Positions 1 to 64,000 of a DNA stretch of 64,000 nt are shown piece after piece. The translations under genes were made by a program, and so were the position numbers. The notes beneath the pieces are model-generated. The model was not told the origin of the DNA. It did not search any database and saw only the letters and a list, made by a program, of their open reading frames with translations. This DNA is from Ignavibacteriaceae bacterium. GTDB taxonomy: Bacteria > Bacteroidota > Ignavibacteria > Ignavibacteriales > Ignavibacteriaceae. The stretch covers positions 2,186,503-2,250,502 of the forward strand of contig CP129491.1 in NCBI GenBank assembly GCA_030584105.1, in the 5' to 3' direction. Numbering within the stretch: position 1 is the stretch's first letter; each line of letters begins with the position of its first letter.

Positions 1-1
1 G

Positions 2-2539
2 GAAGACGGAGGCGAAACCTGGTTTAAAATCATGAAAGGGTTGCCCTCGGTTGATCTCGGGGGTATGGGTATCGCCGTTTCGCCCGCTAACACGGATGTG
101 GTTTACCTTATCGTTGAAGCCGCAAAAGATGAGAGTGGATTCTTCAGAAGCACAAACCGCGGAGCAACATGGGAAAAAATGAGCGATTATGCCTCTTCAG
201 GGCAATATTTTAACGAAATTTTTTGTGACCCAAAAGATGTGAATAAAATCTATTCTATGGAGGTTGTCTCAAAAGTTACTACTGATGGCGGCAAAAATTG
301 GGTGAACCTCGGGCTTGGCAACCGACATGTGGACGACCACGCCCTTTGGATTGACCCCGCTAACACACTACACCTGTTAATCGGTGGCGACGGCGGGATT
401 TATGAGTCGTTCGACGGTGGAAAATTGTGGGATTTCAAAGAAAACCTCCCTGTTACGCAGTTCTACCGTGTGTTTGCCGACAATTCAAAACCATTTTACT
501 ACATCTACGGCGGAACGCAGGATAACAACAGCATGGGAGGACCTTCCCGCACTACAAGTTCAGAGGGAATTGTGAACTCTGACTGGTTCATCACGAGCGG
601 GGGCGACGGTTTTTGGTCGGCGGTTGACCCAACTGACCCCAACATAATCTACGCTGAATCGCAATACGCAGGAATGAGCCGTTACGACAGAAAAAGCGGC
701 GAATCGATCGACATCAGACCTGAACCCGGCGCCGGCGAAAACACCTACAGATGGAACTGGGATACGCCTCTGTTCATAAGCCCGCACAAACACACGAGGC
801 TTTACACTGCCGCCAATTTCGTCTTCAAAAGTGAAGACCGAGGCGAAAGCTGGGTGAAAATAAGCCCCGATTTAACCACCGGGATTGACCGAAATTCAAT
901 CAAAATTATGGATAAATACTGGGGGGTTGACGCTGTCGCTAAAAACAAATCAACTTCGCAATACGGAACTATTGTTTCACTTGCGGAGTCACCCGTTAAA
1001 GAGAACCTCCTTTACGCCGGCACGGACGACGGGCTTATTCAAATAACGGAAGACGGGCAAAACTGGCACAAAGCAGGCGCTTTCCCCGGCGTGCCTGATA
1101 ATACTTATGTAAGCGATGTGCTTCCTTCAAAATTCAACGAAAATGTGGTTTACGCTTCGTTTAATAACCACCAAAGTGACGATTTCAAACCCTATATCCT
1201 GAAAAGTGAAAACAAGGGGAAATCGTGGAAAAACATCTCATCAAACCTGCCGGAGAACGGCGCTGTATGGTCGCTTGAAGAAGATCCCGTAAACCCGAAC
1301 CTTCTTTTTTGCGGCACCGAGTTCGGCTTTTTCTTCTCCGTTGACGGCGGCGGGCACTGGAACAGGCTGTCAAACGGCCTGCCCGATATCCCCGTGCGCG
1401 ATATTGCAATTCAACCCGAAGCGGGCGACATCGTAATCGCAACTTTCGGGCGCGGCTTCTATGTGCTTGATGATTACACCCCGCTGCGCAGCGTTACGAA
1501 CGAAATGTTGGAAAAAGACGCCCTCATTTTCGGGATTCGGGATGGGCTGGCGTACATTCAAACCTCCGACGGGCTTAGCTCCGGCGACACTTACTACCGC
1601 GCACCCAACCCCGAGTTTGGCGCGGTTATAACCTATTTCATCAAAGATGTGCCGAAGACACTGAAGGCTATCCGTCAGGAATCCGAGGCGCAGCTTTTCA
1701 AAGAAGGGAAACCTATTCCCATCCCAAGCGATTCCGCCCTGAATGTAGAAAACAGGGAAGTGGCGCCTTATCTTATCTTTTCAATCACCGACGAAACCGG
1801 TAACGAGGTGCGAAAACTTACCAAGCCCGCTTCAAAAGGGGTGCAGAGGATCGTCTGGGATTTAAAATATCCCGAAATATCTACACTGAAAAGCACAAAA
1901 TTCAACGCTTCGGCTAAGCAGCAGAGCGCAAGTTTGGTTATGCCCGGTAAGTACAAAGTTTCTCTTTCTATGGTTACCCGCGAGGGCATCAAACCTCTTG
2001 GTGAACCCGTTGAGTTTAACGCGGTTGCACTTCGGAACACAACCCTTCCGGCTGCAGATCGGGGTGAATTGGTGGAATTTCAACGGAAAGCCGGCGAGCT
2101 GACCCGCACTATCCGAGGTACTTTCCAATTTCTTAACGATCTGATTGCGCGCGTTAACACCCTGAAACAATCGGCGCTTATAACTCCCGGTGCCGGTGCA
2201 GAGTTACTGCTACGGGCGGATAAAATTCTGAACGATCTTGACGCAATCTCACTGAAATTTGAGAGAAGATCGAACTTCCCAAGTGCGGAAGAAAACCCGC
2301 CTTCACCGGTTACAATTAACGAACGGTTGAGCACGCTGCTCTGGACACACTGGGCATCAACGGCGGGGCTGACCCAAAAAGAAAAAACTGCTTTTGAGGT
2401 TCTGATGGCTGAGTTCCCCCCACTTCATGCGGAAATTAAAAGAATTTCTGAAAACGAGGTGAAGCAACTTGAAGCCGACCTCGAAAAGTTGGGCGGGCAT
2501 GTTACCCCCGGCAGGCTCCCTGAACTTAAAGTGAAATAA
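2..2539 (+). CDS. BNR/Asp-box repeat beta-propeller protein (sortilin/VPS10- or GH74-like); N-terminus outside window
   Basis: Frame is open from base 2 (EDGGETWFKI precedes the first Met), so the gene is 5'-truncated by the window edge. It has six or more Asp-box motifs (STNRGATW, TTDGGKNW, SFDGGKLW, SEDRGESW, SENKGKSW, SVDGGGHW). Confidence 0.7.
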   Translation, partial: EDGGETWFKIMKGLPSVDLGGMGIAVSPANTDVVYLIVEAAKDESGFFRSTNRGATWEKMSDYASSGQYFNEIFCDPKDVNKIYSMEVVSKVTTDGGKNWVNLGLGNRHVDDHALWIDPANTLHLLIGGDGGIYESFDGGKLWDFKENLPVTQFYRVFADNSKPFYYIYGGTQDNNSMGGPSRTTSSEGIVNSDWFITSGGDGFWSAVDPTDPNIIYAESQYAGMSRYDRKSGESIDIRPEPGAGENTYRWNWDTPLFISPHKHTRLYTAANFVFKSEDRGESWVKISPDLTTGIDRNSIKIMDKYWGVDAVAKNKSTSQYGTIVSLAESPVKENLLYAGTDDGLIQITEDGQNWHKAGAFPGVPDNTYVSDVLPSKFNENVVYASFNNHQSDDFKPYILKSENKGKSWKNISSNLPENGAVWSLEEDPVNPNLLFCGTEFGFFFSVDGGGHWNRLSNGLPDIPVRDIAIQPEAGDIVIATFGRGFYVLDDYTPLRSVTNEMLEKDALIFGIRDGLAYIQTSDGLSSGDTYYRAPNPEFGAVITYFIKDVPKTLKAIRQESEAQLFKEGKPIPIPSDSALNVENREVAPYLIFSITDETGNEVRKLTKPASKGVQRIVWDLKYPEISTLKSTKFNASAKQQSASLVMPGKYKVSLSMVTREGIKPLGEPVEFNAVALRNTTLPAADRGELVEFQRKAGELTRTIRGTFQFLNDLIARVNTLKQSALITPGAGAELLLRADKILNDLDAISLKFERRSNFPSAEENPPSPVTINERLSTLLWTHWASTAGLTQKEKTAFEVLMAEFPPLHAEIKRISENEVKQLEADLEKLGGHVTPGRLPELKVK

Positions 2540-2591
2540 AAATGTTTACGGTTTACCTGTTGTAATCCTGTAACCCAAGAAGGAGATTTTT

Positions 2592-3188
2592 TTGAAAGAG
2601 CACTGGAACTCACGCTACAATTCTGATGAATATGTTTACGGAAAAGAGCCGAATGAATTTTTTAAGGAAGAACTTGCCAAACTGAAACCCGGTAAACTGC
2701 TTCTGCCCGCTGATGGCGAGGGGAGAAACGGGGTGTTTGCCGCCGGGCTTGGATGGGAAGTTACATCGTTCGACTGGAGCGACGAGGGAAAAAAGAAAGC
2801 GGAAAAACTTGCCGGCAGCAACGGTGTGAACATTAACTACATCGTTACTGAAGCCTCGCAATTTAATTTTCCTGAAAATGAGTTCGACGCCGTAGGTTTG
2901 GTTTTCGTTCATCTGCCGGAAGAAGAAAGAGAAGAACTGCACAGAAACTGCATAAAAAGCCTTAAACCGGGCGGTCAGCTTATTTTTACAGCTTATGATA
3001 AAACACAGCTCGGCAAAAACTCCGGCGGACCAAAAAACATCGATCTCCTCTATTCACTTCAGCAAATTGTTGAAGATTTTATCGATTTGGAGTTTTCCGT
3101 ATTTGCAAAAGAAACGGTTAAACTTTCCGAAGGGCAGCTTCACAACGGCTATGCTGATGTTATTAAATTTTCAGGTTCCAAGAGTTGA
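2592..3188 (+). CDS. class I SAM-dependent methyltransferase (small, TehB/Methyltransf_11-like)
   Basis: TTG start 7 nt after AAGGAG. Motif I-like LLLPADGEGRNGVFAA, an acidic strand VTSFDWS, and KPGGQLIF. The 198-aa size fits small-molecule MTases. Confidence 0.7.
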   Translation: MKEHWNSRYNSDEYVYGKEPNEFFKEELAKLKPGKLLLPADGEGRNGVFAAGLGWEVTSFDWSDEGKKKAEKLAGSNGVNINYIVTEASQFNFPENEFDAVGLVFVHLPEEEREELHRNCIKSLKPGGQLIFTAYDKTQLGKNSGGPKNIDLLYSLQQIVEDFIDLEFSVFAKETVKLSEGQLHNGYADVIKFSGSKS

Positions 3189-4534
3189 AAAAAGTTCTTT
3201 TTTTAACCTACTACTGGCCCCCATCGGGCAAGGCATCACTTCATCTGCCCTTGGCGATGATTAAGTATCTCCCCACATTCGGCTGGCAGCCCGCAGTGCT
3301 GACTGTTGAAGATGAATCGTTCGCCCAAAAAGATGAATCGCTGATCAAGGAAATTGACCCCGCTCTTAAAGTAATTAAAACAAAAACGATTGAACCTTTC
3401 GAATTTTACAAAATCTTCACCGGAAAAGGGAAAGACGCACAACTTGTTGCTTCGGAAACTATCTCCAAAGAAAACAAAAGCCTTACGCACCGGATTTCCC
3501 TCTGGATCAGGATGAACCTTTTCATCCCCGATGCACGAATTGGGTGGTACCCTTTCGCTGTAAAAGCGGGAAACAGGCTGCTGCGTGAAGAGAAATTCGA
3601 CGCTGTGGTCTCAGTGGGTCCCCCGCATTCGGTTCACCTTGTTGCGGCACGAATCGCACGGAACGCACACATCCCTTTTTATCCCATTTTTATTGACCCC
3701 TGGCTGAACATTGCCTATTATAAAGGGCAGCACCGCAGCCGCCTCACTAAAATGATTGACGGCAGGTTGGAGAGGAAAATCCTTCAAAAAAGCAAAAACG
3801 CCATTTTTGTTACCGAAACTTCGCTTGCTGACTACATTTCAACCTACCCGTTTCTTCAGGGGAAGGCGCATTGCCTGCATTGGGGATACGACGAGGAGAA
3901 ATTTGCCAATTTCAAAAGGGTTGAAAAGACCGGTGATGAAGGAGAAACAGGCGAAATTGGTGAAGTGCAGTTAAAGAATGAAAAAGGAGAGGGGTCAATT
4001 AAAAATGAAGTAGGGAAAGAAACACCCGGCAAGATTTTGCTTCACTCCGGAAACATTTTTGATTTTCAAAACCCTGTGAACCTTTGGGGCTATCTTAAGC
4101 GCCGGATCGATTCGGGCGAAAATTTGCAGCTTTGGTTCACGGGTACCGTAAGCCCCGGCGTGCGAAAATCGATTGAATCGGCCGGCTTGCTTCCTTTCAC
4201 CCGTTTTCTTGGCTTTCTTTCCTACGGTGAAATGTTGCGCACATTGGCGATGGCTGACTTTCTTTTGGTGTGCGCTATGGAACCAAGGCACTTCCCCGGA
4301 AAACTTTTCGAATATCTCAGAACCGGCATCCCCATTCTCGCATACGGAGATGATAATACGGAAGTGGCGCAGGTGATTGCGGATGCAAACGCAGGAATGA
4401 TGCTCCCTTTTTCTGCAGACGGCTCTCAATTTTTCGAAATAGCCGACGGGTTTTCTACGGACTTAAACAAAGTTACCCGTTTCGACAGAAAAGTTATCGC
4501 CGGCAAACTTGCAGATATTTTGAACAAAGGCTGA
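3185..4534 (+). CDS. GT-B fold glycosyltransferase (GT4-like)
   Basis: TTG start overlaps the upstream stop (TTGA). N-terminal FLTYYWPPSG and C-terminal GKLFEYLRTGIPILAY regions are typical of GT4-type enzymes. It carries a G/E/K-rich insertion at c. 3919-4032. Confidence 0.6.
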   Translation: MKKVLFLTYYWPPSGKASLHLPLAMIKYLPTFGWQPAVLTVEDESFAQKDESLIKEIDPALKVIKTKTIEPFEFYKIFTGKGKDAQLVASETISKENKSLTHRISLWIRMNLFIPDARIGWYPFAVKAGNRLLREEKFDAVVSVGPPHSVHLVAARIARNAHIPFYPIFIDPWLNIAYYKGQHRSRLTKMIDGRLERKILQKSKNAIFVTETSLADYISTYPFLQGKAHCLHWGYDEEKFANFKRVEKTGDEGETGEIGEVQLKNEKGEGSIKNEVGKETPGKILLHSGNIFDFQNPVNLWGYLKRRIDSGENLQLWFTGTVSPGVRKSIESAGLLPFTRFLGFLSYGEMLRTLAMADFLLVCAMEPRHFPGKLFEYLRTGIPILAYGDDNTEVAQVIADANAGMMLPFSADGSQFFEIADGFSTDLNKVTRFDRKVIAGKLADILNKG

Positions 4535-4774
4535 CTCTTCCCCCGCTATTCAAACAAACTTGCCGGAATTTTGAGCAACGGCCGGTTTATGGCACACTTC
4601 AAATTTCTTTAAATTCTGACAAAAAACCGGAATCTAAAGTAACTGACTAAAACTGCGTCAATAATTTCGTATTTGTTTCTTTTTAACTTATCCGTAACTT
4701 TCGGGTTGCAAAAGGAATTATTTCGTCAACGCAGAAAAAATCGAATTTAACAATTTAATTAAGGAGTTAATTGG

Positions 4775-5200
4775 ATGAAGAAAATTATTTTTCTCATGAT
4801 ACCCCTCGCTTTCATTTTCTTAGCGGCTAACGCTCAGGCTCAAAGCGAGAAAAAGGCACAAAAAGAACACGAACACAGCGAAGCGGTTGACACTTCAAAA
4901 GCGGCATGCTGCTCAGGCGAAGAAGCTGAAGGCGAATGCTGCTCTAACGAAGCTGCCGACGGTAAGGCAGACGCCGGGCACAAAAAACCCGATAAAGTTG
5001 ACCAGGAAGCTAAACAGGCGTGGAACACCGTTTGCCCCGTTACCGGTGAAGATATTGAAGAGGGCGCACCTACTTTAGAGTATAACGGCAAAATCGTCGC
5101 TTTCTGCTGCAAGGGTTGTGTTTCTAAATTTCAGAAAGACCCTGAAAAATATTTGAAAGACATCAGCCCCGACGGTAAAACTTACCTGAAAAAAGACTGA
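4775..5200 (+). CDS. secreted YHS/TRASH-domain metal-binding protein
   Basis: AAGGAG RBS, signal peptide MKKIIFLMIPLAFIFLAANAQA and a Cys-rich acidic linker (CCSGEEAEGECCS). The C-terminal CPVTG-x22-CCKGC..FQKDPEKY matches the YHS/TRASH pattern. Confidence 0.7.
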   Translation: MKKIIFLMIPLAFIFLAANAQAQSEKKAQKEHEHSEAVDTSKAACCSGEEAEGECCSNEAADGKADAGHKKPDKVDQEAKQAWNTVCPVTGEDIEEGAPTLEYNGKIVAFCCKGCVSKFQKDPEKYLKDISPDGKTYLKKD

Positions 5201-5217
5201 TTAAAAGGGGCACGCAA

Positions 5218-5314
5218 GGCCTACCCCGTGCAGGCGGACGCAACTGAGTTGTTTTGCCGGCTATCTTAGTGATGAAGAAAACCGGGCCTACCCCGTGCAG
5301 GCAAAAGCAACTGA
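5218..5314. repeat. imperfect 30-bp direct repeat pair, period 67 bp
   Basis: GGCCTACCCCGTGCAGGC(GGAC/AAAA)GCAACTGA occurs at 5218-5247 and 5285-5314, in the 3' intergenic region. Confidence 0.8.
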
Positions 5315-5364
5315 ACCTGCAACCCAAACGCCCCTGAAAAATTAACAGGCTTTAAAATAAAAAA

Positions 5365-5398
5365 GGCTACCCGACGAAAAACCGGGCAGCCTTTTTTT
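5365..5398. terminator. bidirectional intrinsic terminator between convergent genes
   Basis: GGCTACCCG (5365-5373) pairs with CGGGCAGCC (5383-5391). An A-run lies on one side and a T-run (5392-5398) on the other. Confidence 0.7.
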
Positions 5399-5444
5399 AT
5401 TTTCTTTCAAAAAGTTCAGTTAAATCAACGCTGCACTTCAACCG

Positions 5445-6614
5445 TTAAAACACATTATACTGCAGAGTAACCGAGGTTTTGAAATCGGTGGTTTTTCTTA
5501 AACCGCTCCTGATCAAACCTGATTGTATGCCAAGGTTGATGTTGTTTTCCAAGTAAAATATGAAACCGGCTGAAAGCACATGATCCATGTAGCTGTCTTC
5601 GTTTATTGTCCAGATTGGAGCGTTTTCTTTGATGTAATTCAACTGATAACCGGCAACGAAGTTAATTTTATTGCCAAGCTCGTAGAAGTAATCAACACCC
5701 GCTGTAGCAATAAAAGTTTTGAAGAAACTTGAATCAAACGGCGTGTTAACATTAAAGAATGCGTTAACCTGCGACGACCAACCGATCGGGTTAGAGAACC
5801 TGCCGCCAACCGAAAGAGCCGGTGAACGGGTCGGTGATTTGTCGCGGGTCGAAAGGTTGAACAGCACACCTGCGGTGAGATCCCATCCGAAGTATCTGTC
5901 GTTAACTTTTTCGTTAATTCCTTTAAGAACCTGCTGAGTTCTCAGGATACCGATAGCGCCCAGTGCACCGCCGGTAAGCAGCCCGGTTGCACGCATCTCT
6001 TTTTCGATATCTTCATACCAGTTTTTCTCGTATGTATCGCCGAAAACGCCTCGATATTCGTTCTCTCTTTCGATAATATTGGCAATTTTAATCATCGTTT
6101 CTTTCGGCAGATTAGCAGATATAACGCCTTCTTTCAAAAGGTGCTGCTCGATCCTTACGGCTTTTGCCAGTGCGGTAGCGTTGATGTATCTTCCGTAACC
6201 ACCACCAACGGTAACATTCGACTCAATTTGTTTGAATGTGTTTGCGTGGCGAAGATCAAGGGCGCCAAATCCGAACCAGTCTAAGTTATCAACGATATAT
6301 TTTCTTACGCTTGGGCGAATTGAGATATCGTGGTTGTATTCACCATAATCTTTCCCGGCTGCAGCGTCAACATCGATAAAATACGCGAAAGGCAACGATG
6401 AATAGAAATAGCGAAACAAACCTGTTGCAGTTGCGTTGTTAGCTGTAACATTAGTCTGCACAGAGTCCGATGTTTGTGCAAAGTTATAACTGCCCGATAA
6501 CCTGAGAATTTTAGCAGTACTGACGGGCACTTTATAATCCTGAACTGATACATTTTGCGCGGAAAGGACTCCGGTAAATGCAATGAGAGCAAAAAGTGTA
6601 ATGATGTGTCTCAT
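5445..6614 (-). CDS. outer-membrane beta-barrel protein, family not recognised
   Basis: Signal peptide MRHIITLFALIAFTGVLSAQ. Alternating-strand pattern ending in ...LQYNVF with a terminal Phe. Confidence 0.6.
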   Translation of the reverse strand: MRHIITLFALIAFTGVLSAQNVSVQDYKVPVSTAKILRLSGSYNFAQTSDSVQTNVTANNATATGLFRYFYSSLPFAYFIDVDAAAGKDYGEYNHDISIRPSVRKYIVDNLDWFGFGALDLRHANTFKQIESNVTVGGGYGRYINATALAKAVRIEQHLLKEGVISANLPKETMIKIANIIERENEYRGVFGDTYEKNWYEDIEKEMRATGLLTGGALGAIGILRTQQVLKGINEKVNDRYFGWDLTAGVLFNLSTRDKSPTRSPALSVGGRFSNPIGWSSQVNAFFNVNTPFDSSFFKTFIATAGVDYFYELGNKINFVAGYQLNYIKENAPIWTINEDSYMDHVLSAGFIFYLENNINLGIQSGLIRSGLRKTTDFKTSVTLQYNVF

Positions 6615-6732
6615 AAAGGTTCCTTTGATTATTTAATAATAAAAAGATTAAAAATTAAAGTTACTAATAATTTCAATCAGAAACAAATATCCTGATTGAA
6701 CCGATAAAAACATCCGGGTGTTAAAAAAAGTT

Positions 6733-7218
6733 TCAAATTTTAACAGAATCTTCCTGTGCGGGTGTAAGCCCGTGCAAAGAACTGAGGCTTAATTTAATTT
6801 TCTGCTTCCAGTCGGGCCCATATTTATCAAGAATCGATTTGAAAGCAATAAAATCGGGCTTGCGCAGTTTGAAATCCCAGTCCCCCTTTTTTTCATTCAT
6901 AACCGGCAGGATATGCAGCAATTGATGATGGATGAAGATGTAGCGGTCAGCATCGTCTAACGCAGCCCAGAGGTCGGCTGAAATTTCGATTACATAATCA
7001 TATCCTGAAAAGAATTTAAACTCGGGCGAGGTTTTCAAAGTTTTTCCGGGCACCGTTTTCGAAATGTTGGGGCTTACAATTAAATAAGCCACTTTTGCGG
7101 GGCGGATATCAATTTTTTCCTGCGTAATAATTTTTTCGGCAAGCAGTTTTAACTCTTCCGACTCTTCATATTCCCTTTTTTTGGGTTCTTTTTGTGATTG
7201 TTCATTGAACTCAAACAT
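6733..7218 (-). CDS. hypothetical protein, resembles small phage-type putative metallopeptidases with the HExxH glutamate replaced
   Basis: The 161-aa ORF contains YVIEISADLW..LDDADRYIFIHHQLLHI and KPDFIAFKSILDKYGPDW. The zinc-motif position reads HQLLH. Family assignment is from memory. Confidence 0.45.
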   Translation of the reverse strand: MFEFNEQSQKEPKKREYEESEELKLLAEKIITQEKIDIRPAKVAYLIVSPNISKTVPGKTLKTSPEFKFFSGYDYVIEISADLWAALDDADRYIFIHHQLLHILPVMNEKKGDWDFKLRKPDFIAFKSILDKYGPDWKQKIKLSLSSLHGLTPAQEDSVKI

Positions 7219-7458
7219 TAATATGGTTCTCCGTTTATTCTAAAATTGTTCAAAAAAAATAATGTTCTTCCAATTATTCAAAAAAAAATAATTCGTTTCC
7301 AAAGATAAGAAGAAGATGAACTAAGTTTTTGTGTGAAAAATATTGAATTTTTTGGGAAATTTTAAGCCTTAAATCAAAAAGCATTTTTGTATTAATTGAA
7401 ATCTTTTTTATTTTAAGTGGTGCGTTTTATTTAAAATAATAGATTTAAGGTTTAACCT

Positions 7459-8322
7459 GTGATTAAATTAGGACTCATTACTTGTCGGGAGTACCCGGAT
7501 TTAACGGAAGATGATCAGCTGTTAATCCCTGCTTTAAAAGAGAAAAAAATTATAGCCAAACCCGTTGTGTGGAATGACGGCCCCCTTGAGCCGAACGAAT
7601 TTGACCTTCTGATAGTTCGTTCACCGTGGGATTATTACCTCACTACTGCAGAGTTCATCTCCTGGATCAACAAAGCAACCTCTGCCGGCTATAAAATTTT
7701 GAATAAACCGGAGATTATTAAACGAAATCTTCACAAAAGCTATCTGAAAGAACTGCAGCGAAGGGGGGTTTTGACCGCTGATATTATGTTCATCCCAAAG
7801 AAAAGCGTTTTGAAGCTCGAGGATGTGTTTGAGAGAAAAAGGTTTAAGAAAGTGGTGATACGCCCCGCTATTTCTGCCGGTGGCTACGAAAACTACTTAG
7901 TGCCAAGGGAAGAAGCCGAAAGTTTCAACCCAATTGCTGAAAAAATTCTTGAAACCTCCGACCTTATGATTCAGGACTATATTGAAGAGATCGAAACCAG
8001 AGGCGAGTATTCGTTCATTTTTCTGAACGGCGAGTACAGCCACGCAGTAATCAGAAGTGTTGCCCCGGGCGAGTTCAGGGCGTTTGAAGAGTTCGGAGGA
8101 ACGGTGGAAGCCTTCAAGCCTACGGCTGATATGATAGATATGGCATACGACATCAACGACGCCCTTGGGTTTGATACTCTTTACTCAAGAGTTGACGGCA
8201 TTATGGCAAACGACGAGTTCAAACTGATCGAATTGCAAATGTTTGAACCGAAACTTTTCTTCGGCAAAAATGAAAAATCGGTTAAAAGATTTGTTGAAGC
8301 CGTTATTGAAAGAGTTGGCTGA
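7459..8322 (+). CDS. ATP-grasp domain protein (RimK/glutathione-synthetase-like)
   Basis: GTG start. Motifs KSYLKEL, VVIRPAISAGG, IQDYIEEI, EYSFIFLNGEYSHAV and LIELQMFEP fit an ATP-grasp ligase layout. Confidence 0.6.
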   Translation: MIKLGLITCREYPDLTEDDQLLIPALKEKKIIAKPVVWNDGPLEPNEFDLLIVRSPWDYYLTTAEFISWINKATSAGYKILNKPEIIKRNLHKSYLKELQRRGVLTADIMFIPKKSVLKLEDVFERKRFKKVVIRPAISAGGYENYLVPREEAESFNPIAEKILETSDLMIQDYIEEIETRGEYSFIFLNGEYSHAVIRSVAPGEFRAFEEFGGTVEAFKPTADMIDMAYDINDALGFDTLYSRVDGIMANDEFKLIELQMFEPKLFFGKNEKSVKRFVEAVIERVG

Positions 8323-8646
8323 GAACAAAAACAAAATCTGCCCGGTTGTCAAATAATTGATTAATACCAACAATTAGTTGTGCAAAAAATTTGACTTAAA
8401 AATGCCCTGAAACCGGCTTCAAAACAAAATTTTTGAAAAATTTTCGACGAAATACCATCCGTTCGTCGAAATTTTTCATTTTTTATTTGTTTGTTTAAAA
8501 AATTCTTTTAATATTACCATGTGTGATTTACGGAATTTGTCAGCAGGCTCCGTAAGTTATGCTCAAAAAAAATGACTATTACTCCGGTGCACCCTCTCTA
8601 AGTGCATTGGAACAGGGAGTTTGGTTCCCTCACCTAACCTAAACCT

Positions 8647-8686
8647 TGCCCGTTGACTCTTCGGAGTGACGGGCATTTTTATTTTT
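8647..8686 (+). terminator. intrinsic terminator, orphan (325 nt downstream of the nearest + strand stop)
   Basis: TGCCCGT..ACTC-TTCG-GAGT..ACGGGCA stem with a TTCG tetraloop, followed by TTTTTATTTTT. Confidence 0.6.
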
Positions 8687-8983
8687 GCGCGTTTTGGTTA
8701 CCGCAACACCTTTCCCCGTGCCGGTAACAGAATGGAAAACCCCGGCAGGTGCCGTAAAACCCCTCTGCAAAAAACACAAAACCCCCCGGCAAAAAATACG
8801 GTACTCTCAGCAAAAGCCGGTGAGAAGGCAGAATTTCACAATTTCGTATAATTGCCACTTCTTTTCGTTTGTCTTAATTTTACCTGTCTCTTGTATCTTA
8901 AGTAATGTAATTTTTATTTTTTCATGCTCAACTATCGTTATCATGTATCTGTCGTTTTCATGCACAGTTTTCACGGAGGCTAA

Positions 8984-11440
8984 GTGAAAATCCATAAATT
9001 TGCCGTAAACTCACTTATTATCGCGTTACTTGCACTCACAGCGGTGTTTGCACAAACGGGGGAAGATATTATTCAGCCCCTAAGAGTGGTCTCGGGGAAA
9101 ACATCCGGGTTCCGGGTTTCCGACATTTTCTACGCAAAAGACTATAACATTAAGTTTGGCGAAAACCCAAACCTTGGCGTCAGCTATAACCCAAAAGACA
9201 GCATCCTGAAAATCACCGCTAAGGAAGATTTTGAGGGGGTTACACTTCTTCCCTTTGAGCACGGGAAAGATAAACGCGTGATACCTGTTGTCGCAGGGAA
9301 ACAACGCTTTCATTCTTTCACATTCAAACCGAACAAGAAGTATAAACACCTTACCGTTATCGGGCAGTTTAACGGATGGAACCGGCAGTATGACCCTATG
9401 ACCGACCCCGATGGAGACGGCATCTATGAAATCTCCGTTCCCATCGAACCCGGCAGGTATGAATATAAATTCTACGGCGACGGCGAAGAAATTGTTGACC
9501 CGCTGAATAAGGACTCCGTTCCCAACGGTTTTGGCGCATACAACTCCGTGATTATTATCAGCAAACCATTCAACAGCCGTTTGTTTTTGCACAAATTGGG
9601 CTTGGAGGAAACAAAATCTTTCAGATTTTTCCGGTTCATCCTCGAAAAAGACGGCGAACCGGTGCCCGTGCAAATGAATGAACTTACCGTGCTGTTGGAT
9701 AACGAATCGATTGTTGACTCAAAAGTGGCATTGGAAAAAGGAATTATTAAGGTAACACTGCCAAGAATGGATATGAAAGGCACAAAACTCCTTAGGGTGG
9801 CCGTTACAAAAGAGGGGCAAAAAAGTAACTGGCAGTATATCGTGCTGAACAACGGAGCTCCCGCAGGCAGCAACGCAGACAACGCAAAAGGAAACGCTAA
9901 AGACAACAAAAAAGGGAGTGCAACGAACGGCAAAAACTTCTCCTGGCTGGATGGAGTCATCTACTCAATCGTTACCGACAGGTTTTCCGACGGCGACAAA
10001 TTCAACAACAAACCGATAAAGGGAGATTCTGTTTTCTTCCCCGCTAACTATCAGGGCGGCGATTTTCAGGGAATTATAAACAAAATTAAAGAGGGCTACT
10101 TCACTAACCTTGGCGTTAATGTCCTCTGGATTTCTCCCGTGAACGATAACCCCAACAACGCTTGGCGCGAGTTTCCGCCGCCGCACAGATGGTACACCGG
10201 CTACCACGGGTATTGGCCCATCAGCGATAAAAAAGTTGAGGAACATTTCGGTACGATGGCGAAATTGAAAGAATTGGTGAGCACCGCACACAAAAAAGGG
10301 ATTAAAGTGCTGCTTGATTTCGTAAGCCATCATGTGCACGAAGACCACCCATGGTTCAAGGAGCACCCCGACTGGTTCGGGACACTCGATCTGCCCGATG
10401 GCAGAAAAAACCTCCGCCTTTTCGATGAATACCGCCTGACTACATGGTTCGAGCCTTACATTCCTTCTTTCGATTTCACCAAATCGAAGGCTGCCATCGA
10501 CGCTGTAAGCGATAATGCCATCTGGTGGTTGGAACAAACCGGCGCCGATGGTTACCGGCACGACGCCGTGAAGCATGTGCCCAACGAGTTCTGGAGAGAG
10601 CTTACCGCAAAAATTAAGCGACACTTCAACGGAAAAAGAGATATTGAGGTGTATCAAATCGGCGAAACCTTCGGCGACTACGCAATGATCTCATCCTATG
10701 TCAACAACGGGCAACTGAGCGCACAGTTCAATTTTAACCTCTTTGATGTGGCTATTGTTGCCTTTTTGGATAATAATGCCTCTTTGGAACTGATTGAAAC
10801 CGAAATGGATAAAACTGCCGAAGTTTATGGCCCGCTGCACCTGATGGGGAACATCATGGACAGCCACGATAAAATCAGATATATGGCTTATGCCGATGGT
10901 GACTTAGCGATTAACGACGGTCGTGCCGCCGAAATGGGGTGGTCTGACCCTCCGAAGGTGGATGATCCCGCAAGTTACGATAAACTGAAACTTTACTACG
11001 CCTGGATGATGACTATCCCCGGGCTTCCTGTTGTTTATTACGGCTCTGAGTTCGGCATGACCGGCGCTGCCGACCCCGATAACAGGCGAATGATGTACTT
11101 CGGCGACAAACTGAACAAATATGAAAAGCAAACAAAGGTAGATGTTACCAAACTTATTCAACTGCGCAACAAATATTCCGCTTTGCGATATGGCGACCTC
11201 TACCCCGTTTTAGCTTCAAAGAACCTGCTGGCTTACATTCGTTCAGATGCAAACGGCAGAATTTTGGTCGTGCTTAACAAATCGGCGGAACCCGAAACGA
11301 TTGAGCTGACCATTCCTAAGTTTTATGACATCGGCAGCGCTGAAAACCTGATTACAGGGGAAAAACTGCCCGTTTCGGCTGACAAAATTACCGTTAAACT
11401 GCCTTCATCCGGCTACGGAATATTTTTGCTGAGCAAGTAG
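8984..11440 (+). CDS. secreted GH13 alpha-amylase-family enzyme with N-terminal CBM48/E-set domain
   Basis: GGAGG lies 8 nt before the GTG start, followed by a signal peptide. VIGQFNGWN..YEYKFYGDGE is CBM48-like. GH13 regions DFVSHHV, GADGYRHDAVKHV, YQIGETFG and NIMDSHD are present. Confidence 0.85.
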   Translation: MKIHKFAVNSLIIALLALTAVFAQTGEDIIQPLRVVSGKTSGFRVSDIFYAKDYNIKFGENPNLGVSYNPKDSILKITAKEDFEGVTLLPFEHGKDKRVIPVVAGKQRFHSFTFKPNKKYKHLTVIGQFNGWNRQYDPMTDPDGDGIYEISVPIEPGRYEYKFYGDGEEIVDPLNKDSVPNGFGAYNSVIIISKPFNSRLFLHKLGLEETKSFRFFRFILEKDGEPVPVQMNELTVLLDNESIVDSKVALEKGIIKVTLPRMDMKGTKLLRVAVTKEGQKSNWQYIVLNNGAPAGSNADNAKGNAKDNKKGSATNGKNFSWLDGVIYSIVTDRFSDGDKFNNKPIKGDSVFFPANYQGGDFQGIINKIKEGYFTNLGVNVLWISPVNDNPNNAWREFPPPHRWYTGYHGYWPISDKKVEEHFGTMAKLKELVSTAHKKGIKVLLDFVSHHVHEDHPWFKEHPDWFGTLDLPDGRKNLRLFDEYRLTTWFEPYIPSFDFTKSKAAIDAVSDNAIWWLEQTGADGYRHDAVKHVPNEFWRELTAKIKRHFNGKRDIEVYQIGETFGDYAMISSYVNNGQLSAQFNFNLFDVAIVAFLDNNASLELIETEMDKTAEVYGPLHLMGNIMDSHDKIRYMAYADGDLAINDGRAAEMGWSDPPKVDDPASYDKLKLYYAWMMTIPGLPVVYYGSEFGMTGAADPDNRRMMYFGDKLNKYEKQTKVDVTKLIQLRNKYSALRYGDLYPVLASKNLLAYIRSDANGRILVVLNKSAEPETIELTIPKFYDIGSAENLITGEKLPVSADKITVKLPSSGYGIFLLSK

Positions 11441-11551
11441 TATGCACCAACACATGCGGACTGTCAATCCCGATCTATCGGGACGAGGGCAAAAGCGCAT
11501 AATTTTTATCCCGATCTATCGGGATAGGAGCAAGTAGTATGCATCAACACA
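11431..11551. repeat. 24-bp duplication of the amylase-stop/glgX-start junction flanking a 73-bp insert with two copies of a small palindrome
   Basis: GAGCAAGTAGTATGCA(C/T)CAACACA occurs at 11431-11454 and 11528-11551. TCCCGATCTATCGGGA occurs at 11468-11483 and 11509-11524. Confidence 0.85.
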
Positions 11552-13608
11552 TTCTGCCCGGAAAGAGTTATCCATTAGGAGCAACCGTTGCCGCCGACGG
11601 CTCGGGGGTTAACTTCTCCGTTTACTCCCGTAACGCCACGATGGTTGAACTGTTGCTTTTCAGCTCACCGGAGGCGCCAACTCCCTCCGATATTATCCGG
11701 ATGAACATCCCCAACAACAGAAGCTACTACTACTGGCACTGCTTCGTTCCGGGGGTAAGGGCGGGGCAGGTGTATGCTTACCGCGTTCACGGTCCGTATA
11801 AACCGGAAGAAGGGCTGAAGTTCGACCCCGAAAAGGTGCTGATTGATCCATACTCACATCTTTTAACCGATAACCTTTATAACCGTGAGGCGGCTCGCAA
11901 ACCCGGAAGCAACCTCGGCTCTTCCCTCAGAAGCGTTGTCGTCGATTTTTCAGATTACGACTGGGAGGGGGATACCCCGCTTAACCGCAACGGCAACCGA
12001 ACCGTAATCTACGAGCTTCATGTTAAGGGCTTCACCGCCAACCCCAACTCCGGCGTTAAAGATGCGCACCGCGGCACCTACAGGGGGCTGATTGAAAAAA
12101 TACCCTACCTGAAAGAGCTGGGCGTAACCGCCGTTGAGCTGCTGCCCGTGCAACACTTCGACCCGAACGATGTGCCGCCGCCTTTGGTGAACTACTGGGG
12201 ATATAACCCCGTCGCTTTTTTCGCACCGCACAGAGCCTACAGCGCCGACAATTCACTCTTTGGGCCTATTAACGAGTTCCGCGACATGGTTAAAGCCTTC
12301 CACAAAGCCGGTATGGAGGTGATTCTTGATGTGGTGTTTAACCATACCGCCGAGGGGGATGAAACGGGACCTACGCTTTCGCTGCGGGGCTTCGAAAATA
12401 AAGATTACTACATCCTCAACGATAAAAATAAGTACCTTTACGCAAACTACACCGGCTGCGGTAACACCCTGAACGCAAACCACGCCGTGGTTAAAAGGAT
12501 GATTATCGATTCACTCCGCTTCTGGGTGGCTGAAATGCATGTGGATGGTTTCCGGTTCGATCTCGCCTCCGTACTTTCACGCGGGGTTGACGGCAAGCCG
12601 CTTCAGGACCCGCCAATTCTCTGGCAGATCGAGTCGAACCCCGTTCTTGCCGGCACAAAATTGATCGCCGAAGCGTGGGATGCCGGCGGGCTGTATCAGG
12701 TCGGCTCTTTCGCCGGATATAAATGGGCTGAGTGGAACGGCAGGTTCCGTGACGACATCAGACGCTTTGTTAAAGGTGAACCCGGGTTGGTGGAAACCGT
12801 CGCGCTTAGGATGGCGGCAAGTCCCGATATTTACACAGACCCACTGAGAGACCCCGCAAGAGGAGTGAATTTCGTAACCTGCCACGATGGCTTCACGATG
12901 AACGACCTCGTTTCGTACGATAAAAAACACAACGAGGATAACCGCGAAAACAACCGCGACGGCGCAAATGACAACTACTCATGGAACCACGGTACCGAGG
13001 GCGCAAGCAACAACCCTGCCGTTGAAACCCTGCGCAAAAAGCAGATTAAAAACTTTATGATTCTGATGTTTGCGGCTCAGGGAACGCCTTTGTTTTCGAT
13101 GGGCGACGAGGTGCGTAAAACACAGCTCGGGAACAATAACGCATACTGCCACGATAACGAAATGAATTGGTTCGACTGGGGGCTGCTCGAGAAAAACGAG
13201 GAAATTTTGCGCTTTACCAAAAAGATCATCCGTTTTACGAACGAAAACGAGATTTTTTCATGGTGTTCACCATGGATGAACGGCGGAAACTTTGGCGAAT
13301 CTATCATGGATCTTCACGGGGTGGAACCGTTTAAGCCCGACCTTAGCCCCCACTCATTAAGCCTTTGCTTCACGCTAAAAGATTTTTGGTATAATGCCTA
13401 TTACCACTTCATTTTCAACAGTTTTTGGGAGCCTTTGGTCTTCCGGCTGCCCCGCTATGCCAACGCCGAAGGGTGGAAAGTGGTGGCAGATACGGGGAAC
13501 GATGCCCCGTACGATTTCTTCAACCCGGGTGATGAGCCGACACTTCCCGACGATAAATATACAGCCCGTGAAAGGAGCAGTGTTATACTCCTTTCACGAA
13601 TGAAATAA
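11539..13608 (+). CDS. glgX: glycogen debranching enzyme (isoamylase-type, GH13_11)
   Basis: AGGAG RBS. HILPGKSYPLGATV..GVNFSVYS N-terminus, plus VILDVVFNHTAEG, VDGFRFDLASVL, LIAEAWD and VNFVTCHDGFTMNDLVSY. Confidence 0.9.
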   Translation: MHQHILPGKSYPLGATVAADGSGVNFSVYSRNATMVELLLFSSPEAPTPSDIIRMNIPNNRSYYYWHCFVPGVRAGQVYAYRVHGPYKPEEGLKFDPEKVLIDPYSHLLTDNLYNREAARKPGSNLGSSLRSVVVDFSDYDWEGDTPLNRNGNRTVIYELHVKGFTANPNSGVKDAHRGTYRGLIEKIPYLKELGVTAVELLPVQHFDPNDVPPPLVNYWGYNPVAFFAPHRAYSADNSLFGPINEFRDMVKAFHKAGMEVILDVVFNHTAEGDETGPTLSLRGFENKDYYILNDKNKYLYANYTGCGNTLNANHAVVKRMIIDSLRFWVAEMHVDGFRFDLASVLSRGVDGKPLQDPPILWQIESNPVLAGTKLIAEAWDAGGLYQVGSFAGYKWAEWNGRFRDDIRRFVKGEPGLVETVALRMAASPDIYTDPLRDPARGVNFVTCHDGFTMNDLVSYDKKHNEDNRENNRDGANDNYSWNHGTEGASNNPAVETLRKKQIKNFMILMFAAQGTPLFSMGDEVRKTQLGNNNAYCHDNEMNWFDWGLLEKNEEILRFTKKIIRFTNENEIFSWCSPWMNGGNFGESIMDLHGVEPFKPDLSPHSLSLCFTLKDFWYNAYYHFIFNSFWEPLVFRLPRYANAEGWKVVADTGNDAPYDFFNPGDEPTLPDDKYTARERSSVILLSRMK

Positions 13609-13657
13609 TTTTTTTTGGGGTTAGCCGTTTGCCGGAATAGTTTGCCTTGTTCCGAAG

Positions 13658-13762
13658 GGCTTGGTTTGCCAAAACGGCTCAGTTTATGCAGGAGTGGCTT
13701 AGTTTATGGCAAAACGGCTTGGTTTATGGCAAAACGGCTTGGTTTTCACCGGAATGGCTCAG
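13658..13762. repeat. c. 20-bp tandem repeat, about 5 copies
   Basis: Degenerate GGCTTGGTTTATGGCAAAAC units run from 13658 up to the stop codon of the minus-strand OMP gene. Confidence 0.75.
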
Positions 13763-14451
13763 AATGATATGTTTACGCCCAATTGTGCGTAGAGCATATC
13801 TGTTTTTGATTTACGCGGGTGGTAGATAACCTTTCCGTGTTGGGTATCAATTTCAACATCTTTTTCTGTCAGGTACTCGGCTTTTGTTCCGAAAAGGTAC
13901 CTTACTTTCAGATCAACCATCACATTTGTGGTTTCGTTGCTGTAAACATTGAACATGATGCCGGGTCCGCCGCCGTAGCTGAACGCCCAGTCATCAAGGT
14001 TGGTATCGCTTGCCACATCCTGATTTTGATTCGAGCCGCTTCTGCTTTGTACCGAAGTGGTGGTATAGAGGTATTGGCCGCCGGCCATCAGATCGACATA
14101 AGCCTTCAGCAGGGTGGTTGGAGTTCCGATTCTGATCAGCCCGTTAAGAGCGACAAGGTTGTTCTGCCTTGTAACATCCACTGTAAGGTCGGGGATGGTG
14201 TAGCTCCAGGGAGCTCTTCTGGTTTCGCTGCCGTAGTTAATGAAGATCAGGTTAGCACCCCACTCAACGGGTGAGCCTTTTACGGTCGGCAGGATAAGTT
14301 CGGCGCCAATTCCGTAGCCAAGTTTATCGACATTATCTTTGAACTCGCCCTGCGGAAAACCAAGAGCGAAGTTGACTCCGAGGCTCTGTGAGAAAGCAAC
14401 CGATGAAAACGAGATGAATAAAAGTGTGATAAATAATTTGGTTTTTGTCAT
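13759..14451 (-). CDS. small outer-membrane beta-barrel protein (OmpW/OmpA-barrel-like)
   Basis: Start moved to ATG 14451, which gives the signal peptide MTKTKLFITLLFISFSSVAFSQS. Gly/aromatic-rich strands end in ...GVNISF. Confidence 0.65.
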   Translation of the reverse strand: MTKTKLFITLLFISFSSVAFSQSLGVNFALGFPQGEFKDNVDKLGYGIGAELILPTVKGSPVEWGANLIFINYGSETRRAPWSYTIPDLTVDVTRQNNLVALNGLIRIGTPTTLLKAYVDLMAGGQYLYTTTSVQSRSGSNQNQDVASDTNLDDWAFSYGGGPGIMFNVYSNETTNVMVDLKVRYLFGTKAEYLTEKDVEIDTQHGKVIYHPRKSKTDMLYAQLGVNISF

Positions 14452-14839
14452 ATTCGTATCATAAATTTGAAAAAATGTATTGCGAATATAATGAAATGTT
14501 GCCATTTTGAAAGAATTGTCGGTGTTTCAGTGGGGTGAATTGTGATGTGTATCTTGTTTAGGGTAGGGGTTTTCTTTTTTCGTTTCTGTGAGTTTAGGTT
14601 TCCGTGAGTTTAGGTTGTGTTTGAATTGGGGAGTCCTGGTATTTTTTTATTTTAATACCGTTTCAGTTCAACATGATAAAGTAATGCGCAAGGATAGTTA
14701 AAGATGGTTAAGTTTTCAAAAACTGTATATTATGCCGGTTATGCCGGAGAAAATTTGAAAGATGAGAGATTCAAATATGTTTTTTTTGCGTTGTCGGAAT
14801 GGCTTTCTTTCAATAAAACCCAACAAACGGAAGAGCTCA

Positions 14840-15037
14840 ATGGGCAAAATAGTTGTTGAAGCCTTACTGCGGTTATTGATCATAATAGTGGTGGTGTTTT
14901 TCATCCGCACCGCCATGCCTGACGATAAATTCCGGCTGATTTTAACACTGTTCGCCGTAAGTGCGGGGGTTATATTTCCAAAAGCGCTTCCCGAGAACCG
15001 AAATGCTAAAAACCAAGGCTTCCGATGGGCAAAATAG
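14840..15037 (+). pseudogene. duplicated 5' copy of the downstream small membrane-protein gene, with an unrelated tail
   Basis: It encodes MGKIVVEALLRLLIIIVVVFFIRTAMPDDKFRLILTLFAVSAGVI, then diverges and stops at 15037. It lacks the Cys-rich C-terminus of the full copy. Confidence 0.45.
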
Positions 15038-15165
15038 TAGTTGAAGCCTTACTGCGATTATTGATAATAATAGTGGTGGTGTTTTTCATCCGCACCGCCA
15101 TGCCTGATGATAAATTTTGGCTGATTTTAACACTGTTCGCCGTAAGTGCGGGGGTAATCCTTCCC
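14840..15165. repeat. tandem segmental duplication, period 185 bp, c. 140 bp conserved per copy
   Basis: ATGGGCAAAATAGT(T/A)GTTGAAGCC...GTAAGTGCGGGGGT occurs at 14840-14980 and 15025-15165 with a few substitutions. Confidence 0.9.
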
Positions 15166-15336
15166 ATTTGGAACTCCTACAAAAAATTCATCGCCGAAAA
15201 CAAAGAAGTATTGGAAAACTCCCTCTGTTCCCGCTGCCGCCACTTCGATCGCTCCGCCGTTCTCTGCACCAAATACGAAGAGCACCCCCGCAAAGACTAC
15301 ATCCCCTGTGGCGGCAAAGATTTCGAACCAAGGTAA
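15025..15336 (+). CDS. small two-TM membrane protein with C-terminal CxxC...C...C (zinc-ribbon-like) tail
   Basis: A 103-aa ORF with two hydrophobic helices, then CSRCRHFDRSAVLCTKYEEHPRKDYIPCGG. Confidence 0.55.
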   Translation: MGKIVVEALLRLLIIIVVVFFIRTAMPDDKFWLILTLFAVSAGVILPIWNSYKKFIAENKEVLENSLCSRCRHFDRSAVLCTKYEEHPRKDYIPCGGKDFEPR

Positions 15337-15402
15337 ATTATTATGTGAATTTCCTATTTTTAATAAAATGGGAAAATATCTAAAATTTTATTAAACTTAG
15401 TT

Positions 15403-16647
15403 TTAATTAATATTTTGATTTTCTATTTTGTCGGTATATAATTTTTTGAACCTCGCTCTAATCTCTGGAGTTATCGAAGGAGTCCCTATTCGCGAACGGG
15501 AAGCATGATAACTATCCAACAAATTGTGTATGTATGGTGGTTGAAGTCTTGCGACTCTTGTTATTTTTGACCGATTATTTTTATAAAATAAGGCTTCTCT
15601 TTTGAAAAAGATAGTCCCTCTACGAAAGTCGCATGCTAAACAAGGCTTTGAATTATAGTTTGCCCATGGAAGGATAAATTCAAAATATAGATGGGCTTGA
15701 TTTTCTAGTTTTATTTCTTTTTCAATTATTAGGAGACACTCTATTTCTATTTGTTTTTCTTGTTCATTAGTATAAAAATGTCGAATATCGCATTCAGGTG
15801 TAATAACTATATGATAAGAACCGTTAAGTCTAAATATATCCCCAGTAAATAATTTATCATTTTTGGGGGGATTAGAATATAAAAGATTTTTAACTAACTG
15901 AGACAACCTTTCAACAGCCCTATCATCAAACTTTTTAATTTTTTCCTTTGTGAAATCCTTTTTGATTTGCTTTTTCATCGCCTTTAATAAGGGTCCATCA
16001 TTCTTAATTTTTTCCGCCACTAACCTGTTTAACACCGAAATTACACCCACTGCAGGTTCTAAAAGGTCCAATTTATTAACATATGCAAAATAATCTATCC
16101 AGTTTGTATCATTTCCATCAAGAAAATTTAATTCTTTGTTCATTGTTCTAATCAAAGCATTTAAATAATTTCTCGGAACTTTAAGAGCTTTGTTTTTATT
16201 CGCTAATTTCTTTATTCCTTTAAATATTTTTTTAGATTCTTCAATTTGATTCTTAGGTTTTCGTTCGAACCTTATTCTATCTCCAAATTTTGCGGTGAAT
16301 TCTTTTTTTATTTCATCTGAAATACCCTCTTGAGAATATATATAGATAAGAGAATATATATCCTTTCCCCGTAAAGTGTTTTCTACAGTTAATTCTCCCG
16401 GTTCGATAAGATTCCCTTCATTTTGTGAGAGTTCATTATCATCTTGTGCGAATTTACGATCGAATTGCCAGTCTAAAATAATTGCAACCGGCGAAGCCAA
16501 AGAATCCAATAAAACTTCAAAACGCTGAATCGAATCAACAGGTATTACGAAATACTCCGTTGATTTTTTCAATTCATTAAATAATTTGTGTTCTTCAGAT
16601 TTCTGATCAAATACCTTATCGTCCACAAAGAGTATTACACCCTCCAT
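15403..16647 (-). CDS. receiver (CheY-like) domain protein with uncharacterised C-terminal effector domain
   Basis: REC-like pattern: VILFVDDK (acidic pair), VAIILDWQF (candidate phospho-acceptor Asp), IYIYSQEG, ERKPK. The C-terminal c. 160 aa has HIVITPECD ... CLLIIEKEIK (a D...ExK-like pattern). Its ATG directly abuts the upstream TAA. Confidence 0.6.
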   Translation of the reverse strand: MEGVILFVDDKVFDQKSEEHKLFNELKKSTEYFVIPVDSIQRFEVLLDSLASPVAIILDWQFDRKFAQDDNELSQNEGNLIEPGELTVENTLRGKDIYSLIYIYSQEGISDEIKKEFTAKFGDRIRFERKPKNQIEESKKIFKGIKKLANKNKALKVPRNYLNALIRTMNKELNFLDGNDTNWIDYFAYVNKLDLLEPAVGVISVLNRLVAEKIKNDGPLLKAMKKQIKKDFTKEKIKKFDDRAVERLSQLVKNLLYSNPPKNDKLFTGDIFRLNGSYHIVITPECDIRHFYTNEQEKQIEIECLLIIEKEIKLENQAHLYFEFILPWANYNSKPCLACDFRRGTIFFKREALFYKNNRSKITRVARLQPPYIHNLLDSYHASRSRIGTPSITPEIRARFKKLYTDKIENQNIN

Positions 16648-18930
16648 TTATCCTCCGTTTAATATTTTGGTTTCTGGTTTTACATTAAAATTTCTTTTGG
16701 ATACATCGATTACTTGTTGAAATTCAATCACGAAATTCGCCCCGTCGGTCAGTCTTTCAGATTCTTTTGTGGCAACATAAATTGTTGCATTGATCCTGTC
16801 TAAAATTTCTTTGACGATGTATAAACCTAAACCTCTCCCTTGTGCTTTCATTGAAAAAAATTCCGAAAAAATAAACAGTTCTATACCTTTTTTAACACCT
16901 GGGCCTGTATCAGCAATTGTTAGTTTCTTTTCCAATGAATCAATTTTGAATATGATTCTTTTATTTTTACTCCCTTTCAAATTCACCCAATAAATGGCAT
17001 TGTCAACAATGTTGATTAAGAATTGTAAAACTAATCCTAAATTGGTCCTTAACATAATGTCATCATCAGCGGTAATTTCTATTTTAATTTTATTCTGAAT
17101 TTCACTATCAAAATATTTCAATATTTTTTTAATTGATTGTAATAAACTAACCTCCTTAATTTCTCTTCTTTGAAACTTGAAAAGAGGTTGAATTATCTGA
17201 AGTTGTTCATACACAATTTTGATAATCTCCTGGACTTCTTTTAACATAGTTTCAGTCTCTGAGAAATCCATCCTATCACTCTTGATCTTAAGCAAACTGT
17301 TATTGATAATATTATTTAGTCTTGAGAGTAACATGAAAGTATCATGGGAAGATTTTTCAACTGCCATCCCAAGCCCTGCCAAATCTTCAACGGTTCGAAG
17401 TTTTAAGATAGTATTCTTTTGAAATTCTTCAATGCTTTTCTTAAGTTTATTAGCAGATTCAATAATTTTAAGATCGGTTCTTTCTTCTAAAGATTCTGTG
17501 AATTCTGTAATTGCGTCAGAAATTGACTGGTATGGTGCATTCGTATTTTGGGTAGATTTTAACTCCTTATGTATTTTATCAATTTTAATTTCTGCGTGAA
17601 ATATTTGTACAATCGATAGAACCACTGCTGCAAATTCGTCAAATATCCCACCAGAATTCATCAAACCTTGCCTGCTTGATGTATCTTTTAAATCTTTATT
17701 ATGCTCCTGAGAGATATATACAAAACCGACTATGTCACTATAACTAGGGTAATCACCGGCTTTTTGAACTGATCGCAACTTATCAAGTTCCAACCAATCA
17801 TATCCTTTCTCGCCAAACGGATATACTCTTACTCCATCTCTTAAAACATAAATAAAATGCTTTTTAAAAGCCTGAAGTTGTTTTCTATTAAGCTTTGAAT
17901 AATCTGGCTTTTTAAGATCATTTGCGAATAACGAAAATTTAAATTCACCAACAGATAACTTACTCTTATTGGACAGATACCCTTTCTTTTTCTTATTTAG
18001 TGCTTGAAGATCATAATTCTCTTTAGCTAAAATTTTATTGTCAAAAATTCTAATTATCTTGGAAAAGGCTCTCATCGGGTTTTTGGAGTTGTAGATAAAC
18101 TGAAGCTTCCCTTCATTATCAATCGTCCCGTACATCTCATAATCTGAATCCATTAAAATTTCTTTTAATGAATATTGGGATTCTTTAGTGATTAACTCAC
18201 CCTCCCAAATCATCTTAACATTAAAATCAGAGATAATTTCCTGTTTCAATTCTTCAGCTTTTGGGTCTTCAGCAGGAATCAATTTCTCGATTGATTCAAA
18301 AACACTCCTAAAATCATCTTTAGCCCACTTTTCTCTCAAATCAGTAATTCTTATAACCGTCCCACTCGATTTGATTAGTTCCCCATTTTGAAACTCCGTA
18401 ATAGTTGGTTCTATTTCACTAAGGAGTTTATGCTTTTTTGAACCTTCATCAGTGAAAAGCGTCGGTTCATCATCATCTAAGCCTTCGAAACTTACTTCCA
18501 AACAAAATTCTGATCCTTCATCTTTTCTGGTATAAACACTTACCTTTCTTCCAATTTTGTGAATCGCGAATCGTCCAATTCCTTTCTCACCTTGAATTGT
18601 TCGGCCAAGCTTCGTTACATTGTCCCTATTTATTTTTTTATCAAGTTTGTTAGGTGTTGCTGGTCGAAGCCACACTTCTTTCAGATCATTCAAACCCATC
18701 CCCAAACCATTGTCGATTATTTCAATTGCTTCCTCTCCACTATTTTTCGTTGAATTGGATTGGGAACCAGAGTCGTATTTAATAGTAACTTCAGTAGCAT
18801 CAGCATCGTATGAATTTTTTATTAACTCTGTAAGAGCAATTTTCCTATCGGTAATCAATTGATCACCCAATATGCTCAACAGTCTTGCGTACGGCTCAAA
18901 TTTATATTTAATTTTTTTATTTTTTGGCAC
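16648..18930 (-). CDS. double GHKL protein: N-terminal MORC/Hsp90/MutL-type ATPase plus C-terminal histidine-kinase-type ATPase
   Basis: N-terminal motifs ELIKNSYDADATEV, IEIIDNGLGMG and GEKGIGRFA. C-terminal motifs NIVDNAIYW (N box), IADTGPGV (G1) and GRGLGLYIV (G2), preceded by a possible H-box, VEKSSHDTF. The GTG start overlaps the upstream TAG by 1 nt. Confidence 0.7.
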   Translation of the reverse strand: MPKNKKIKYKFEPYARLLSILGDQLITDRKIALTELIKNSYDADATEVTIKYDSGSQSNSTKNSGEEAIEIIDNGLGMGLNDLKEVWLRPATPNKLDKKINRDNVTKLGRTIQGEKGIGRFAIHKIGRKVSVYTRKDEGSEFCLEVSFEGLDDDEPTLFTDEGSKKHKLLSEIEPTITEFQNGELIKSSGTVIRITDLREKWAKDDFRSVFESIEKLIPAEDPKAEELKQEIISDFNVKMIWEGELITKESQYSLKEILMDSDYEMYGTIDNEGKLQFIYNSKNPMRAFSKIIRIFDNKILAKENYDLQALNKKKKGYLSNKSKLSVGEFKFSLFANDLKKPDYSKLNRKQLQAFKKHFIYVLRDGVRVYPFGEKGYDWLELDKLRSVQKAGDYPSYSDIVGFVYISQEHNKDLKDTSSRQGLMNSGGIFDEFAAVVLSIVQIFHAEIKIDKIHKELKSTQNTNAPYQSISDAITEFTESLEERTDLKIIESANKLKKSIEEFQKNTILKLRTVEDLAGLGMAVEKSSHDTFMLLSRLNNIINNSLLKIKSDRMDFSETETMLKEVQEIIKIVYEQLQIIQPLFKFQRREIKEVSLLQSIKKILKYFDSEIQNKIKIEITADDDIMLRTNLGLVLQFLINIVDNAIYWVNLKGSKNKRIIFKIDSLEKKLTIADTGPGVKKGIELFIFSEFFSMKAQGRGLGLYIVKEILDRINATIYVATKESERLTDGANFVIEFQQVIDVSKRNFNVKPETKILNGG

Positions 18931-20198
18931 TATCGTTTCTTAAAAATGAGTATATGTTCTTTAGGATACACTTTAACACTATTCAATTCGCTTGGAGAAG
19001 TAAATCTCCCAGATATCGGGTGACGAGTTGTTGGAATCTGCTTCAATGAAATATTTCTCGTAATTCTTTTTTCTAAATAAAAACTTTCTTCTCTCATCAA
19101 ACTGATCAAAATATCCGAGGTGGGTATCGTAACTTCCCTAAGCTTACTATCTCCAACAACCATACAACAGGTTGCTCCTGGTTTTAAAATTCGATGTATT
19201 TCCTGAATTACCTGTTGCATTGAAATAAAATAATTCTCAATTTCTTTCGCAATTTTCTTATTTTTCACTGCTAATTGTGAAACAGTATCTGAGGCTAACA
19301 GACAATTTATTTCAGCTTCAATTTTTTCAGAGTAAAATGTTCCAATAAATTTTTTTCTAAATTCTCTAAGATCACTAAAAAAGTTAAACACATAACCAGA
19401 TAATTGATGAATATCCGCATATTCGTAAGATGTCGCATAAGGAGGGGAGGTAATTACAAGATCAACAGAATCATTTTCAAGTCCAGTATCCCGCGCATCT
19501 CTGAGATGAATTTCACTTTGAATATCCAATCGGTTCTTTTTACTTAGATAGCTATGAAATTCCATGTTCTTTTTCCACATTTTTTTAATCTGATATTCAA
19601 AGAGATTGAAAGGGTCCTTAATCTGTTTCTTTGGATCAATTTGTGGTTTAGTGCTATCTTGAAGCCAACGGCTGGAAGTTTTGAGAATGTTCGATAATCC
19701 AACTTTTAGAAAAGTCTCAAGTTCTTTATTATCTACTTCTTCGATACATTTTTTCAAATAGCCGATTTTGTTTTTCTGCTCTGGGCAAAACCAATAGTTA
19801 AGCCTCGGGTGATCGGATATATAGTATTTTTCTTCCTCGTTGTAGTTGCTAAACCACTCTTGAATTATTTCTAATAAATTTTGATGCGAACCTGGAGCAA
19901 TAGTAGTTATTTTCGATTTTGTTATCATTTCAGCAACTGGATTAACATCAAACCCAATAGACCTGTAGCCATGACTTTTTGCCTCAACCAATGTTGTCCC
20001 ACAACCGGCAAATGGATCAACAATAAGACAATCCTCTGTAGCGTAGGTCTCTATCAATTTGGAAACAATCTGTGGAATAAATTTTGCAGGATACCTGTGG
20101 TAACCGTGGGTGTAGCTATCGATAGACCTGTGCCCGGCAAAAGACCACTCATCTGAACATTCGTTAACTTTACTGTTCTCAACTGCTACACTCAACAC
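18930..20198 (-). CDS. DNA methyltransferase (N4-cytosine or N6-adenine; motif I precedes SPPY)
   Basis: HRYPAKFIPQIV..IVDPFAGCGTTLVEAK (motif I region) and DLVITSPPYATSYEY (motif IV). AT-rich. Confidence 0.8.
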   Translation of the reverse strand: MLSVAVENSKVNECSDEWSFAGHRSIDSYTHGYHRYPAKFIPQIVSKLIETYATEDCLIVDPFAGCGTTLVEAKSHGYRSIGFDVNPVAEMITKSKITTIAPGSHQNLLEIIQEWFSNYNEEEKYYISDHPRLNYWFCPEQKNKIGYLKKCIEEVDNKELETFLKVGLSNILKTSSRWLQDSTKPQIDPKKQIKDPFNLFEYQIKKMWKKNMEFHSYLSKKNRLDIQSEIHLRDARDTGLENDSVDLVITSPPYATSYEYADIHQLSGYVFNFFSDLREFRKKFIGTFYSEKIEAEINCLLASDTVSQLAVKNKKIAKEIENYFISMQQVIQEIHRILKPGATCCMVVGDSKLREVTIPTSDILISLMREESFYLEKRITRNISLKQIPTTRHPISGRFTSPSELNSVKVYPKEHILIFKKR

Positions 20199-20390
20199 AG
20201 AACTCCTCGATTATTTTATGAAAGAAAATTTTCTTTTTTTTGATTTAGAATTCAAAATATTTAACCACTAAGTTAGAAATAATTTAATTACAAAAAAAGC
20301 AATGTTGAAATTACTTATATTGCCAATTCAAATTAACTACAAATATTTTACCACATTTTCTTATAAAAGCACCCAATCCCCCCCCCACTA

Positions 20391-22043
20391 TCACCCCTCG
20401 ATAAGTTTGATTTTAATTTTTTTGGTTACGGTATAGAGTTCGTTTTCTTCGGTGAGGATGCCGGGGGAGATCTCCTCAATATCCACATAGTTTTTTTTGG
20501 GCAGGGCGACGAACTCGCAGAAGTCAAAAAGGCGACTGCGGTCTTTCAGGACGGGTGCAAAGTCAGTCAGGTTATTTTTGTTTATGTGGAACTCGGCAGT
20601 AGCAATAGTGCTGTCGAAGACGATTTCGAAAAAGGAGTCGCTCGCCGGTTTGCTTTGAAAATCGTCAACACTGAAGGTTCCGGGCTTAAGTGAGATATCG
20701 CTGCTATAATCCGGCACATAATATGTTACCCGCATGCGCTCGAAGGTGCTTCTTAAATCGGGATTTGTTTTTCGAAGTGTCGCCTCAGAGCCTTTTCTGC
20801 TTCCGGTATCAGCCGGGTCTCCCTGCCTGAAGTCGGTTCTTGGGGCATTTTCGGAGGGGTCTCCCCCCTCTGAGGGGTATCTTTTATCGGGGGAGAGTTG
20901 CCCGCCGAGGCTGGCGGCACTTCCGGATTCAGAGGGGTTTTTTCCGGCGGAGGCGCCAGTTCCCTTTAGGTCAAACTCGCCAAAATTCCCCGTTTTCAGT
21001 ACCTTTTCCAACAATCGACGGGTTGTTTTAATCCCGTGGAAGTTGTAAAGGGAAACCAAAAGTGTAATTAGCAGAAGGCACAGCGCTGTGAAAATTAAGA
21101 TTTCGTTGGAAATGCCGCCTACGATCTCTTGCCCGCGATTGCTCGTACGGGATTGAGTGTCGGTGCCGACTGAATCATGCCCAAAGGAAGCAGTAAGTAT
21201 TTCGCTTTGGGTGCCGCTTCTGCTTTGTGTGCTACCTGCCGTGCTACGGGGATTAAAGTTCGCACCAGCAGAGGTTTCGCTTTGGGTGCCTGTGGAAACG
21301 GTGCCGCCTCTATTGCCTAAACTTCCGGCTTTTAACTCATCGGACAGAGTGCCGCCTCTATTGCCTAAACTTCCGGCTTTTAACTCATCGGACAGAGTGC
21401 CGCCTCTATTGCCAAAATCACCCGCTTTTGTACCACCGGACAGAGTGCCCGATACTTCCAAAACGGCAAGTGCACCCAGGAAAGCAAAAACTATTGCAAT
21501 CCTAAAGAGCAACGCCCGGTAACTTAAACACTTTCTGTTTTGAGGGTTGGGCTGTGTTTTACTTTTTGCCGCACCACCGGACAAAGTCGCAACGCTTAAA
21601 CACTTTCTGTTTTTGGGGTTAGGCTGTGTCTTAGTTTTTGCCGCACCACCGGACAAAGTCGCAACTTCTATATGCTTTTTGTTTTGGGGGTTTCCGCCGT
21701 CACCCGCCAATTCATAGTCTGTACAAAAAGGAATTTCATCCATATTATCCCGCTTGCCTAAGTTTTTATTGGGGTTACCCGCCACTTCACAGCCTGCACG
21801 AAAAGGAATTTCATCCATACTATCCCGCTTTTCCGGGTTTTGATCGGGATCGCCCGCCAATTCATAGCCTGTACAAAAAGGAATTTCATCCATACTATCC
21901 CGCTTGCCTAAGTTTTTATTGGGGTTACCCGCCAATTCACAGCCTGCACGAAAAGGAATTTCATCCATACTATCCCGCTTTTCCGGGTTTTGATCGGGAT
22001 CGCCCACCACTTCACAGCCTGTACGAAAAGGAATTTTATCCAT
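20391..22043 (-). CDS. repeat-rich membrane protein, unknown function
   Basis: The 550-aa ORF has 5 x 25-aa repeats (MDEIPF(R/C)(A/T)G(C/Y)E(L/V)AG(N/D)P...KRDS), 2 x 24-aa repeats (VATLSGGAAK(T/S)KTQPNP(K/Q)NRKCLS) and 3 x 16-aa repeats (GTLSDELKAGSLGNRG). It also has two hydrophobic helices and a non-repetitive c. 130-aa C-terminal domain. Confidence 0.5.
   Translation of the reverse strand: MDKIPFRTGCEVVGDPDQNPEKRDSMDEIPFRAGCELAGNPNKNLGKRDSMDEIPFCTGYELAGDPDQNPEKRDSMDEIPFRAGCEVAGNPNKNLGKRDNMDEIPFCTDYELAGDGGNPQNKKHIEVATLSGGAAKTKTQPNPKNRKCLSVATLSGGAAKSKTQPNPQNRKCLSYRALLFRIAIVFAFLGALAVLEVSGTLSGGTKAGDFGNRGGTLSDELKAGSLGNRGGTLSDELKAGSLGNRGGTVSTGTQSETSAGANFNPRSTAGSTQSRSGTQSEILTASFGHDSVGTDTQSRTSNRGQEIVGGISNEILIFTALCLLLITLLVSLYNFHGIKTTRRLLEKVLKTGNFGEFDLKGTGASAGKNPSESGSAASLGGQLSPDKRYPSEGGDPSENAPRTDFRQGDPADTGSRKGSEATLRKTNPDLRSTFERMRVTYYVPDYSSDISLKPGTFSVDDFQSKPASDSFFEIVFDSTIATAEFHINKNNLTDFAPVLKDRSRLFDFCEFVALPKKNYVDIEEISPGILTEENELYTVTKKIKIKLIEG
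21299..21450. repeat. 48-bp tandem repeat, about 3 copies
   Basis: GTGCCGCCTCTATTGCC(T/A)AA(C/A)... units lie within the 550-aa ORF. Confidence 0.85.
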
Positions 22044-22090
22044 ACTATCCCGCTTTTCCGAGTTTTGATTGATTTCTCCGCCCTGACCAC
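21669..22090. repeat. 75-bp tandem repeats in alternating A/B flavours (150-bp super-unit), 5.5 copies
   Basis: GGAATTTCATCCATACTATCCCGCTT... recurs. The array runs past the annotated ATG (22043) into the 5' flank. Confidence 0.85.
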
Positions 22091-22484
22091 ACCGAAATTT
22101 ATGCGCCGTTTGCTAAAACCTTAATGAAACCTTGCCGAAAACTTGCTAAAACCTTGACAATGATGCGCTGATTACCCGGTCAGGAGGTAGTGAATGTTTG
22201 CAACTGCAAATTAATTATAATCCAGCTAATGGCAAAAGAAAATGCACTAAATTGAGAAATTTTTTTGGTTTTCTGCAGGCTGTAAGGCAGTTATCAGATA
22301 CGGGGTTATAAGTAATCGTCAGATTTGACGCGCTGGTAACAAAAACACTCAACAAATAAATTGCTAAAGTGTTAAATCCAAAAAAACTCCCAGGCAAACC
22401 GTAATCGTTCAGATAAAACCCCACAAACCTTAACCTTTAAAACCCATTACATAAAACTTAAATCACGCAAAAAAACAATAATAA

Positions 22485-25007
22485 TCAATTAACCGGTTCA
22501 TTCTCAAAAGTTTGTCCGTATTCTTTTGCACTTATTACAGTATTATACAGCCCGACTGAGGTTTCATTGTGGCGGTTTACTCCTGTGTAAGCAAGGCTGG
22601 GGTCTTCATACCTTTTGAATTTATAGACGGCGTCGTTCATAAGCCCTTCATTGAAAAGCCCAAGACTCACTAAAAGCTCGAAATCGGGAATTGATAACCC
22701 GGTTACCCGCTTGAAAAGGTCAGGTTCAAGTTCCCTAATTATATCCTGCAGGCTAAACTCCCGGAAATCAGTCAGATATAAGAAAACCGGTATTCTGGTA
22801 GCAAACTTGATCAGTTTTTCCTGAATCATTTTCCTTTTCGATTTATACTCTTTTTCCTCAGCAGTTAACTCTCTTTTTTCTTTATCTGAAAGTTCACGGT
22901 CGTTCGCGCTGTTTTTCAGTTTTTTGATAGTTTCCGATTTATTAATAATAGTTTCAATATCCTGATTCAACGATCTGAACCCCTCAATACTCATCAGCGC
23001 AGCCATAGCTTTCTCATTTGCCAGCAGGCGCCTGAGCGTGTTATTGTCAACATTTACGAGCAGAGCGCTCTCCCATCTTCTTGCAAGAAGTGTCGCTGTG
23101 GTACCACTCATCGCCATATCCAAAACCCCTGCAGCGTCTATCTGTTTCATTGAACTGCCATCGTAGGCAAGAATAGGCAAAAATGAGATAAACTCAGCCA
23201 CTTTTTCTTCAGGATTTTTATTATTCACATCAAGCCGGCAACTGTAGTCAGCAATTTGCCTTAAAGCCCGGTCGGGTGCAAAATCGAAAACATAACACTC
23301 TCTTTTCAGAATCTCTTCTTGGTTCGGGTTTTCGCCGTCAGGGTTCTTGATCACCCACGGTGTCTGCACCCGGAATGCCGCCTGAAAATAGGTTTCGGGG
23401 CTTGAGGAATTTCTTAGCATAAAAATGCCCGACCATGGCTTAACCGAAACGCCGGTGGTAAGTTTTCCGCATGAAAGCGTTATAGTTCTGGTTTTAACGG
23501 GGTTATCCATCTCTTTAGAAACGGGCGGAAGTGCCTCTGCGCCAATACCAGCCCCTGAACCTGCAGCAACCACAATCCCGAACTGCCGGTAGAAATCATT
23601 TTGCTCCTGCCTGAAAAGATTAGCCATTGCGTGGCACGCAGAAACACTCGGAAGAAACCAAAAAGTATGAGAAAGAATCTGAAGAAATCGCCTGTCGGAG
23701 TAGGGAAACGGCGGCTTTTTATCACCAAGTTTCAGATTATCAACCGTAGCCGGTGAGTGTGCGCCTCTTATCAAATCGAGCCATTTTTGAACTTCATTTT
23801 CATGAATAAATTTCGCAGCACTGAATTCGCCTTCAGCCTTAAAGAACTCGTTAAGGTCAAACTCGTTAAACTCACCCTTCAGCGCAATATCTTTAATTGC
23901 CGGCGGCAGTTGATAAGTCAGCATCACCATTCTTGGTAATGATTCGTAGGGGTTAGGTTCGTTTGGGTTGCTCCACTCAGCTTTTGCGCGTTGTTCATCC
24001 GAGTAAGTCCAGTTAAAAATTTGTTCTTCGATAAACTCACCCGAAGCAATCGCTCTGAAAGGTGTTCCGGAAAGATAAAGATAGTGGTTTGTGGTTATCG
24101 GCATAAATTCTTCGTCAAAATAATCAATACCGACACCCTCACCGAACTGAATCTCTTTTTTATCTTCCTCCTCAAAAAGGTCTTTTGCGTTCTCCCTCCA
24201 TGCGCCGTAGTGATACTCATCCAAAATCACGCAGTCCCAGTTTGTTGTGTGCACCCACTCGTTTTTTGGCTTTATTCCCCCCGCTTCATTTTTTCCGAGA
24301 AAATCCTGAAACGAACCAAAACAGACCAAAGGTTTGGAATTGTCGCTAATTTCAAAAGTTAAACCTTTTTCGGAATAGAATTGCCATCCCGCAAAATCGA
24401 TATGGGAAAGAAGGTCTTCTTCCCACGCTGTTTTAACCGCCGGTTTGAAGGTAAGCACGAGGATTTTCTTCCACCCCATTCTTTTTGCCAAGTGATATGC
24501 TGCAAATGTTTTACCGAATCTCATTTTTGCATTCCAAAGGAAGTGAGGCGTTCTTTCTTTGTTTTCCGGCTCGGATTTAAAACTTTCAAAATAGGCGATG
24601 GTTTTTTCAATCGCAGCTTCCTGCTCGGGGCGCAATTTGAATGTTTGTGTTCGATTTGCCTCGTTAGTCACCCCCTTTTGAACGGCAAGTATAGCCGATT
24701 TAACCTCTTTAACAGTACATCTGAACCATTCACCGGCGGGATTACTAATCCCCATTTTTCTCAAATATTTGTGAACATCTTTATCCATGAAAGATGAGCC
24801 GTCGTCTCTCATCGCTTTTTCTTCAAGAACGATTCTGTAGGGGAGTTCACCCGGACGGCGGGTTGGGTATTGCCCGGCAACACGGGTTTTTGCGTCCCTT
24901 GTTGTATATCCGACTTTTAACAGCCCGTTGTACTTTGGGTTCGTATCTTCATAAGCGTAAATTGTCGGGTTAACTTCAGGCCTTAATGGGAAAAATTTCT
25001 CAGACAA
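22485..25007 (-). CDS. T5orf172/GIY-YIG-like domain fused to SF2 DEAH helicase (candidate restriction/translocase subunit)
   Basis: N-terminal IYAYEDTNP..GLLKVGYTTRDAKTRV...GEWFRC. Walker A RFGKTFAAY, DEAH box VILDEYHYGA, and LYLSGTP. Confidence 0.7.
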   Translation of the reverse strand: MSEKFFPLRPEVNPTIYAYEDTNPKYNGLLKVGYTTRDAKTRVAGQYPTRRPGELPYRIVLEEKAMRDDGSSFMDKDVHKYLRKMGISNPAGEWFRCTVKEVKSAILAVQKGVTNEANRTQTFKLRPEQEAAIEKTIAYFESFKSEPENKERTPHFLWNAKMRFGKTFAAYHLAKRMGWKKILVLTFKPAVKTAWEEDLLSHIDFAGWQFYSEKGLTFEISDNSKPLVCFGSFQDFLGKNEAGGIKPKNEWVHTTNWDCVILDEYHYGAWRENAKDLFEEEDKKEIQFGEGVGIDYFDEEFMPITTNHYLYLSGTPFRAIASGEFIEEQIFNWTYSDEQRAKAEWSNPNEPNPYESLPRMVMLTYQLPPAIKDIALKGEFNEFDLNEFFKAEGEFSAAKFIHENEVQKWLDLIRGAHSPATVDNLKLGDKKPPFPYSDRRFLQILSHTFWFLPSVSACHAMANLFRQEQNDFYRQFGIVVAAGSGAGIGAEALPPVSKEMDNPVKTRTITLSCGKLTTGVSVKPWSGIFMLRNSSSPETYFQAAFRVQTPWVIKNPDGENPNQEEILKRECYVFDFAPDRALRQIADYSCRLDVNNKNPEEKVAEFISFLPILAYDGSSMKQIDAAGVLDMAMSGTTATLLARRWESALLVNVDNNTLRRLLANEKAMAALMSIEGFRSLNQDIETIINKSETIKKLKNSANDRELSDKEKRELTAEEKEYKSKRKMIQEKLIKFATRIPVFLYLTDFREFSLQDIIRELEPDLFKRVTGLSIPDFELLVSLGLFNEGLMNDAVYKFKRYEDPSLAYTGVNRHNETSVGLYNTVISAKEYGQTFENEPVN

Positions 25008-25063
25008 CGATTTTCTCCTCTCTAATCGCGGAGTTATGAATGTTGCCGGTTTTCAATAAAATT

Positions 25064-26602
25064 TTATTCTTTATTTCCATTATTCAATTCCATCGGGCGG
25101 ATCATTGAGTCAATAAATGCAATTTCCTCTTCAGTTAAACCGTATTTTGCATAAAGCTTTTCGTCGGTCCAGCTCTCATTAAAATCCTGCATTGGCACGA
25201 ACTGATAGACTTTTGATGACGCATGCTGTGTACTTTTACGCAATAAAACCAAAAATCTGAATAATTTTGTTTTTATATAACTTATTGCGTTTTCAGCAAG
25301 AATTTTAGTTTTAAATGGCCCTATCATAACATAAGTTTCGGAGCATATAGTAGAAGGTGCACCATAAAATGGTTTATTAATAATCTGATGTGGATAGGAT
25401 TCGCCAGCACCGTAAGCCATTGTAATAAAAACTTTATGAGCATCAATCCAATCTTTATTAACCTGGATTATCTCCCTACTACAATATGAAATTGATTTGT
25501 TCCCATAAATTAACAAATCTCTTTCGGTATCTCTTTGCTTATTTCCTTTATAAAATGTCCTAAGTCCAAATGGTTTTTGATTACTTACAAGCTCGGCAAA
25601 AGATTTCTCTTTTAAAAAAACAACTTTCCGATAAATTGAAACAGCTTCATTGAACCTAATAAAAATGTCAGAATCTTTTTCAAGAAGATATCTTTTATCT
25701 GTCGATTGCAAGTCACCTTGCTTTGTAGTTATTTCACACATACCAGAATAATCTCTATCCCATAAAAAATAGCAAACCCCACCCTTTATTTCTACGCCAG
25801 GAAAGCATTCAGTGGAAATTGGATAATCAACTAATTTACTTATCCGTCTATCATTCAACATCGTAATTCGGAAGTTATCTAATCCTCTTCCCCCTGAAAA
25901 CCATCTTGAAGGAATAACCATGGTAATAAATCTTGGTTCTAAGGATTTCGCTTGTAAGACAAATTTATCATAAAGTGGGATTGCACCCCCTCGAATTCTA
26001 ACCTCTGTTTGAGAATCACCTCCATCACTCAACTGATAAGGGGGGTTACCAACAATAACATCAAACTTCATGTTAAATAATTCTTCCGGATTTTCTGTGT
26101 GAATAAATTGATAAGCGTGTGTTTCAAGTTCTTCGCCCCTGTCATATACGGATTGGCTCGCACCGCAGAAAGAGCACCGTCCGTTCACCCAGGTATGTTC
26201 AATCCTGTTGTATAAAATATTTCCTTCTTCGGAGGTAAACCCCGTGCTGACGGAATACTTTCCGTTAGCCAGTCTTGAACAATAAAGAGTCCTCCTGGAT
26301 ATAAGGGATGTAATATCTGTGATAGCAATTCCAAATATCTGATTGGTATAAATATGGTTGATTCTTTCCTGAAGATCGGGGAATTTACTTTTAAGCCCTC
26401 TGTTAAGCCGTTTCGCAATTTCACGGAGAAAAACCCCCGATTTGCAAACGGGGTCCAAAAATTTTACATCGGGGTTGCTCCATAATTCAGGGGGCAACAT
26501 ATCCAACAAACTGTTTGCTAACTCCGGCGGTGTGAAAACCTCGTCACTGCTCAGGCTTGCCAAACAAGAAAGAACATCGGGATTGTAAACCGACTCATTC
26601 AT
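25064..26602 (-). CDS. Eco57I/TaqI-like N6-adenine DNA methyltransferase with C-terminal presumptive target-recognition domain
   Basis: SDEVFTPPELANSLLDML, motif I-like FLDPVCKSGVFL (first Gly position is Lys) and motif IV VIVGNPPYQ. The C-terminal c. 300 aa are visibly more AT-rich. Confidence 0.75.
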   Translation of the reverse strand: MNESVYNPDVLSCLASLSSDEVFTPPELANSLLDMLPPELWSNPDVKFLDPVCKSGVFLREIAKRLNRGLKSKFPDLQERINHIYTNQIFGIAITDITSLISRRTLYCSRLANGKYSVSTGFTSEEGNILYNRIEHTWVNGRCSFCGASQSVYDRGEELETHAYQFIHTENPEELFNMKFDVIVGNPPYQLSDGGDSQTEVRIRGGAIPLYDKFVLQAKSLEPRFITMVIPSRWFSGGRGLDNFRITMLNDRRISKLVDYPISTECFPGVEIKGGVCYFLWDRDYSGMCEITTKQGDLQSTDKRYLLEKDSDIFIRFNEAVSIYRKVVFLKEKSFAELVSNQKPFGLRTFYKGNKQRDTERDLLIYGNKSISYCSREIIQVNKDWIDAHKVFITMAYGAGESYPHQIINKPFYGAPSTICSETYVMIGPFKTKILAENAISYIKTKLFRFLVLLRKSTQHASSKVYQFVPMQDFNESWTDEKLYAKYGLTEEEIAFIDSMIRPMELNNGNKE

Positions 26603-27248
26603 TTTCCGTAAGCCTCAAAAAATGAGTAATTGGGTACTCAGCCACGGGAGTGGGTATGAACGCCTTTTCGCCAAGGTCAGAAAACAAGTTTTCTCCTTCA
26701 AGAGGTTGACTTTCAAGAAGGTTAGCCATTGTGTAGTCGCGTCTTTTTATCATATTATCGTTTACGAAGCTCCACTCACTGAAAACTATAGGTTCTGCCT
26801 TTTTATCGGGCGTTTTAAGAGTTAGGGCGTCACCCCAAAGAATATTACGATTTAAGATAAAACGGACTGAATTAAAACACTCGTGCCGGCACTTTTCTTT
26901 ATAAAGCCTTGAATATCGATCGGTGAAAATTGCAAATAACCGCTCGCGACACTCAATTACATTGTCAGGAAGGATATCGATACCATAAATTGAGGAAACA
27001 GCGAGCACACCATAGCGCTCCCATTCGAATTGACTGCTTTTGTAACGGGAATCGACAACCGTTAGTTTACGGCGAAGTATTTCGACGAGGAAATTCCCCG
27101 TTCCGCAAGCCGGCTCTAAAAACCGTGAATCGATCCGCTCGGTTTCCTGTTTTACGAGATCGAGCATGGCGTTAACCTCGCGTTCGGAGGTGAAAACCTC
27201 GCCGTGATCGGCGACCCGCTGCTTCGATTTAACCTGCATAGCGGTCAC
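26595..27248 (-). CDS. DNA methyltransferase N-terminal half (motifs X-I-II-III, no catalytic NPPY)
   Basis: HGEVFTSEREVNAMLDL, canonical motif I FLEPACGTGNFL, IYGIDIL and WGDAL. It ends at 217 aa without an NPPY motif and overlaps the downstream MTase gene by 8 nt. Confidence 0.6.
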   Translation of the reverse strand: MTAMQVKSKQRVADHGEVFTSEREVNAMLDLVKQETERIDSRFLEPACGTGNFLVEILRRKLTVVDSRYKSSQFEWERYGVLAVSSIYGIDILPDNVIECRERLFAIFTDRYSRLYKEKCRHECFNSVRFILNRNILWGDALTLKTPDKKAEPIVFSEWSFVNDNMIKRRDYTMANLLESQPLEGENLFSDLGEKAFIPTPVAEYPITHFLRLTENE

Positions 27249-27339
27249 AACTGATGATGATTGTTATGTGTGGCACTATAAACCCTGTTTTTGTTTCGCA
27301 AATTAGCAATAAATTTTTTATCCGCAAAGCGAAGAGGCT
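27118..27339. repeat. direct repeat, left copy (222 bp): first 44 codons plus 91 bp upstream of the 217-aa MTase-fragment gene
   Basis: Near-identical to 32420-32641 at an offset of 5302 bp. A few mismatches occur only in the distal c. 40 bp. Confidence 0.95.
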
Positions 27340-27545
27340 GCAAGCAGCGGTTACTGATCAACCATAAGTTGCCATTCTACAACAGGGCGATTACCAAACT
27401 ACAAACACGGTTGGCAAACTGCATAATCAGCACAGTTGTTACTCAGGTATAATTAAACCGGTGAAACATTAGTACAGTATGGCTGGTGACCGTGCAGACT
27501 TGAATCAGTTCAGCAATAAACACCCTTCAGAAAACGATCTCAAAA

Positions 27546-28571
27546 TCAGAAGGGAAGATCATACCCTCCCGAGGCACCATATTCATTATTAATCTCTTCG
27601 CTTTCAACAATTTTATTGATGATATTTCCCGCAGCTTCCTGCAAAAGATAACATTCATATACTCCTAACTTTTTGGATTCTGTTGTCAGAAAGTCGTAAA
27701 CCTCCCACAAAGTTTTGCATTTTCCAAGTTGAAACATGTATTCTTTCAAATCGTAAACAGATACTGCCGGGGAAAGGATACTCTTAACCTTAGGGGATAA
27801 TTTAGCACCATAGACTATTGAATTAGCTTTAACCAGCTTTTTATTAAACTCGGGTGCAATTCGGTTAAATTCCTCTTCAAAATCTTTTAACGAAGATTTA
27901 AAGTTCTCAAACCCACCACGATTGTGGTAGAAAAGGGTAGTGTCTCCTTTTTCCATAGTTACCGCTCCGTTGGAACAAATATACCTCAATACATGGACTG
28001 ACCGGGAAAGTGCTCCAAACCCTGTCTGAGAATTGGTGAAGTGCAGGCTGTAACCCACCAAATCGCCGACTTTAACCTCTGTTTCTAACTTTACATTGGT
28101 TCGAAATCTTGTGATGTAAGGATCATAATCGACTGTAGTGATGCCGAAATGTTTTATTGCTTCATAGAACTTCAAATCTTCAACGGTTTCATAATTGTGG
28201 GCTAAGATGCTATAGACATAGTCATTCTCAATCCGTAAGTTTACTCTGCTATTGTTATAGTTCTGTCCTCTTCTGTCAATTTCAGTGAGCAGATCATTAA
28301 TTATCTTTTCTTTTGCCTCCGTTGAAAGATAATTAACCATTTCAGTGCCGGTGTAAAACCAGCGAAAAATTTTCCTGACAAAAATGGTAGGAATAAGAAA
28401 CAAGTCGCTTTTTTGACCCTCAACCTGAAGGAACAGTTTGTTATCTTTTATCAGCGCTTTTAAATGATATGGCGCTACCTCAAGGTTCTGTACCTTTATT
28501 TTAGAACGGAAATCAAAAAACTGCTCCGGGCTTAAATTTACTTTTGAGTTTTGTTTGTTGTAATAGTACAT
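27546..28571 (-). CDS. DUF932-like (phage/plasmid TIGR03299-like) protein
   Basis: The 341-aa ORF contains FTNSQTGFGALSRSVHVLRYICSNGAV. This resembles the conserved NS.DGS.A...R.VC.NG core of DUF932 as recalled from memory. Confidence 0.5.
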   Translation of the reverse strand: MYYYNKQNSKVNLSPEQFFDFRSKIKVQNLEVAPYHLKALIKDNKLFLQVEGQKSDLFLIPTIFVRKIFRWFYTGTEMVNYLSTEAKEKIINDLLTEIDRRGQNYNNSRVNLRIENDYVYSILAHNYETVEDLKFYEAIKHFGITTVDYDPYITRFRTNVKLETEVKVGDLVGYSLHFTNSQTGFGALSRSVHVLRYICSNGAVTMEKGDTTLFYHNRGGFENFKSSLKDFEEEFNRIAPEFNKKLVKANSIVYGAKLSPKVKSILSPAVSVYDLKEYMFQLGKCKTLWEVYDFLTTESKKLGVYECYLLQEAAGNIINKIVESEEINNEYGASGGYDLPF

Positions 28572-28693
28572 TTTATTACTCCGTCTTTTTATTTGTTGTT
28601 TATCGTTTATTAATTTCTAAATGTGCCCCCTTATCCCTTAAGAGAGCCGGGTTTTTGTTTTTTCCGGTTTCGTAAAAAAAATCCAACACTTAT

Positions 28694-31495
28694 TTATGCC
28701 GCTATTTCCTCTTTTACCCTTGAAATACATTTTTCAAGGCTATGCCACACTTCATAATTCCAGAATCTCAGAACTTTCCAGCCTTCTCTTTGCATTGTAT
28801 AATCTCTCACATTATCATAACTGCTCCGCGTTCCCGGAACGGCACCTTCATGCCCGCTGCCGTCAACTTCAATGCAGATTTTTTTATCGTCAACAAAAAG
28901 CGCGATATCCATTCTGTACGCAAAAAAATTATACTGGCATTCCGGTTCAAATCCTTCTTCACGGAGTCTTGTTGCCATAATTTTTTCTTCGGGTGTCACG
29001 GGTTCGTGATTGTTTGAAGGGTTAAGGTTTTTTTCCGCATATTTTGCCAAACGACTTAATAATTTGCATTTTGATTTTTTACAAAACTGTTTGTTTCCAA
29101 CGACGATTAAATTAGATTTTGCCCGGGTCAATCCCACATTTATAAGATTGTCGTTCCCTGAATAAAAGAACTCGTTATTATTTTTTAATTTACCCTCAAT
29201 CTCGATTGAGTAACTGACTCCAAGAGAGAAAATCATTACATCTTTTTCATCTCCCTGAAACCGGTGAATTGTATCAATCACAATTTCTTTATTTCCTTTA
29301 TTCTTAGAAAGCAGCGGGGTACATGCCTCCAGTATCTTTTGGACTTGTAATCGAAACGGTGAAGTAATTCCTATACTTGTTATTTCTTCAGAATCAATTA
29401 ATACACTCAAAATTTCTTTGCATTTTTCAATTTCTTTCGAAAGAATAAATTTATTATAAAGCGGTATATATTCATCTTTCACATCAATCCACTCAAAAGT
29501 TGGTTTTTCCCCCCAATTATTTAATTCCAGATAATTAGTACGAATTTTTAATTTATTTCCGTAAAACTCATTGTTTGAAAATGAAATAATCTCTTTTTTT
29601 GATCGAAAATGTTCATCGAGCATTATTTCAGAAGAACCGTCAATATTTTTTGAACGGTGCGCTATTAGTGACAAGATTGAACTTACCCCAAACTCCCACT
29701 CATTGAACTTCATCAAATTAAAATACTGTTTGAATAGTGTTTTACGCCTTTGGGATGAAAGATTTGTAATATGATTAAGCTGTTTTTCATCACCAACTAC
29801 AATTAAACTTTTCGCCCTCAACATTAAACAGAGAGTGGAAGGTATATCGCATTGGCTCGCTTCATCTATTATAACATAGTCAAATATTCCCGGCGAAAGT
29901 GGGAGTTGCCCCGAAACAGACAGGTTTGAAACCGTCCATATTAAAAGAAATTTTCTTATTGGTAAAAATTTTTCCTTAAATTCAACTCGTTCCTGCTTAC
30001 TGTTGAATTGATTATCTATCCAGAAACTAAGTAATCGCTGATATTCATTCAGTAATTTTTTTTCGTTTTCATCGCGGAAAGAATAGTTTTTCCTGATCGT
30101 TAATATTAATATCGCTTTATTAATATTTAATAATTCTTCCCTTTTTCGAAAAATGAGGTCTGTAAGTTCTTCAACGCGCTTCAATTTTTCCGCCCTTAAA
30201 ATCGCTTTGTGATACCTGACCATTTTCTTTATTCTCGGAGAAATTAGGGCAGCTTTCGGAATTGAGTTTAATTTTTGAAGGTTGTAATAAATTTTTTCGT
30301 AATTAACGCTTCTTCCTTTAATATATTTTCTATATTCTTCAGAAATACTTAATCGGGTGTTATTTATTTCTTCCTGTTCAATTAACAGTTGATCAATCTC
30401 TCGTTCAATTTGTTTTGATTTAGCGGAAAGATCACGCAATTTCTGATCTTCCGCCGGCATAAAATTGTTATAATCCTGAATTTCCTGAATATTCGCTTTT
30501 AAAATAGATACTAAGTCCTTTTGACCTTCTGATCTTCCCAGTTTTAGCATAAAAGGCAGTTGGTCAAGGTATTTGTCAATTCGTGACATTACCGTTTCTA
30601 TCGCCTTATGGTTATGGCTGCTGAAAAGAATCGATTTGTTTTTCAAAAAAGCATTAAATATTATGTTTATTACAACATCTGACTTGCCGGTGCCGGGAGG
30701 TCCCTGAATATTGGTTATGCCTGAGGATAAAGCCATTTTAACCGCTTCTTTTTGTGAAGCATTAAGAGGTGTAAACATAGAAACATCTTCGTTCCCGGAT
30801 ATTTTACGGTTTGGCTCAAACAGATATTTTAGTGCACTTTCTGAAAAAAAATCATCCAAAGACTTTGAATTTAATTTGGCAATTTCTTTTAACTCGAACT
30901 CGAGTCCTTTTGTGAAATTAGATTTTTCACAGATAAAAAACGACGCTGCATTGGTATAAATATTTTTTTCCTTCTGTTCTTCCGGGTCCGTACTGATAAA
31001 TTGTTCCAAAGTTTTCATCAATTCTTCAACAATATTTCTCTTTTTCCCGTTGATTGGCTCAGTTAAATTAAGAGCTTCAACCTGCCTCCGAAAACCGTTC
31101 AGGTCAATTCCCATTTCTTCAAAAAAAGTCGAATTAAACCTGAACTCTTCATAATCCACTAAAACAAGTTCTTTCATTTCAGTGAGTATAAAAACAAAAG
31201 CAGGAATTATTTTTTTGTATTCTTTCTGATGAAAGATTGGGAAACCAATTACAAAATCTGTTACTTTTGCTTTTTCATCATTTATACCGAGTCTTTCTTT
31301 TATCCGTTGTATAGAATCAGCAGGAAAGTTCTCATTTTTTTGAAATAACTCAAACTCTTCTTCCTCCAAATTGAGGTAAGTTCTTTTCTTTTTCTTTTCA
31401 TCTTTGGCAACTTCTGTGGCAATTTTAAATTCTCTGTCTTCAATAACATACTGATGATAGTAGTCAATCAGCTTTCTAAAATCTTCTTTTTTCAT
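28694..31495 (-). CDS. SF1B (Upf1/Dna2-like, AAA_11/AAA_12) helicase fused to C-terminal DUF559/Vsr-like PD-(D/E)xK endonuclease
   Basis: Walker A IQGPPGTGKS, Walker B VIIDEASQC, plus VVGDEKQL, LDEHFRS, IHRFQGDEKDVMIFS and NVGLTRAKSNLIVVG. The C-terminus reads YRMDIALFVDDKKICIEVDGSGHE...REGWKVLRFWNYEV. Confidence 0.85.
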   Translation of the reverse strand: MKKEDFRKLIDYYHQYVIEDREFKIATEVAKDEKKKKRTYLNLEEEEFELFQKNENFPADSIQRIKERLGINDEKAKVTDFVIGFPIFHQKEYKKIIPAFVFILTEMKELVLVDYEEFRFNSTFFEEMGIDLNGFRRQVEALNLTEPINGKKRNIVEELMKTLEQFISTDPEEQKEKNIYTNAASFFICEKSNFTKGLEFELKEIAKLNSKSLDDFFSESALKYLFEPNRKISGNEDVSMFTPLNASQKEAVKMALSSGITNIQGPPGTGKSDVVINIIFNAFLKNKSILFSSHNHKAIETVMSRIDKYLDQLPFMLKLGRSEGQKDLVSILKANIQEIQDYNNFMPAEDQKLRDLSAKSKQIEREIDQLLIEQEEINNTRLSISEEYRKYIKGRSVNYEKIYYNLQKLNSIPKAALISPRIKKMVRYHKAILRAEKLKRVEELTDLIFRKREELLNINKAILILTIRKNYSFRDENEKKLLNEYQRLLSFWIDNQFNSKQERVEFKEKFLPIRKFLLIWTVSNLSVSGQLPLSPGIFDYVIIDEASQCDIPSTLCLMLRAKSLIVVGDEKQLNHITNLSSQRRKTLFKQYFNLMKFNEWEFGVSSILSLIAHRSKNIDGSSEIMLDEHFRSKKEIISFSNNEFYGNKLKIRTNYLELNNWGEKPTFEWIDVKDEYIPLYNKFILSKEIEKCKEILSVLIDSEEITSIGITSPFRLQVQKILEACTPLLSKNKGNKEIVIDTIHRFQGDEKDVMIFSLGVSYSIEIEGKLKNNNEFFYSGNDNLINVGLTRAKSNLIVVGNKQFCKKSKCKLLSRLAKYAEKNLNPSNNHEPVTPEEKIMATRLREEGFEPECQYNFFAYRMDIALFVDDKKICIEVDGSGHEGAVPGTRSSYDNVRDYTMQREGWKVLRFWNYEVWHSLEKCISRVKEEIAA

Positions 31496-31497
31496 TT

Positions 31498-32238
31498 TTA
31501 CTTGTCTGTTAGTTCATTTTCAAGGTCGATAACTTCGAGCAAAGTTTTATGCATGGCTTTATTGTTCTCAATGAGTTCATTCAGGCTGTTAATGATTGCT
31601 TCATTAAGTTCCGCGACTTTCTCATGCTCTTTCGACCTTGTTTCGCTGATTTGTGAGCTTGTTTTTAAAAGTGAATCAATTTCCTCCGATCGTGTTTCAC
31701 TGATCTGCTTGTTTGCTGTGAGAAGTGTGTTCATTTCCTTTGATCTGGTTTCGCTGGTTTGCATAATGGCTTTATAAAGTGAATCAATTTCCCCCGATCG
31801 TGTTTCACTGATCTGCTTGTTTGCTGTGAGAAGTGTGTTCATCTCTCTTGACCTTGTTTCACTGATCTGCATGTTTGCTGTGAGAAGTGTGTTCATCTCC
31901 CTTGACCTTGTTTCACTGATCTGCATGTTTGCTGTGAGAAGTGAATCCATCTCTTTCGATCTGGTTTCGCTGATTTGCATGTTTGCATTAAGAAGTGTGT
32001 TCATCTCCCTTGACCTTGTTTCACTGATCTGCATAATGGCTTTATGAAGTGTGAATATTTCCTCTGACCTTGTTTTGGCACTTGCGTTATTATTTTCAAT
32101 CAACTTCTCGAACAACTTTTGAATTTTTTCATCGTTTTGCAGAAGTTCCTTTGTGTTTTTGAAATAAAAAACCAAAAATAGCGGTAATGAAACCAAAAGG
32201 ATCACTATGATTAGCAGGAATATTTGTGTTGTATCCAT
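31498..32238 (-). CDS. N-terminally membrane-anchored coiled-coil protein made of 18-aa tandem repeats
   Basis: TM helix IFLLIIVILLVSLPLFLVFYF, then about 8 repeats of ANMQISETRS(R/K)EM(N/D)(T/S)LLT. The stop lies 2 nt before the helicase start. Confidence 0.65.
   Translation of the reverse strand: MDTTQIFLLIIVILLVSLPLFLVFYFKNTKELLQNDEKIQKLFEKLIENNNASAKTRSEEIFTLHKAIMQISETRSREMNTLLNANMQISETRSKEMDSLLTANMQISETRSREMNTLLTANMQISETRSREMNTLLTANKQISETRSGEIDSLYKAIMQTSETRSKEMNTLLTANKQISETRSEEIDSLLKTSSQISETRSKEHEKVAELNEAIINSLNELIENNKAMHKTLLEVIDLENELTDK
31630..32075. repeat. 54-bp tandem repeat array, about 8 copies, in frame
   Basis: TTTCACTGATCTGCATGTTTGCTGTGAGAAGTGTGTTCATCTC(C/T)CTTGACCTTG units. Confidence 0.9.
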
Positions 32239-32419
32239 CTTTTGTATCTCCGATTTGTAATTATTAAATTAGTTTAATATTAAATTTTTACATTAACAGT
32301 TTTTAACACATCTTATTTTTTTCAATTGCTGCGGAAAAGTTAAACCTTCATAGAAATAAACCGGTTTTAGGTATTCCTTATTTTTGTTGGAATACATACG
32401 CGGGGAACGGCAAATAAAC

Positions 32420-32550
32420 AAAAACCGTGAATCGATCCGCTCGGTTTCCTGTTTTACGAGATCGAGCATGGCGTTAACCTCGCGTTCGGAGGTGAAAACC
32501 TCGCCGTGATCGGCGACCCGCTGCTTCGATTTAACCTGCATAGCGGTCAC
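32420..32550 (-). pseudogene. 5' fragment (44 codons) of the MTase-fragment gene, broken just before motif I
   Basis: MTAMQVKSKQRVADHGEVFTSEREVNAMLDLVKQETERIDSRFL is identical to the N-terminus of 26595..27248. The reading frame then runs into unrelated sequence, giving ORF 32293..32550. Confidence 0.85.
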
Positions 32551-32641
32551 AACTGATGATGATTGTTATGTGTGGCACTATAAACCCTGTTTTTGTTTCG
32601 CAAATTAGTAATAATTTTTTTATCCGCAAAGCGATGAGGCT
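32420..32641. repeat. direct repeat, right copy (222 bp)
   Basis: Matches 27118-27339. It contains the same ATG (32550) and the same 91-bp upstream region. Confidence 0.95.
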
Positions 32642-33142
32642 ACCGGCGGCGGAAATGTTGCCCCATCCGTCAACGGAGATGAAAATTAAACTGCCGGGCA
32701 GCAGCTACCTGCCTGAGCGATCCGCTTCTCACCACCACCCTTGTCCCGTTATCCTTTCAGAAGAAACTCATTTTCAGTAAAATATTCCACTTCATCAAAA
32801 ATACCCTCGTCCTGTTATCCTTTCAGAGTAAGACCCTTTTGAACAAAAACGGGGGAACCTCTGTTTATTTAGTATCAGGATAATGAAGAGCAAGAGTTCT
32901 TTCCGCAAGGGATGGGTGTTTGCTGCTCAGCCAAAAGTTGCTATTCCACCAAAAGCGCAGTTACTTAACAACAATAAAGGTGACATTTCAATAACCGGGA
33001 TGGTTATTGCTCCGACGGGGGCGGTTTGAAAATAGTTCTGCACACCCAAAAGTTGATAATTTCCCGCAAATGTTTACGGGTTAAAAAAATATCATTATTT
33101 TTATAGCCTTGTATTATTATTTTAATCAATTATTAAAACAAA

Positions 33143-34633
33143 ATGAGTCTGCCGATGAAAATTTCCGTTTTTTTGGTTATAGTGGTTGCTTTTTCAACCG
33201 CCGTAATGATTTCAACCAAGCCGGCACTTCCGCAAGCGATGAAGCTGCAGAATGCTTTTCCTAATATCAGCATACCAAATGCGGTTGATTTTCAGTCGCC
33301 TTACGATAAAACAGACCGCATTTTCGTGGTTGCTCAAACGGGCAAGATTTTCGTTTTTCCGAATACTCCCACAGCCTCGAACCCGAAGGTTTTTCTTGAT
33401 CTCACGGACCGCGTCCTCTACGGCGGCGAGCAGGGGTTGCTCGGGCTTGCTTTCCACCCCGACTATGCAAACAACGGGTATTTTTATGTAAACTACACCA
33501 CTTCCAACCCCAGAAGAACTCACATTTCAAGGTTTCAGGTTTCACCAACTAACCCCGATTCTGCGATGAAATCAACGGAATTGGTGTTGCTGACCTACAA
33601 CCAGCCCTACACGAACCATAACGGCGGGCAGGTGGCTTTCGGACCCGACGGATACCTCTATATCGGCGCAGGCGACGGCGGTTCGGGCGGAGACCCACAA
33701 GGCAACGGGCAAAATAAGGCGGTGTTTCTTGCTAAAATTCTGAGAATTGATGTTAACAACACTTCCTCCGGAAAAAACTACGCCATCCCCCCGGATAACC
33801 CGTTTGCCGGGAACACACAAGGGTGGAAGGAAGAAATTTACGCTTACGGCATGAGGAACCCCTGGCGCTTCAGCTTTGACCCCAAAACTAACCTGCTCTG
33901 GGTGGCTGATGTGGGGCAGAACGAGTGGGAGGAAATTAACATTGTTGAAAAAGGGGGCAACTACGGCTGGCGCATAATGGAGGGCTTCCACTGTTATAAC
34001 CCCTCTTCAAATTGCGACACAACGGGGCTGAAACTGCCAATTTGGGAGTACCGGCACAACTCGGCGGGGGGCTACTCGATCACGGGCGGCTTCGTTTACC
34101 GCGGCAACAAAAACCCGCGCCTCTACGGCAAATATATCTACGGCGATTATGTTTCCAAGCGGATTTGGGCGCTTTCTTACACCCCCGGGCAGCCCGTTCA
34201 GAATGAAGTGCTGGTTAACAATGCCGGGTTCTCTATCACTTCGTTCGGCGAAGATACCTACAGAAACCTTTATATTATCGACTACTCCGGCAAAATCTGG
34301 AAGTTTGTTGAGGATGTCGATGCAATTAACCGGATACCCAACTTCACCGGTGGCAAATTCGCCGCTCTGAAGCAGAACTACCCGAACCCTTTTAACCCAT
34401 CAACTTCCGTTTCCTTTTTACTGGGGAAAGAAAGCGATGTGAAGGTTGATGTTTACGATATCTACGGCGGATTAGTAAGTGAAATCACAAGAGGGTTCTA
34501 CCAAGCTGGCGAGTTTATTTTCGGGTGGGAGCCGGGCAAGCTTGCCTCGGGTACATACCTCATCAGAATGACCGCAACCGCAACAGACGGGGCTGTGCAG
34601 TCGGAAACCGTTAAAGCTGTTTATCTGAAGTGA
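33143..34633 (+). CDS. PQQ-dependent sugar (glucose/sorbosone) dehydrogenase with T9SS C-terminal sorting domain
   Basis: Signal peptide. GGEQGLLGLAFHPDY, HNGGQVAFGPDGYLYIGAGDGG, YAYGMRNPWRFSFD and GGNYGWR. The C-terminus reads KQNYPNPFNPSTSVSF...TYLIRM. Confidence 0.85.
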   Translation: MSLPMKISVFLVIVVAFSTAVMISTKPALPQAMKLQNAFPNISIPNAVDFQSPYDKTDRIFVVAQTGKIFVFPNTPTASNPKVFLDLTDRVLYGGEQGLLGLAFHPDYANNGYFYVNYTTSNPRRTHISRFQVSPTNPDSAMKSTELVLLTYNQPYTNHNGGQVAFGPDGYLYIGAGDGGSGGDPQGNGQNKAVFLAKILRIDVNNTSSGKNYAIPPDNPFAGNTQGWKEEIYAYGMRNPWRFSFDPKTNLLWVADVGQNEWEEINIVEKGGNYGWRIMEGFHCYNPSSNCDTTGLKLPIWEYRHNSAGGYSITGGFVYRGNKNPRLYGKYIYGDYVSKRIWALSYTPGQPVQNEVLVNNAGFSITSFGEDTYRNLYIIDYSGKIWKFVEDVDAINRIPNFTGGKFAALKQNYPNPFNPSTSVSFLLGKESDVKVDVYDIYGGLVSEITRGFYQAGEFIFGWEPGKLASGTYLIRMTATATDGAVQSETVKAVYLK

Positions 34634-34642
34634 GGTAAAATA

Positions 34643-34802
34643 CCCCCGGCGCCCCCTCAACGCTTCTTAAGCAAATCCGCCAAGGCAACATCAGGAAAAA
34701 TTTCCGAAAATGAGGAGCGGAACCCCCGGCGCCCCCTTAACGCTTCTTAAGCAAATCCGCCAAGGCTGCATCTATTTCCGGAAAGGAGAAGCGGAACCCC
34801 GC
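34643..34802. repeat. 80-bp tandem duplication of the 3' end of the YfcH-like gene
   Basis: CCCCCGGCGCCCCCT(C/T)AACGCTTCTTAAGCAAATCCGCCAAGGC... occurs at 34643 and 34723. The second halves have diverged. Confidence 0.85.
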
Positions 34803-35651
34803 CTTTTCAGCAGCCACCGGAACTATCCTTTGGCTATCGAGGATTGTGCCCGCCATTTCACCAAATCTTAATTTAATTAAAAACGAGGGCACCTTCATCA
34901 TCGAGGGGCGCCCGAGCGCTTTGCCCAGCTGAAACGAAAAAACATCCATTGTAACCGGCGTGGGCGATACTCCGTTGAAAATGCCATCCTGTGGGTTATC
35001 GATAAGGAAAATGTAGAGGTTAACTATATCCTCGATGTGTATCCAAGGCATCCACTGAGTGCCCGAGCCAACAGAGCCGCCCATGAAATATTTGAAAGGC
35101 GCCATCATTTTGGGAAGCGCACCCCCATCGGGCGAAAGTACCACACCGGTGCGCACAACTGAGACCTTAACAGCGTGATTGCGTGCCAGGATTGCCTGTT
35201 GCTCCCACGCGCGGCAGACATCGGAAAGAAAACTCTCACCGGGTGAGGCGGTTTCATCCCGCTCTTCATCGCCGGTGTTGCCGTAGTAACCGGTAGCAGA
35301 GGAAGAAACGAGGGTTTTCGGTTTTTCTTCCAGAAGTGAAATTGCGTGCACAAGGGCGTCGGTGGTCTGAACCCGGCTATTAAGAATCACCATTTTATAA
35401 GGGTCGTTCCATCTGCCCACCACCGAAGCGCCGGCGAGATTGACGAAAGCCTCGGCGCCCTCAAGTTTTTTTGCTATTGATTGGGGGTCTTTATAGTCCC
35501 ACCGGACAAACTCATTGATGAAAGCCATTCCTCGGGCTTGCACGGGGTCGCGTGTTATGATAACGGGGTTATCGCCTCGTTGGTGTAATTTTTTGGCAAG
35601 GCTCTTTCCGATTAAGCCGGTTCCGCCGGTGATTACAATTTTTTTTGACAT
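34737..35651 (-). CDS. TIGR01777/YfcH-like NAD-dependent epimerase family protein (SDR with DUF1731-type C-terminus)
   Basis: IVITGGTGLIGKSL Rossmann motif. The 304-aa size and C-terminal QRIVPVAAEKAGFRFSFPEIDAAL also fit. Confidence 0.75.
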   Translation of the reverse strand: MSKKIVITGGTGLIGKSLAKKLHQRGDNPVIITRDPVQARGMAFINEFVRWDYKDPQSIAKKLEGAEAFVNLAGASVVGRWNDPYKMVILNSRVQTTDALVHAISLLEEKPKTLVSSSATGYYGNTGDEERDETASPGESFLSDVCRAWEQQAILARNHAVKVSVVRTGVVLSPDGGALPKMMAPFKYFMGGSVGSGTQWMPWIHIEDIVNLYIFLIDNPQDGIFNGVSPTPVTMDVFSFQLGKALGRPSMMKVPSFLIKLRFGEMAGTILDSQRIVPVAAEKAGFRFSFPEIDAALADLLKKR

Positions 35652-35911
35652 CGCTGCACTTTCACAATTCCGAAAATCTGTAATGCAATAGTAACAAAAT
35701 CTTGTATCATTTAATTTCAGTATCTTTGTAAATGCAATTTTTTGCAGCCTTTTCTGCGGGGAGGGGGCTTTTCGTTTGGGTATTATTTAACCGGAGGGGG
35801 GAAGTGGCGGGAAGTGTTGCCTTTGGTGCCGGAGGGGGCATGGGGGGAAGTGGTGCCGGGTTTTTCGGAGGGTTTTGCGAACTCACAATTTTAAAACTAA
35901 AACACGAGATT

Positions 35912-36562
35912 ATGAAAAAATATAAACTTGCCGTTTTTGATATGGACGGCACACTTTTCGACTCGATCGACACGATTTACAACGCTGCTATTGACACTTT
36001 CGAGAAATTAGGGATGAAAAATGTTGAGTTCCCAAGGGATAAATTCTCTGCAAAAATTGGGGGGCACTTTGCTGATATTTTCGAGGAGTTTGGGATAGAA
36101 GTACCTGATGTTGAGCACTACATCGATGTTTACAAAGATATCTATTTCAACCACATCGACGATACCAAGTTCTACCCGGGAATACCTGAGTTGCTGACTG
36201 ACCTTAAAAATTCGGGGGCGCAACTTGCGCTGCTTACAACAAAAAACCAGTTCCAAACCGAAAGAATTGCCGATAAGTTCGGGCTGCACGAGTGGTTTGG
36301 CTATTTGATGGGGCGGAAACAGGGCGTGAAAATTAAACCCGACCCCGAGCCGCTTGAGATAATAATTGACCACTTTGCCACTGCCAAAGCTGACACGGTA
36401 ATGATTGGTGATTCAGAGTTCGATATCGGTTGCGGGCACAACGCCGGCGTTGATACCATAGCCGCCGGATACGGCTACAGAAACCGCGAGTTTCTGCTTC
36501 GGCTTAAGCCAACCTTCTTCGCAGCTGATGTGAGTGAACTTCGCCGCCTGTTGTTGGGGTAG
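35912..36562 (+). CDS. HAD-IA family phosphatase (phosphoglycolate phosphatase-like)
   Basis: Start moved to ATG 35912, because the upstream part of the ORF is G-rich read-through. FDMDGTL motif I, LLTTKN motif II, and K..P.....GDSEFD motifs III/IV. Confidence 0.75.
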   Translation: MKKYKLAVFDMDGTLFDSIDTIYNAAIDTFEKLGMKNVEFPRDKFSAKIGGHFADIFEEFGIEVPDVEHYIDVYKDIYFNHIDDTKFYPGIPELLTDLKNSGAQLALLTTKNQFQTERIADKFGLHEWFGYLMGRKQGVKIKPDPEPLEIIIDHFATAKADTVMIGDSEFDIGCGHNAGVDTIAAGYGYRNREFLLRLKPTFFAADVSELRRLLLG

Positions 36563-37237
36563 CCCCCAAAACTTTTGGTAATTAAAAAACAATTCATTAT
36601 TTTGGCATAAACAACGGAAAAATTTAATGTGCCGCGCTCTTAGATCGTTCGTATTGCTCGTTTATTTCGCTGCCGGGTTGGTTGTTGCTACCGGCGAGGG
36701 ATTCCCCCGCTTTGACGACAATGTGATACTGAAATCGGAACAAGGCACACCCCGGACACAATACATCACCACCGCCCGGATTCCGCAACACATCACACCT
36801 GCTCCTGCTCCTCTGTTTGATGTGCATTCAGTTTCGGAGATAATCGTGCCACCGGCTACGATGGTGTTCACCGTTGCGCTTGATGAATCCGTTTCTATTT
36901 ATGAGGAACCGGCGGTTCTTCACCCGACAAATAAGGCGCCCCCTTCAGTCTGACCCTTTCGCTTAAATTTTAATTAATTTCAACTGCTGCCATCCGACGG
37001 AGTACACAACCATCTGTTTGAGTGTTCTGCCATCAGACGGGGTACTTAAGCAACCGACGGGATACACAATCACATCCGTGGAGTTTAGCGACCCCCTCAC
37101 CTGCGGAATATTTGCCCAAAGTTGAGGCTGCCGGTGAGCCACTTAAGGTTGTTCACCCAACGCTAAGGTTGTCGGTTCTTTCGGATTGCCGTTTTGCAGT
37201 TGATTGTTCCTAAAAATTTTAAACAAGGATCAGAACA

Positions 37238-37348
37238 ATGTCACAAGAAGAAAAAAAGGATAATTCATCCATTTTTGCGTTAGTTATGTTTAGTGTTCTT
37301 GGGCTTGGAGTTTTAGCACTCTTGCTGAAAGTTATTATCGGATTCTAA
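37238..37348 (+). CDS. 36-aa single-TM micro-protein (below the ORF-track size cutoff)
   Basis: MSQEEKKDNSSIFALVMFSVLGLGVLALLLKVIIGF, stop TAA at 37346. Confidence 0.4.
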   Translation: MSQEEKKDNSSIFALVMFSVLGLGVLALLLKVIIGF

Positions 37349-37361
37349 ACAGAGGTATTGC

Positions 37362-37487
37362 ATGAGTACCATTGCGCTCATTACAATGATCACTGCCTGG
37401 ACTGTGATAATCTCCCTGCTTTCATACTTCCTTTCGAAAGCAATGAGAACACAAAAAAAACCTCAACCGGAAGAGGAGGAAAGTTAA
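37362..37487 (+). CDS. 41-aa single-TM micro-protein (MetS-like small-subunit appearance)
   Basis: MSTIALITMITAWTVIISLLSYFLSKAMRTQKKPQPEEEES. It starts 13 nt after the previous stop and is followed directly by a strong terminator. Confidence 0.45.
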   Translation: MSTIALITMITAWTVIISLLSYFLSKAMRTQKKPQPEEEES

Positions 37488-37495
37488 TATGTGTT

Positions 37496-37527
37496 AAGCC
37501 CGGGTTTTTTATCAGCCCGGGCTTTTT
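37496..37527 (+). terminator. intrinsic terminator
   Basis: AAGCCCGGG (37496-37504) pairs with CCCGGGCTT (37515-37523), followed by TTTTT. Confidence 0.75.
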
Positions 37528-37669
37528 AATTTTTATCTTTTCCAACCGAAAATTTTCAGGAAGTGTCGGTGATTAAGGTTTTATAAGTAATTATTAGGGT
37601 ACCGATTGAAAATAACCCCCATTTTCCGCATATTGCAAACCGATTTTTTAAAATTTGCACACCGGAAAA

Positions 37670-38581
37670 ATGACGAATCTACACACCGAAAAACAAACAG
37701 GGGAAAAAACCACCAAAACCCCCGAAAAGCAAACAGGAAGAACAGCAACCATAATCGGAATCGGTCTGATTGGCGGATCACTTGCGCTTGACCTTAAAGA
37801 TTCCGGCTTCTGCAGCCATATTACAGGAGTGGAGGCAAACCCAGAACACGCCGCCGAAGCGAAAAAGCTCGGTTTGGTGGATGAAATTCTGCCCCTTAAA
37901 GATGCAGTTAAAAAATCGGAGCTGGTTATAATCGCTGTGCCGGTGGACGCTACCATCCCGGTGCTCAAAGCTGTGCTCGATGAAACTGAAAACCAAATAA
38001 TCACCGATGTAGGCTCAACCAAAGAGAAAATTGCAAAATCGGTGAAAGGGCACCCGAGGCGGGGCAGATTTGTTCCCTCGCACCCGATTTGGGGGACGGA
38101 GTTCAGCGGTCCCTCGGCGGCGGTGCGCGGCGGATTCAGTGGAAATGTTACCGTAATCTGCGATAAAAACGAGTGCGACCCCGACTCCCTCGCCGGAATT
38201 GAAGCTATGTACGACGCTATCGGCATGAAGAAAATCTATATGGATTCCGTCAGTCACGATGTGCACGCAGCCTATGTAAGTCACATTTCCCACGCCACTT
38301 CATTTTCGCTGGCGCTTTCAGTGCTCGAAAAGGAAAAGGAAGTGGATACGATCTTTCAGCTTGCGGGCGCGGGTTTCGAAAGCACAGTGAGACTGGCAAA
38401 AAGTAACCCGGAAACCTGGGTGCCGATCTTCATGGAGAACCGGGAAAACCTGCTGGATGTGCTGGAAGAACAAATTGAACGGCTGCTGGAAATGAAAGAA
38501 TGCCTGAGGCATAACGATACCAAACGGCTGAAATCACTTATGAAAAAAGCGAACGAAATTAAAAAAGTGCTGAAAAAGTGA
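37670..38581 (+). CDS. tyrA: prephenate dehydrogenase
   Basis: IIGIGLIGGSLALDL NAD motif, SHPIWGTE and SHISHATSF. ATG 37670 is preferred over TTG 37655. The N-terminal 25 aa are a low-complexity T/K/E/Q extension. Confidence 0.8.
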   Translation: MTNLHTEKQTGEKTTKTPEKQTGRTATIIGIGLIGGSLALDLKDSGFCSHITGVEANPEHAAEAKKLGLVDEILPLKDAVKKSELVIIAVPVDATIPVLKAVLDETENQIITDVGSTKEKIAKSVKGHPRRGRFVPSHPIWGTEFSGPSAAVRGGFSGNVTVICDKNECDPDSLAGIEAMYDAIGMKKIYMDSVSHDVHAAYVSHISHATSFSLALSVLEKEKEVDTIFQLAGAGFESTVRLAKSNPETWVPIFMENRENLLDVLEEQIERLLEMKECLRHNDTKRLKSLMKKANEIKKVLKK

Positions 38582-38654
38582 TTTTTTTAACCAAAAAATT
38601 AAAAAAAGGCGACAATTCCGCAAAAAATATCTTGTTTTGAATTAATCTATCACC

Positions 38655-38662
38655 TATATTTG
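38655..38662 (+). promoter_or_regulatory. candidate Bacteroidetes-type -7 box (TAnnTTTG)
   Basis: TATATTTG lies 7 nt before the leader-peptide ATG, and a TTTG element lies about 19 nt upstream. This would imply a leaderless or very short 5' UTR. Confidence 0.3.
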
Positions 38663-38668
38663 TACCCT

Positions 38669-38743
38669 ATGAACACGAAAAAAGCCACAAACTGCTACTT
38701 TTACTTTTACTGGTACTTTACCGGTCACGGGTGGCTGTTGTAG
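38669..38743 (+). promoter_or_regulatory. aromatic-amino-acid leader peptide ORF (24 codons) of a transcription attenuator
   Basis: ATG...TAG encodes MNTKKATNCYFYFYWYFTGHGWLL, with 8 consecutive Tyr/Phe/Trp codons. CGGGTGG (38728-38734) is complementary to CCACCCG (38778-38784), which overlaps the terminator 5' arm. Confidence 0.75.
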
Positions 38744-38779
38744 AATCGTGTCGTTTAAGATTAGAGATTTTAAGATACC

Positions 38780-38806
38780 ACCCGGCAAATTGAGCCGGGT
38801 TTTTTG
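38780..38806 (+). terminator. attenuator terminator upstream of DAHP synthase/chorismate mutase
   Basis: ACCCGGC-AAATTGA-GCCGGGT hairpin followed by TTTTTGTTTT. Confidence 0.75.
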
Positions 38807-38863
38807 TTTTAAACTAACTTTTTGACTAACATTAACAAACAGAAACACAAACAGACAAGCACA

Positions 38864-39916
38864 ATGGTACAGTTATTACAGAAAAAGCCCCTGATTATTT
38901 CGGGCCCTTGCAGTGCAGAAACTGAAGAACAAGTTATTGAAACAGCCACTCAACTGGCAAACACCGGCTTCGTGGATATTATGAGAGCCGGTATCTGGAA
39001 GCCCAGAACCCGTCCCGGCACATTCGAGGGCGTGGGAACCAAAGGGCTGCCGTGGTTGCAGCAGGCAAGAAAGATAACCGGCATTCCGCTTGCTGTCGAA
39101 GTGGCTACGAGCAAACAGGTGGAGGATGCACTTCACTTTGATGTTGATTTCCTCTGGATCGGTGCCCGCTCTGTTGTTAACCCGATGAGCGTCCAGGAGA
39201 TTGCAAACGCCCTGAAGGGAACAAAAGTGCCCGTTTTCATCAAAAACCCAATGAATCCCGATATCGAACTTTGGAGCGGCGCTGTCGAAAGAATTGCCAA
39301 CGCAGGCGTTGAAAATATCGGGCTGATTCACAGAGGCTTCAGCACATACGGGCATTTTGAGTACAGAAATGCTCCCATCTGGCACCTCGCTATCGAAATG
39401 AAAAGGCGCTATGCCGAGCTTAAAATGATCTGCGACCCTTCACACATCGCCGGCAGACGCGACCTCCTGAAAGCCGTGGCGCAGAAAGCGATCGACCTCG
39501 ATTTTGACGGGCTGATGATCGAAGTGCATAACGACCCTGACCATGCGTGGAGCGATGCAAAACAGCAAATTACCTCCTCGGCGCTTGTCGAAATGTTCGG
39601 GCAGTTAGTCTGGAGAAAAAGCGAAGTAAATCCCGAAGACGGGACGCAAATTGAGCAGTTCAGAAGCGAAATTGACCAAATTGACGACGAGTTGATGCAG
39701 CTTCTTTCGCAGCGGATGGAACTTTCGGCTAAAATTGGCGCCATTAAAAAAGAGCACAACATGACCATCCTGAGACCCGGCAGATGGAACGAAGTTTTCG
39801 AAAAAGGGATGAGGCTCGGCAAAAGACTGGGCTTAAGCCACGAGTTCCTCACCGGTTTCCTTGAAGCCGTTCACATGGAAAGCATCAACCACCAAAACCG
39901 CGTGATGAATGCGTGA
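38864..39916 (+). CDS. bifunctional DAHP synthase (type I-beta) / AroQ chorismate mutase
   Basis: LIISGPCSAE, GIWKPRTRPGTFEG and CDPSHIAGRRDL mark the DAHPS part. The C-terminal IDQIDDELMQLLSQRMELSAKIGAIK marks chorismate mutase. ATG 38864 is preferred over TTG 38822. Confidence 0.85.
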   Translation: MVQLLQKKPLIISGPCSAETEEQVIETATQLANTGFVDIMRAGIWKPRTRPGTFEGVGTKGLPWLQQARKITGIPLAVEVATSKQVEDALHFDVDFLWIGARSVVNPMSVQEIANALKGTKVPVFIKNPMNPDIELWSGAVERIANAGVENIGLIHRGFSTYGHFEYRNAPIWHLAIEMKRRYAELKMICDPSHIAGRRDLLKAVAQKAIDLDFDGLMIEVHNDPDHAWSDAKQQITSSALVEMFGQLVWRKSEVNPEDGTQIEQFRSEIDQIDDELMQLLSQRMELSAKIGAIKKEHNMTILRPGRWNEVFEKGMRLGKRLGLSHEFLTGFLEAVHMESINHQNRVMNA

Positions 39917-40035
39917 GGTGGGGGCTGCCGGTGACGAATGCGTGAAATGAGGGGCTGCCGGTGATGAATGCGTGAGGGGGGGCTGCCGGTGATAAATGCG
40001 TGAGGTGAGGGGCTGCCGGTGATGAATTGGTGCCG
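39902..40035. repeat. 28-30-bp tandem repeat, 4.5 copies, first copy contains the last codons and stop of the DAHPS/CM gene
   Basis: GTGATGAATGCGTGAGGTG(A)GGGGCTGCCG units lie between two convergent genes. Confidence 0.9.
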
Positions 40036-40052
40036 ATTGCCGCCTCAAGTTT

Positions 40053-41051
40053 TTACCGGCTTAACAATTCAATTAAGCTGCCCGTCCCAATCAGGTGGGC
40101 GGTGCCGACAACGATAAGATATTTTTTTGGAGCGGAAGCCGCAAGTTCTTCAATTTTCTGAGCCCATTTTTTGTTTCTGTCCAAAAGGAAGATGCGATTA
40201 AACTGATTATTTTGCGTCATCGGGTCATCGTCCAGAACCTTGCCAAACTCCGAGATGTTCCCGCTTTGGAATGCGGATAAAATATCGTCCAAATCCGAGG
40301 CTAACGAGTCGATTCTGTCAAAAATTGAAAGCGCCATTTCAAACTGCGTGTCATAATCCAGACTGTCGAACAGGCTGATTTGGAACTCGACCGTCTCGAA
40401 ACCGCCGGTAGGTTTATTGAATTTCTGCGCATAATCATAAACCTTGTACTCAGTGCCGGGTTCCGCCGCCACTTCCTGTTTCATAGCAGCCACCGACGCA
40501 GCAGAAAACGCACCGAAAATCGGTTTATAATGCTTCATCACGCTCCAAGCCAACCCTGCCTTTTTGAACCTTTCTTTCAGAATTTTAACCTTATCCGGCT
40601 CATAAATATCCTTTAGGGATTTGCCGTCCGGAAGCCTCATCAGCGGCAAAATCCTGAAAGTAAGTTGTGGGTCGGTCATATCCTTCATATCCACTTCAAA
40701 AAAAATTTCATCCGCCCACTCAATCAAACTTTTCACAGTATCGGAAAGCTCCATCCCCTTTGCAACATGAATGCTCCCCATAATCTGAAATGTCGCCGCC
40801 CCCTTTTTCACCGTAAACAAATAATCGGAAACTTTTGCGCTATCCCCCGGCTGTTGCGCCGCAATTTCCTCTTTTGATGCGTGTGTGCTGCCACCCGGCA
40901 GTTGTGCGATATTTTGCAGGGTGTCCAGATAATACGAGCCTTGCGCTTTTTCCCCATGCAGTTGCGCAGTAATTTGACCGGCTTGTCCCTGCGCGCTACA
41001 CGGAAGGCACAACAACAACAACAAAAGCGTAAATAATCTAAAAGTTTTCAT
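40053..41051 (-). CDS. TraB/GumN family protein, secreted
   Basis: Signal peptide MKTFRLFTLLLLLLCLPCSAQ, plus FQIMGSIHV, FLLDRNKKWAQKIEEL and LIVVGTAHLIG. Confidence 0.75.
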   Translation of the reverse strand: MKTFRLFTLLLLLLCLPCSAQGQAGQITAQLHGEKAQGSYYLDTLQNIAQLPGGSTHASKEEIAAQQPGDSAKVSDYLFTVKKGAATFQIMGSIHVAKGMELSDTVKSLIEWADEIFFEVDMKDMTDPQLTFRILPLMRLPDGKSLKDIYEPDKVKILKERFKKAGLAWSVMKHYKPIFGAFSAASVAAMKQEVAAEPGTEYKVYDYAQKFNKPTGGFETVEFQISLFDSLDYDTQFEMALSIFDRIDSLASDLDDILSAFQSGNISEFGKVLDDDPMTQNNQFNRIFLLDRNKKWAQKIEELAASAPKKYLIVVGTAHLIGTGSLIELLSR

Positions 41052-41438
41052 AACAATTTATCAATGGAAAATCAATTCTGTAAAAAAAATCTGCATTTAT
41101 GTTGGACACTGTATCCGTAAAAATTTATTCCGTTTTTGGAATTTTTTCGGTTAGATGCGACCTGTAAAAATTCCACAAACAAAGATAACTTTGCAGAATT
41201 AAAATAGAGCAAAAATAAAAGTTGCAAAAAAATCACCGGTAAATATACGCCAAAACAGCAATTCCACTTTTAAACAGAATATTGTTAGAATTTTTGCAAA
41301 ATAATCTTCAACCTCTTTTCGCATCCCTCGCTTGAGCCAAGATTTTTTCAGCTTTCAAAATGAAAATCTGTAAACGATTAATAACTTAACACAAAATTTC
41401 TAAAATTTGTTTATTGGATTTAAATTCAAATTTGTAAA

Positions 41439-41467
41439 TTGACAACCGTAATAATTTATTTTAAACT
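41439..41467 (+). promoter_or_regulatory. candidate sigma70-like promoter (TTGACA-N17-TAAACT)
   Basis: -35 at 41439-41444 and -10 at 41462-41467, about 19 nt before the TTG start of the HD gene. Confidence 0.3.
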
Positions 41468-41485
41468 TCGCAGGTTCTAACAGAG

Positions 41486-42778
41486 TTGACTTTAAAATTC
41501 CAATATGAAGTTCGTGATCCAATTTATGGATTTATACCTTTTACTGAATTAGAAAAGTTGGTTATAGAACAACCGGCTTTTCAAAGACTTAGAAGGATTT
41601 CCCAACTTGCGTTAACCCACTATGTTTACCCCGGTGCAACTCACACCAGGTTGTCACATTCTTTGGGGGTGATGCACACTGCATCTCTGATGTATCAATC
41701 GGTCGTTGAGTCAAGTGGTGAAGATTTAAAACGAGAGTTTTATTTTGATGACTCATCTCTAAGCAGAATGCATCAAATAGTTCGATTAGCCGCTTTGTTA
41801 CACGATATCGGGCATAGCCCTTTCTCTCATGCTTTAGAATCGGTTATGCCAAAAAACAAGAAGACGGGTGAACAGTATAAACATGAGGACTATACCATAG
41901 CAATTATTAATAAAATTATTGGAGATATTCCAAAAAATAGTCCTCATCAAATAAGCAAAGAATCGATTACCGATCTGATTGATCGAAAAGGGTTAGAACT
42001 AAAAAGTTTCGCTCTCTTCTTTAAATCGTTAATCTCGAGTCAGTTAGACGCTGATAGGGCTGATTATTTATTAAGAGATTCTTATCATTGTGGTGTGAAA
42101 TATGGCGTTTATGACCACCCAAGATTGGTTAATTCTATTACTTTAGGGTTTGATCAATATAATAACCCATTCATCGGAATAAAAGAGGAAAGTTGGCAAT
42201 TAGCTGAAAGTTTGGTCTTAGCCAGATATTGGATGCATTTTTATGTCTATCTTCATAAAACACGCAGAATTTTTGACTATCATTTAGAAGAAGCAGTCAA
42301 ATATATTTTTCAGGATAAAAATCTTCCTGCTCCTAGTTCTTTAAATAAATATATTGAATTAGATGATGGTAGTATCTGGGAAAAGTTAAAAAAGAATAAA
42401 AATAATGTTCATTGTAACGCGATTTTAAATAGAGATCATTTTAGGTTACTTTACTCTAACAGTAAGGTAGATTCTGATTATGAGAATACTAAATTCTCTA
42501 AAATTATTGATAAATTAGAAGAACAAAATATCGAGTATTTTATTGATTCTTTTTCATCAAATTTCTATAAAACTGAAACAGACAAAAAACCTGATAATGC
42601 GGATTCTTATTTCGACCCTAAAGAAATTTACATTGTTGATGCTGAAAGAAATATTACCCCTTTAGCTGAAAAATCAACTTTTTTATCAAAATTAACAAAG
42701 GAAATAAGTTTTAAAAACATTTATGTTGCCCCAAAGAACAAAAAAGAGGCAAAAAAAATAATTGGTGAACTAAAATGA
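41486..42778 (+). CDS. HD-domain (d)NTP triphosphohydrolase-like protein (COG1078 / SAMHD1-like)
   Basis: RDPIYGFI, FQRLRRISQL, THTRLSHSLGV, LAALLHDIGHSPFSH and QLDADRADYLLRDSYHCGV. TTG is the only in-frame start near the conserved N-terminus. Confidence 0.8.
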   Translation: MTLKFQYEVRDPIYGFIPFTELEKLVIEQPAFQRLRRISQLALTHYVYPGATHTRLSHSLGVMHTASLMYQSVVESSGEDLKREFYFDDSSLSRMHQIVRLAALLHDIGHSPFSHALESVMPKNKKTGEQYKHEDYTIAIINKIIGDIPKNSPHQISKESITDLIDRKGLELKSFALFFKSLISSQLDADRADYLLRDSYHCGVKYGVYDHPRLVNSITLGFDQYNNPFIGIKEESWQLAESLVLARYWMHFYVYLHKTRRIFDYHLEEAVKYIFQDKNLPAPSSLNKYIELDDGSIWEKLKKNKNNVHCNAILNRDHFRLLYSNSKVDSDYENTKFSKIIDKLEEQNIEYFIDSFSSNFYKTETDKKPDNADSYFDPKEIYIVDAERNITPLAEKSTFLSKLTKEISFKNIYVAPKNKKEAKKIIGELK

Positions 42779-43269
42779 AATACAACTATAAAGTGCAATA
42801 TCTTAAAGAGTTAATTAATTTTTTACAGGCTAATGACCCTTCTGGTGAAATTGGCAGAACGAAAGTTCAAAAATTATTATTTATTCTTGATCAAAAATAT
42901 AACTTAGGATTTAACTTCACCCTTTATCATTACGGGCCTTACAGTTGGGATGTATCACACCTTCTTCAGTTTGCTGTTAATCAAGAGCTAATTACTGAAG
43001 TATGGAACCAAGCAACAGGTTATAAAATATCGCCGACTAATAATTTGGATAATGTTGAAACGGAAGAAGGGATCAAAGAAAATATCGAAAACACTATCTC
43101 CGGTTTTTTAAAGTACAATGTTAAAGATTTAGCAATTATAGCTACCGGACTGTTAATTCGTGAGGGGACAAAAAAGAATTTGGACGAAATCGCTCAGATG
43201 GTTCATAATATAAAACCGGGTTCTGATCTCAATAAAATTAAATCTCTTCTTAACGAACAGATTACATGA
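42775..43269 (+). CDS. Panacea/SocA-like (DUF4065, YwgA-like) small protein
   Basis: ATGA overlap with the HD gene. GRTKVQKLLFILDQKY...LYHYGPYSWDV fits the T.KLQKLLY...GP pattern of the Panacea domain, as recalled from memory. Confidence 0.5.
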   Translation: MKYNYKVQYLKELINFLQANDPSGEIGRTKVQKLLFILDQKYNLGFNFTLYHYGPYSWDVSHLLQFAVNQELITEVWNQATGYKISPTNNLDNVETEEGIKENIENTISGFLKYNVKDLAIIATGLLIREGTKKNLDEIAQMVHNIKPGSDLNKIKSLLNEQIT

Positions 43270-43822
43270 TCCGGAAAGAATGAAGATTGCGGAGAGTTTT
43301 GTGTTATTTAAATGGGAGTACGAAGTGGTCCTTCGGATGCGAGTTTTTCATAACCGAGATTTTCTGCGATTTCTGATTCTCTCATTGCCTCGAGAGAATT
43401 TTTTATCAGGTTGTTAATCACATTATCATTATCCCTTAGGCGGGCTTCTGCTTTAATTCGTCTCGGTGGCGATGTTTGTTAATTACACCATTATTCTCTC
43501 TCAGTTTTTCATGGGTTTTTGCCCGTATAAATTCTTTTTGAAATTGGTCAATAACAACATGTGTAAGTTTAATGGTAGTTTTTCTTAAAAATTGATACTG
43601 TGTGCAATAACAAGAAAATAAGGGTAGATACTCCCCACCTACAATCCGAATTTTAAACCAATTACATAATATCCTGAACAGTCTCAAATTTCCTGCATTC
43701 CCTCCTACAATCCAAAAAAAATTCACACTTGAGAAATTATCACACAACTTTCCTTCATTTTTTTATTCCTAATAAAACACTAAATTAAACTTAATTAATT
43801 GCATTTTAAAAGGTTACATAAC

Positions 43823-46534
43823 ATGAGTACTATTCTTTCTACTGAGTTATTATCACTTCTTCACCATGTGGAACTAAATAAGAGCGGTTGGTGGGAAGAA
43901 TCTGTCCAAAGTTTCATTTCAGTTGCTTTTATTCAAAATGGAAATGCCTGGATGGTAGATTCTGAAATTATACAATTTTTGACCGAAAAACTTGAACTAC
44001 AGATTGATCAAGATCGTATCAAAAAACAAATTGAAGTTATGTTGTCTAAGAAAATGCTGAAATATTCAGATGGAAAATTTAATTTATCAATAACTTTTTA
44101 TTCAGAATACTCAGAAAATTATCAACAACAATTAGATGTAGAAAATAAAGCAAAGAAATGTTTTTTTGAAATTAGTCGGCTCATCGATCAACAAACAGAC
44201 CCCGAACAACTATGGAGTGAGTTTAATAATCAACTTTTAAATCCTTTGATAAAAGAGAGTGGCGTAAAAACTATTGAGATAATTACAGGGGCAAATTCAC
44301 ACTCTTTCGAAGAATTTAGTCGATTCACGAATTATCTTTCCAAATATGCTGAGAAAAAAACTAAGATTCAAGAAATTTTGGTTAAATTCTTAAATTCTAA
44401 AGATGAAAATGTCCATAAATACTTGCTTACAAGGTTAAGTGCTTACTTTTTCCTTGCGGCTACAAATTTAGATACCGGAACAATAGACCATATTTATTCT
44501 CTTTCAAAAATGCAAACAAATCTTAAAGTATTCGTTGATACGAATTTCTTGCTTAGTTTACTCGATTTGCATGATAATCCGTTAAATGATGCTTCAAACT
44601 CTCTAAAAACGTTGGTAAATGAGATTAATAAAAAAGTGAATGTAAAATTCTTTATTCTTCCAATTACAATCAGTGAATTTCAAAATTTAATAAAAAAAAT
44701 CAGTGAACGATTACGAGAGCTAAACCCGCAACTCAACCAGGCAATTGCTTTAGAAGAAAATCCAAATATTAGTGGTTTAATAAAACGCTATTACCAAAAA
44801 TGCCGTGAGAAAAATTCGATAATAAAAATTGATGATTATTTTGGACCATATTTAAACAATTTTAGTTCTGTTATAAGAAACAAAGGATTGGAAATTTATC
44901 AGGTTGATTTATCAGAATATGAAACTGACAGAAAAGTTATTGATGATATTGACTTTCAGATAAATTACCGTTTCAGTAAATCTGAAAAAGAGGGTAAATT
45001 TTATGGTTGGTCTGAAGAACAAAAAGAAAATGAAAAATCTATTATGCATGGTAAATTTAACCATGATTGTCAAATTTGGCATTATGTTAATGATCTAAGA
45101 CCGGAATATATAGATTCAATAAAAGAGGTCGAACATTGGATATTAACTTTAGATTTTAATTTCTTAGAATTTGATCGAATTAAGCTTATTCAGATGAATA
45201 AGAAGATTGCCACATGTCTTCACCCTAAAGACTTTATAGCATTACTACAATTTTGGGTCCCTCGGACACAAAAACTTGAAGATGCAATTTTAGGTAACAT
45301 TCAATTACCGTTATTATTTAAAGAGATTGATATTAATAAAGAAAAAGCAATAATACAAATTCTAGAAGCTATTTCACATTTTGAAAACAGCGAAGATTTC
45401 AGTCCCGAATTAGTAGCTGAAATTTTAACCGAAATCGCTCTTAAAGGTAAAATTATCCAAAGTAATTCAGTTGAAGTAAATGTTCAATTAATTCAGTCGG
45501 AAATACTACAAAAGTACGATTCATTAAAGGAATCGCATCAAAAAGTCAACAAAGAAAATGAAACATTTAGAAAAGAATTAAAAGAATTAGAACAATCGAT
45601 TAATGAGAATATCTCTCGTTCTTTAGGACGTCGGAGAAATTATCATATTGATGGGATGATTGAACGGAAAAAGATACAAATTCAAGAAATCACCATTAGG
45701 ATTTCTGACAAAGAAGAATTAATCAATCGAGCAAACAAAGAATATATTCAAACCCGAAAACAAATAAAACATAGGATATTATCTATCTTTAAGGGAGCAA
45801 CATATTTAGAATTATTAAGAGATAAAATTCAGAAGAAATATTACAATAAAAATGAAATTGACCTTTTAAAATTAGAAGAAGCTTCGCTTAAAAAAGAATA
45901 TGATGAGCTTCAAGAATTGAATAAAAATGAAAATATTATCATTTTTTGCGAAAATACAGATTCTGAATTATTGAATGATTTAGGCTATCAGGGTATTTAT
46001 TTCTCACCAGTAAAGAATAGTAACGAAGTTTTTATCAAGACAAGAGCAAATAACACATTTTTTGGGTTGCGTGATCGTGATTTTTTGATCGACGAGGAAA
46101 TTAATAAGATTAGAGAACTCCACCCAAATTTGCAGATTTTAGAATATTACTGTTTAGAAAATTATCTATATCACCCTGAAAATCTTAACAGCCTTGGTTT
46201 AGAAAACTTTACAATAAACGAATATCTTAACGAATTAATCAATCAAAAGAAAAATAAAATAAAGAAGATCATACTGAACATAAAGAATTCTCGCAGCTCG
46301 TATGAAGAGTTTAAATTACCCCAAGAAAAAATTAAACAGAATGAAGAAATATTGTTCGAATATTTGGAATCAGATGATATTGAAAAATTTCTCAAAGCCT
46401 TTAGTCTAAAATCTGAATTTGATAAATCTTGTTTGTCTAAGTACAATCTTAATAAAAAAAAATTGGCTTCAACACGATGGTTTAAAAGTAGGATCGATAA
46501 ACTTCTTGAGTCATTGGAACTCTCAGATAGTTAA
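43823..46534 (+). CDS. large multidomain protein: N-terminal unknown, PIN-like domain, coiled coil, C-terminal DUF4435/Toprim-like domain
   Basis: ATG 43823 is preferred over TTG 43799. KVFVDTNFLLSLLD ... ILPITISEF ... WILTLDFNF is PIN-like. Residues c. 560-720 form a K/E-rich coiled coil. IIIFCENTDSELL ... FFGLRDRDFL ... YYCLENYLYHPE is DUF4435/OLD-Toprim-like. Confidence 0.6.
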   Translation: MSTILSTELLSLLHHVELNKSGWWEESVQSFISVAFIQNGNAWMVDSEIIQFLTEKLELQIDQDRIKKQIEVMLSKKMLKYSDGKFNLSITFYSEYSENYQQQLDVENKAKKCFFEISRLIDQQTDPEQLWSEFNNQLLNPLIKESGVKTIEIITGANSHSFEEFSRFTNYLSKYAEKKTKIQEILVKFLNSKDENVHKYLLTRLSAYFFLAATNLDTGTIDHIYSLSKMQTNLKVFVDTNFLLSLLDLHDNPLNDASNSLKTLVNEINKKVNVKFFILPITISEFQNLIKKISERLRELNPQLNQAIALEENPNISGLIKRYYQKCREKNSIIKIDDYFGPYLNNFSSVIRNKGLEIYQVDLSEYETDRKVIDDIDFQINYRFSKSEKEGKFYGWSEEQKENEKSIMHGKFNHDCQIWHYVNDLRPEYIDSIKEVEHWILTLDFNFLEFDRIKLIQMNKKIATCLHPKDFIALLQFWVPRTQKLEDAILGNIQLPLLFKEIDINKEKAIIQILEAISHFENSEDFSPELVAEILTEIALKGKIIQSNSVEVNVQLIQSEILQKYDSLKESHQKVNKENETFRKELKELEQSINENISRSLGRRRNYHIDGMIERKKIQIQEITIRISDKEELINRANKEYIQTRKQIKHRILSIFKGATYLELLRDKIQKKYYNKNEIDLLKLEEASLKKEYDELQELNKNENIIIFCENTDSELLNDLGYQGIYFSPVKNSNEVFIKTRANNTFFGLRDRDFLIDEEINKIRELHPNLQILEYYCLENYLYHPENLNSLGLENFTINEYLNELINQKKNKIKKIILNIKNSRSSYEEFKLPQEKIKQNEEILFEYLESDDIEKFLKAFSLKSEFDKSCLSKYNLNKKKLASTRWFKSRIDKLLESLELSDS

Positions 46535-46926
46535 ATTTAATTCGAATTAGTGTCCCATTTAATATTCCGAACACTGAACCAAAACAGATTTAATTCTATA
46601 TCAATTAACTTAGTTAATCAACAATTAAGATTGAACAGCTACAGTTTATAATTCTTCGGAAATCTCCGGCAGTGTTTTTTCAAATTCTATTTGAAGGAAT
46701 TTCAGATATGTCCGGTTCGTTTTAGTCAGAGATATTGCTTATTGACACCAATTTTTAGCGGCGTTATCTTTAAGTTTTACTTCAATATCTTCTCGCTCCT
46801 TTTTTTCAATTATCCGGTTAGTTCATCACTTGTAATAGCAATAAAATCAGTGAGGCAATTTCTAATATTCGCATTGTTTTACCAAATATTTATCGTAAGA
46901 TTCAAATCTATTTTCGTGGCTTCCCA

Positions 46927-47442
46927 TTATTTTAATTTAATTTGAAAGGCACTGATCAAACCATCTTCTGCTCTTTTTCGTACATCGATTAAATCGGCAT
47001 CAGTTGCCATTGTTTTAGGAATCTGCAAAGAAAACTCTAATTCTTTACCTGATTCGATATCTACACGGTAGTAACCGGGCAAAGGTTTACCTAAAATTTC
47101 GCCATTTTTTAGAATAAAAATATCTTCACCACTCAAAATAAAAGGTTCAAAACTTGTGTTTTTTATTTTAAGTTTCAAACTTGAGTGATATAAGTTAGTG
47201 GTATCATACGATATTACTGTCAGTTTGATTGTTAACTTTCGTAAAATTTTTGTTGATGTAAGACCCTGCGCACCCAAATACTGATATGAAATATTAAATT
47301 CTTTATTTGGCATTGTTACACTTGGTGTAAGTTTTGAAGAATCAATTTTCACCTCAGGTTTTACCGTAACTTTGACTTCTTCTTTGCAACCAAATATGAA
47401 AATGCCAACTACAACTACAGAAAGGTAAATCAAGATTTTCAT
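46927..47442 (-). CDS. lipoprotein, unknown function
   Basis: Lipobox MKILIYLSVVVVGIFIFGC. The 171-aa protein looks beta-rich. Confidence 0.6.
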   Translation of the reverse strand: MKILIYLSVVVVGIFIFGCKEEVKVTVKPEVKIDSSKLTPSVTMPNKEFNISYQYLGAQGLTSTKILRKLTIKLTVISYDTTNLYHSSLKLKIKNTSFEPFILSGEDIFILKNGEILGKPLPGYYRVDIESGKELEFSLQIPKTMATDADLIDVRKRAEDGLISAFQIKLK

Positions 47443-47667
47443 TACTTCATTCCTTTTATATTTTATTGATGATTATGTTGTGTATGATGATTTTGAAAGC
47501 AGCCTTTCATTCTTAAGTTAAGTAAAAATTGCCGACGATTGAATTATGACTAAGACCAAAAACAAAATTACCAAAATTATTTTCGATTAAAAAATTCTCC
47601 AGAACTCTGTTTCATTTTTTCATTACATAGTTTGTACATTTCTAGATTTTTGGGGGGAATAAGCCCG

Positions 47668-48737
47668 TTACCATTCAACGCCCTCCATCATTTCTTCAAG
47701 TGCGGCTTGTACCCGTTCATCGGGATCGTGTTGCAGGGTTGCATACAAGGAAAATATATCAACTGTGCCGCCATCTGATAAGGGGCGGGGGTTATATTTC
47801 CAGATTTCAAGTTGAAAATCCGCATCTTCTTGGAAATCAGCTATTTCAAATTTGCCCGGAACCCGAGCCGGAGACTTATGGGTATCTTCTTTGAAATCAA
47901 CCGTCTCAAAATTGTCTTGAATCTGAACCCGAGCCGGAACCTTAGGGGTGCCTTCTTTGAAATCAACCATTTCAAAATTGCCGTTTTTAATCATTTTTTC
48001 AAATTCACGGTTTCTGCACGCATAGGTTTTCACGGCGTCATCGGCAAGCATGCTGTATTGGAAAGTGCCGTTACGCCCGCTTCGGGTAGTTGAAGCACGG
48101 TTTTTTTCGTTTCTCCGACCATAAATTTAACGGATGCCACCGGGTTAAACAGATACTGTCTTCCTTTTTCCCAAATCGTTTTGCGATCGGCTGCAAGTTG
48201 CGGAATTTTTTTGCGCCCGTCGGAAATTCTTCGCACCAATTCCTTATTTTCAAGTTCCTGCAAAGCCCGCGAAACGCTCATGTTCGAGTACCCAAGTTTT
48301 TTCGGCAATTTGCCCGGGGGTGGTTGTTCCGGAATGATTTTGCAGAAGAAAGATGAAAACCTGCTGCGCCACAGGGGTGAAGTGGTGCTTCGGTTCACTG
48401 ATCTGCTGACCTCTGTTGCGAATGCTTATCATAAAATCGGGGGAGATACGCCTGCCTGCCGGGGATGATAAAACTGAACCCTGTATTTTATCAGACGAAA
48501 CGCTTCAACAGTAGTGAGCGCCTCGGTGCAATATATTACTGGTTTGTGCAGGAACCGAAGAATTGCCTCAACCGATTTTTTGATTTCATAAGGGGTGAGG
48601 CGCGTTTTTCTTTTATCGAATGCAAACAGCACCTTCGTGTTGAATAATTCACCTTCAACAATTTGAAACCCTCTGAAGCAAATAGAGTGGCAGCTTTTTC
48701 GCACCGGCTTTGTACCCAAAGTTCGGCTGAACTCCAA
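47668..48737 (-). pseudogene. multiply frameshifted wHTH (MarR-like) regulator-family gene
   Basis: A continuous homolog-like reading needs four frames: ORFs 48429..48737, 48250..48432, 48030..48398 and 47668..48051. The HTH QIAEKLGYSNMSVSRALQELENKELV is split at c. 48300. The C-terminal part holds about 3 x 25-aa repeats (NFE(M/T)VDFKE(G/D)T..(V/S)PARV). Confidence 0.55.
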
Positions 48738-48817
48738 AAGTTATTTTCAGATAATTGTTACGGTTGCAGAAAGTTGCATTTTGGTTCTTAAATTTTGTAA
48801 CATTTTATTTGCATATA

Positions 48818-48835
48818 TAACATTTTAAAATGTTA
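48818..48835. promoter_or_regulatory. perfect 18-bp palindrome plus a third half-site upstream of the decayed regulator gene (candidate operator)
   Basis: TAACATTTTAAAATGTTA at 48818-48835, with GTAACATTTTA again at 48797-48807. Confidence 0.4.
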
Positions 48836-49165
48836 CTATACAAATTTTATGTTAAAATATTGATATATATGGCGATTATAGATTCATTTAATAGTTTAGA
48901 ACTAACGAATCGGACTGCTTTTCGATTTCTCAAAAGCGTTCAAAATTAACTAATCGGTGAGCAGGCGGCGGACTACTGTTCCCGGGTGGAATCTACACAG
49001 GTTTTTATGCCGGCACCTGTTATGAAAATATAAACTGCTAATGGCAAAGTCAACGGGCGGAATCTACACACGCTGCTATGCCCGCGGCGTAGGGGGTAGG
49101 TGAAAAGTTAAACGCTTTCATAAATTTACTGCTGTTGAAGATATAGTCGTATTTTGTTTGGTAGG

Positions 49166-49982
49166 TCATTTCAACCATTTCCATAACAGTGGGTTGAAAG
49201 ATGCCGCGAGGCGCAGCATTGCGTTACCGAGCACCTGAATTTTGGGTTCGACCCCAAGCAGCCCGGCTGTTAATCGCACCATTTCCTCTGCTGTTATTTT
49301 GTGGGTGTCGGTGGGTGCGTGCCAGACTTGGTTGTAGGCATCGGGCGTGTTTCCCACCATTGCGGTTGCTTTGGCTGCATCGGGGGTGTATGTGAAAGAG
49401 TGAATTGCGCCGGATTGTTCATCCACATCGCCTTTTTACCTTTTACCATGTTGTTCAGAACAAGCAGGTTATAGAGCGAGCTTCCCACCCGAGGCCCATA
49501 GAAATCAAGCCGCTTTTAACCACGGCAGCCTGCAAATTCCCTTTCGTATATTCATCGTTGAGCCGGATGTTAAGCTTCGCCCGCACTTCTCCTTTTTTAC
49601 TGCACGGATTTAAGGGGGTTTCTTCGGTCATTTCGCCCTCAACTTTTCCGTAGGAATAAACATTATCGAAAAAAACGAGCTTTGCTCCCTCTTCTTTGCA
49701 CGCAGAAAGCACATTTTCAAGCACGATGCCCCACTGCTGTTGCCAGACTTTGGCTGAATATTTAAGTCCGGCTACCAGATATACAATTTCTGAGCCTTTA
49801 ACGGCAGCGCGGGTTGACTCTTTATTCAAGAGATCGAACTTGAGAACCCGGTCAGTTTCGTTAATTTTTTTGGGATTTCTGGCAGCAATTCTGATTTTAT
49901 CGGTATAGGCGGTAAGTTCCCTCGCCAAAGGTTCGCCGATAGCGCCCCCGCCACCGAGAATTGTCTGATATTTTTCCGACAT
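49166..49982 (-). pseudogene. NAD-dependent epimerase/SDR family gene with at least two frameshifts
   Basis: The N-terminal part is 49455..49982 (ILGGGGAIGEPLAREL). The middle segment appears only in another frame (GSSLYNLLVLNNMVKGKKA, ORF 49294..49488). The C-terminal part is 49166..49426 (FTYTPDAAKA...WHAPTD). Confidence 0.7.
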
Positions 49983-50462
49983 TTGCGATTCCTGTTTGTA
50001 TTGTTGTTAGTTTGGTATAATTAAACCCTGAACACCGTCTGTTCGATTGGATAACTCACCCGAATTCTTGACTTTTTTGTTTGCACAATACACAAAAATG
50101 ACAAATAAAGGAAGTGTCGCCCGGGTTTAATTTCTGCCGTTTTTCTGAAATTGGTTAAGCGAAAATAAGCCCCTCCACCGATAGAAAGCCCTGCACTTTT
50201 GAAGACCGGTAAAAAAATGATATAAACGGTGAGTTTTTAATCAAAATTGATTCTTCCTGAAGCCGGCACTTCCGCCGGTTATCAAACAAATACACTTACA
50301 CAAAAAAACAACCGGCCACAAAAAACACCGCCGAGGCAAACCCCTACCCCACTCCACTACCCCAGCCCCAAACCCTGCCGGCACTTCCCTGTGTACGGCA
50401 AACTTAATCCCATTGCGAGAGTTGTTCAGAATTGCTAATTTACCACAGGATTACACAAAATT

Positions 50463-52007
50463 TTGCACTATTTTCTTCAACTTATCAAATTTTCCGGAGA
50501 TACTCCACTGAAAAAGTTACTCTTCTTTGTGCTGTTCACTCTTTTCGGCACATTTCAAGCCCTTCCGCAGTTCAATGCCAAAATAATGACTTACAATGTT
50601 CTTAATTACCCCGGAACCTCGGGGCCTGAACGAAACCCATACTTCAGAACTGTTATTTCAGCGACCGACCCCGACATCCTTGTTGTGGGAGAACTAATCG
50701 GAATGAACGGGTTTGTAACTTTCAGAGACTCAGTGATGAAAAAAATCTCCGACGACTACACCGGCGGCGATTTTATCGACGGACCTGATACCGACCATGG
50801 GATTTACTTCAAATCATCGATGTTTGAGTTTATTTCCAATGTGCCGATTGTAACTGAACTGCGGGATATCAGCCGGTTCACTATAAAATCGAAAACAACG
50901 GCTGATACGCTGATTATTTTCGGCGTGCACCTGAAATCGAGCACGGGTTCCCAGAACGCCGCGCAGCGCGCACGCGAGGTTGACAGCCTACGAAAGGTTA
51001 CCAAAACGCTTCACCCCGGCGCAAATTTCATCGTTCTGGGCGATTTTAACCTTTACTCAGCCAACGAAGCGGCTTATCAGAAACTGACCGACCAAACACA
51101 ACCCGGCTACTTCAACGACCCTTTAGACATGCCCGGTGACTGGCAGGATGTGCCCGCTTATGCACCTTACCACACGCAATCGCCGCGAAAAAGATCGTTC
51201 GGAGGTGGCGCTACAGGCGGTCTGGACGACAGGTTCGACCTTATCTTAATGAGCAGCGCTGTGATGGAGCCGGGCGGAATAACTTACATTCAAAACTCGT
51301 ACACCTCTTACGGAAACGACGGCAACCACCTTAACGACTCGATCAACCGCCCGCCGAACACCGCCGTTGGTCAGGTAATTGCCGATGCGCTTCACTATGC
51401 GGCGGATCATCTGCCGGTTTTCGCCACTTTTTCGTTCAATTCCGTGGTGCCGGTTGAGCTTACCTCTTTCTACGGCGTGCGTGCAGAGGGGGGCGTTAGC
51501 CTGCACTGGGCAACCGCTACCGAGACGAACAACTACGGTTTCGGGGTTGAAAGATCGAAAGACGGCGTGAAGTGGTCAGAAAAGGGCTTCGTACCCGGAG
51601 GCAATAATTCTCTTTCCCCCAGAGAGTATAAATTCTTCGATAAATCCGCAGAATCAGGAAAAATTTCCTACCGCTTAAAACAAACGGATAACGACGGCAC
51701 CGTTAACTACTCAAAAACGATTGAAATTGAAGGAAGCCTCCCTTCAGGAATGAACCTGCAACAGAACTTCCCGAACCCGTTTAACCCCTCAACCAAAATT
51801 TCGTTCGAGCTGCCCGAGGCGGGCAGGGTGCAGCTGAAAGTGTTTGATATTGCAGGCAACGAGGTTGCTTCGCTGATTGACGGCACAATGGAGGGTGGCA
51901 CGCACGAGGCGGAGTTTGTTCCTACAGCGCTTTCTGCCGGTGTGTATGTTTATCGGCTTTCGTGGAACGGCTTCAGCCTCAGCAGGAAAATGTTGTTTCT
52001 GCCCTGA
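50463..52007 (+). CDS. secreted endonuclease/exonuclease/phosphatase (EEP) family protein with T9SS sorting domain
   Basis: MTYNVLNY, LGDFNLYS and ADHLPVFATF. The C-terminus reads QQNFPNPFNPSTKISF...VYVYRL. The start codon is uncertain (TTG 50463). Confidence 0.8.
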   Translation: MHYFLQLIKFSGDTPLKKLLFFVLFTLFGTFQALPQFNAKIMTYNVLNYPGTSGPERNPYFRTVISATDPDILVVGELIGMNGFVTFRDSVMKKISDDYTGGDFIDGPDTDHGIYFKSSMFEFISNVPIVTELRDISRFTIKSKTTADTLIIFGVHLKSSTGSQNAAQRAREVDSLRKVTKTLHPGANFIVLGDFNLYSANEAAYQKLTDQTQPGYFNDPLDMPGDWQDVPAYAPYHTQSPRKRSFGGGATGGLDDRFDLILMSSAVMEPGGITYIQNSYTSYGNDGNHLNDSINRPPNTAVGQVIADALHYAADHLPVFATFSFNSVVPVELTSFYGVRAEGGVSLHWATATETNNYGFGVERSKDGVKWSEKGFVPGGNNSLSPREYKFFDKSAESGKISYRLKQTDNDGTVNYSKTIEIEGSLPSGMNLQQNFPNPFNPSTKISFELPEAGRVQLKVFDIAGNEVASLIDGTMEGGTHEAEFVPTALSAGVYVYRLSWNGFSLSRKMLFLP

Positions 52008-52159
52008 TTTTTTGAATACGGGCAAGGTTTGGGTTGGGTAACTTCAATAATTAAGTGGGGGTGAGCGGGCTGCCCCCAACACCGGCTATAACCAACCGTT
52101 CCGTTATAACTATTTCTGAGTATTAATTCCGTATATTTGCATAAAAATTTAGGCAAATA

Positions 52160-53369
52160 ATGGAATCGATAAGAGAGATATACCGAATCGGGTTTGGGCC
52201 CTCAAGCAGCCACACGATGGGTCCCCGCAAGGCAGCTGAAATTTTTAAGCAACGCTTCCCCGATGCCCCACGCTACCGGGCGACACTTCACGGCAGTTTA
52301 GCAGCTACCGGCAAAGGGCACCTTACCGACAGAGCGATTTTCGATGTTTTTTCGACCGAAAAGACTGAACTGCTCTGGAAACCCGAAGAGATTCTGCCGA
52401 AACACCCCAACGCTTTAACCTTGGAAGCACTCGACGAAACCGGCGAAGTTGTCGGGAATTGGCGCGTTTACTCCGTTGGCGGCGGCAAAATTATCGACGA
52501 TGACCACGACCCCGAGGAAGATTCCGTTTACCCACTATCCACCATGGAAGATATTCTGGACTGGACGCAGAAAAACGGGCGCTCGTTCTGGGAGTATGTT
52601 GAAGAAATTGAGGGCGCTTCGATTTACGACCACCTGGCAGAAGTGTGGGAAGTGATGAAACAGGCAATTGCAAACGGTCTGGAAGCCGAAGGCGTGTTGC
52701 CGGGGCCTCTGAATCTGCGGCGGAAAGCTTCTTCTTACTTTGTGAAAGCGAAAAACTATACTGGCACACTTAAAGAAAAAACCCTGATTTTTGCATACGC
52801 ACTTGCGGTCGGTGAGGAAAATGCTGCGGGGGGAAGAATTGTAACCGCACCAACCTGCGGCTCTTGCGGAACAATGCCCGCTGTGCTTAAAAGAATGTAC
52901 GACAGCTTCGATTTCTCCGACCAAAAAATCCACCGGGCGCTTGCCACTGCCGGCTTAATCGGTAATTTGGTGAAAACGAACGCCTCGATTTCGGGCGCTA
53001 AGGTGGGGTGCCAGGGTGAAATTGGCACCGCATGCGCGATGGCAACAGCGGCAGCAACACAACTGCTCGGGGGAAACACCTCAACAGATTGAATACGCAG
53101 CGGAAATGGGAATTGAACACCACTTAGGGTTAACCTGCGACCCCATTATGGGCTTGGTGCAGGTGCCATGCATTGAAAGGAACGCTTTTGCCGCTGAAAG
53201 AGCACTTAACACGGCTACTTTTGCGCTGCTTTCAGACGGGCAACACTTGGTTTCGTTCGATAAAATTGTAAAAACTATGAAGCAAACAGGGCACGACCTT
53301 CCCTCGATCTACAAAGAGACCTCAGAAGGCGGGCTTGCGTATTTCTATAAGAAAAAATACGGCGGCTGA
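52160..53369 (+). pseudogene. sdaA: L-serine ammonia-lyase (Fe-S type, single chain) interrupted by a +1 nt frameshift
   Basis: IGFGPSSSHTMGP, CGSCGTMPAV and [13 protein letters not shown] are in frame 1. [36 protein letters not shown] continues in the next frame. The break is at GGGGGAAACA, 53069-53078. Confidence 0.8.
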
Positions 53370-53543
53370 CAACTACGCCTTCCGTTCGAATGGATGATTG
53401 CGGGAAACTGTTCTGTTATTCCGTTGAAATTACCGGCTTTTCTGTCAGTTATTTTTTCAACTATGGCTGTATTTAACAATTTGCTGTTGGTTTCTCTAAT
53501 TATTCCGTAAAAAGAGTCCGGATAACACTCCGTTATAAAAACT

Positions 53544-54002
53544 TCAGTAAACCAGCTTCAGTTTTTCATCGATGTTTTTCAGATATTTTTGATATATCTT
53601 TTTCATCCCAAAAAACACTTCCAGATTTTCATTATACACCTGCCGCAGAGTGCTGAGCGTGAATTTCAGGTCTTGCGGGCACTCTTCACTGCAACGGTCG
53701 ATTTTCTCTCCGGATTCTATCAGGCTTGAAGTATGTTTTCGAATGGCAGAATCTATCCCGAGAATAACCTCTTCGATTTTTTGTTTAAATTCATCGCAGC
53801 CGGCAATAAGATTTTGGTAAATAAGTGTTTTTTCAGAGTCAGGAATGTTACTGTATTTATTGATTTCTACTTCCAAAGAGTAGAGTCTTCTGATAAAATC
53901 AGAGTCGTATTCAGAGAGTCTGTTTCTGAAACTTAGAAGTTCATCCACAGTTCCTCTGAGTTGTAGTTTCAGTTCTCGCAATTCATCTATAATATTCTGC
54001 AT
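53544..54002 (-). CDS. hypothetical helical/coiled-coil protein
   Basis: A 152-aa ORF with no recognisable motifs. Confidence 0.45.
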   Translation of the reverse strand: MQNIIDELRELKLQLRGTVDELLSFRNRLSEYDSDFIRRLYSLEVEINKYSNIPDSEKTLIYQNLIAGCDEFKQKIEEVILGIDSAIRKHTSSLIESGEKIDRCSEECPQDLKFTLSTLRQVYNENLEVFFGMKKIYQKYLKNIDEKLKLVY

Positions 54003-54101
54003 ATTTCAACTCCAATGCAATTTATTTATAAATGATTACGCTATAATATAAGAAATCTTCTGATAAAAAACAAATTTTTTTTGAAATTTCAAGCCTTACT
54101 G

Positions 54102-54168
54102 CTGAAAACGACCGCCGGTGCCGGTTAAAACGACCACCGCTTCCGCTGAAAACAACCGCCGGTGCCCG
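54102..54168. repeat. 21-23-bp tandem repeat x3 upstream of the lyase gene
   Basis: CTGAAAACGACCGCCGGTGCCGG / TTAAAACGACCACCGCTTCCG / CTGAAAACAACCGCCGGTGCCCG. Confidence 0.8.
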
Positions 54169-54303
54169 CCCAATTTCCTGCCGATTCAGATGAAAATTAA
54201 AGAAACCGGAAAGAAACCAATCTTTTGTATTGATTTCTCGCAAAAATTTAACAAATTTGGTTATTCACTTTTAATTCTTATGAAAAAAGGAAACAGACGA
54301 GAG

Positions 54304-55677
54304 ATGAGAACAATAATTGAGCCGTTCAAAATAAAATCCGTGGAGCCGATTCGCTTCACTACACGGGAGGAACGGGAAGAGATTCTGAAAAATGCGGGCT
54401 ACAACCCCTTTAGTATCCACGCTGATGATGTGCTGGTTGACCTGCTTACCGACAGCGGCACTTCGGCAATGAGTTCCGACCAATGGGCGGGTATTATGCT
54501 GGGTGACGAGTCTTACGCAGGCTCCAAAAGCTTTTTCAAATTTGATAACGCAGTGAAAAAAATTACCGGGTTTAAGCATGTTATACCGACACATCAGGGG
54601 CGCGCCTCCGAGAAGATTCTTTTCACAATAGTTGGTGGCGAGGGGAAGTATATCTGCAACAACACGCACTTCGATACCACGCGCGCAAATGTTGAGTACT
54701 CGCACGCAACCGCCGCTGATTTTATGACAGAAGTGGGGAAACACCCTGAAACACGGGCGGATTTTAAAGGGAATATGGATATTGCCGCACTGGAAAAATT
54801 TATTGAAGCAACCGGAGTTGAAAACATCCCGATGGTGATGATAACCGTTACAAATAACTCGGGCGGCGGGCAACCCGTTTCGATGCAAAACATCAGGGAA
54901 ACGAAAGAAGTTTGTAAAAAATATGGTATCCCTCTTTTCTTGGATGCCTGCCGGTTTGCAGAAAATGCCTATTTCATCAAGAAAAGAGAGCCCGGCTATG
55001 CGGACAAAACACCGTTGGAGATAGCCCAAGAGATGTTTTCTTATGCCGACGGCTGCACAATGAGCGCAAAAAAAGATGCCTTTGCGAACATCGGCGGATT
55101 TTTGGCTATGAACGACGACAACCTTGCGATGAACTGCCGGAACCTTCTGATTGTAACCGAAGGGTTCACCACATACGGCGGCTTGGCGGGAAGGGACCTG
55201 GAAGCAGTTGCACAGGGGTTGGAGGAAATTCTGGACGAAAATTATCTGCAGTATCGAATCCGTTGTGTTGAGTATCTTGGCGAGAAGTTGGTTAGCAACG
55301 GCGTGCCGATTCTTGAGCCGCCGGGCGGGCACGCAATCTATCTTGATGCAAGGCGGTTTGCACCTCATATACCACCACATCAATTCCCGGGGCAGTCGAT
55401 TGTTTGCGAGCTTTATTTGGATGGCGGCATCCGCTCGTGTGAAATTGGCAGCGTGATGTTCGGGCATGAAGCGCCGGATGGCTCGTTTGTTCCGGCAACG
55501 ATGGAATTGGTGCGGCTGGCAATTCCGCGCAGAGTTTACACACAAAGCCATTTTGACTATATGATTGAATCGATTATTGATGTGTATAACCGGCGCCACA
55601 CCCTGAAAGGGATGAAAATTACGGAACAGGCACCAATGTTAAGGCATTTTACGGCTAAATTTGATTATGTGGATTAA
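54304..55677 (+). CDS. tnaA: beta-eliminating lyase: tryptophanase / tyrosine phenol-lyase family
   Basis: Start moved to ATG 54304 (MRTIIEPFKIKSVEP). DLLTDSGTSAMS, PTHQGRASE, SAKKD (PLP lysine), RLAIPRRVYT and FTAKFDYV. Trp versus Tyr specificity cannot be decided by eye. Confidence 0.8.
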   Translation: MRTIIEPFKIKSVEPIRFTTREEREEILKNAGYNPFSIHADDVLVDLLTDSGTSAMSSDQWAGIMLGDESYAGSKSFFKFDNAVKKITGFKHVIPTHQGRASEKILFTIVGGEGKYICNNTHFDTTRANVEYSHATAADFMTEVGKHPETRADFKGNMDIAALEKFIEATGVENIPMVMITVTNNSGGGQPVSMQNIRETKEVCKKYGIPLFLDACRFAENAYFIKKREPGYADKTPLEIAQEMFSYADGCTMSAKKDAFANIGGFLAMNDDNLAMNCRNLLIVTEGFTTYGGLAGRDLEAVAQGLEEILDENYLQYRIRCVEYLGEKLVSNGVPILEPPGGHAIYLDARRFAPHIPPHQFPGQSIVCELYLDGGIRSCEIGSVMFGHEAPDGSFVPATMELVRLAIPRRVYTQSHFDYMIESIIDVYNRRHTLKGMKITEQAPMLRHFTAKFDYVD

Positions 55678-56659
55678 TAAAAACTTCAAAATTAAGTACC
55701 GGCAGCAGTTTAGCTCGTTAGTGTGGCGCCTGCTGATTTCAAAGGAAGGGCTGCTGCTGATTGAAGAGCGCGACCCCGGGAGGCGAACTGCACAATATCA
55801 CGCGATTGACTTGGGAAGTGGCGGGGAGGGGGCTTTTCGCGGCGATTTGGGGAGTAGTTTGCAGAGTGAGCGAGCGGGTGCTTTTGCGGGCAGTTCGCCG
55901 GGTCAGCATGCCGGTCTGCCGGCGGATTACCGTATCGTTAAGCCTGCTGCTGCTGCGACGAGTGCCCGGAAATATGGCGAGGACATGTTGACCGAGGGCT
56001 TCACCGCACCCGACGAATTTTGGTCGGGGGTGGAAGCCGTTATCGGGCGGAGGATTTACTTCCACGGCTACAGATCCGCCGGGATGCCTTTTCACAAAGG
56101 GATTTTCGTTTGGGATATTGACCGCCGGGAATATGCCTGGAAAAACGAAGAACTTGCTTGGATGTTTCTGAATGATGACGGGATTTACGCCTTTAAAAAG
56201 AAGTTTGAAACCAACGACTATTTTTTGCTTGATTATTCAACGGGCGAAATAATAAAGGAGCTTGGAAGCGAGCCGGAGGAAATTAACAAAATTGCGGAAA
56301 ATGAGGCGGAAAAGGATGATTTTTCCGATTACACCTATCCCGAGGTTTTTGTTTCTTCTTCCTACGGTGCAAACGGTTACCTTGAGAAGTTGTTTCCGCC
56401 GAATGCTGTTAAAGAAGCAGCGGAAGTATTCCAAAAAAACAGCGTTCTGTTTTTGAACATTCACTTCGGGAGTGAGAGAACCGGGTTTCAGAACGAACTG
56501 CTTGCCGTTGATTTGAAAAAAGAGAAGGTGCTAAAAAGATTTATACTGAACACGGGCACAAAAAACCTGATAGCTGAAAGCTGCTTCGCATGGAAAAACC
56601 TGCTGTTTTTGGTGATCGATAAAAAATTGATTGAGATAAGGGAAATTAAACAAATTTAA
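55661..56659 (+). CDS. hypothetical protein (possibly DUF4905-like) with low-complexity insertion
   Basis: The 332-aa ORF overlaps the lyase stop. A G/S/A-rich insert lies at c. 55815-55975. Confidence 0.5.
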   Translation: MIMWINKNFKIKYRQQFSSLVWRLLISKEGLLLIEERDPGRRTAQYHAIDLGSGGEGAFRGDLGSSLQSERAGAFAGSSPGQHAGLPADYRIVKPAAAATSARKYGEDMLTEGFTAPDEFWSGVEAVIGRRIYFHGYRSAGMPFHKGIFVWDIDRREYAWKNEELAWMFLNDDGIYAFKKKFETNDYFLLDYSTGEIIKELGSEPEEINKIAENEAEKDDFSDYTYPEVFVSSSYGANGYLEKLFPPNAVKEAAEVFQKNSVLFLNIHFGSERTGFQNELLAVDLKKEKVLKRFILNTGTKNLIAESCFAWKNLLFLVIDKKLIEIREIKQI

Positions 56660-56695
56660 CCGGGGGCAGCCTATATCAACCGGGAGAGAAAAAAA

Positions 56696-57247
56696 ATGAC
56701 TAATGAAGAGAAAAAGCTGCTTCTTGAAGCGGCTCGTAACAAAATAGAAAGGCACCTTGGTGTTACCGAAGACGCGGTTAAGTTGCCTGTTGATGGTGTT
56801 TTTGGTTCGTTCAGCGGATGTTTTGTAACGCTTACTGAGTTCGGTGAACTGCGCGGGTGTATCGGTTTCATCCAAGGGATTGAACCCTTGTGGAAAACGG
56901 TTCAGGAGGCGGCAATTCTTGCTGCAACCGAAGACCCCCGTTTTGCACCGGTTACAAAACGGGAGTGGCGCAACATTTCCGTTGAAATTTCTGTTCTTTC
57001 GCCTCCGTTTGATATGGAGAGTTACGACGATATCGTCGTCGGCAAGCACGGGTTGATAGTCCGTGAGGGTATGAGGAGCGGGCTGCTGCTGCCGCAAGTG
57101 CCCGTTGACCATAATATGAACAAAGAAGAGTTTCTGGACGCACTTTGCAGAAAAGCGGGCTTACCGCCAAAGTTGTGGACTCAGAAACAGCTTACACTTC
57201 AGGCCTTTACCGCTGAAGTTTTTTCTGAGGATGATTTTTCCGGCTGA
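56696..57247 (+). CDS. AMMECR1-domain protein (AmmeMemoRadiSam system protein A type)
   Basis: GCFVTLTEFGELRGCIG, EDPRFAPV and GLLLPQVP. Confidence 0.85.
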   Translation: MTNEEKKLLLEAARNKIERHLGVTEDAVKLPVDGVFGSFSGCFVTLTEFGELRGCIGFIQGIEPLWKTVQEAAILAATEDPRFAPVTKREWRNISVEISVLSPPFDMESYDDIVVGKHGLIVREGMRSGLLLPQVPVDHNMNKEEFLDALCRKAGLPPKLWTQKQLTLQAFTAEVFSEDDFSG

Positions 57248-57265
57248 AACGCACTGTTTTTGGGA

Positions 57266-57398
57266 CGGATTAATCACTCAAAAGGAGGATTTTCTGACAG
57301 GATAGGTCGTTTTTAGTCGGATTATCTGCTCAAAAGGAGGATTTTCCGACAGGATAGGTCGTTTTTTGTCGGATTATCTGCTCAAAAGGAGGTTTTTC
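57266..57398. repeat. 52-bp tandem repeat, 2.5 copies, each carrying the AAAGGAGG ribosome-binding sequence
   Basis: CGGATTA(A)TC(A/T)(C/G)CTCAAAAGGAGGATTTTC(T/C)GACAGGATAGGTCGTTTTT(A/T)GT starts at 57266, 57318 and 57370. The last copy ends at the MEMO ATG. Confidence 0.9.
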
Positions 57399-58409
57399 AT
57401 GTCTGAGATAAGAAAGCCGGCAGTTGCCGGAATGTTCTACCCCGGTAACCCCGAAAAATTGCAGGAGCAAATTTCGGCGCTTTTCCGGAAAGTTGGTGCG
57501 CCCGACGGAAAAGGTATCGGTGATGCCCCGGGAGGTGCTGGTGATATGCAGAGAAGTGCAGGTGCGCCGTTTCAGGGGGGTGCTGCGACACCGGCTCAGG
57601 GAAACGCGGGTGTTGTGCAGGAAAATGTTGGTGATATGCAGAGAAGTGCGGATGCGCCGTTTCAGAGAAATGTTGCTGAACCGGCTCAAGACAGCGGTAA
57701 TACTCTGCAGGGAATTATAGCCCCCCATGCCGGGTATATGTATTCGGGGCTTACGGCATCTTATGCCTATAAACCCCTTGCAGAAAAGAAATTCACAAAA
57801 GTGATCATCCTTTCGCCGAGCCACAGAGAATATTTCGGCGGCATTTCAATATACGACGGCGACGCCTGGGAAACACCCCTCGGGAAGGTGAATCTGGCGA
57901 AGGCAGTTGCCGATAAAATGATTAAAGGCGGCGCTCCGGCATTGATGAAAAGCAAAGCCGGGCACAGGGATGAACATGGGGTTGAGGTTCACCTTCCCTT
58001 TTTGCAACACATCTACGGAAACGATTTTGAGTTTGTGCCCGTGGTGATGGGAGACCAAACGGTTATAAACGCCGAAGCGCTTACCCGTGCACTTCTGGAG
58101 GTGATGGATGATGATACGCTCGTGGTGGCTTCGAGCGATCTTTCTCATTTTTATACCAAAGACGCTGCGAACGAGCTTGACTCGGTTTTTGCCCGGAGGG
58201 TTGTGCAGTACGACGCCGAAGGGCTGCAAAATGACCTTGCTGTGGGTAAAACGGAAGCGTGCGGCGCCGGGCTTGTTATCGCCATGATGAAAGCGATGAA
58301 AAGAGCCGGGGTGCGTAATTCAAAGTTGCTTCACCGCTCCGATTCCGGAGATGTAAGCGGGGATTATTCCTCGGTGGTGGGCTATCTTTCCGCTTCTTTT
58401 TATAATTAG
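57399..58409 (+). CDS. MEMO1-family protein (AmmeMemoRadiSam system protein B type) with in-frame repeat insertion
   Basis: AAGGAGG RBS before ATG 57399. RKPAVAGMFYPG, IIAPHAGYMYSG, ILSPSH, HGVEVHLPFLQ, ASSDLSH and ACGAG. Confidence 0.85.
   Translation: MSEIRKPAVAGMFYPGNPEKLQEQISALFRKVGAPDGKGIGDAPGGAGDMQRSAGAPFQGGAATPAQGNAGVVQENVGDMQRSADAPFQRNVAEPAQDSGNTLQGIIAPHAGYMYSGLTASYAYKPLAEKKFTKVIILSPSHREYFGGISIYDGDAWETPLGKVNLAKAVADKMIKGGAPALMKSKAGHRDEHGVEVHLPFLQHIYGNDFEFVPVVMGDQTVINAEALTRALLEVMDDDTLVVASSDLSHFYTKDAANELDSVFARRVVQYDAEGLQNDLAVGKTEACGAGLVIAMMKAMKRAGVRNSKLLHRSDSGDVSGDYSSVVGYLSASFYN
57540..57719. repeat. 90-bp in-frame tandem duplication inside the MEMO gene
   Basis: GGTGATATGCAGAGAAGTGC(A/G)G(G/A)TGCGCCGTTTCAG starts at 57540 and 57630. 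It encodes GDMQRSA(G/D)APFQ... twice. Confidence 0.9.
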
Positions 58410-58449
58410 CGGATTGGGGGTTGTTTGTTTTTAGGAAAAAGAGTAGTGT

Positions 58450-59466
58450 TTGATTAAAAGAGTTGCATTTATCGGAACGGGGCGGATTGCCTGGTCGCTT
58501 GCCGAAGCCTTTAAGGAAGCCGGCTACGAAGTGGTGTGCGCTATCAGCAGAACGGGCTATAACTTGATCAATTTTGCCGCCCGGTTCAGGATTGACTGCA
58601 CAATTCGGTCGTTCGATGAGATGAAAAGTGCCCTTGCAGAGCCTGCACTTGTGCTGATAGCAGTTCCCGATTCTGAAATCAGAAGTGTAGCGGAACAACT
58701 TACTGCGCTTGACCTGCCGGTTGAAGGCTCGATGTTCGTGCATCTTTCCGGCTCGAAAAACTCCGACGAGCTTTCTGCGCTTTCATCGAAGGGTGCGCTA
58801 ACGGGAACGCTGCACATCCCGCAATCCTTCCCTACAACAGACCCGATTCCGATCCGGGGGCTGCCGGCGGCGATTGAGTCGGTTTCCTCAGTGGGTGAGC
58901 GGCTGCTTTTTGAAGTGGCGCACATTTTAGGGCTTATTCCGATTAGTGTGAAGCAAGAGGGGAAAATTTTCTATCATCTGGCAGCAGTGTTTGCTTCCAA
59001 TTTTTTCCCGGTTCTGGTTGCCGATTCAATGAAAATGTTTGAAGCCGCCGGAGGTAAACGGGATGATTATTTTAAGATTTTTTCTTCCATTATCACCACA
59101 ACTTTTAACAATATCCTTCAAAATGGACCCGAAAATGCGGTTTCAGGCGTTGTCTCCCGGCGGGATGAAGAGACTATCCGGCGGCATATCTCTGCGCTTC
59201 TGGAGTTTGAGAGTCAAAAAAGAGATGTGGATTTACACGCCGGGTTGGACGAAAAGGACTTTCACCCCGGGTCGGGCAAAAAGGGTTTTAACACTGAAAA
59301 AGGCTTCAATGCTGAAACCGGCGGAAGTGGGCTTTTGGAGACCTACAAACTTCTTTCCAAACGCACCGCTGAGTTACTCGGGGTACAGTTTAACGATGAA
59401 TCGTTGTGGGAGGGCACCTTTGCAGATGGAAATGATGACGATCCACCACTAAAACCGGGCAAATAA
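58450..59466 (+). CDS. Rossmann-like / DUF2520 domain protein (putative oxidoreductase)
   Basis: TTG start. VAFIGTGRIAWSLAEAF, LIAVPDSEI and FYHLAAVFASNF. A low-complexity insert lies at c. 59215-59340. Confidence 0.6.
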   Translation: MIKRVAFIGTGRIAWSLAEAFKEAGYEVVCAISRTGYNLINFAARFRIDCTIRSFDEMKSALAEPALVLIAVPDSEIRSVAEQLTALDLPVEGSMFVHLSGSKNSDELSALSSKGALTGTLHIPQSFPTTDPIPIRGLPAAIESVSSVGERLLFEVAHILGLIPISVKQEGKIFYHLAAVFASNFFPVLVADSMKMFEAAGGKRDDYFKIFSSIITTTFNNILQNGPENAVSGVVSRRDEETIRRHISALLEFESQKRDVDLHAGLDEKDFHPGSGKKGFNTEKGFNAETGGSGLLETYKLLSKRTAELLGVQFNDESLWEGTFADGNDDDPPLKPGK

Positions 59467-59502
59467 AACAGCAAATTAAGTGAATGACTGCCTGATCCTT
59501 CT

Positions 59503-61116
59503 GTGCCAAAAACGGATACTCATGTGAATAAACGCCCGGTTGCAAAAATTTTATACGGCAACGGCTTCCCTTCCGGAGGGGCTGCAACGAAAAGGTGCCT
59601 GCACATCGCCAAAGGCTTCGCTGAAAACGGCTTCGATGTGGAAGTGTTGATTTTCCGACCTACCGAGCGCCCAAATCGAATCGAGAACCGCCTGCCCGAA
59701 GGCACTTTTGAGGGGGTGCGCTTCAAATATGTTACAAAATCGATGATTTGGCCCCCCGGGCTGCTTGGCAGAATTGTTAAATATTATTCGGGGCTGCTTC
59801 GGCTGAGGTCATACCTTAAGAAAATTCATAAAACTAAGCCCCTCGATTTGTTGGTTTCTGCAAATTATTACGGATATTTATCAGCCCGGAGTGCCACCGG
59901 TTTTTGCAGGAAACGGGGTATTCCCTCCGTGATTTTTCAGGATGAATACCCGGGTTTTATCCTTAATTCTTCCGTGAAGTTCCGGGCACTGAACAGGCGG
60001 ATTATACTCGGTTTAATGCGAAAATTCACCATTATTGCCGTTATTTCCGACGAGCTTTTTAACTTTTGGAATAATGCGTTACACGGCAGGCACCTGAAGG
60101 AGGAAGTGGCGACGCTTCGTGCCGAGCTCCCGGAAATTTCGGATGAAGAATTACTCAGCGGGTGCCCCCACGGAGAAGAAAAAAACGCCCCGGCACTTTT
60201 CAATTCGGCGCCATCACCGCAGGGGTTAAATCCTCAGGGATTTTCCGGCGAAACCCATCCCTTTTACGAGTCGGCAAAAAACATAGTTAAAGTTGGGCTG
60301 ACGGCTGCACTTCCGGATGGAATCCTGCTCAGCAAAAAATATGATTTTGGCTATTTTTTCTTCACCGGCTTCACTAAAATGCGATTTTTCTCCGAAGATA
60401 TTCGAAAAGATGAACCGGAGGTGTTGATTCAAGCCTTTACTTTAGTTCTTAAAAGACATCCGGAAATAAAACTTGTCATCGGTGGCGATCGCGATGAAGA
60501 ATTGGTCGAATATTGCGCTCAGATGGGTATTTCCGATTCGGTTTTGTTTGCCGGAAAACTGCCCGAAAACGAGTATTTTTCAGCAATCAGATATTCGCTT
60601 GCGGCAGTTTTGCCCCGCCCCGATACACTTCAGACAAAAGCAAGCGTACCCTACAGGCTTGGGGATTACCTCATCGCCGGCGCCAAAGTCATCTCCTCCG
60701 ATGTTGGCGAAATTAAAAAAATTGCCGGAAGTTTGGAGAGCCGGGCGACCCAACTACCTGAAACCGATAAAAAGGCGGCGGTGAAGCGGGGTGAGAATAC
60801 TTATAGCGAGACATCCGAACTGCCTGGAAATGTAGAAATGATTTCGTTCTATCAGCCCGGAAATGCTGAAGACCTTTCTGAAAAAATGTGCCGGGTTATT
60901 GAAGAAAGGGAACAGCCCGGCGATGCGGTTTCATGGGAAAATCTGTCTTCTATTGATGGGGAACCCACACCGGGTAACCGTTCTTTTTCGGAGGGTGGGC
61001 TTTCCGATGCAAAAGCCTCTGCAACAAATTATTTACAATGGGCTTTTGAGCCAAAAAGCGCACTTATTCCTTTGGTATCGAGGCTGGCTGAGTATCTTTC
61101 CCTGAAGAAAAATTAA
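59503..61116 (+). CDS. GT-B glycosyltransferase (GT4/GT1-like) with long insertions
   Basis: GTG start, with an alternative GTG at 59524. NGFPSGGAATKR N-terminus and a C-terminal KLVIGGDRDEEL...GKLPENEY...PYRLGDYLIAGAKVISSDVGE region. Confidence 0.55.
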   Translation: MPKTDTHVNKRPVAKILYGNGFPSGGAATKRCLHIAKGFAENGFDVEVLIFRPTERPNRIENRLPEGTFEGVRFKYVTKSMIWPPGLLGRIVKYYSGLLRLRSYLKKIHKTKPLDLLVSANYYGYLSARSATGFCRKRGIPSVIFQDEYPGFILNSSVKFRALNRRIILGLMRKFTIIAVISDELFNFWNNALHGRHLKEEVATLRAELPEISDEELLSGCPHGEEKNAPALFNSAPSPQGLNPQGFSGETHPFYESAKNIVKVGLTAALPDGILLSKKYDFGYFFFTGFTKMRFFSEDIRKDEPEVLIQAFTLVLKRHPEIKLVIGGDRDEELVEYCAQMGISDSVLFAGKLPENEYFSAIRYSLAAVLPRPDTLQTKASVPYRLGDYLIAGAKVISSDVGEIKKIAGSLESRATQLPETDKKAAVKRGENTYSETSELPGNVEMISFYQPGNAEDLSEKMCRVIEEREQPGDAVSWENLSSIDGEPTPGNRSFSEGGLSDAKASATNYLQWAFEPKSALIPLVSRLAEYLSLKKN

Positions 61117-62611
61117 CCCCCGAAACCTCACTGTAAATTTGCAGTAACCGGTTTACTATTTCTGTGTTATTGTGTCTTTTTAGAGCGGTTTTTCTGCCAT
61201 TTTCAGCAATTTGGCGCCGCAAATCTCCATTTTCGATTAGTTTGATAATCAGCCCGGCAAGCTCTTTGTGATCCCCTTTTTTGTACAGTAATCCCGTTTT
61301 TCCATCCTCAATTATCGAAGAAGTGCCCCCGGCATTTGCACCGATTACGGGCAGCCCCAAACATTGAGCCTCACAAATTGCGTTCGAGGGATTTTCGATG
61401 TAGGAAGTGTGGACATAAATATCCGCGTCTTTCATTGCGTTGCAAAGCTCTCCGCTTCCGATTCTTCCGAGGAAAATAATTCTGTCCCAAAACGGCAGAT
61501 TGCCTGCTTTTTCTTCCGAAATTTTTGTTTCTGTTTTTCCGATAAAGCCTGTTTTTTCCTGAAATTCGCCCGAAACCTTAAAACTGACCATATCTTCCGA
61601 ATGCTTTTTGCCAACATCCTCATTTAAACTCATATTAACCAAATCAATCTCACGGAATAATTCAGAATAGATTTTCACCATTTTTGAGGTTTCATTAAGC
61701 CCTGCAATCTGCCATTTGAAATTCACCCCTGTCTGTTCCAATAAAAACGCAGTTCTGAACAGAAGGTCTAAACCTTTGTAGTATTCCTCGTGAATGGTAG
61801 TGTGCAAAACCACACGGGTGGTTAGATTTTCACCGGCACCGCCGCTTCCTGCTTTTCCGGCACCAACAACAACTCCCGCCCCTGCACCACCCCCATCCAA
61901 AAATTCCTCCCGGATTGGGTCATCAAGGTGAAAAAACCGCCGGTTGGGGTTCATTTCACCCGAAAACTGAAAGTCGAAATCGGTGCTTCCGAGAACGGTT
62001 GAAGCCTTTTCAAGAAGCGCCACTTCCCTTTTCGCAGCCTTTTTCGCCAACAGATACCGGAACAAAACGCCGCCGGAAAGCAGATCAAAAATGCCGGCTT
62101 TTGCAACCACCCGTCCAAGCGTGTGCCCGCCAAAATAAACCGGAAGAAGCGTGGTAAGCAGCCCCTGAATCTGAATAATTGCAGGCTTTTTCTGCTGAAG
62201 TGCGGCAAGCCCAAAAACCGACTCGGTGCCGAACACATGTATCAGGTCGGGGTTAACCTCTTCGATAACCCTCAGAACCGCCCTAATCTCGCGCCGGGTG
62301 TGCACAATCAGAAGCACCCTCCGGAGAAACCGGCGCCACTTCCCGCTTCTTGGCAGTTGCAGATAGGTGGTTGCGCCTCTGACGGTTCGCCGGATTTCTC
62401 CCCCCTCACTGAAAAATGTGATGTGAAGCCGGGTTTCAGGCGAGTGAGTGTTCACTAATTTTTGAAGTGCCGCCAACCAGCTTTCGTTCGTAACCTCCGA
62501 GCCGGTAAGCTCTTCGGTAAGTAGTGCCGGCGTGTTCGTAAGCCACAACACACGGCGCACCTGGGAATTATCGATCATCAAATGGCAAAAATCTTTATTG
62601 TTCAGGAACAA
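61064..62611 (-). CDS. GT-B glycosyltransferase (GT4 family)
   Basis: NAICEAQCLGLPVIGANAGGTSSIIEDGKTGLLY is a classic GT4 EX7E region. It carries Gly-rich and K/E-rich insertions, and its 3' end overlaps the convergent GT gene by 53 bp. Confidence 0.7.
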   Translation of the reverse strand: MFLNNKDFCHLMIDNSQVRRVLWLTNTPALLTEELTGSEVTNESWLAALQKLVNTHSPETRLHITFFSEGGEIRRTVRGATTYLQLPRSGKWRRFLRRVLLIVHTRREIRAVLRVIEEVNPDLIHVFGTESVFGLAALQQKKPAIIQIQGLLTTLLPVYFGGHTLGRVVAKAGIFDLLSGGVLFRYLLAKKAAKREVALLEKASTVLGSTDFDFQFSGEMNPNRRFFHLDDPIREEFLDGGGAGAGVVVGAGKAGSGGAGENLTTRVVLHTTIHEEYYKGLDLLFRTAFLLEQTGVNFKWQIAGLNETSKMVKIYSELFREIDLVNMSLNEDVGKKHSEDMVSFKVSGEFQEKTGFIGKTETKISEEKAGNLPFWDRIIFLGRIGSGELCNAMKDADIYVHTSYIENPSNAICEAQCLGLPVIGANAGGTSSIIEDGKTGLLYKKGDHKELAGLIIKLIENGDLRRQIAENGRKTALKRHNNTEIVNRLLQIYSEVSGVNFSSGKDTQPASIPKE

Positions 62612-62669
62612 TATATTAATTTTGTACGATGATTAAAGAAAAAAATAAGCCCTCGACGGCTCTTTCCTG

Positions 62670-63815
62670 ATGAAAATTCTGCTGATAATCAATTTTCCGG
62701 CACCGTATAGGGTCGAATTTCTGAATGAGGTCTCTTCCCGATTGGGTGAAAAGTTTGAAATCCTCTATACCGACGACGCAATACCGGGACATGACTGGGC
62801 GCCCGGGAACCTGAATCAAAGGTTTACATTTCTTGGAAATACGGGTGCAGGACTTGTTAATTTTGAGAGGGGAAATCTCAGGAGAGCGATTCGTTTGTTT
62901 AGATTTTTGGTGAAAAACAGCCCCGAAACTTTGGTGATTTACGGCGCAACCGTTCCAATGCTGGCGGCGTTTTTATACGGAATATTGTGGCGCAAAAAAC
63001 GGGTTTACATGACTGATTCGTGGGCTTTTTCTTATTCGAAACTCTCGTTAAGCCGGAAATTTATCCGCCGTTTTGTTTTCCGGTACAATCATCGCTACAT
63101 TGTAATTGGTGAAAACGGAAAGCAACATCTGATCGAACAAAAAATCGCGCCCGAAAAAATTGAAATTGTAAGGATTCCGCCGGTTGTGGGGCTTGAAAAA
63201 GAAATGCAACTGCCTGAGCAAAAAACCGCCTTTGAAAAAGCGGAAACGGGGCAGGTTCCGACGATAGAAAAATTGGAAAGCCCTCAGCCGGGGAAAAAAT
63301 ACGACCTCATTTTTGCCGGGAGATTCGTTCCGAGAAAGATGCCCCTTTTTTTCCTTGAAGTAGTTGAAAAACTGGCTGCACTTCGGAATATTCGTGCCGT
63401 AATGGTCGGCTCGGGCGCAATGAATGAGGAAATTGTGCGGGTGATTGCGGGTAAAAAATTGCCGGTTGATCTGCCCGGCTATGCAAAATATGAGGAGATG
63501 AGTGATTTTTATCGGGCTTCCAAAATTTTACTTTTCCCGACCGAGGACGATGTGTGGGGCATGGCTGCTCAGGAGGCGCTAAGTTGTGGGATTCCGGTTG
63601 TTGCAACACCGTTCTGCGGAATTGCAGGCGATCTGTTGCGAGATGGCGTGAATGGGTTTGTGCTTCCGCCCGATTCGGATGTTTGGGCTGAGAAAATTAA
63701 TCTGCTTCTTAACGAGCCGTATCTCTCGGAGTTCTCAGCAAATGCAAAAGCAGTGTTTGAGGGAATTTCACTCCGGTCAGAATGCGATAAATTTCTTAAA
63801 TTTGTTGATTTTTAA
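62670..63815 (+). CDS. GT-B glycosyltransferase (GT4 family)
   Basis: QEALSCGIPVVATPFCGIAGDLLRDGVNGFVL and ILLFPTEDDVWG. Confidence 0.7.
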   Translation: MKILLIINFPAPYRVEFLNEVSSRLGEKFEILYTDDAIPGHDWAPGNLNQRFTFLGNTGAGLVNFERGNLRRAIRLFRFLVKNSPETLVIYGATVPMLAAFLYGILWRKKRVYMTDSWAFSYSKLSLSRKFIRRFVFRYNHRYIVIGENGKQHLIEQKIAPEKIEIVRIPPVVGLEKEMQLPEQKTAFEKAETGQVPTIEKLESPQPGKKYDLIFAGRFVPRKMPLFFLEVVEKLAALRNIRAVMVGSGAMNEEIVRVIAGKKLPVDLPGYAKYEEMSDFYRASKILLFPTEDDVWGMAAQEALSCGIPVVATPFCGIAGDLLRDGVNGFVLPPDSDVWAEKINLLLNEPYLSEFSANAKAVFEGISLRSECDKFLKFVDF

Positions 63816-63892
63816 CGGTGTGGGGTGGAGTCAGTGTGGTTTTTGGTTTTTGGCATTTCCATAATAATGGGTTACTAAGTTTAATATTTAAC

Positions 63893-64000
63893 AACAGGCT
63901 TTCTCTTTGCTGAAAAAACATAACTCTTACGAATTCACACTTTCGGAGTTCGCTAAAAAAATGAAAATTTGGAAAAACAGGCTTTCTCTTTGCTGAAAAA
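63893..64000. repeat. 25-bp direct repeat pair at the window edge, period 83 bp
   Basis: AACAGGCTTTCTCTTTGCTGAAAAA occurs at 63893-63917 and 63976-64000, and the window ends inside or after copy 2. Confidence 0.8.

Follow-up and report, generated by a model that had tools for sequence, protein, structure and literature searches.

Genomic organisation of the locus

Here we describe a block of three genes in a 64,000-nucleotide stretch of the genome of an Ignavibacteriaceae bacterium (GCA_030584105.1, CP129491.1:2186503-2250502; hereafter the window). All three open reading frames between positions 15403 and 20198 lie on the minus strand, as do the parts of the operon described below, and they encode proteins of 422, 760 and 414 amino acids. 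Their tight packing, claimed in an earlier reading made from the DNA alone (the sequence-only reading), was seen again when the junctions were re-read. At the junction of genes 1 and 2, which reads ...CGA TAG TG CCA..., the methylase TAG and the gene 2 GTG share one G and the two genes therefore overlap by 1 nt, while the junction of genes 2 and 3 (0 nt) reads ...GGA TAA ATG GAG..., the TAA abutting the ATG, with a GGAGGA just upstream of this ATG. The block is also more AT-rich than its flanks, as had been claimed, with a GC content of 0.31-0.35 over 15-20 kb, where either flank has 0.43-0.54. All of the motifs quoted in that reading were found in the translations, and the key codons were re-read.

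Upstream of the first gene lies an AT-rich intergenic region of 192 bp (20199..20390), which from a reading of its sequence is presumed to be the promoter region of the operon. Scanning the operon for sigma-70 promoters and for terminators gave results no better than shuffles, and a tblastn search of 20151-20700 with the XRE protein of related loci returned no XRE or controller gene, neither as an ORF nor as a remnant. The operon proteins have no transmembrane or hydrophobic segments. The operon sits in a defence island, and that island of the window also holds a split type IIG-like restriction-modification (R-M) system and a helicase-DUF559 gene; its boundaries carry no tRNA genes, and no direct repeats flank the trio. 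The three closely packed genes are real and form an operon.

The DNA methylase

Gene 1 (18930..20198, 422 aa) is a DNA amino-methyltransferase by its matches to PF01555 (1.9e-21) and PF02086 (1.6e-9), and it matches the PADLOC model MTase_II PDLC03322 over its full length (1.9e-58). Of its motifs, I (DPFAGCGTT) lies at residue 61 and IV (TSPPY) at 250, which is the order of the alpha class. The TSPPY is invariant in 41/41 orthologues, whose median pairwise identity is 57%. The sequence-only reading had called this gene a DNA methyltransferase, and we agree; the protein is a complete amino-methyltransferase.

The kinase-ATPase

Gene 2 (16648-18930, 760 aa) joins two Bergerat-fold modules, just as had been proposed, with PF13589 matching residues 31-156 (6.5e-20) and PF02518 matching residues 635-738 (1.3e-17). 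The N-terminal module (residues 18-204; 18319..18879) is an ATPase of the paraMORC/Hsp90/MutL type. It is matched by Hsp90 N-domain chains in searches of the PDB, and it carries E35, N39, D73xGxG and GxxGxG, which are invariant among homologues. The middle region that follows (residues 205-470; 17521..18318) is conserved, with the motifs RDGxRVYPxGE..DW and SxRQG and with R364, D365, R368, Y370, P371, G373, E374, D378, W379, R420 and G422 invariant, and because these motifs resemble the transducer domain of GHKL ATPases it is probably a transducer/S5-like domain. A hidden nuclease in this region was also considered and rejected, since neither the PDB profiles nor Pfam gave a match and no nuclease signature was present.

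The second half of the protein is built like a histidine kinase. Residues 502-610 (17101..17427) align by profile with the DHp helices of ZraS and contain an H-box, EKSSHD. The codon of H529 (17344-17346) was re-read within VEKSSHDTF, and in a profile of 32 homologues this residue aligns with the VAHEIRNPL histidine of the ZraS DHp domain (9jfj). Both H529 and D530 are invariant among gene 2 homologues, and the possible H-box of the sequence-only reading (SSHDTF) is supported. The CA domain (residues 611-745; 16696..17100), which is the part recognised by PF02518, has its N (DNAIYW), G1 (DTGPG) and G2 (GRGLGL) boxes, with N640, D643, N644, D674, G676, G678 and G698-G702 invariant, and the histidine-kinase chains ZraS and ThkA match gene 2 at 1e-14 to 1e-15. 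With every one of these sequence features in place, gene 2 encodes a cytoplasmic paraMORC/Hsp90-type GHKL ATPase fused to a complete DHp+CA histidine-kinase core that has a canonical phospho-acceptor histidine. Homologues also turned up among phage records: two unannotated "Bacteriophage sp." records of 5-6 kb from human faeces contain full-length homologues of gene 2, and the other eight records from the phage collection match it only partially.

The receiver protein

Gene 3 (15403-16647, 414 aa) combines a receiver with a bundle of helices and a small beta domain. The protein has no family match in Pfam, PADLOC or NCBIfam, and at full length it has no match among PDB sequences. Residues 1-132 (16252..16647) form a CheY-like receiver, modelled by AlphaFold with pLDDT >90, and all 38 matches (E<=1e-3) of the full-length model in a Foldseek search of the PDB are receiver domains, in keeping with the sequence-only reading. 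The codon of the phospho-acceptor D59 (16471-16473) was re-read within AIILDWQF; D9/D10, S105 and K130 are also present. D9, D59, S105 and K130 are invariant in the 52 sequences of the gene 3 family, and D59 and K130 are conserved at 100% across 171 sequences. The receiver accordingly keeps every residue expected of a phospho-acceptor, and the residues of a canonical phosphotransfer pair are complete between the two proteins: the DHp His and the N, G1 and G2 boxes on the one side, and the DD, D, S/T and K of the receiver on the other.

Since the full-length Foldseek search returned receivers only, residues 133-414 were modelled separately. Residues 133-256 (15880..16251) are predicted to fold into a seven-helix bundle (pLDDT 83-94) with conserved positions at P158, an aromatic residue at 161, N166, Q170 and W183, and this bundle has no family or structure match in Pfam, PADLOC, NCBIfam, PDB, Foldseek or BFVD. 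Residues 257-400 (15448..15879) make up a small beta domain with a C-terminal helix, which from the model and its conservation is a candidate output module. Here G269-D270 (D270 codon 15838-15840) and C286-D287 (15787-15792) are placed at opposite ends of one beta hairpin; the codons, when re-read, give TGDIF...ITPECDIR. Across the 171 sequences G269 is conserved at 100%, D270 at 98%, C286 at 100%, D287 at 87%, P371 at 96% and G388 at 99%, and the conserved tail of the domain follows the pattern R..(K/R)L..P(Y/F)I...Q..Y..Y.GR.G.P.

The sole recurrent structural match of the beta domain is to the MazF/Kid/PemK toxins, which have the CcdB/MazF SH3-like barrel. With the model of residues 133-414, MazF/Kid toxins account for 19 of the top 21 Foldseek PDB matches, at non-significant E values of 0.1-1.4, with target-normalised TM-scores of 0.47-0.66 and with pLDDT of 55-75 in parts of the beta domain. 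Other searches did not extend this likeness: an hhalign comparison of the C-terminal alignment with four MazF/Kid sequences was null (P=0.63), the C-terminal profile had no match among PDB sequences, and the C-terminal model had no match in BFVD. A word-index search with the C-terminal alignment for other architectures returned 2 matches only. MazF has a long beta1-beta2 loop bearing the catalytic Arg, whereas the gene 3 beta domain has no such loop, and the conserved Asp and Cys-Asp of gene 3 have no counterpart in MazF. The model hints, weakly, at a MazF/Kid-like barrel carrying an invariant Asp/Cys-Asp cluster.

Conservation and genomic context

Synteny was counted in species-representative genomes, at those loci of gene 3 homologues that had enough upstream DNA (n=44). 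The order methylase-kinase-receiver, on one strand, is kept in 44/44 of these loci, far more than chance would give. Five loci have a further gene between methylase and kinase; in the others this junction measures -35 to +14 nt. Kinase and receiver co-vary (Mantel r=0.75, with 0/1000 permutations as high), and so do methylase and kinase (r=0.49, 0/1000 permutations). The trio is passed on as a single, translationally coupled unit, within which kinase and receiver have evolved together. No fourth gene is conserved with them: in 17 related loci a small XRE controller gene immediately precedes the methylase, and an HNH gene is found in 2/50, while five related loci have an extra gene of ~816 aa that matches the first 370 positions of NCBIfam NF050001.

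Bacteroidota predominate among the hosts of the related loci, Acidobacteriota, Ignavibacteriota and other groups being less common, and this patchy phyletic spread indicates horizontal transfer. The trio is found in Tn7-like and IS91/integrase elements, in ICE-like contexts and on conjugative plasmids, flanked by varied defence genes and by relaxase, MobC, RteC or TraG, and in places it adjoins GmrSD and HEPN. Neighbouring genes are overwhelmingly defence genes. Of the two points that the sequence-only reading had left to be established, conservation of the trio across genomes was found, and defence genes prevail among its neighbours. Gene 3 had no tblastn match in a plasmid collection, in which plasmid-borne kinases are partnered by divergent proteins. 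A match on a Rhizobium gallicum plasmid was set aside as a different system, a paraMORC protein without a kinase core beside an unrelated 438-aa protein.

A proposed mechanism and its alternatives

The closest validated relative is Ambrosia of Pseudomonas aeruginosa, a five-gene anti-phage system (AbrR-AbrA-AbrB-AbrC-AbrD: XRE, methylase, kinase-ATPase, short receiver, HNH) reported in a 2025 preprint (bioRxiv 10.1101/2025.09.30.679545). By analogy with Ambrosia, and because its AbrB can be aligned with gene 2, a defence role for the window operon is plausible. We think it somewhat probable that these three genes make up a cytoplasmic conflict or defence operon that moves horizontally, akin to two-component-like R-M elements and to Ambrosia. 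In such an operon the N-terminal ATPase module of gene 2 might be the sensor, conceivably an ATP-driven clamp that signals infection or the DNA's condition, and the methylase could be complexed with gene 2 as a specificity subunit. Activation of the ATPase would lead to autophosphorylation on H529 and phosphotransfer to D59, and phosphorylation would in turn release the C-terminal helical and beta module of gene 3, whose conserved Asp270/Cys286-Asp287 cluster would sit on a MazF/Kid-like barrel. Since the gene 3 product is separate and diffusible, its output more likely reaches the whole cell, as an effector or a switch, than takes the form of a site-bound restriction cut. In this clade the output would come from the module, where Ambrosia has a separate HNH nuclease. 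Put together, and offered tentatively as one possibility among several, the 280-residue C-terminus of gene 3 would be an undescribed phosphorylation-gated effector, a MazF/Kid-like barrel with an Asp/Cys-Asp site standing in for the Ambrosia HNH, and the operon would be a self-contained three-gene immunity in which a MORC-like ATPase senses, a His-Asp phosphorelay amplifies, a diffusible effector executes and methylation marks self or target.

Other explanations have to be weighed against this one. Perhaps the kinase-receiver pair does no more than switch on the operon or the methylase during infection, by transcription or allostery, through binding of the gene 3 C-terminus to DNA or to the methylase; the damage would then be done by induced methylation, an unlinked modification-dependent nuclease or other island genes. 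Such a switch would fit with Ambrosia, whose expression is induced by infection and for which the authors favour receiver-driven transcription (bioRxiv 10.1101/2025.09.30.679545), as well as with the XRE controllers directly 5' of the methylase, with GmrSD and other type IV-like genes adjoining some loci, and with a 124-residue helical bundle that could bind DNA. However, gene 3 has no HTH or winged-helix match in Pfam and no Foldseek match to a response-regulator output domain, the trio recurs in 44 loci without a fixed nuclease partner, and the invariant Cys-Asp/Asp cluster resembles a catalytic or metal site more than a DNA-reading surface, and we consider this explanation unlikely. It is quite improbable that the trio is a selfish addiction or epigenetic module that mainly stabilises its mobile element by post-segregational killing once methylation is lost, without a primary role against viruses. 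The mobile contexts and the patchy spread would suit such a module, and R-M systems are established to behave in this way (discussed in PMC8011034), but the related Ambrosia protects against phage without toxicity to the host (bioRxiv 10.1101/2025.09.30.679545), the neighbours are defence genes, and addiction and defence are not mutually exclusive and can coexist.

The sequence-only reading had seen a possible PD-(D/E)xK core in the HIVITPECD ... CLLIIEKEIK of gene 3, which would make the C-terminus a phosphorylation-licensed endonuclease and the trio a classical modification-protected restriction system. The model does place D270 and E285-x-D287 on successive hairpin strands with PD-(D/E)xK-like spacing, the operon has no other nuclease, and the Lys is missing from some true members of the superfamily such as BamHI. 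Nevertheless the claim is not supported: the invariant residues are G269, D270, C286 and D287, while E285 is kept in the close subfamily only and is not followed by a Lys; restriction-endonuclease-fold proteins number zero among the Foldseek matches, no profile matches, and in Ambrosia methylation by AbrA gave phage DNA no protection (bioRxiv 10.1101/2025.09.30.679545). An endonuclease of this kind is very improbable. An ordinary environmental two-component system beside an orphan methylase, as the public annotation of gene 2 homologues ("sensor histidine kinase") would have it, is effectively refuted by the synteny with the methylase at every informative locus and the overlapping junctions, and the lack of a transmembrane or classical sensor domain and of a DNA-binding output, the low-GC island, the mobile contexts and the defence neighbours also speak against it. 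Of the original proposal, a candidate phosphorelay-gated restriction-like system, the conserved trio, the phosphorelay residues and the defence context are retained, and the PD-(D/E)xK core and the unrecognised architecture are given up; modification-protected restriction by the trio remains a conjecture.

This clade concentrates the question of kinase output on one defined domain and three invariant residues, which makes it directly testable. It also bears on how MORC-type ATPases sense DNA or infection, a question for bacteria and eukaryotes alike. Because the published Pfam models and PADLOC 2.0 miss this clade, such systems from the Bacteroidota and the Acidobacteriota currently carry no annotation beyond "sensor histidine kinase" and "hypothetical protein".

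Comparison with known systems

To our knowledge, few characterised bacterial immune systems signal by phosphorelay, Detocs and the recently reported Ambrosia being the main examples. Detocs (DtcA-DtcB-DtcC) is reportedly a defensive two-component system in which a kinase signals to a receiver-fused effector against phage, a logic in common with the scheme proposed above; it is said to have no methylase and no GHKL-ATPase sensor module, but a receiver protein that acts as a buffer and, as effector, a PNP nucleosidase, neither of which was detected in the window operon. Classical type II R-M would call for a cognate endonuclease. No nuclease family was found in the three proteins in Pfam, PADLOC and NCBIfam scans and no nuclease fold by Foldseek, in line with the sequence-only reading, and the PADLOC 2023 library gave its GHKL REase model as the sole match to genes 2 and 3. 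Residues 18-204 of gene 2 match the start of NCBIfam NF050001 (BbrUII/HgiDII) at 2.7e-21, although the score is far below the 550-bit cut-off and the remainder of the model is unmatched.

The paraMORC/MORC GHKL ATPases found in R-M operons (Iyer, Abhiman & Aravind 2008, PMC2292703), including the GHKL-Shedu protein VcSduA (PMC12137116), share with gene 2 an N-terminal Bergerat ATPase, a conserved middle domain and an R-M-like operon. The window has both the GHKL domain and an R-M setting, and its conserved middle domain is a candidate S5/transducer domain. Their ATPase is thought to gate an effector (PMC2292703, PMC12137116), but in gene 2 it is fused, instead of to a nuclease, to a histidine-kinase core that presumably signals to a separate receiver protein. 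Kinase/receiver pairs beside R-M genes were described computationally by Bellieny-Rabelo et al. in 2021 (PMC8011034). Their HEF_HK kinases (PF19191) have an architecture identical to that of gene 2 (HATPase_c_3, a DHp with His followed by an acidic residue, and HATPase_c, all soluble), with an adjacent receiver-like protein (Response_reg_2, PF19192) that lacks any known output domain, a methylase immediately upstream and R-M-rich neighbourhoods. Most members of that set are proteobacterial, and most are linked to C5-methylases and Vsr; the work is purely computational and does not describe the C-terminal part of the receiver protein (PMC8011034). PF19191 and PF19192 match neither the window proteins nor any of 52 homologues: PF19191 has no match in gene 2 at E<=0.1 and does not occur in the precomputed Pfam annotations of 120 homologues, and PF19192 has none at E<=1 in 52 gene 3 family members, one distant relative reaching 16.7 bits against a cut-off of 27.

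Ambrosia and the window operon have in common a methylase, an HATPase_c_3...HATPase_c kinase-ATPase and a receiver protein in one cluster. Gene 2 aligns with residues 1-399 of AbrB (~750 aa, with the identical domain pair; Table S1) at E=3e-19 and 24% identity, colinear over gene 2 residues 9-423, a likeness judged here by BLASTP where the Ambrosia authors' own criterion is a 500-bit HMM cut-off. Within it the middle regions are colinear and N39 of gene 2 aligns with Asn40 of AbrB, which, like Asp60 of AbrC, is required for defence (bioRxiv 10.1101/2025.09.30.679545). The phospho-acceptor strand SxVAIILDxQ is common to gene 3 (D59) and AbrC (D60). Gene 3 is nonetheless not an orthologue of AbrC, as hhalign gives a probability of 0.3% and BLASTP matches the 11-residue beta-3 strand only, and its 414 residues include a helical and beta extension of ~280 residues where AbrC has 209 residues in all. 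The methylases differ as well, the PF01555 SPPY enzyme of the window resembling the gamma-class N6_Mtase AbrA in motif I only. The HNH and XRE genes that Ambrosia needs (bioRxiv 10.1101/2025.09.30.679545) are both missing from the window operon: jackhmmer searches with AbrD and a Flavobacterium HNH found no AbrD-type gene in the window at 10-27 kb, and the XRE that precedes the methylase in Ambrosia and in the 17 related loci is absent here. The hosts are Gammaproteobacteria for Ambrosia, and Bacteroidota, Acidobacteriota and Ignavibacteriota for the window clade. The sequence-only reading had not recognised the architecture as a named defence system, yet it was described in 2021 (PMC8011034) and a five-gene relative was validated in 2025 (bioRxiv 10.1101/2025.09.30.679545). 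The window operon is a variant, with a methylase of another family, without XRE and HNH, and with a receiver protein that carries ~280 extra residues, and its clade would represent a minimal form of the Ambrosia-type logic in three genes, without a separate nuclease or regulator gene. The operon is related, though divergently, to an anti-phage kind already published, and its architecture is not wholly new.

Results

Three minus-strand genes lie at the coordinates proposed by the sequence-only reading: a DNA methylase (gene 1, 18930-20198, 422 aa), a GHKL ATPase-histidine kinase fusion (gene 2, 16648-18930, 760 aa) and a receiver protein (gene 3, 15403-16647, 414 aa). The translations contain all of the motifs it quoted, and the key codons were checked again. 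The gene 1 stop and the gene 2 start have one base in common (CGA TAG TG CCA), and the two genes appear to be translationally coupled; the ATG of gene 3 directly follows the kinase TAA, with GGAGGA just upstream. The block has a GC content of 31-35% against 43-54% on both flanks. The host is an Ignavibacteriales MAG, and a protein identical to gene 3 is recorded under the same name.

Homologues and operon conservation

Relatives of gene 3 found at E<=1e-3 fall into about 830 clusters (50% identity), 55 of them close; gene 2 has many more relatives, which are also better conserved (about 45% identity). A synteny scan of species-representative genomes returned 50 loci, mostly from Bacteroidota (Flavobacteriales, Cytophagales, Chitinophagales, Bacteroidales, Saprospiraceae), with others in Pyrinomonadaceae, Kapaibacterium and three MAGs, one each of Hyphomicrobiales, Campylobacter and Paenibacillaceae. 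The trio is a real and strictly conserved operon: in each of the 44 loci that offer enough upstream DNA, the kinase and an orthologous methylase precede the gene 3 homologue on one strand. The methylase-kinase junctions run from -35 to +14 nt, apart from five loci in which an extra GHKL gene of about 816-821 aa stands between the two (L004/L015 5274-7739, L017 815-3265, L018 4326-6776, L020 4282-6741, L023 4326-6776; Flavobacterium spp., Chryseobacterium spp. and one Bacteroidota MAG). This extra protein weakly matches the first 370 positions of a BbrUII/HgiDII restriction-enzyme model and may be a dedicated restriction subunit of a four-gene variant.

Median pairwise identity falls from 57% for the methylase to 44.5% for the kinase and 38.5% for the receiver protein. 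The kinase and receiver identity matrices correlate at r=0.75, and the methylase with either partner at r=0.43-0.49 (0/1000 permutations in each case); kinase and receiver thus co-evolve. The trio in the window is an outlier of its clade, with at most 49%, 45% and 33% identity (methylase, kinase, receiver protein) to other copies. At three loci (L030, L054, L056) all three genes are split into several ORF fragments, either through real decay or through assembly frameshift errors.

The methylase and the ATPase-kinase

Gene 1 is a complete methylase, matching PF01555 (1.9e-21), PF02086 and, over its full length, a PADLOC type II methylase model (1.9e-58). Motif I (DPFAGCGTT, residue 61) lies about 190 residues ahead of motif IV (TSPPY, residue 250), which is the alpha-class order, and TSPPY is invariant among 41 orthologues. 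SPPY is typical of N4-cytosine enzymes, and m4C would be the expected modification.

Gene 2 fuses a complete GHKL ATPase module (PF13589, residues 31-156) to a complete kinase core (PF02518, residues 635-738), and no hydrophobic segments were found in it. The Bergerat residues at each of the two ATP sites do not vary among 32 homologues, nor do a long block in the middle (R364...W379, R420, G422) and the adjacent H529 and D530. When a profile of these homologues is used, residues 502-723 align with the DHp and CA domains of ZraS, which places H529 on the H-box histidine. The middle region matched nothing among solved structures; its motif resemblance to the Hsp90 catalytic loop suggests that it may be the transducer domain of the GHKL ATPase.

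The receiver protein and its C-terminal region

Searches of Pfam, PADLOC, NCBIfam and PDB sequences with gene 3 returned no match. In the AlphaFold model of the protein (pLDDT 80), residues 1-132 form a receiver fold, and the 38 significant Foldseek matches are receiver domains without exception. Residues D9, D59, S105 and K130 are invariant, D59 and K130 being present in 100% of 171 sequences from two superfamily tiers; the receiver is predicted to be competent.

The C-terminal 280 residues, modelled alone (pLDDT 79.5), fold into a bundle of seven helices, then a small beta domain and finally a C-terminal helix. Foldseek found nothing in the PDB for this model at E<=1e-3; 19 of its 21 best PDB matches are MazF/Kid toxins, at non-significant E values of 0.1-1.4, with probabilities up to 0.95 and target TM of 0.47-0.66. 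A BFVD search with the model, a profile search of PDB sequences and an hhalign comparison with MazF/Kid sequences were all null, and the fold assignment is tentative. The superfamily-invariant residues of the region, G269-D270 and C286-D287, sit at opposite ends of one beta hairpin in the model and should therefore be neighbours in space, and the hairpin is followed by a conserved tail, R..(K/R)L..P(Y/F)I..Q..Y..GR.G.P. The strongest candidate functional site in the region is this Asp/Cys-Asp cluster. The PD-(D/E)xK nuclease that had been suggested here does not fit the conservation pattern, as E285, like H319, is kept in the close subfamily only, and no nuclease fold was recovered.

Neighbouring genes and mobile carriers

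In 17 related loci, a 70-aa XRE/HTH_3 gene lies on the same strand and stops a few bases short of the methylase (for example L013 5291-5491, L025 5226-5510 and L001 6284-6496); its product is similar to R-M controller (C) proteins and to AbrR, the XRE protein of the Ambrosia defence system. An HNH gene is present in only 2 of the 50 loci, and neither gene was found with the trio in the window. The flanks of related loci hold a varied set of defence genes, namely type III REases, AbiE, AbiL, PARIS AriA, Thoeris ThsA, Lamassu LmuA, Septu PtuA and GmrSD, together with mobile-element genes (relaxase, MobC, RteC, TraG), and yielded no fourth recurrent gene. Individual loci are carried on a Tn7-like element, between IS91/integrase copies, or beside GmrSD and HEPN genes.

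Full-length kinase homologues occur in 51 plasmid records. One is an Allorhizobium conjugative plasmid that carries methylase, kinase and receiver genes in this order; its 409-aa receiver protein can be aligned with the family over its whole length (97.6% probability) and keeps GD...ECD. Of the 147 plasmid records matching gene 2, 41 are from Campylobacter, and the C. jejuni plasmids listed among the matches are conjugative, with a full-length kinase homologue. On one of these (L059, CP132116.1, 2131-6596), the gene 2 homologue precedes a 340-aa 'response regulator', whose similarity to gene 3 is confined to the C-terminal tail motif, and the two genes are faced by a convergent dcm methylase gene. 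This kinase-receiver system, on plasmids of a clinical pathogen, appears to be uncharacterised.

Other features of the window

Just downstream of gene 3 is a 140-nt direct duplication (14840-14979 and 15025-15164, 94% identity), giving two small overlapping plus-strand ORFs (14762-15037 and 15025-15336) with a common, strongly hydrophobic N-terminus and, in the second, a Cys-rich tail end; a family search with both returned no match. Directly upstream of the operon, a 550-aa minus-strand ORF (20391-22043) with hydrophobic segments and no family match is mostly made up of tandem repeats, with units of 75 nt at 21700-22074, 48 nt at 21294-21449 and 72 nt at 21523-21666.

A second R-M-like system lies next door on the minus strand (22485-26602 and 26595-27248). 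An 840-aa T5orf172/GIY-YIG-like and ResIII helicase protein and a 512-aa Eco57I-type methylase correspond to the N- and C-terminal halves of the PADLOC type IIG model PDLC03626 and seem to be the two pieces of one type IIG-like enzyme; they are followed by a 217-aa N-terminal methylase fragment. Direct repeats of 233 nt (27118-27350 and 32420-32652; 97% identity, starts 5.3 kb apart) bracket a low-GC segment that may be a mobile defence cassette. It encodes a fusion of an SF1 helicase with a DUF559/MTES_1575 endonuclease-like domain (28694-31495, minus strand), with Mokosh MkoA/C- and Hhe-like matches, and two further proteins for which no match was found. At 31627-32112, within a 246-aa ORF (31498-32238) with no family match, the repeat finder reports copies of 216 nt whose starts are 54 nt apart, which suggests a tandem repeat of 54-nt units. 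A second low-GC island (41486-47442, 28-35% GC) encodes an HD-domain dGTPase-like protein (PADLOC dGTPase, 1.3e-11), a 164-aa DarG-like protein, and 911-aa and 171-aa ORFs without a match.

Discussion

We propose that the ATPase module of gene 2 would sense infection or DNA state, possibly with the methylase in the role of specificity subunit known from type I and type III R-M systems. The kinase would then phosphorylate H529 and, in turn, D59, and the phosphorylated receiver would free the C-terminal module of gene 3, which would act as the output in place of a nuclease. The HNH protein, essential in Ambrosia, is missing in 48 of the 50 loci, and the receiver protein has acquired some 280 additional conserved residues that include an invariant Asp/Cys-Asp cluster; we therefore think that this module displaced the nuclease as the output. 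Since the receiver protein is separate and diffusible, such a response would be amplified and cell-wide, not a local cleavage where the DNA is recognised. Of the rival readings, the leading one, which we consider less likely, is the regulatory model of the Ambrosia authors, in which the damage is done elsewhere.

The sequence-only reading of a phosphorelay coupled to a methylase, in a defence-type context, stands in outline. Its nuclease fold does not, and the architecture it did not recognise had been described for the kinase in 2021 (PMC8011034) and validated in a relative, Ambrosia, in 2025 (10.1101/2025.09.30.679545). In the 2021 study, which is computational, Bellieny-Rabelo et al. described kinases made of HATPase_c_3, a new DHp domain, 'HEF_HK', and HATPase_c, exactly the architecture of gene 2, which adjoin a receiver-like 'Response_reg_2' protein without any other domain, have methylases immediately upstream and lie in neighbourhoods rich in R-M genes. 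They linked these kinases to paraMORCs, defined as R-M components by Iyer et al. 2008 (PMC2292703), and proposed a role in R-M regulation (PMC8011034). Their Pfam models gave no match to the window proteins, 52 gene 3 homologues or the plasmid examples. A figure legend of DefensePredictor (2026) shows a predicted, unvalidated HATPase and REC system.

Ambrosia, validated in P. aeruginosa, combines an XRE protein, an N6 methylase, a HATPase kinase, a receiver and an HNH protein; defence needs all genes and the tested catalytic residues, including AbrC D60 and AbrB N40, infection raises expression, phage gain no protection from AbrA methylation, and no host toxicity was seen (10.1101/2025.09.30.679545). 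Using the sequences in Table S1 of that preprint, we obtained an alignment of AbrB(1-399) to residues 9-423 of gene 2 (E=3e-19, 24% identity), pairing N40 with N39, and the kinase-ATPase is thus homologous to a protein that a validated defence system needs. The match between AbrC (209 aa) and gene 3 is limited to the phospho-acceptor strand, AbrA and the window methylase are unrelated beyond motif I, and Ambrosia has an XRE regulator and an HNH nuclease where our trio is without both. The trio clade, which current Pfam and PADLOC models miss, is a new variant of an already described kind.

Follow-up and report, generated by a model that had tools for sequence, protein, structure and literature searches.

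Campbell-type single-crossover integration and homology-facilitated illegitimate recombination, the latter reportedly described by de Vries and Wackernagel in 2002, require no recombinase other than host RecA. [quoted passage not shown] Units inserted with long target duplication span a few kilobases, carry no mobility genes, are flanked by repeats of 30 to ~420 bp and have a sister genome with one copy (Furuta, Abe & Kobayashi 2010, NAR 38:2428, PMC2853133). They sit in defense-gene neighborhoods, and their repeats can mediate loss or amplification; by the criterion of the 2010 screen, the inserted unit contains homologs of R and M genes (PMC2853133). The DrdVI system of Deinococcus wulumuqiensis NEB 479 is listed as Type IIG, with M1-2.DrdVI assigned to GCAGCC and 6mA (PMC6430315, PMC4996451).

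The locus analyzed here is closest to the insertions with long target duplication known from the Kobayashi group, which it resembles in its repeats of 233 nt (>30 bp), its insert of 5069 nt (<20 kb) and its lack of mobility genes. Unlike the units of Furuta et al. 2010, the insert is not an R-M system but a helicase-nuclease module heading an R-M operon. A further difference from the described cases is the duplicated target, namely the promoter of the R-M operon plus 44 codons, and the mismatches between the copies are clustered, a pattern that points to incoming DNA with its own homology. A recombinase-free insert between direct repeats and one sharp joint are shared with Campbell-type and illegitimate recombination, whereas no circular intermediate, donor genome or microhomology at the joint was found here. 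Like integron gene cassettes, the inserted genes are possibly promoter-less, stand behind a resident promoter and may be excisable; unlike them, they have a leader of their own (181 nt) and are associated with no integrase, attC, attI or array.

Repeats, R-M operon and three-gene cassette

The window, a stretch of 64,000 nucleotides from an Ignavibacteriaceae genome (genus-level group UTCHB3), contains a low-GC defense island at ~15.4 to 32.65 kb. The DrdVI-type operon, the last unit of the island, is directly preceded by the co-oriented three-gene module. The features are as follows.

22485..25007, minus strand: R gene, 840 aa, T5orf172/GIY-YIG-type nuclease fused to a ResIII translocase, 56% identity to DrdVI
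25064..26602, minus strand: M2 gene, 512 aa, Eco57I-family N6-adenine methyltransferase with a target-recognition part, 50% identity to M2.DrdVI
26595..27248, minus strand: M1 gene, 217 aa (214 aa from the ATG at 27239), intact M1 subunit of the DrdVI-type system
27118..27350, minus strand: left repeat copy, heading the intact M1, with the outer 45 nt at 27306-27350
27546..28571, minus strand: cassette gene 3, 341 aa, divergent protein of the DUF932 superfamily, not a known recombinase
27552..27570, minus strand: terminator-like hairpin closing cassette gene 3 on the 3' side, 5' of the left repeat copy (consensus scan only)
28694..31495, minus strand: cassette gene 2, 933 aa, Upf1-like SF1 helicase (AAA_11/AAA_12) with a C-terminal DUF559/MTES_1575 nuclease
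31498..32238, minus strand: cassette gene 1, 246 aa, membrane/coiled-coil protein with an N-terminal membrane helix and then tandem repeats of 18 aa (54 nt)
32293..32550, minus strand: dead 85-aa stub ORF, 44 N-terminal M1 residues (tblastn over residues 1-44, 98% identity) and 41 unrelated residues
32420..32652, minus strand: right repeat copy (GSDH-proximal), promoter-like region, start codon at 32550 and M1 codons 1-44

The original prediction of near-identical direct repeats at an offset of 5302 bp agreed with a repeat search and an in-register comparison, which even extended them to 27118-27350 and 32420-32652, on either side of the 5069-nt insert. Over the full extent of 233 nt there are seven mismatches (27346, 27343, 27342, 27340, 27333, 27313, and 27307), the last three of which lie within the 222 nt first noted, the homology running 11 nt further outward. 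All seven are confined to the outer 45 nt, whereas the inner 189 nt (27118-27306 and 32420-32608) are 100% identical; such clustering has a probability of ~1.3e-5 under uniform divergence. The outer parts resemble diverged homologs, with 84% identity over 45 nt (blastn E ~4e-9). The right copy matches the one-copy contigs described below, and it is the left copy that deviates at the seven positions. A 58-mer taken from the repeat occurred exactly twice in the window and not at all in 100 shuffles.

The content claimed for each copy, namely 91 nt 5' of the GTG (at 27248 or 32550; 102 nt in the 233-nt version) and M1 codons 1-44 (MTAMQVKSKQRV...IDSRFL), held in translation and alignment. Identity stops past the second base of codon 44, immediately 5' of EPACGTGNF. 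The breakpoint was thereby placed correctly directly before motif I; a random fragment end or an illegitimate joint suffices to explain this position. Two further small gene-end duplications are present in the window, at 14840-15164 and 34642-34800.

M1, M2, and R are co-oriented in the gene order of pDrdVI, with the 3' end of M1 overlapping the start of M2 by 8 nt, and their products share 45, 50, and 56% identity with the DrdVI proteins in near full-length alignments. Like DrdVI, the system combines a small M1 (~212 aa criterion), an Eco57I-family M2 and a nuclease-translocase fusion of the GIY-YIG/T5orf172 type; unlike plasmid-borne DrdVI, it lies in a chromosomal island. As assigned from these genes, the operon is a putative complete DrdVI-type R-M system, a type defined by m6A methylation of a particular asymmetric site that takes M1 and M2 together, and by restriction through R. 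M1 contains SAM motif I and lacks the NPPY motif. Its earlier label as a methyltransferase fragment was wrong: truncation of the 217-aa gene was considered and rejected, since it is a full-length M1.DrdVI homolog in a family of >8000 homologs of similar length, all of 213 to 256 aa. The three-gene M1-M2-R unit is also present in other genomes, and the M1 5' coding region is 72 to 85% identical in nucleotide sequence across phyla. By tblastn, no M1 stub, second M1 or second N-terminus was found in the loci of 80 other species, where the extra matches were to the paralogous N-terminus of M2.

The conserved N- and C-termini of the cassette gene 1 product are common to the 139-aa and 188-aa genes preceding the helicase in loci L118/L119 and L117, and in one strain the protein is 228 aa long. 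Contig L015 differs from the window by 34 apparent SNPs, which were rejected as divergence because they reflect a register shift with one 54-nt repeat unit missing. The gene 2 product resembles the helicases of Hhe, Mokosh (MkoA-MkoC), and PDC-S37 in its Upf1-like SF1 core, and Hhe also in its C-terminal Vsr/DUF559-type nuclease. It scored below every curated cutoff, with 79 bits against Hhe (NCBIfam NF042953, cutoff 2000 bits) in the C-terminal helicase/nuclease part only and with no DUF4011, and with 153 bits against ProA (cutoff 1500). Unlike the three systems, gene 2 is half the length and its two partner genes are foreign to them. The gene 3 product scored 14.1 bits against DUF932 (PF06067), below the Pfam gathering cutoff of 23 bits, and five of its ten remote profile relatives exceeded the cutoff (25.6 to 41.6 bits); it is a divergent relative and no formal member. 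Structure prediction of this 341-aa protein was unusable (pLDDT 39), and PDB sequence searches with it and with M1 gave no matches. Relatives of the DUF932-like gene were absent from viral contigs and were found on one short contig only among metagenome contigs.

Domain searches detected no methyltransferase among the three cassette proteins. The absence of an integrase, transposase or terminal inverted repeat was borne out: searches of the cassette gave no integrase, transposase or HUH domain and those of the neighboring island genes no mobility domain (Pfam, NCBIfam, PADLOC, and PHROGs), the repeat search gave no inverted repeats at the cassette ends, and no tRNA was found around the cassette. 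Neighborhood and sub-threshold similarity make the three-gene module a candidate defense system.

That the right copy is a dead 5' stub leading into three co-oriented genes was confirmed by ORF analysis. The novel joint of the stub lies at 32419/32420, and the end of its ORF is followed after 54 nt by the cassette genes in the same orientation; a consensus scan gave no terminator-like site between the stub and gene 1. Borrowing or sharing of the R-M promoter by the module through the stub copy, with co-transcription, is plausible from this layout. The cassette leader (32239-32419) is AT-rich and could hold a promoter of its own. A conserved promoter 5' of gene 1 was sought by alignment with L117-L119, which was uninformative because there is no conservation in this region. 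The unique junction sequences at 27351-27545 and 32239-32419 had no matches in ~100 related loci, a search of the window and ~90 related loci with 27307-27545, 32239-32419, and 32609-33142 likewise gave none, and an Rfam scan of 26500-33300 gave no credible match.

Module and insertion site in other genomes

The module also occurs elsewhere, where it has no M1 stub and stands in unrelated contexts that lack M1. Its composition in these loci is as follows.

L117: gene 1 and helicase
L118/L119: gene 1, helicase and DUF932-like gene
L105: helicase and DUF932-like gene, then a 7-8-gene system

In L017, the 7-8-gene system of L105 is followed by M1-M2-R, and in related Ignavibacteriaceae loci such modules stand in series and co-oriented. 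Judged by these gene orders, a donor-like neighborhood with the module near a DrdVI-type operon appears plausible; a donor genome with the order module, left-type outer sequence and M1 without a stub was not found.

At least four assemblies made independently of one Ignavibacteriaceae (UTCHB3) population have the same occupied layout, on contigs of 0.2 to 1.3 Mb (216 kb to 1.32 Mb) with 99.99 to 100% identity through both repeats and the cassette. The left junction is covered independently by contig L010, and contigs on which the M1 protein is recorded reach 3.37 Mb. Short-read contigs often break inside the repeat (L006-L008, L014-L016, L108, L109, and 14 similar contigs), so assemblers do struggle at this locus. 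An artifact in which two strain variants were joined or the repeat was mis-resolved, foreseen as a possible refutation, is nevertheless extremely unlikely given the recurrence of the layout in independent assemblies, and the duplication is confirmed as genuine.

A precise one-copy, "empty-site" junction was found in two contigs from other samples, L005 (a UTCHB3 genome bin, GCA_002050155.1) and L009 (ERZ24907698), both reading right-type outer part, common core and M1. M1-M2-R is identical in L005 and the occupied strains, and therefore no donor tract is visible; all strains are otherwise >99.9% identical. L009 additionally has two microhomology deletions, so it looks like a distinct variant. 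An empty site in related genomes is thus represented at the contig level by two metagenome contigs in which an assembler short-cut across the loop is possible; the L005 assembly was made from merged 2x300 reads, which could span the repeat. No circular or tandem cassette junction was seen, the only sign of one being a 123-nt overlap between the ends of L014, which a graph loop would also produce. An exact-sequence scan of the JGI metagenome collection with the repeat core gave no matches, the collection apparently being without these contigs.

Origin of the arrangement

A homology-driven origin is the most economical because the cassette is without a recombinase. With moderate confidence, the arrangement is attributed to incoming DNA that already carried an M1 5' region and recombined by homology, in a Campbell-type or one-sided-homology insertion. 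In a related island, the module would have stood directly 5' of a DrdVI-type operon before the transfer, and the DNA that brought it would therefore have included a separate copy of the first 233 bp of the operon. A 5.3-kb piece reaching from the module head to M1 codon 44 would have recombined with the resident M1 5' region, either through circularization and a RecA-type single crossover (Campbell) or through an equivalent event that used homology on one side and a single illegitimate joint at codon 44. The product would comprise the resident promoter and the 44-codon stub, the module, and the donor-type outer 45 nt followed by the identical 189 nt and the intact M1-M2-R. The R-M operon retains both a promoter and an intact M1, so the restriction enzyme is not left without its methylase; this probably accounts for the survival of the product. 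The module may be co-transcribed from the stub copy, and the repeats of 189 to 233 bp would allow its precise deletion.

From the clustering of the mismatches in the outer 45 nt it follows that the outer part of the left copy is no fresh copy of the resident target. The clustering fits incoming DNA with its own slightly different homology and argues against simple in-situ duplication; of the two origins that had been offered, the Campbell model thus gained from it and from the lack of a recombinase, and the simple duplication lost. A difficulty for the insertion of homology-bearing DNA is the identical 189-nt core beside a 16%-diverged outer part, which needs a mosaic donor or later gene conversion. 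The searches that gave no donor genome, no match to the junction sequences, no donor tract and no circular or tandem junction also count against it. Precise loss through the repeats had also been anticipated, and L005 and L009 have the one-copy form that it predicts; they are consistent with module deletion and with an ancestral empty site, which predicts them too. The term on/off cassette was an overstatement, as direct-repeat deletion is one-way unless the circle re-integrates.

An in-situ insertion with long target duplication, in which an incoming promoter-proximal module was flanked, after a break with widely staggered ends or by fill-in or template switching during repair, with two copies of the resident M1 5' region, is regarded as rather unlikely. 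It reproduces the geometry of the Furuta et al. 2010 cases (repeats >30 bp, insert <20 kb, no mobility genes and, at the contig level, a one-copy empty site), and the duplications at 14840-15164 and 34642-34800 show that the genome generates local duplications. The outer mismatches would then have arisen later, with gene conversion keeping the inner 189 nt; but with seven mismatches in the outer 45 nt versus none in 189 nt (P ~1e-5) and strains otherwise >99.9% identical, this would take fast divergence at the locus together with a conversion tract that stops at 27306, and there is no obvious selection for the stub to remain identical at synonymous sites. An improbable history is that two tandem DrdVI-type operons once existed, the upstream one having been deleted from M1 codon 45 on, with the module in its place and the first 189 nt homogenized afterwards by gene conversion. 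The resemblance of the outer repeat parts to diverged homologs and the serial stacking of such modules in the defense islands of relatives speak for it, whereas tblastn and blastn revealed no M2 or R remnants in the cassette or junctions, a second M1 or stub occurs in none of the loci of 80 other species, and more events are required than by the other models.

The highly conserved M1 5' end would also be a good target for a site-specific mobile element, as it is 72 to 85% identical across phyla, and gene-inserting elements often bring a replacement gene end. The helicase-nuclease or the DUF932-like protein, for example, would have acted as the unrecognized recombinase of this element, with the repeat as its attachment site. 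This is very unlikely, because the insertion does not recur at the target (no stub or second N-terminus in the M1 loci of the 80 other species), the same module occupies unrelated contexts without M1, and its family was not found in viral contigs. Searches for tyrosine, serine and DDE recombinases, integrases, transposases and HUH domains gave no match, and there are no terminal inverted repeats.

Probable growth of a defense island at an R-M operon

The locus reveals no new mechanism. A broader reading, regarded as very doubtful, is that the conserved M1 5' end serves as a recombinase-free landing pad, such that modules carrying the promoter and 44 codons insert by RecA at any DrdVI-type operon, are expressed from the duplicated promoter and excise as circles. 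If this were true, R-M addiction would select products that rebuild an intact M1, and an integron-like cassette economy would run on homology alone. Specialist attention is merited by the uncharacterized three-gene helicase-nuclease/DUF932 module and by how very strongly the small M1 subunit is conserved among DrdVI-type systems. With the insertion of homology-bearing DNA as the favored origin, the locus is a clean, apparently strain-polymorphic example of defense-island growth without dedicated mobility genes, in which a module added at the head of an R-M operon would leave methylase expression intact and would itself be removable.

Duplicated 5' end of a DrdVI-type operon

A repeat search of the window revealed a two-copy direct repeat (27118-27350 and 32420-32652; 97% identical), confirming the repeat pair predicted at an offset of 5302 bp. 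A 58-mer from its core occurred exactly twice in the window and not at all in shuffles. All genes around the repeat and the cassette are on the minus strand.

27118-27350, minus strand: left repeat copy, heading M1
32420-32652, minus strand: right repeat copy, on the side of the glucose/sorbosone dehydrogenase (GSDH) gene
26595-27248, minus strand: M1, 217 aa
25064-26602, minus strand: M2, methyltransferase
22485-25007, minus strand: R
31498-32238, minus strand: cassette gene 1, 246 aa, membrane helix and 18-aa tandem repeats
28694-31495, minus strand: cassette gene 2, 933 aa, Upf1-like SF1 helicase with a C-terminal DUF559/MTES_1575 nuclease
27546-28571, minus strand: cassette gene 3, 341 aa, weak DUF932 match

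Each copy contains the region upstream of a GTG start (27248 or 32550) and codons 1 to 44 of M1. In-register comparison located seven mismatches (27346, 27343, 27342, 27340, 27333, 27313, and 27307), three of which fall inside the 222-nt version of the repeat originally predicted. The inner 189 nt (27118-27306 and 32420-32608) are free of mismatches, the outer 45 nt are clear homologues diverged by 16% (blastn E ~4e-9), and outward of 27350 and 32652 the copies show no similarity. As predicted, identity ends immediately before the motif EPACGTGNF, after base 2 of codon 44, and the right copy is a 5' stub ahead of the co-oriented cassette genes, with an 85-aa ORF ending 54 nt before the first of them. 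The left copy heads the intact M1-M2-R operon.

The M1 product had been taken for a methyltransferase fragment, a reading that was rejected. M1 has >8000 database relatives; among the 120 listed, lengths range over 213-256 aa and identities to M1 over 71-80%. M1 is thus a complete, strongly conserved small protein, a full-length homologue of M1.DrdVI. In other genomes its homologues invariably open a three-gene unit, with an Eco57I-family methyltransferase (~500 aa) and a T5orf172 plus ResIII protein (~840 aa) as partners, and in PADLOC M2 and R matched two halves of a single Type IIG profile. The identical three-gene order was found by tblastn of plasmids in pDrdVI of Deinococcus wulumuqiensis NEB 479, with the entry "M1-2.DrdVI, GCAGCC, 6mA, IIG" in the strain's genome paper, where it is marked as cloned and expressed (PMC6430315); a second paper names M1.DrdVI and M2.DrdVI and calls DrdVI, which has a GIY-YIG domain, "a fused translocase and REase" (PMC4996451). 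M1, M2, and R of the window are 45, 50, and 56% identical to the DrdVI proteins over essentially the full length. What the repeat duplicates is thus the promoter region, with the first 44 codons, of the leading gene in a DrdVI-type operon.

M1 of DrdVI-type systems is unusually conserved (26595-27248 compared with loci L023-L102), with protein identity of 62-80% and 72-85% nucleotide identity in the first 130 nt across Ignavibacteriota, Bacteroidota, Proteobacteria, Patescibacteria (CPR), Spirochaetota, and Chloroflexota. The protein has SAM motif I, lacks the NPPY motif, and stands beside an M2 methyltransferase that is itself complete.

Related loci and the surrounding island

Exact-protein look-ups retrieved the region from many public assemblies of a single organism, an Ignavibacteriaceae in the GTDB genus-level group UTCHB3 that lives in anammox and wastewater reactors. 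The less likely explanation of an assembly artefact did not hold: both copies and the cassette are present on four contig sets 99.99-100% identical to the window, namely L001 and L003 (216 kb and 404 kb, probably one assembly), L002 (1.32 Mb), L004 (217 kb), and L013 (316 kb). Many short-read contigs (L006-L008, L014-L016, L108, L109, and 14 similar) break inside the repeat, as expected for its size of 189-233 nt.

Comparison of related genomes also yielded one-copy contigs. In L005 (GCA_002050155.1, the original UTCHB3 bin) and L009 (ERZ24907698), derived from samples other than that of the window, the GSDH flank is followed by a single repeat copy with the right-type outer part and then by M1. 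Relative to the window, L005 has three SNPs in GSDH and another repeat number in the 550-aa gene, whereas its M1-M2-R is identical. Both contigs are what either loss through the repeats or an ancestrally empty site would give; they may also be an assembler short-cut across the loop, and the L005 assembly was built from merged 2x300 reads, which could span the repeat (PMC5460018). L009 (contig_16421) lacks 57 bp in frame inside GSDH (window 34131-34187) and 203 bp including the GSDH start (window 32955-33157), both deletions being bounded by 4-nt microhomology (GGCA and AAAA), so that it may be a distinct haplotype that has undergone several deletions, or else a product of assembly at low coverage.

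The region of ~15.4-32.65 kb is a defence island adjoining the GSDH gene, with a GC content of 31-44% compared to 45-53% in the flanks, and comprises a second methylase/ATPase unit, a repeat protein, the DrdVI-type operon, and the cassette. Further features of the island and its edges were as follows.

15403-20198, minus strand: second R-M-like unit, encoding a methyltransferase of the N6_N4/D12 class (422 aa), a protein of 760 aa that has two HATPase_c-type domains, and one of 414 aa that matches no family
20391-22043, minus strand: 550-aa protein between the two R-M-like units, with several tandem-repeat families (75/150-nt, 72-nt, and 48-nt units) and no Pfam match; its length in near-identical strains is 550 (L001), 500 (L005), 484 (L007), and 450 aa (L006)
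14840-14979 and 15025-15164, plus strand: tandem duplication of 140 nt (94% identity, spacing 185), located precisely on the island's left, low-GC edge; it repeats the ATG and the opening ~46 codons of an ORF for a small membrane protein, with the intact copy from 15026 to about 15338; the layout of 5' stub, short spacer, and intact gene is the main finding in miniature
32737-32782 and 32803-32848: two direct copies of a 46-nt unit (76% identity, spacing 66) without an Rfam match in the GSDH-M1 intergenic region; a terminator-like hairpin (32689-32706) and the right copy follow directly downstream
34642-34726 and 34722-34800, minus strand: ~80-nt tandem duplication (94% identity) of the last 12 codons and stop (34737) of a 304-aa epimerase gene, which brings the gene-end duplications of the window to three

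Loci of related Ignavibacteriaceae carry these same modules one after another in a common orientation. L105 has a helicase/DUF932 pair and then a 7-8-gene system, which in L017 is followed by M1-M2-R. This uncharacterised, co-oriented system (L017 1-9904; L105 5306-14646) encodes proteins of ~430, 130, 481, 1150, 293, 515, and 207 aa and a trypsin-like protein, 32-88% identical between the two loci and with faint tubulin/MreB-like Pfam hints only.

Origin of the insertion

With mismatches evenly spread, as expected for a fresh target copy, the probability of all seven falling within one terminal 45-nt block is ~1.3e-5, and the strains are otherwise >99.9% identical to one another. Because of this clustering, the simplest reading is that the cassette brought its own M1 5' homology and recombined there. 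The left copy's outer part would have arrived together with the cassette from a donor island carrying the module directly upstream of a DrdVI-type operon; the incoming DNA would have reached M1 codon 44 and recombined through the common M1 5' region, either as a circularised fragment by a single crossover or in a one-sided-homology event with one illegitimate joint. Such a course would account for the sharp inner breakpoint (the end of a fragment, or an illegitimate joint), the outer limit (end of homology between the two islands), the intact operon, and the absent recombinase. The original interpretation is partly supported: its Campbell-type alternative gains from the clustered mismatches, but the donor arrangement was not found by blastn among the related loci compared, and incoming homology alone leaves the perfect core identity unexplained.

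A serious rival is in-situ long target duplication with subsequent gene conversion. In the "insertion with long target duplication" that the Kobayashi group reported for all R-M types and in many phyla, R-M units without mobility genes lie between direct repeats (30 to about 420 bp) that align to one copy in an empty-site genome (PMC2853133). The window agrees with this class in its geometry; it differs in that the insert is not an R-M unit and in that the clustered mismatches, where a fresh copy predicts an even spread, favour homology carried by incoming DNA. Less likely are a remnant of a second operon and a site-specific element. Against the latter, the predicted lack of mobility features held: domain and profile scans found no integrase or transposase domain in the module, the repeat search no terminal inverted repeats at the cassette ends, and the 64-kb window contains no tRNA. 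The M1 stub is absent from every other locus bearing the module, and 80 loci from other species (M1 62-80% identical) have no second M1 N-terminal copy, the only extra matches being the paralogous N-terminus of M2; the M1 5' end thus does not appear to be a recurring insertion target.

The cassette as a gene module

Gene 2 resembles Hhe, Mokosh, and PDC-S37 proteins, with scores far under every curated cutoff. Gene 3 matched no family at threshold in domain and family profile scans; a profile from its few close relatives found 143 representative clusters, and five of the ten remote relatives scanned were above the Pfam DUF932 cutoff. The gene 1 array (31622-32075) consists of 54-nt (18-aa) units, ISETRS[KR]EM[ND][TS]LL.AN.Q, whose copy number is strain-variable (246 aa compared with 228 aa in L015), and the 139-aa orthologues in L118 and L119 are without it.

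An equivalent trio in L118 and L119 comprises the 139-aa gene, a helicase 58-62% identical to gene 2, and a DUF932-like gene of 333 aa; L117 has a 188-aa gene just before the helicase, and in L105 a helicase 33% identical to gene 2 precedes its DUF932-like gene. The 139-aa and 188-aa proteins have N- and C-termini in common with the gene 1 protein. By these parallels the cassette is a single, complete module of three genes that recurs elsewhere.

A TTTG-N19-TAATTTG arrangement in the repeat, with two of the mismatches in its spacer, resembles promoters of the Bacteroidota type. The terminator scan found no terminator-like site between the stub and gene 1 and a hairpin overlapping the end of gene 3, which makes it plausible that the module is co-transcribed from the duplicated promoter; a promoter of its own could also lie inside the 181-nt AT-rich leader, on which upstream comparison of gene 1 with its relatives was uninformative. 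Because its neighbours elsewhere include HipBA, GmrSD, DarT/Macro, and similar genes, the module may be regarded as a candidate defence system.

Follow-up and report, generated by a model that had tools for sequence, protein, structure and literature searches.

Three adjacent genes, here named A, B and C, lie in a low-GC island beside R-M genes, at positions 27546-32238 of the window (the whole stretch of 64,000 nucleotides that was analysed), all on the minus strand. Do they form one defence system, and which of them belong together wherever they occur? A preliminary description had taken them for a fixed three-gene combination, consisting of a repeat-built membrane anchor, a helicase-nuclease and a DUF932-like protein, that corresponds to no named system. 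Judged from the sequences, the genes probably represent a variant, so far undescribed, of the known anti-phage systems built on a helicase-nuclease, and in the loci compared here A and B are the conserved core, while C is facultative.

Module organization and cassette boundaries

Gene A (31498..32238, minus strand) encodes a protein of 246 aa in which a single N-terminal TM helix is followed by a putative helical stalk built of repeats and by a conserved tail at the C-terminus. Gene B (28694..31495, minus strand) encodes 933 aa comprising a Upf1-like SF1B helicase and a C-terminal DUF559/MTES_1575 nuclease domain, and gene C (27546..28571, minus strand) encodes a divergent DUF932-fold protein of 341 aa. 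A check of the ORFs reproduced exactly the coordinates and spacings reported for the three genes: the stop codon of A is 2 nt from the ATG of B, and B is separated from C by 122 nt.

The module is bracketed by two direct repeat copies of 233 nt that are 97% identical and have a spacing of 5302 (repeat search, family D3). The copy at the upstream cassette boundary (copy B, 32420..32652, minus strand) comprises the upstream region of a methyltransferase gene and its first ∼44 codons, and runs on as a truncated ORF of 85 aa (32550..32293, minus strand). The copy at the downstream boundary (copy A, 27118..27350, minus strand) contains the upstream region and the 5′ end of an intact methyltransferase-like ORF of 217 aa. 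When the two copies are aligned, the homology stops abruptly at both ends. As the direct repeat flanks the entire cassette, the A-B-C unit has been gained as one 5.07-kb cassette, flanked by a 233-nt duplication. We considered an assembly artefact as the source of the repeat and rejected it, as the copies are 97% and not 100% identical and the bracketed arrangement recurs in several independent assemblies, on contigs of 0.2-1.3 Mb.

Encoded in the island of the window are an Eco57I-type methyltransferase, accompanied by a T5orf172-ResIII protein, and a second such enzyme. Near the module, the island yielded no integrase, transposase or conjugation genes. A scan for sigma-70 promoters yielded promoter-like matches not above the shuffled expectation, and an Rfam scan of the island was uninformative.

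The helicase-nuclease

The N-terminal domain of B (residues 1-243; 30767..31495, minus strand) has no match in Pfam, PADLOC or NCBIfam. It shares 29% identity with the N-terminus of another helicase, that of locus L008, which has no A partner; therefore, it is not obviously the domain that would bind A. The helicase core follows (residues 244-802; 29090..30766, minus strand) and is Upf1-like SF1B by both Pfam (AAA_11, 92.3 bits, and AAA_12, 94 bits, with the cut-off of 27) and a PDB sequence search, in which the closest solved structures were Sen1, IGHMBP2, Upf1 and Dna2. Its motifs, that is, the Walker A GPPGTGKS, DEASQ, VVGDEKQL, FQGDEKD and GLTRAK, are invariant in the five orthologues, and an insertion of ∼200 residues separates motifs I and II. 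The nuclease domain (residues 837-931; 28703..28987, minus strand) belongs to the Vsr-like DUF559/REase_MTES_1575 type, scoring 42.7 bits for DUF559 (cut-off 20.6) and 44.2 bits for MTES_1575 (cut-off 38.2), with D863, E876, D878, H882, D894 and R897 invariant in the five orthologues. Hence, both the SF1B motifs and the C-terminal DUF559/Vsr-like module attributed to B earlier are present, and B, scoring above the family cut-offs for both parts, is a Upf1-like SF1B helicase fused to a predicted Vsr-like DUF559 nuclease.

The membrane protein and its repeats

The single N-terminal TM helix first ascribed to A coincides with its one hydrophobic segment, residues 6-24 (32167..32223, minus strand; IFLLIIVILLVSLPLFLVF), where the 19-residue Kyte-Doolittle mean is 3.33, compared to a maximum of 0.02 elsewhere in the protein. 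Every A orthologue, as well as the TM protein of a more distant locus, L010, has such a segment.

The tandem repeat array of A (31597..32082, minus strand) is made of in-frame 54-bp (18-aa) units and occurs in this strain only. The preliminary description had about eight units. The repeats are real, as TRF finds the period of 54 with 6.3-7.3 copies and scores of 387-493, but in our own register the count is nine, with seven clean units (ISETRS...) and two degenerate ones flanking them. The units share 34-52 of 54 nt pairwise, and the longest exact runs are 43 nt at the shift of 54 and 49 nt at the shift of 108. In a protein alignment, the repeats are an insertion relative to the orthologues, whose A proteins are 127-188 aa long and repeat-free; the proposal that a repeat-built anchor is part of the fixed combination therefore finds no support.

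Residues 232-243 of A (31510..31545, minus strand) form a C-terminal motif, TLLEVIDLENEL, that accounts for some of the few columns without variation in the alignment. Where loci differ in the A tail, the changes are mostly at third codon positions (20/12/88 by codon position), and thus selection acts on the protein. HMM matches of A have E=1e-34 to 1e-58, direct scans of A against Pfam, NCBIfam and PADLOC gave nothing above threshold, and a homologue search with A had no match at E≤0.001. In an exact look-up, A was absent from the sequence collection, though identical A genes are called in four loci (L097-L100); this is probably a database detail.

The DUF932-fold protein

The assignment of C to DUF932 in the preliminary description does not hold by direct comparison: against Pfam DUF932 (PF06067), C scores 14.1 bits with the cut-off of 23 (E=0.041), thus staying below the gathering score, and the match spans residues 161-223 only. 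It does hold through relatives. We found 10 close homologues and 143 profile relatives of C, and 35 of 72 profile-linked relatives match PF06067, with the best E=1.6e-10. An AF2 model of C built with a 72-sequence alignment reached pLDDT 93.5; with only nine sequences, pLDDT was 39 and the model was useless, so the larger alignment was needed. The model matches phage DUF932/TIGR03299 proteins (BFVD) over the full length, with E=4e-18 and TM 0.61. By way of the intermediate sequences and the shared predicted fold, C is a DUF932-fold protein. A Foldseek search of the model against PDB gave no significant relative (weak RAD52 rows, with probability below 0.1, were not used), PDB sequences gave no match in a profile search, and C had no match above threshold in NCBIfam or PADLOC.

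The family signature of C lies at residues 178-203 (27963..28040, minus strand; FTNSQTGFGA...RYxCxNGA). In the alignment of 72 sequences, with the mean identity of ∼24%, G184 is invariant, and D170, N180, S181, T183, R196, C199, N201, G202 and H216 are near-invariant (at least 90%). C shares with the DUF932/TIGR03299 "phage/plasmid-like proteins" of the E. coli YfjQ/YafZ type the full-length predicted fold and the NSxTG...RYxCxNG signature. It differs from them in falling below the Pfam threshold and in that its subfamily, with phage and plasmid collections searched, turned up exclusively next to defence-type genes on chromosomes. In the literature searched, we found no functional study of any DUF932 protein, YfjQ and YafZ included.

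The B-C intergenic region (28572..28693, minus strand) is alignable upstream of C in seven loci, one of them a GmrSD locus (L007). It contains conserved CCGGAAA and a GGAG ribosome-binding site, and accompanies C in other contexts. No terminator-like site was found in it.

Distribution and gene neighbourhoods

The claim that helicase orthologues keep their neighbours in other genomes was borne out for A. In all five orthologous loci, A is directly upstream of B, and the gap between them is from −1 to +5 nt in the window, L001, L002/3, L004, L005 and L010. In the latter locus, B is 31% identical and an analogous single-TM protein is encoded upstream; the B identities span 62% down to 31%. The fixed three-gene combination, in turn, holds for the A-B pair, invariant in the five loci plus L010, but not for C, which is absent from L001 and L005, where the B ORFs are intact, and elsewhere occurs without A-B. 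In L008, C is downstream of a different type of helicase-DUF559 gene without A, and in L007 it is downstream of GmrSD. In L009, L090 and L006, intact C genes (322-333 aa) are beside helicase 3′ remnants of only 20-116 residues. Two Ignavibacteriaceae MAGs carry C; we rejected a "standalone" C there, as helicase 3′ remnants are directly upstream. In total, C or its cassette is 3′ of a helicase-DUF559 gene or remnant in at least eight distinct loci, and it is always downstream, on the same strand, and preceded by the conserved intergenic region.

Only four close helicase clusters were found for B among 5.8 billion protein clusters. In a metagenome scan, all relatives of B had at most 39% identity and were without A or C; a contig scan with the close C alignment yielded one 3-kb MAG contig. 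Among 80 distant helicase-DUF559 loci, 79 lack any A-like or C-like neighbour. No match to B, C or the C outgroup was obtained from viral contigs, and tblastn against plasmids found nothing for C and distant helicases only for B. The family is very rare and seems limited to few uncultured lineages, and our conservation statistics come from ∼6 independent loci.

The neighbours of L001 are SACS-DarT and Macro, and those of L006 are HipBA and AbiEii. The A-B pair of L010 is the cargo of an element with genes for a tyrosine recombinase (integrase), a RadC-like and a DnaJ-like protein. By association, the context, comprising R-M, DarT/Macro, HipBA, AbiEii and GmrSD neighbours, suggests anti-phage defence as the putative function.

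Comparison with known systems

That the module is not a named system was upheld. Scans with PADLOC and NCBIfam gave no full-length system match for A, B or C, with the NCBIfam scores far below the cut-offs, and yielded only partial helicase-core matches for B and none for A and C. The literature on DUF559/helicase/anti-phage and on Hhe/DUF4011 that we searched had no description of the A-B-C gene combination. The best partial matches of B are all anti-phage helicases, namely PDC-S37, MkoA/MkoC, Hhe, ProA and PLuB.

The closest known system is Hhe (NF042953, PDLC02194). Like B, it combines an SF1 AAA_11/AAA_12 helicase and a C-terminal DUF559/MTES_1575 Vsr-like nuclease in one polypeptide and is found in defence islands; residues 531-922 of B align with the C-terminal half of the Hhe helicase and the nuclease. 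However, B is about half as long, lacks DUF4011 (PF13195, no match at E≤0.01), which is carried by many distant relatives of B, and scores 79.1 bits, over residues 531-918 only, against the NF042953 equivalog cut-off of 2000. Moreover, Hhe is reportedly a single-gene system, whereas B has an obligate-looking TM partner and, frequently, a DUF932 partner.

With PDC-S37, MkoA/MkoC, ProA and PLuB, B shares the Upf1-like helicase core (best partial matches with E=1e-38 to 1e-49), but nothing beyond it, and the matches comprise one to three stretches of profiles that are 1100-1900 residues long. Thus, PDC-S37 is matched with E=3.3e-49 in three stretches, the best of which pairs residues 520-651 of the 933 in B with positions 920-1041 of the 1550 in the profile, and the NCBIfam scores are 131-153 bits with cut-offs of 999-1500. 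Mokosh has a PLD-family nuclease (MkoB, or fused in MkoC), which is absent from A, B and C. Nhi (nuclease-helicase immunity) is a single polypeptide providing nucleic-acid immunity, in which an N-terminal nuclease precedes a C-terminal SF1 helicase. B has the same two activities predicted in one chain, but in the reverse order, with a C-terminal nuclease of the DUF559 type, and no Nhi model was among the PADLOC matches. Finally, Zorya (ZorAB with ZorC/ZorD) and Kiwa (KwaA with KwaB) resemble the module by functional analogy only, in combining a membrane component with a cytosolic DNA-targeting helicase or nuclease; in Zorya, the membrane component has a long helical tail whose length matters. 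They have no sequence relation to A, B or C and no PADLOC matches among them, and A has a single TM helix, unlike a MotAB-like motor.

Proposed mechanism and alternative explanations

The reading that we prefer, and to which we give an even chance, is that A and B together make up a helicase-nuclease of the Hhe/Upf1-like kind that has two components and is tethered to the membrane, with C as a linked but separable accessory. B would combine ATP-driven SF1B translocation with cleavage by its fused Vsr-type (DUF559) endonuclease. A would be a bitopic membrane protein whose conserved C-terminal helix may hold B at the inner membrane face, and whose helical stalk would vary in length, the 18-aa repeats adding ∼107 residues in this strain. 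Held at the membrane, B could load on and cut foreign DNA, from a phage or a conjugative element, at entry. C, which is equipped with a ribosome-binding site of its own and an upstream region that is portable, probably serves in modulation, sensing, or an independent role in mobile-element conflict; as it is kept with two helicase-DUF559 types and stays intact after their decay, its function would be independent of B. Whereas the domain identities, the conserved coupling of the A and B genes, the selection on the A tail, the facultative, semi-autonomous distribution of C, the cassette boundaries and the defence-island context are seen in the data, we infer that A physically binds B, that B is located at the membrane, that its target is DNA, and that the module has a defence phenotype, and we likewise infer any role of C.

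Alternatively, B might be a self-sufficient Hhe-like single-gene helicase-nuclease, with A and C as chance neighbours in a crowded island. The distant helicase-DUF559 loci, all but one of which lack such neighbours, the single-gene organization reported for Hhe, and the two C-less loci agree with this. Still, chance neighbourhood seems quite unlikely given the tight upstream position of A in every orthologous locus and in L010, the protein-level selection on its C-terminal motif, and the repeated occurrence of C or the cassette after helicase-DUF559 genes or remnants. A different role could be assigned to A, that of an effector and not an anchor. As a small protein that disrupts the membrane, it would be set free or activated when B senses foreign DNA, leading to abortive infection. 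Several defence systems use small single-TM proteins as effectors, and A is translationally coupled to B. However, B already has a predicted nuclease domain with invariant catalytic residues, and the architecture of A, with one TM helix, a long hydrophilic stalk and a conserved cytosolic tail, fits a tether better than a pore, so that we regard this role as the most improbable of those considered. It is hardly more probable that C neutralises the B nuclease in the manner of an immunity protein or antitoxin, or regulates it, and was left as an orphan where B has been lost. The intact C genes beside helicase remnants and the constant downstream, same-strand position of C with its conserved intergenic region would fit, but B with an intact ORF occurs without C in L001 and L005 and therefore is tolerated without it, C also follows the unrelated nuclease GmrSD, and D170, S181, T183, R196, C199 and H216 would resemble an enzyme or ligand site more than an inhibitor surface.

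A role for the mobile element rather than the host is also possible, as DUF932 is typical of phages and plasmids and the L010 pair is on an integrase-bearing element. In its explicit form, the module would serve a mobile element in entry exclusion, DNA processing, addiction or anti-defence, with C as a DUF932 gene of the mobile-element backbone and A-B degrading competing incoming DNA at the membrane. In addition to the phage and plasmid fold relatives of C and the L010 cargo, the 233-nt duplication around the cassette is what a Campbell-type insertion would leave, and a preprint reports that, upon phage selection, a DUF932 gene on an integrated plasmid had acquired loss-of-function SNPs (bioRxiv 10.1101/2025.06.20.660599). 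On the other hand, the island in the window lacks integrase, transposase and conjugation genes near the module, and close relatives of B or C were not found in viral contigs or plasmids. Though the mechanism overlaps with defence and the two are hard to separate, we consider this form unlikely. Rather doubtful, too, is a bolder version of the tethered reading, in which A-B would represent a new "tethered" class of nucleic-acid immunity, the stalk of 18-residue repeats being an expandable ruler that sets the distance below the membrane. C would then be a portable partner that joins DNA-targeting defence enzymes unrelated to each other, namely GmrSD and helicase-DUF559 proteins of two types, and that works alone after their loss, giving the first functional context for the large, uncharacterised DUF932 family.

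If confirmed, the membrane-tethered A-B pair would add a compact two-component form to the Hhe/Upf1-like helicase-nuclease defence systems, and C would offer the first testable functional setting for DUF932, a family found widely in phages, plasmids and the cryptic prophages of E. coli. As the module is very rare and seems to occur in few uncultured lineages, its practical impact is limited pending a phenotype. It would also be a natural test of the effect of tether length, since stalks of between 127 and 246 residues accompany the same B protein. Within the strain, the suggestion that A varies in length through its repeats found a single candidate: L101, one of five same-strain assemblies spanning the array, is without exactly one unit, which may be real variation or an assembly collapse.

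Helicase-nuclease B and its upstream partner

Gene B (31495..28694, minus strand; 933 aa) has the Pfam domains AAA_11, AAA_12, DUF559 and REase_MTES_1575 above cut-offs, and its closest solved structures are Sen1, IGHMBP2, Upf1 and Dna2. In five B orthologues, all helicase motifs are invariant, as are the D/E/D/H residues of the nuclease domain. The domains and invariant motifs confirm the preliminary description of B as an SF1B helicase with a DUF559 nuclease; residues 1-243 match no family. The protein is rare: a search of 5.8 billion protein clusters yielded four clusters of close orthologues (50-62% identity).

Wherever the upstream side is visible, that is, in the window and at the orthologous loci L001, L002/L003, L004 and L005, B is immediately preceded by an A-like gene, the two being -1 to +3 nt apart (2 nt from the A stop to the B start in the window). 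In every A-like protein, an N-terminal TM helix is followed by a middle part that varies and by the conserved tail HKTLLEV(I/V)(D/E)LE(N/K)EL. Differences between loci in the tail motif are almost confined to third codon positions (20/12/88 by codon position); selection is therefore on the tail peptide and not on an overlapping ribosome-binding site. At L010, a more distant helicase-DUF559 (924 aa, 31% identical) has an 88-aa N-terminal-TM protein 5 nt upstream, while the other 79 distant helicase loci have no A homologue, no C homologue and no coupled TM protein. Given the partner in all visible loci and at L010, and its absence from the 79 others, A-B is a conserved pair, and a small subfamily is defined by it.

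Protein A and its repeats

Gene A (32238..31498, minus strand; 246 aa) encodes only one strongly hydrophobic segment, residues 6-24 (Kyte-Doolittle mean 3.33), with none elsewhere, which bears out the single N-terminal TM helix proposed earlier. The tandem in-frame 54-bp repeats, put at about eight, are also real: Tandem Repeats Finder detects an array of period 54 at 31622-32075 (scores 387-493), and the protein register gives nine 18-residue units, seven of them clean (ISETRSxEMNTLLTANMQ-type) and two degenerate and flanking. Pairwise identity of the units is 34-52 of 54 nt, the closest two differing at 2 positions, and the longest exact runs are 43 nt (shift 54) and 49 nt (shift 108). The orthologues of A are 127-188 aa long and lack the 18-aa repeats; aligned with them, the array stands out as ~107 inserted residues that separate the TM-proximal part from the conserved tail. 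Eighteen residues make five turns of an ideal alpha-helix, and therefore each unit would lengthen a straight helix by about 2.7 nm.

Slippage-type length variability of A was also suggested in the preliminary description. An identical B protein was retrieved from six assemblies or contigs of one strain cluster; A is 246 aa long in four of them, and the L102 copy is interrupted by the contig end. In L101, A has 228 aa owing to an exact 54-bp deletion, with one of two 52/54-identical units gone and all remaining bases of the gene identical to the other same-strain copies. This contig, from a fragmented assembly, terminates beside the flanking repeat, and the shorter array may equally well be an assembler collapse or real variation. 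The short-read contigs L100, L101 and L102 stop within or beside a 233-nt direct repeat that flanks the module, or within the 54-bp array. Since both repeats limit assembly, copy-number calls from assemblies of this type are unsafe.

Protein C and the DUF932 fold

Gene C (28571..27546, minus strand; 341 aa) lies 122 nt after B. It has no Pfam domain at threshold (DUF932 scores 14.1 bits vs a cut-off of 23, E=0.041) and matches phrog_1362 (E=1.3e-6). A profile of C and eight close homologues, searched against 1.84 billion representative proteins, yielded 143 relatives; PF06067 was matched independently by 35 of the 72 aligned full-length family members (best E=1.6e-10). The AlphaFold2 model from the 72-sequence alignment (pLDDT 93.5, pTM 0.91; only pLDDT 39 from a 9-sequence alignment) matches, over its full length, predicted structures of phage DUF932/TIGR03299 proteins (E=4e-18, TM 0.61), while the PDB holds no significant relative by fold or by profile. 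On these two independent lines, profile relatives and predicted fold, C is DUF932-like; the core noticed in it earlier is supported in this way and not by a direct Pfam match.

At about 24% mean identity, the C family has an invariant G184 and nine residues conserved at least 90% (D170, N180, S181, T183, R196, C199, N201, G202 and H216), which suggests a putative active or ligand-binding site. No family member belongs to any PADLOC defence family. Our literature search found no functional study of DUF932; loss-of-function SNPs in an integrated plasmid's DUF932 gene have been described after phage selection (preprint, bioRxiv 10.1101/2025.06.20.660599).

Occurrence of C

In the window, L002/3 and L004, C starts 110-122 nt after B. 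At L094/95, it lies 141 nt after a helicase-DUF559 tail 78% identical to B of the window, A being off the contig. There is no C after B in L001, where a SACS-DarT fusion and a Macro protein follow, or in L005, where a terminator-like hairpin does. Elsewhere, C is found without A downstream of a second helicase-DUF559 type of the same architecture (L008; 1024 aa, 33% identical), and downstream of a GmrSD enzyme (L007), where the ~110 nt preceding C share homology with the spacer between B and C in L004.

Seemingly standalone C genes were rejected as such, since helicase-DUF559 3'-end remnants precede them. The remnant in L009 comprises 64 residues, 73% identical to the L008 helicase tail, and an additional stretch broken by a stop codon; those in L090 and L006 have 21 and about 20 residues, respectively, and L091/92 retain weak traces only. 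In all these loci C is intact (322-333 aa). Therefore C, although syntenic with helicase-DUF559 genes, is facultative and outlives them, which points to a function not requiring B. Of the fixed three-gene combination initially proposed, the A-B pair is constant in the orthologues, while C is absent from L001 and L005 and present in other settings.

Several of these loci have further features. Sacsin-like (SACS/HATPase) N-terminal modules repeatedly adjoin the module (L001 3738-8805, L093 871-3600, L091 1-4432): the fusion directly after B in L001, preceding the Macro-domain protein, has 1476 aa, a related SACS-like protein immediately follows C in L093, and L091 has, upstream of C, a >1585-aa protein combining SACS with AAA_11/12 helicase domains. 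Downstream of the helicase and C in L008 (5306-14646) are six same-strand ORFs of 133-1152 aa with faint Tubulin_2 and MreB_Mbl matches and no other families. The distant pair in L010 (10-7150) is cargo at the end of an integrase-bearing element, whose genes, as read from the sequence, encode tyrosine-recombinase-like (478 aa), small excisionase-like, DnaJ-like and RadC/JAB-like proteins.

Comparison with known systems

The top matches of B are PDC-S37, MkoA/MkoC and Hhe in PADLOC, and ProA, PLuB and Hhe in NCBIfam. They are restricted to the helicase core or, for Hhe, to the C-half of the helicase and the nuclease, and the NCBIfam scores are 79-153 bits vs cut-offs of 999-2000. In the same scans, neither A nor C has a match among known defence proteins. 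These partial, sub-cut-off matches of B, and none for A and C, agree with the initial view that the module is not a named system. B has the same helicase-plus-DUF559 design as Hhe, but lacks DUF4011 and is half the size; unlike Mokosh, it contains no PLD domain, and its helicase and nuclease stand in the reverse order to those of Nhi. The pairing of a long-stalk membrane protein with a cytosolic helicase/nuclease resembles Zorya and Kiwa in concept only.

The best reading, at about even odds, is that A-B is an Hhe-like helicase-nuclease that would be tethered at the membrane and act on DNA as it enters, C being a separable accessory of DUF932 fold. Alternatively, B may be a singleton helicase-nuclease, or the module may have a mobile-element or exclusion function. 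The roles may also be divided otherwise, with C as an immunity factor or A as an effector. Overall, the original observation is confirmed, the three minus-strand ORFs having exactly the coordinates first given, and its interpretation as a fixed three-gene system is supported in part only. Both the architecture and the way C behaves are unusual and testable, but the family is tiny.

Cassette boundaries and genomic neighbourhood

All three genes are bracketed by a 233-nt direct repeat (27118-27350 and 32420-32652, 97% identical). The repeated sequence covers the initial ~44 codons of a 217-aa methyltransferase-like ORF (27248..26595) together with the region upstream of them, and its upstream copy runs on as a truncated 85-aa ORF. 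The same arrangement recurs in independent assemblies, on contigs of 0.2-1.3 Mb, and is therefore not an artefact. This bracketing shows that A-B-C were acquired together as a single 5.07-kb unit; it is the footprint expected of a Campbell-type single-crossover insertion of circular DNA carrying A-B-C and the homology.

GC is low (0.31-0.46) around the module, from about 14.5 to 33 kb, against 0.45-0.52 in the rest of the chromosome, which carries amylase genes and a GSDH gene with a T9SS sorting tail. Defence or toxin genes also surround the orthologous loci. At the left edge of the island, where GC falls from about 0.45 to 0.33, are two 140-nt direct repeats (14840-14979 and 15025-15164; 94% identical, 185 nt apart). 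A head-to-tail set on the minus strand (15403-20198), with gene ends adjoining or overlapping by 1 nt, encodes a 414-aa protein of no family, a 760-aa double-GHKL protein (HATPase_c_3 and HATPase_c; weak PADLOC REase_II match) and a 422-aa N6/N4 methyltransferase; it may be a candidate ATPase-dependent restriction system. A split type IIG-like R-M system (22485-27248, minus strand) consists of an 840-aa protein with T5orf172 (GIY-YIG-like) and ResIII and a 512-aa Eco57I-type methyltransferase, covering positions 167-802 and 863-1359 of PADLOC PDLC03626 REase_MTase_IIG. The 217-aa N-terminal methyltransferase fragment, which has no NPPY motif, precedes both and overlaps the 512-aa ORF by 8 nt.

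Between these two R-M-like sets is a 550-aa ORF (20391-22043, minus strand) without Pfam or PADLOC matches, the second repeat-rich protein in the island besides A. Tandem repeats make up most of it, with units of 75 bp at 21700-22074 (at the N-terminus, MDEIPFRxGCExxGxPxxNxxKRDS, four times), of 48 bp at 21294-21449 and of 72 bp at 21523-21666. Outside the island, a second low-GC stretch (41486-47442, GC 0.28-0.32) encodes a 430-aa HD and HD_assoc_2 protein, a 164-aa protein overlapping it by 4 nt, and proteins of 911 and 171 aa, the last three without a Pfam family; this stretch may be another island.
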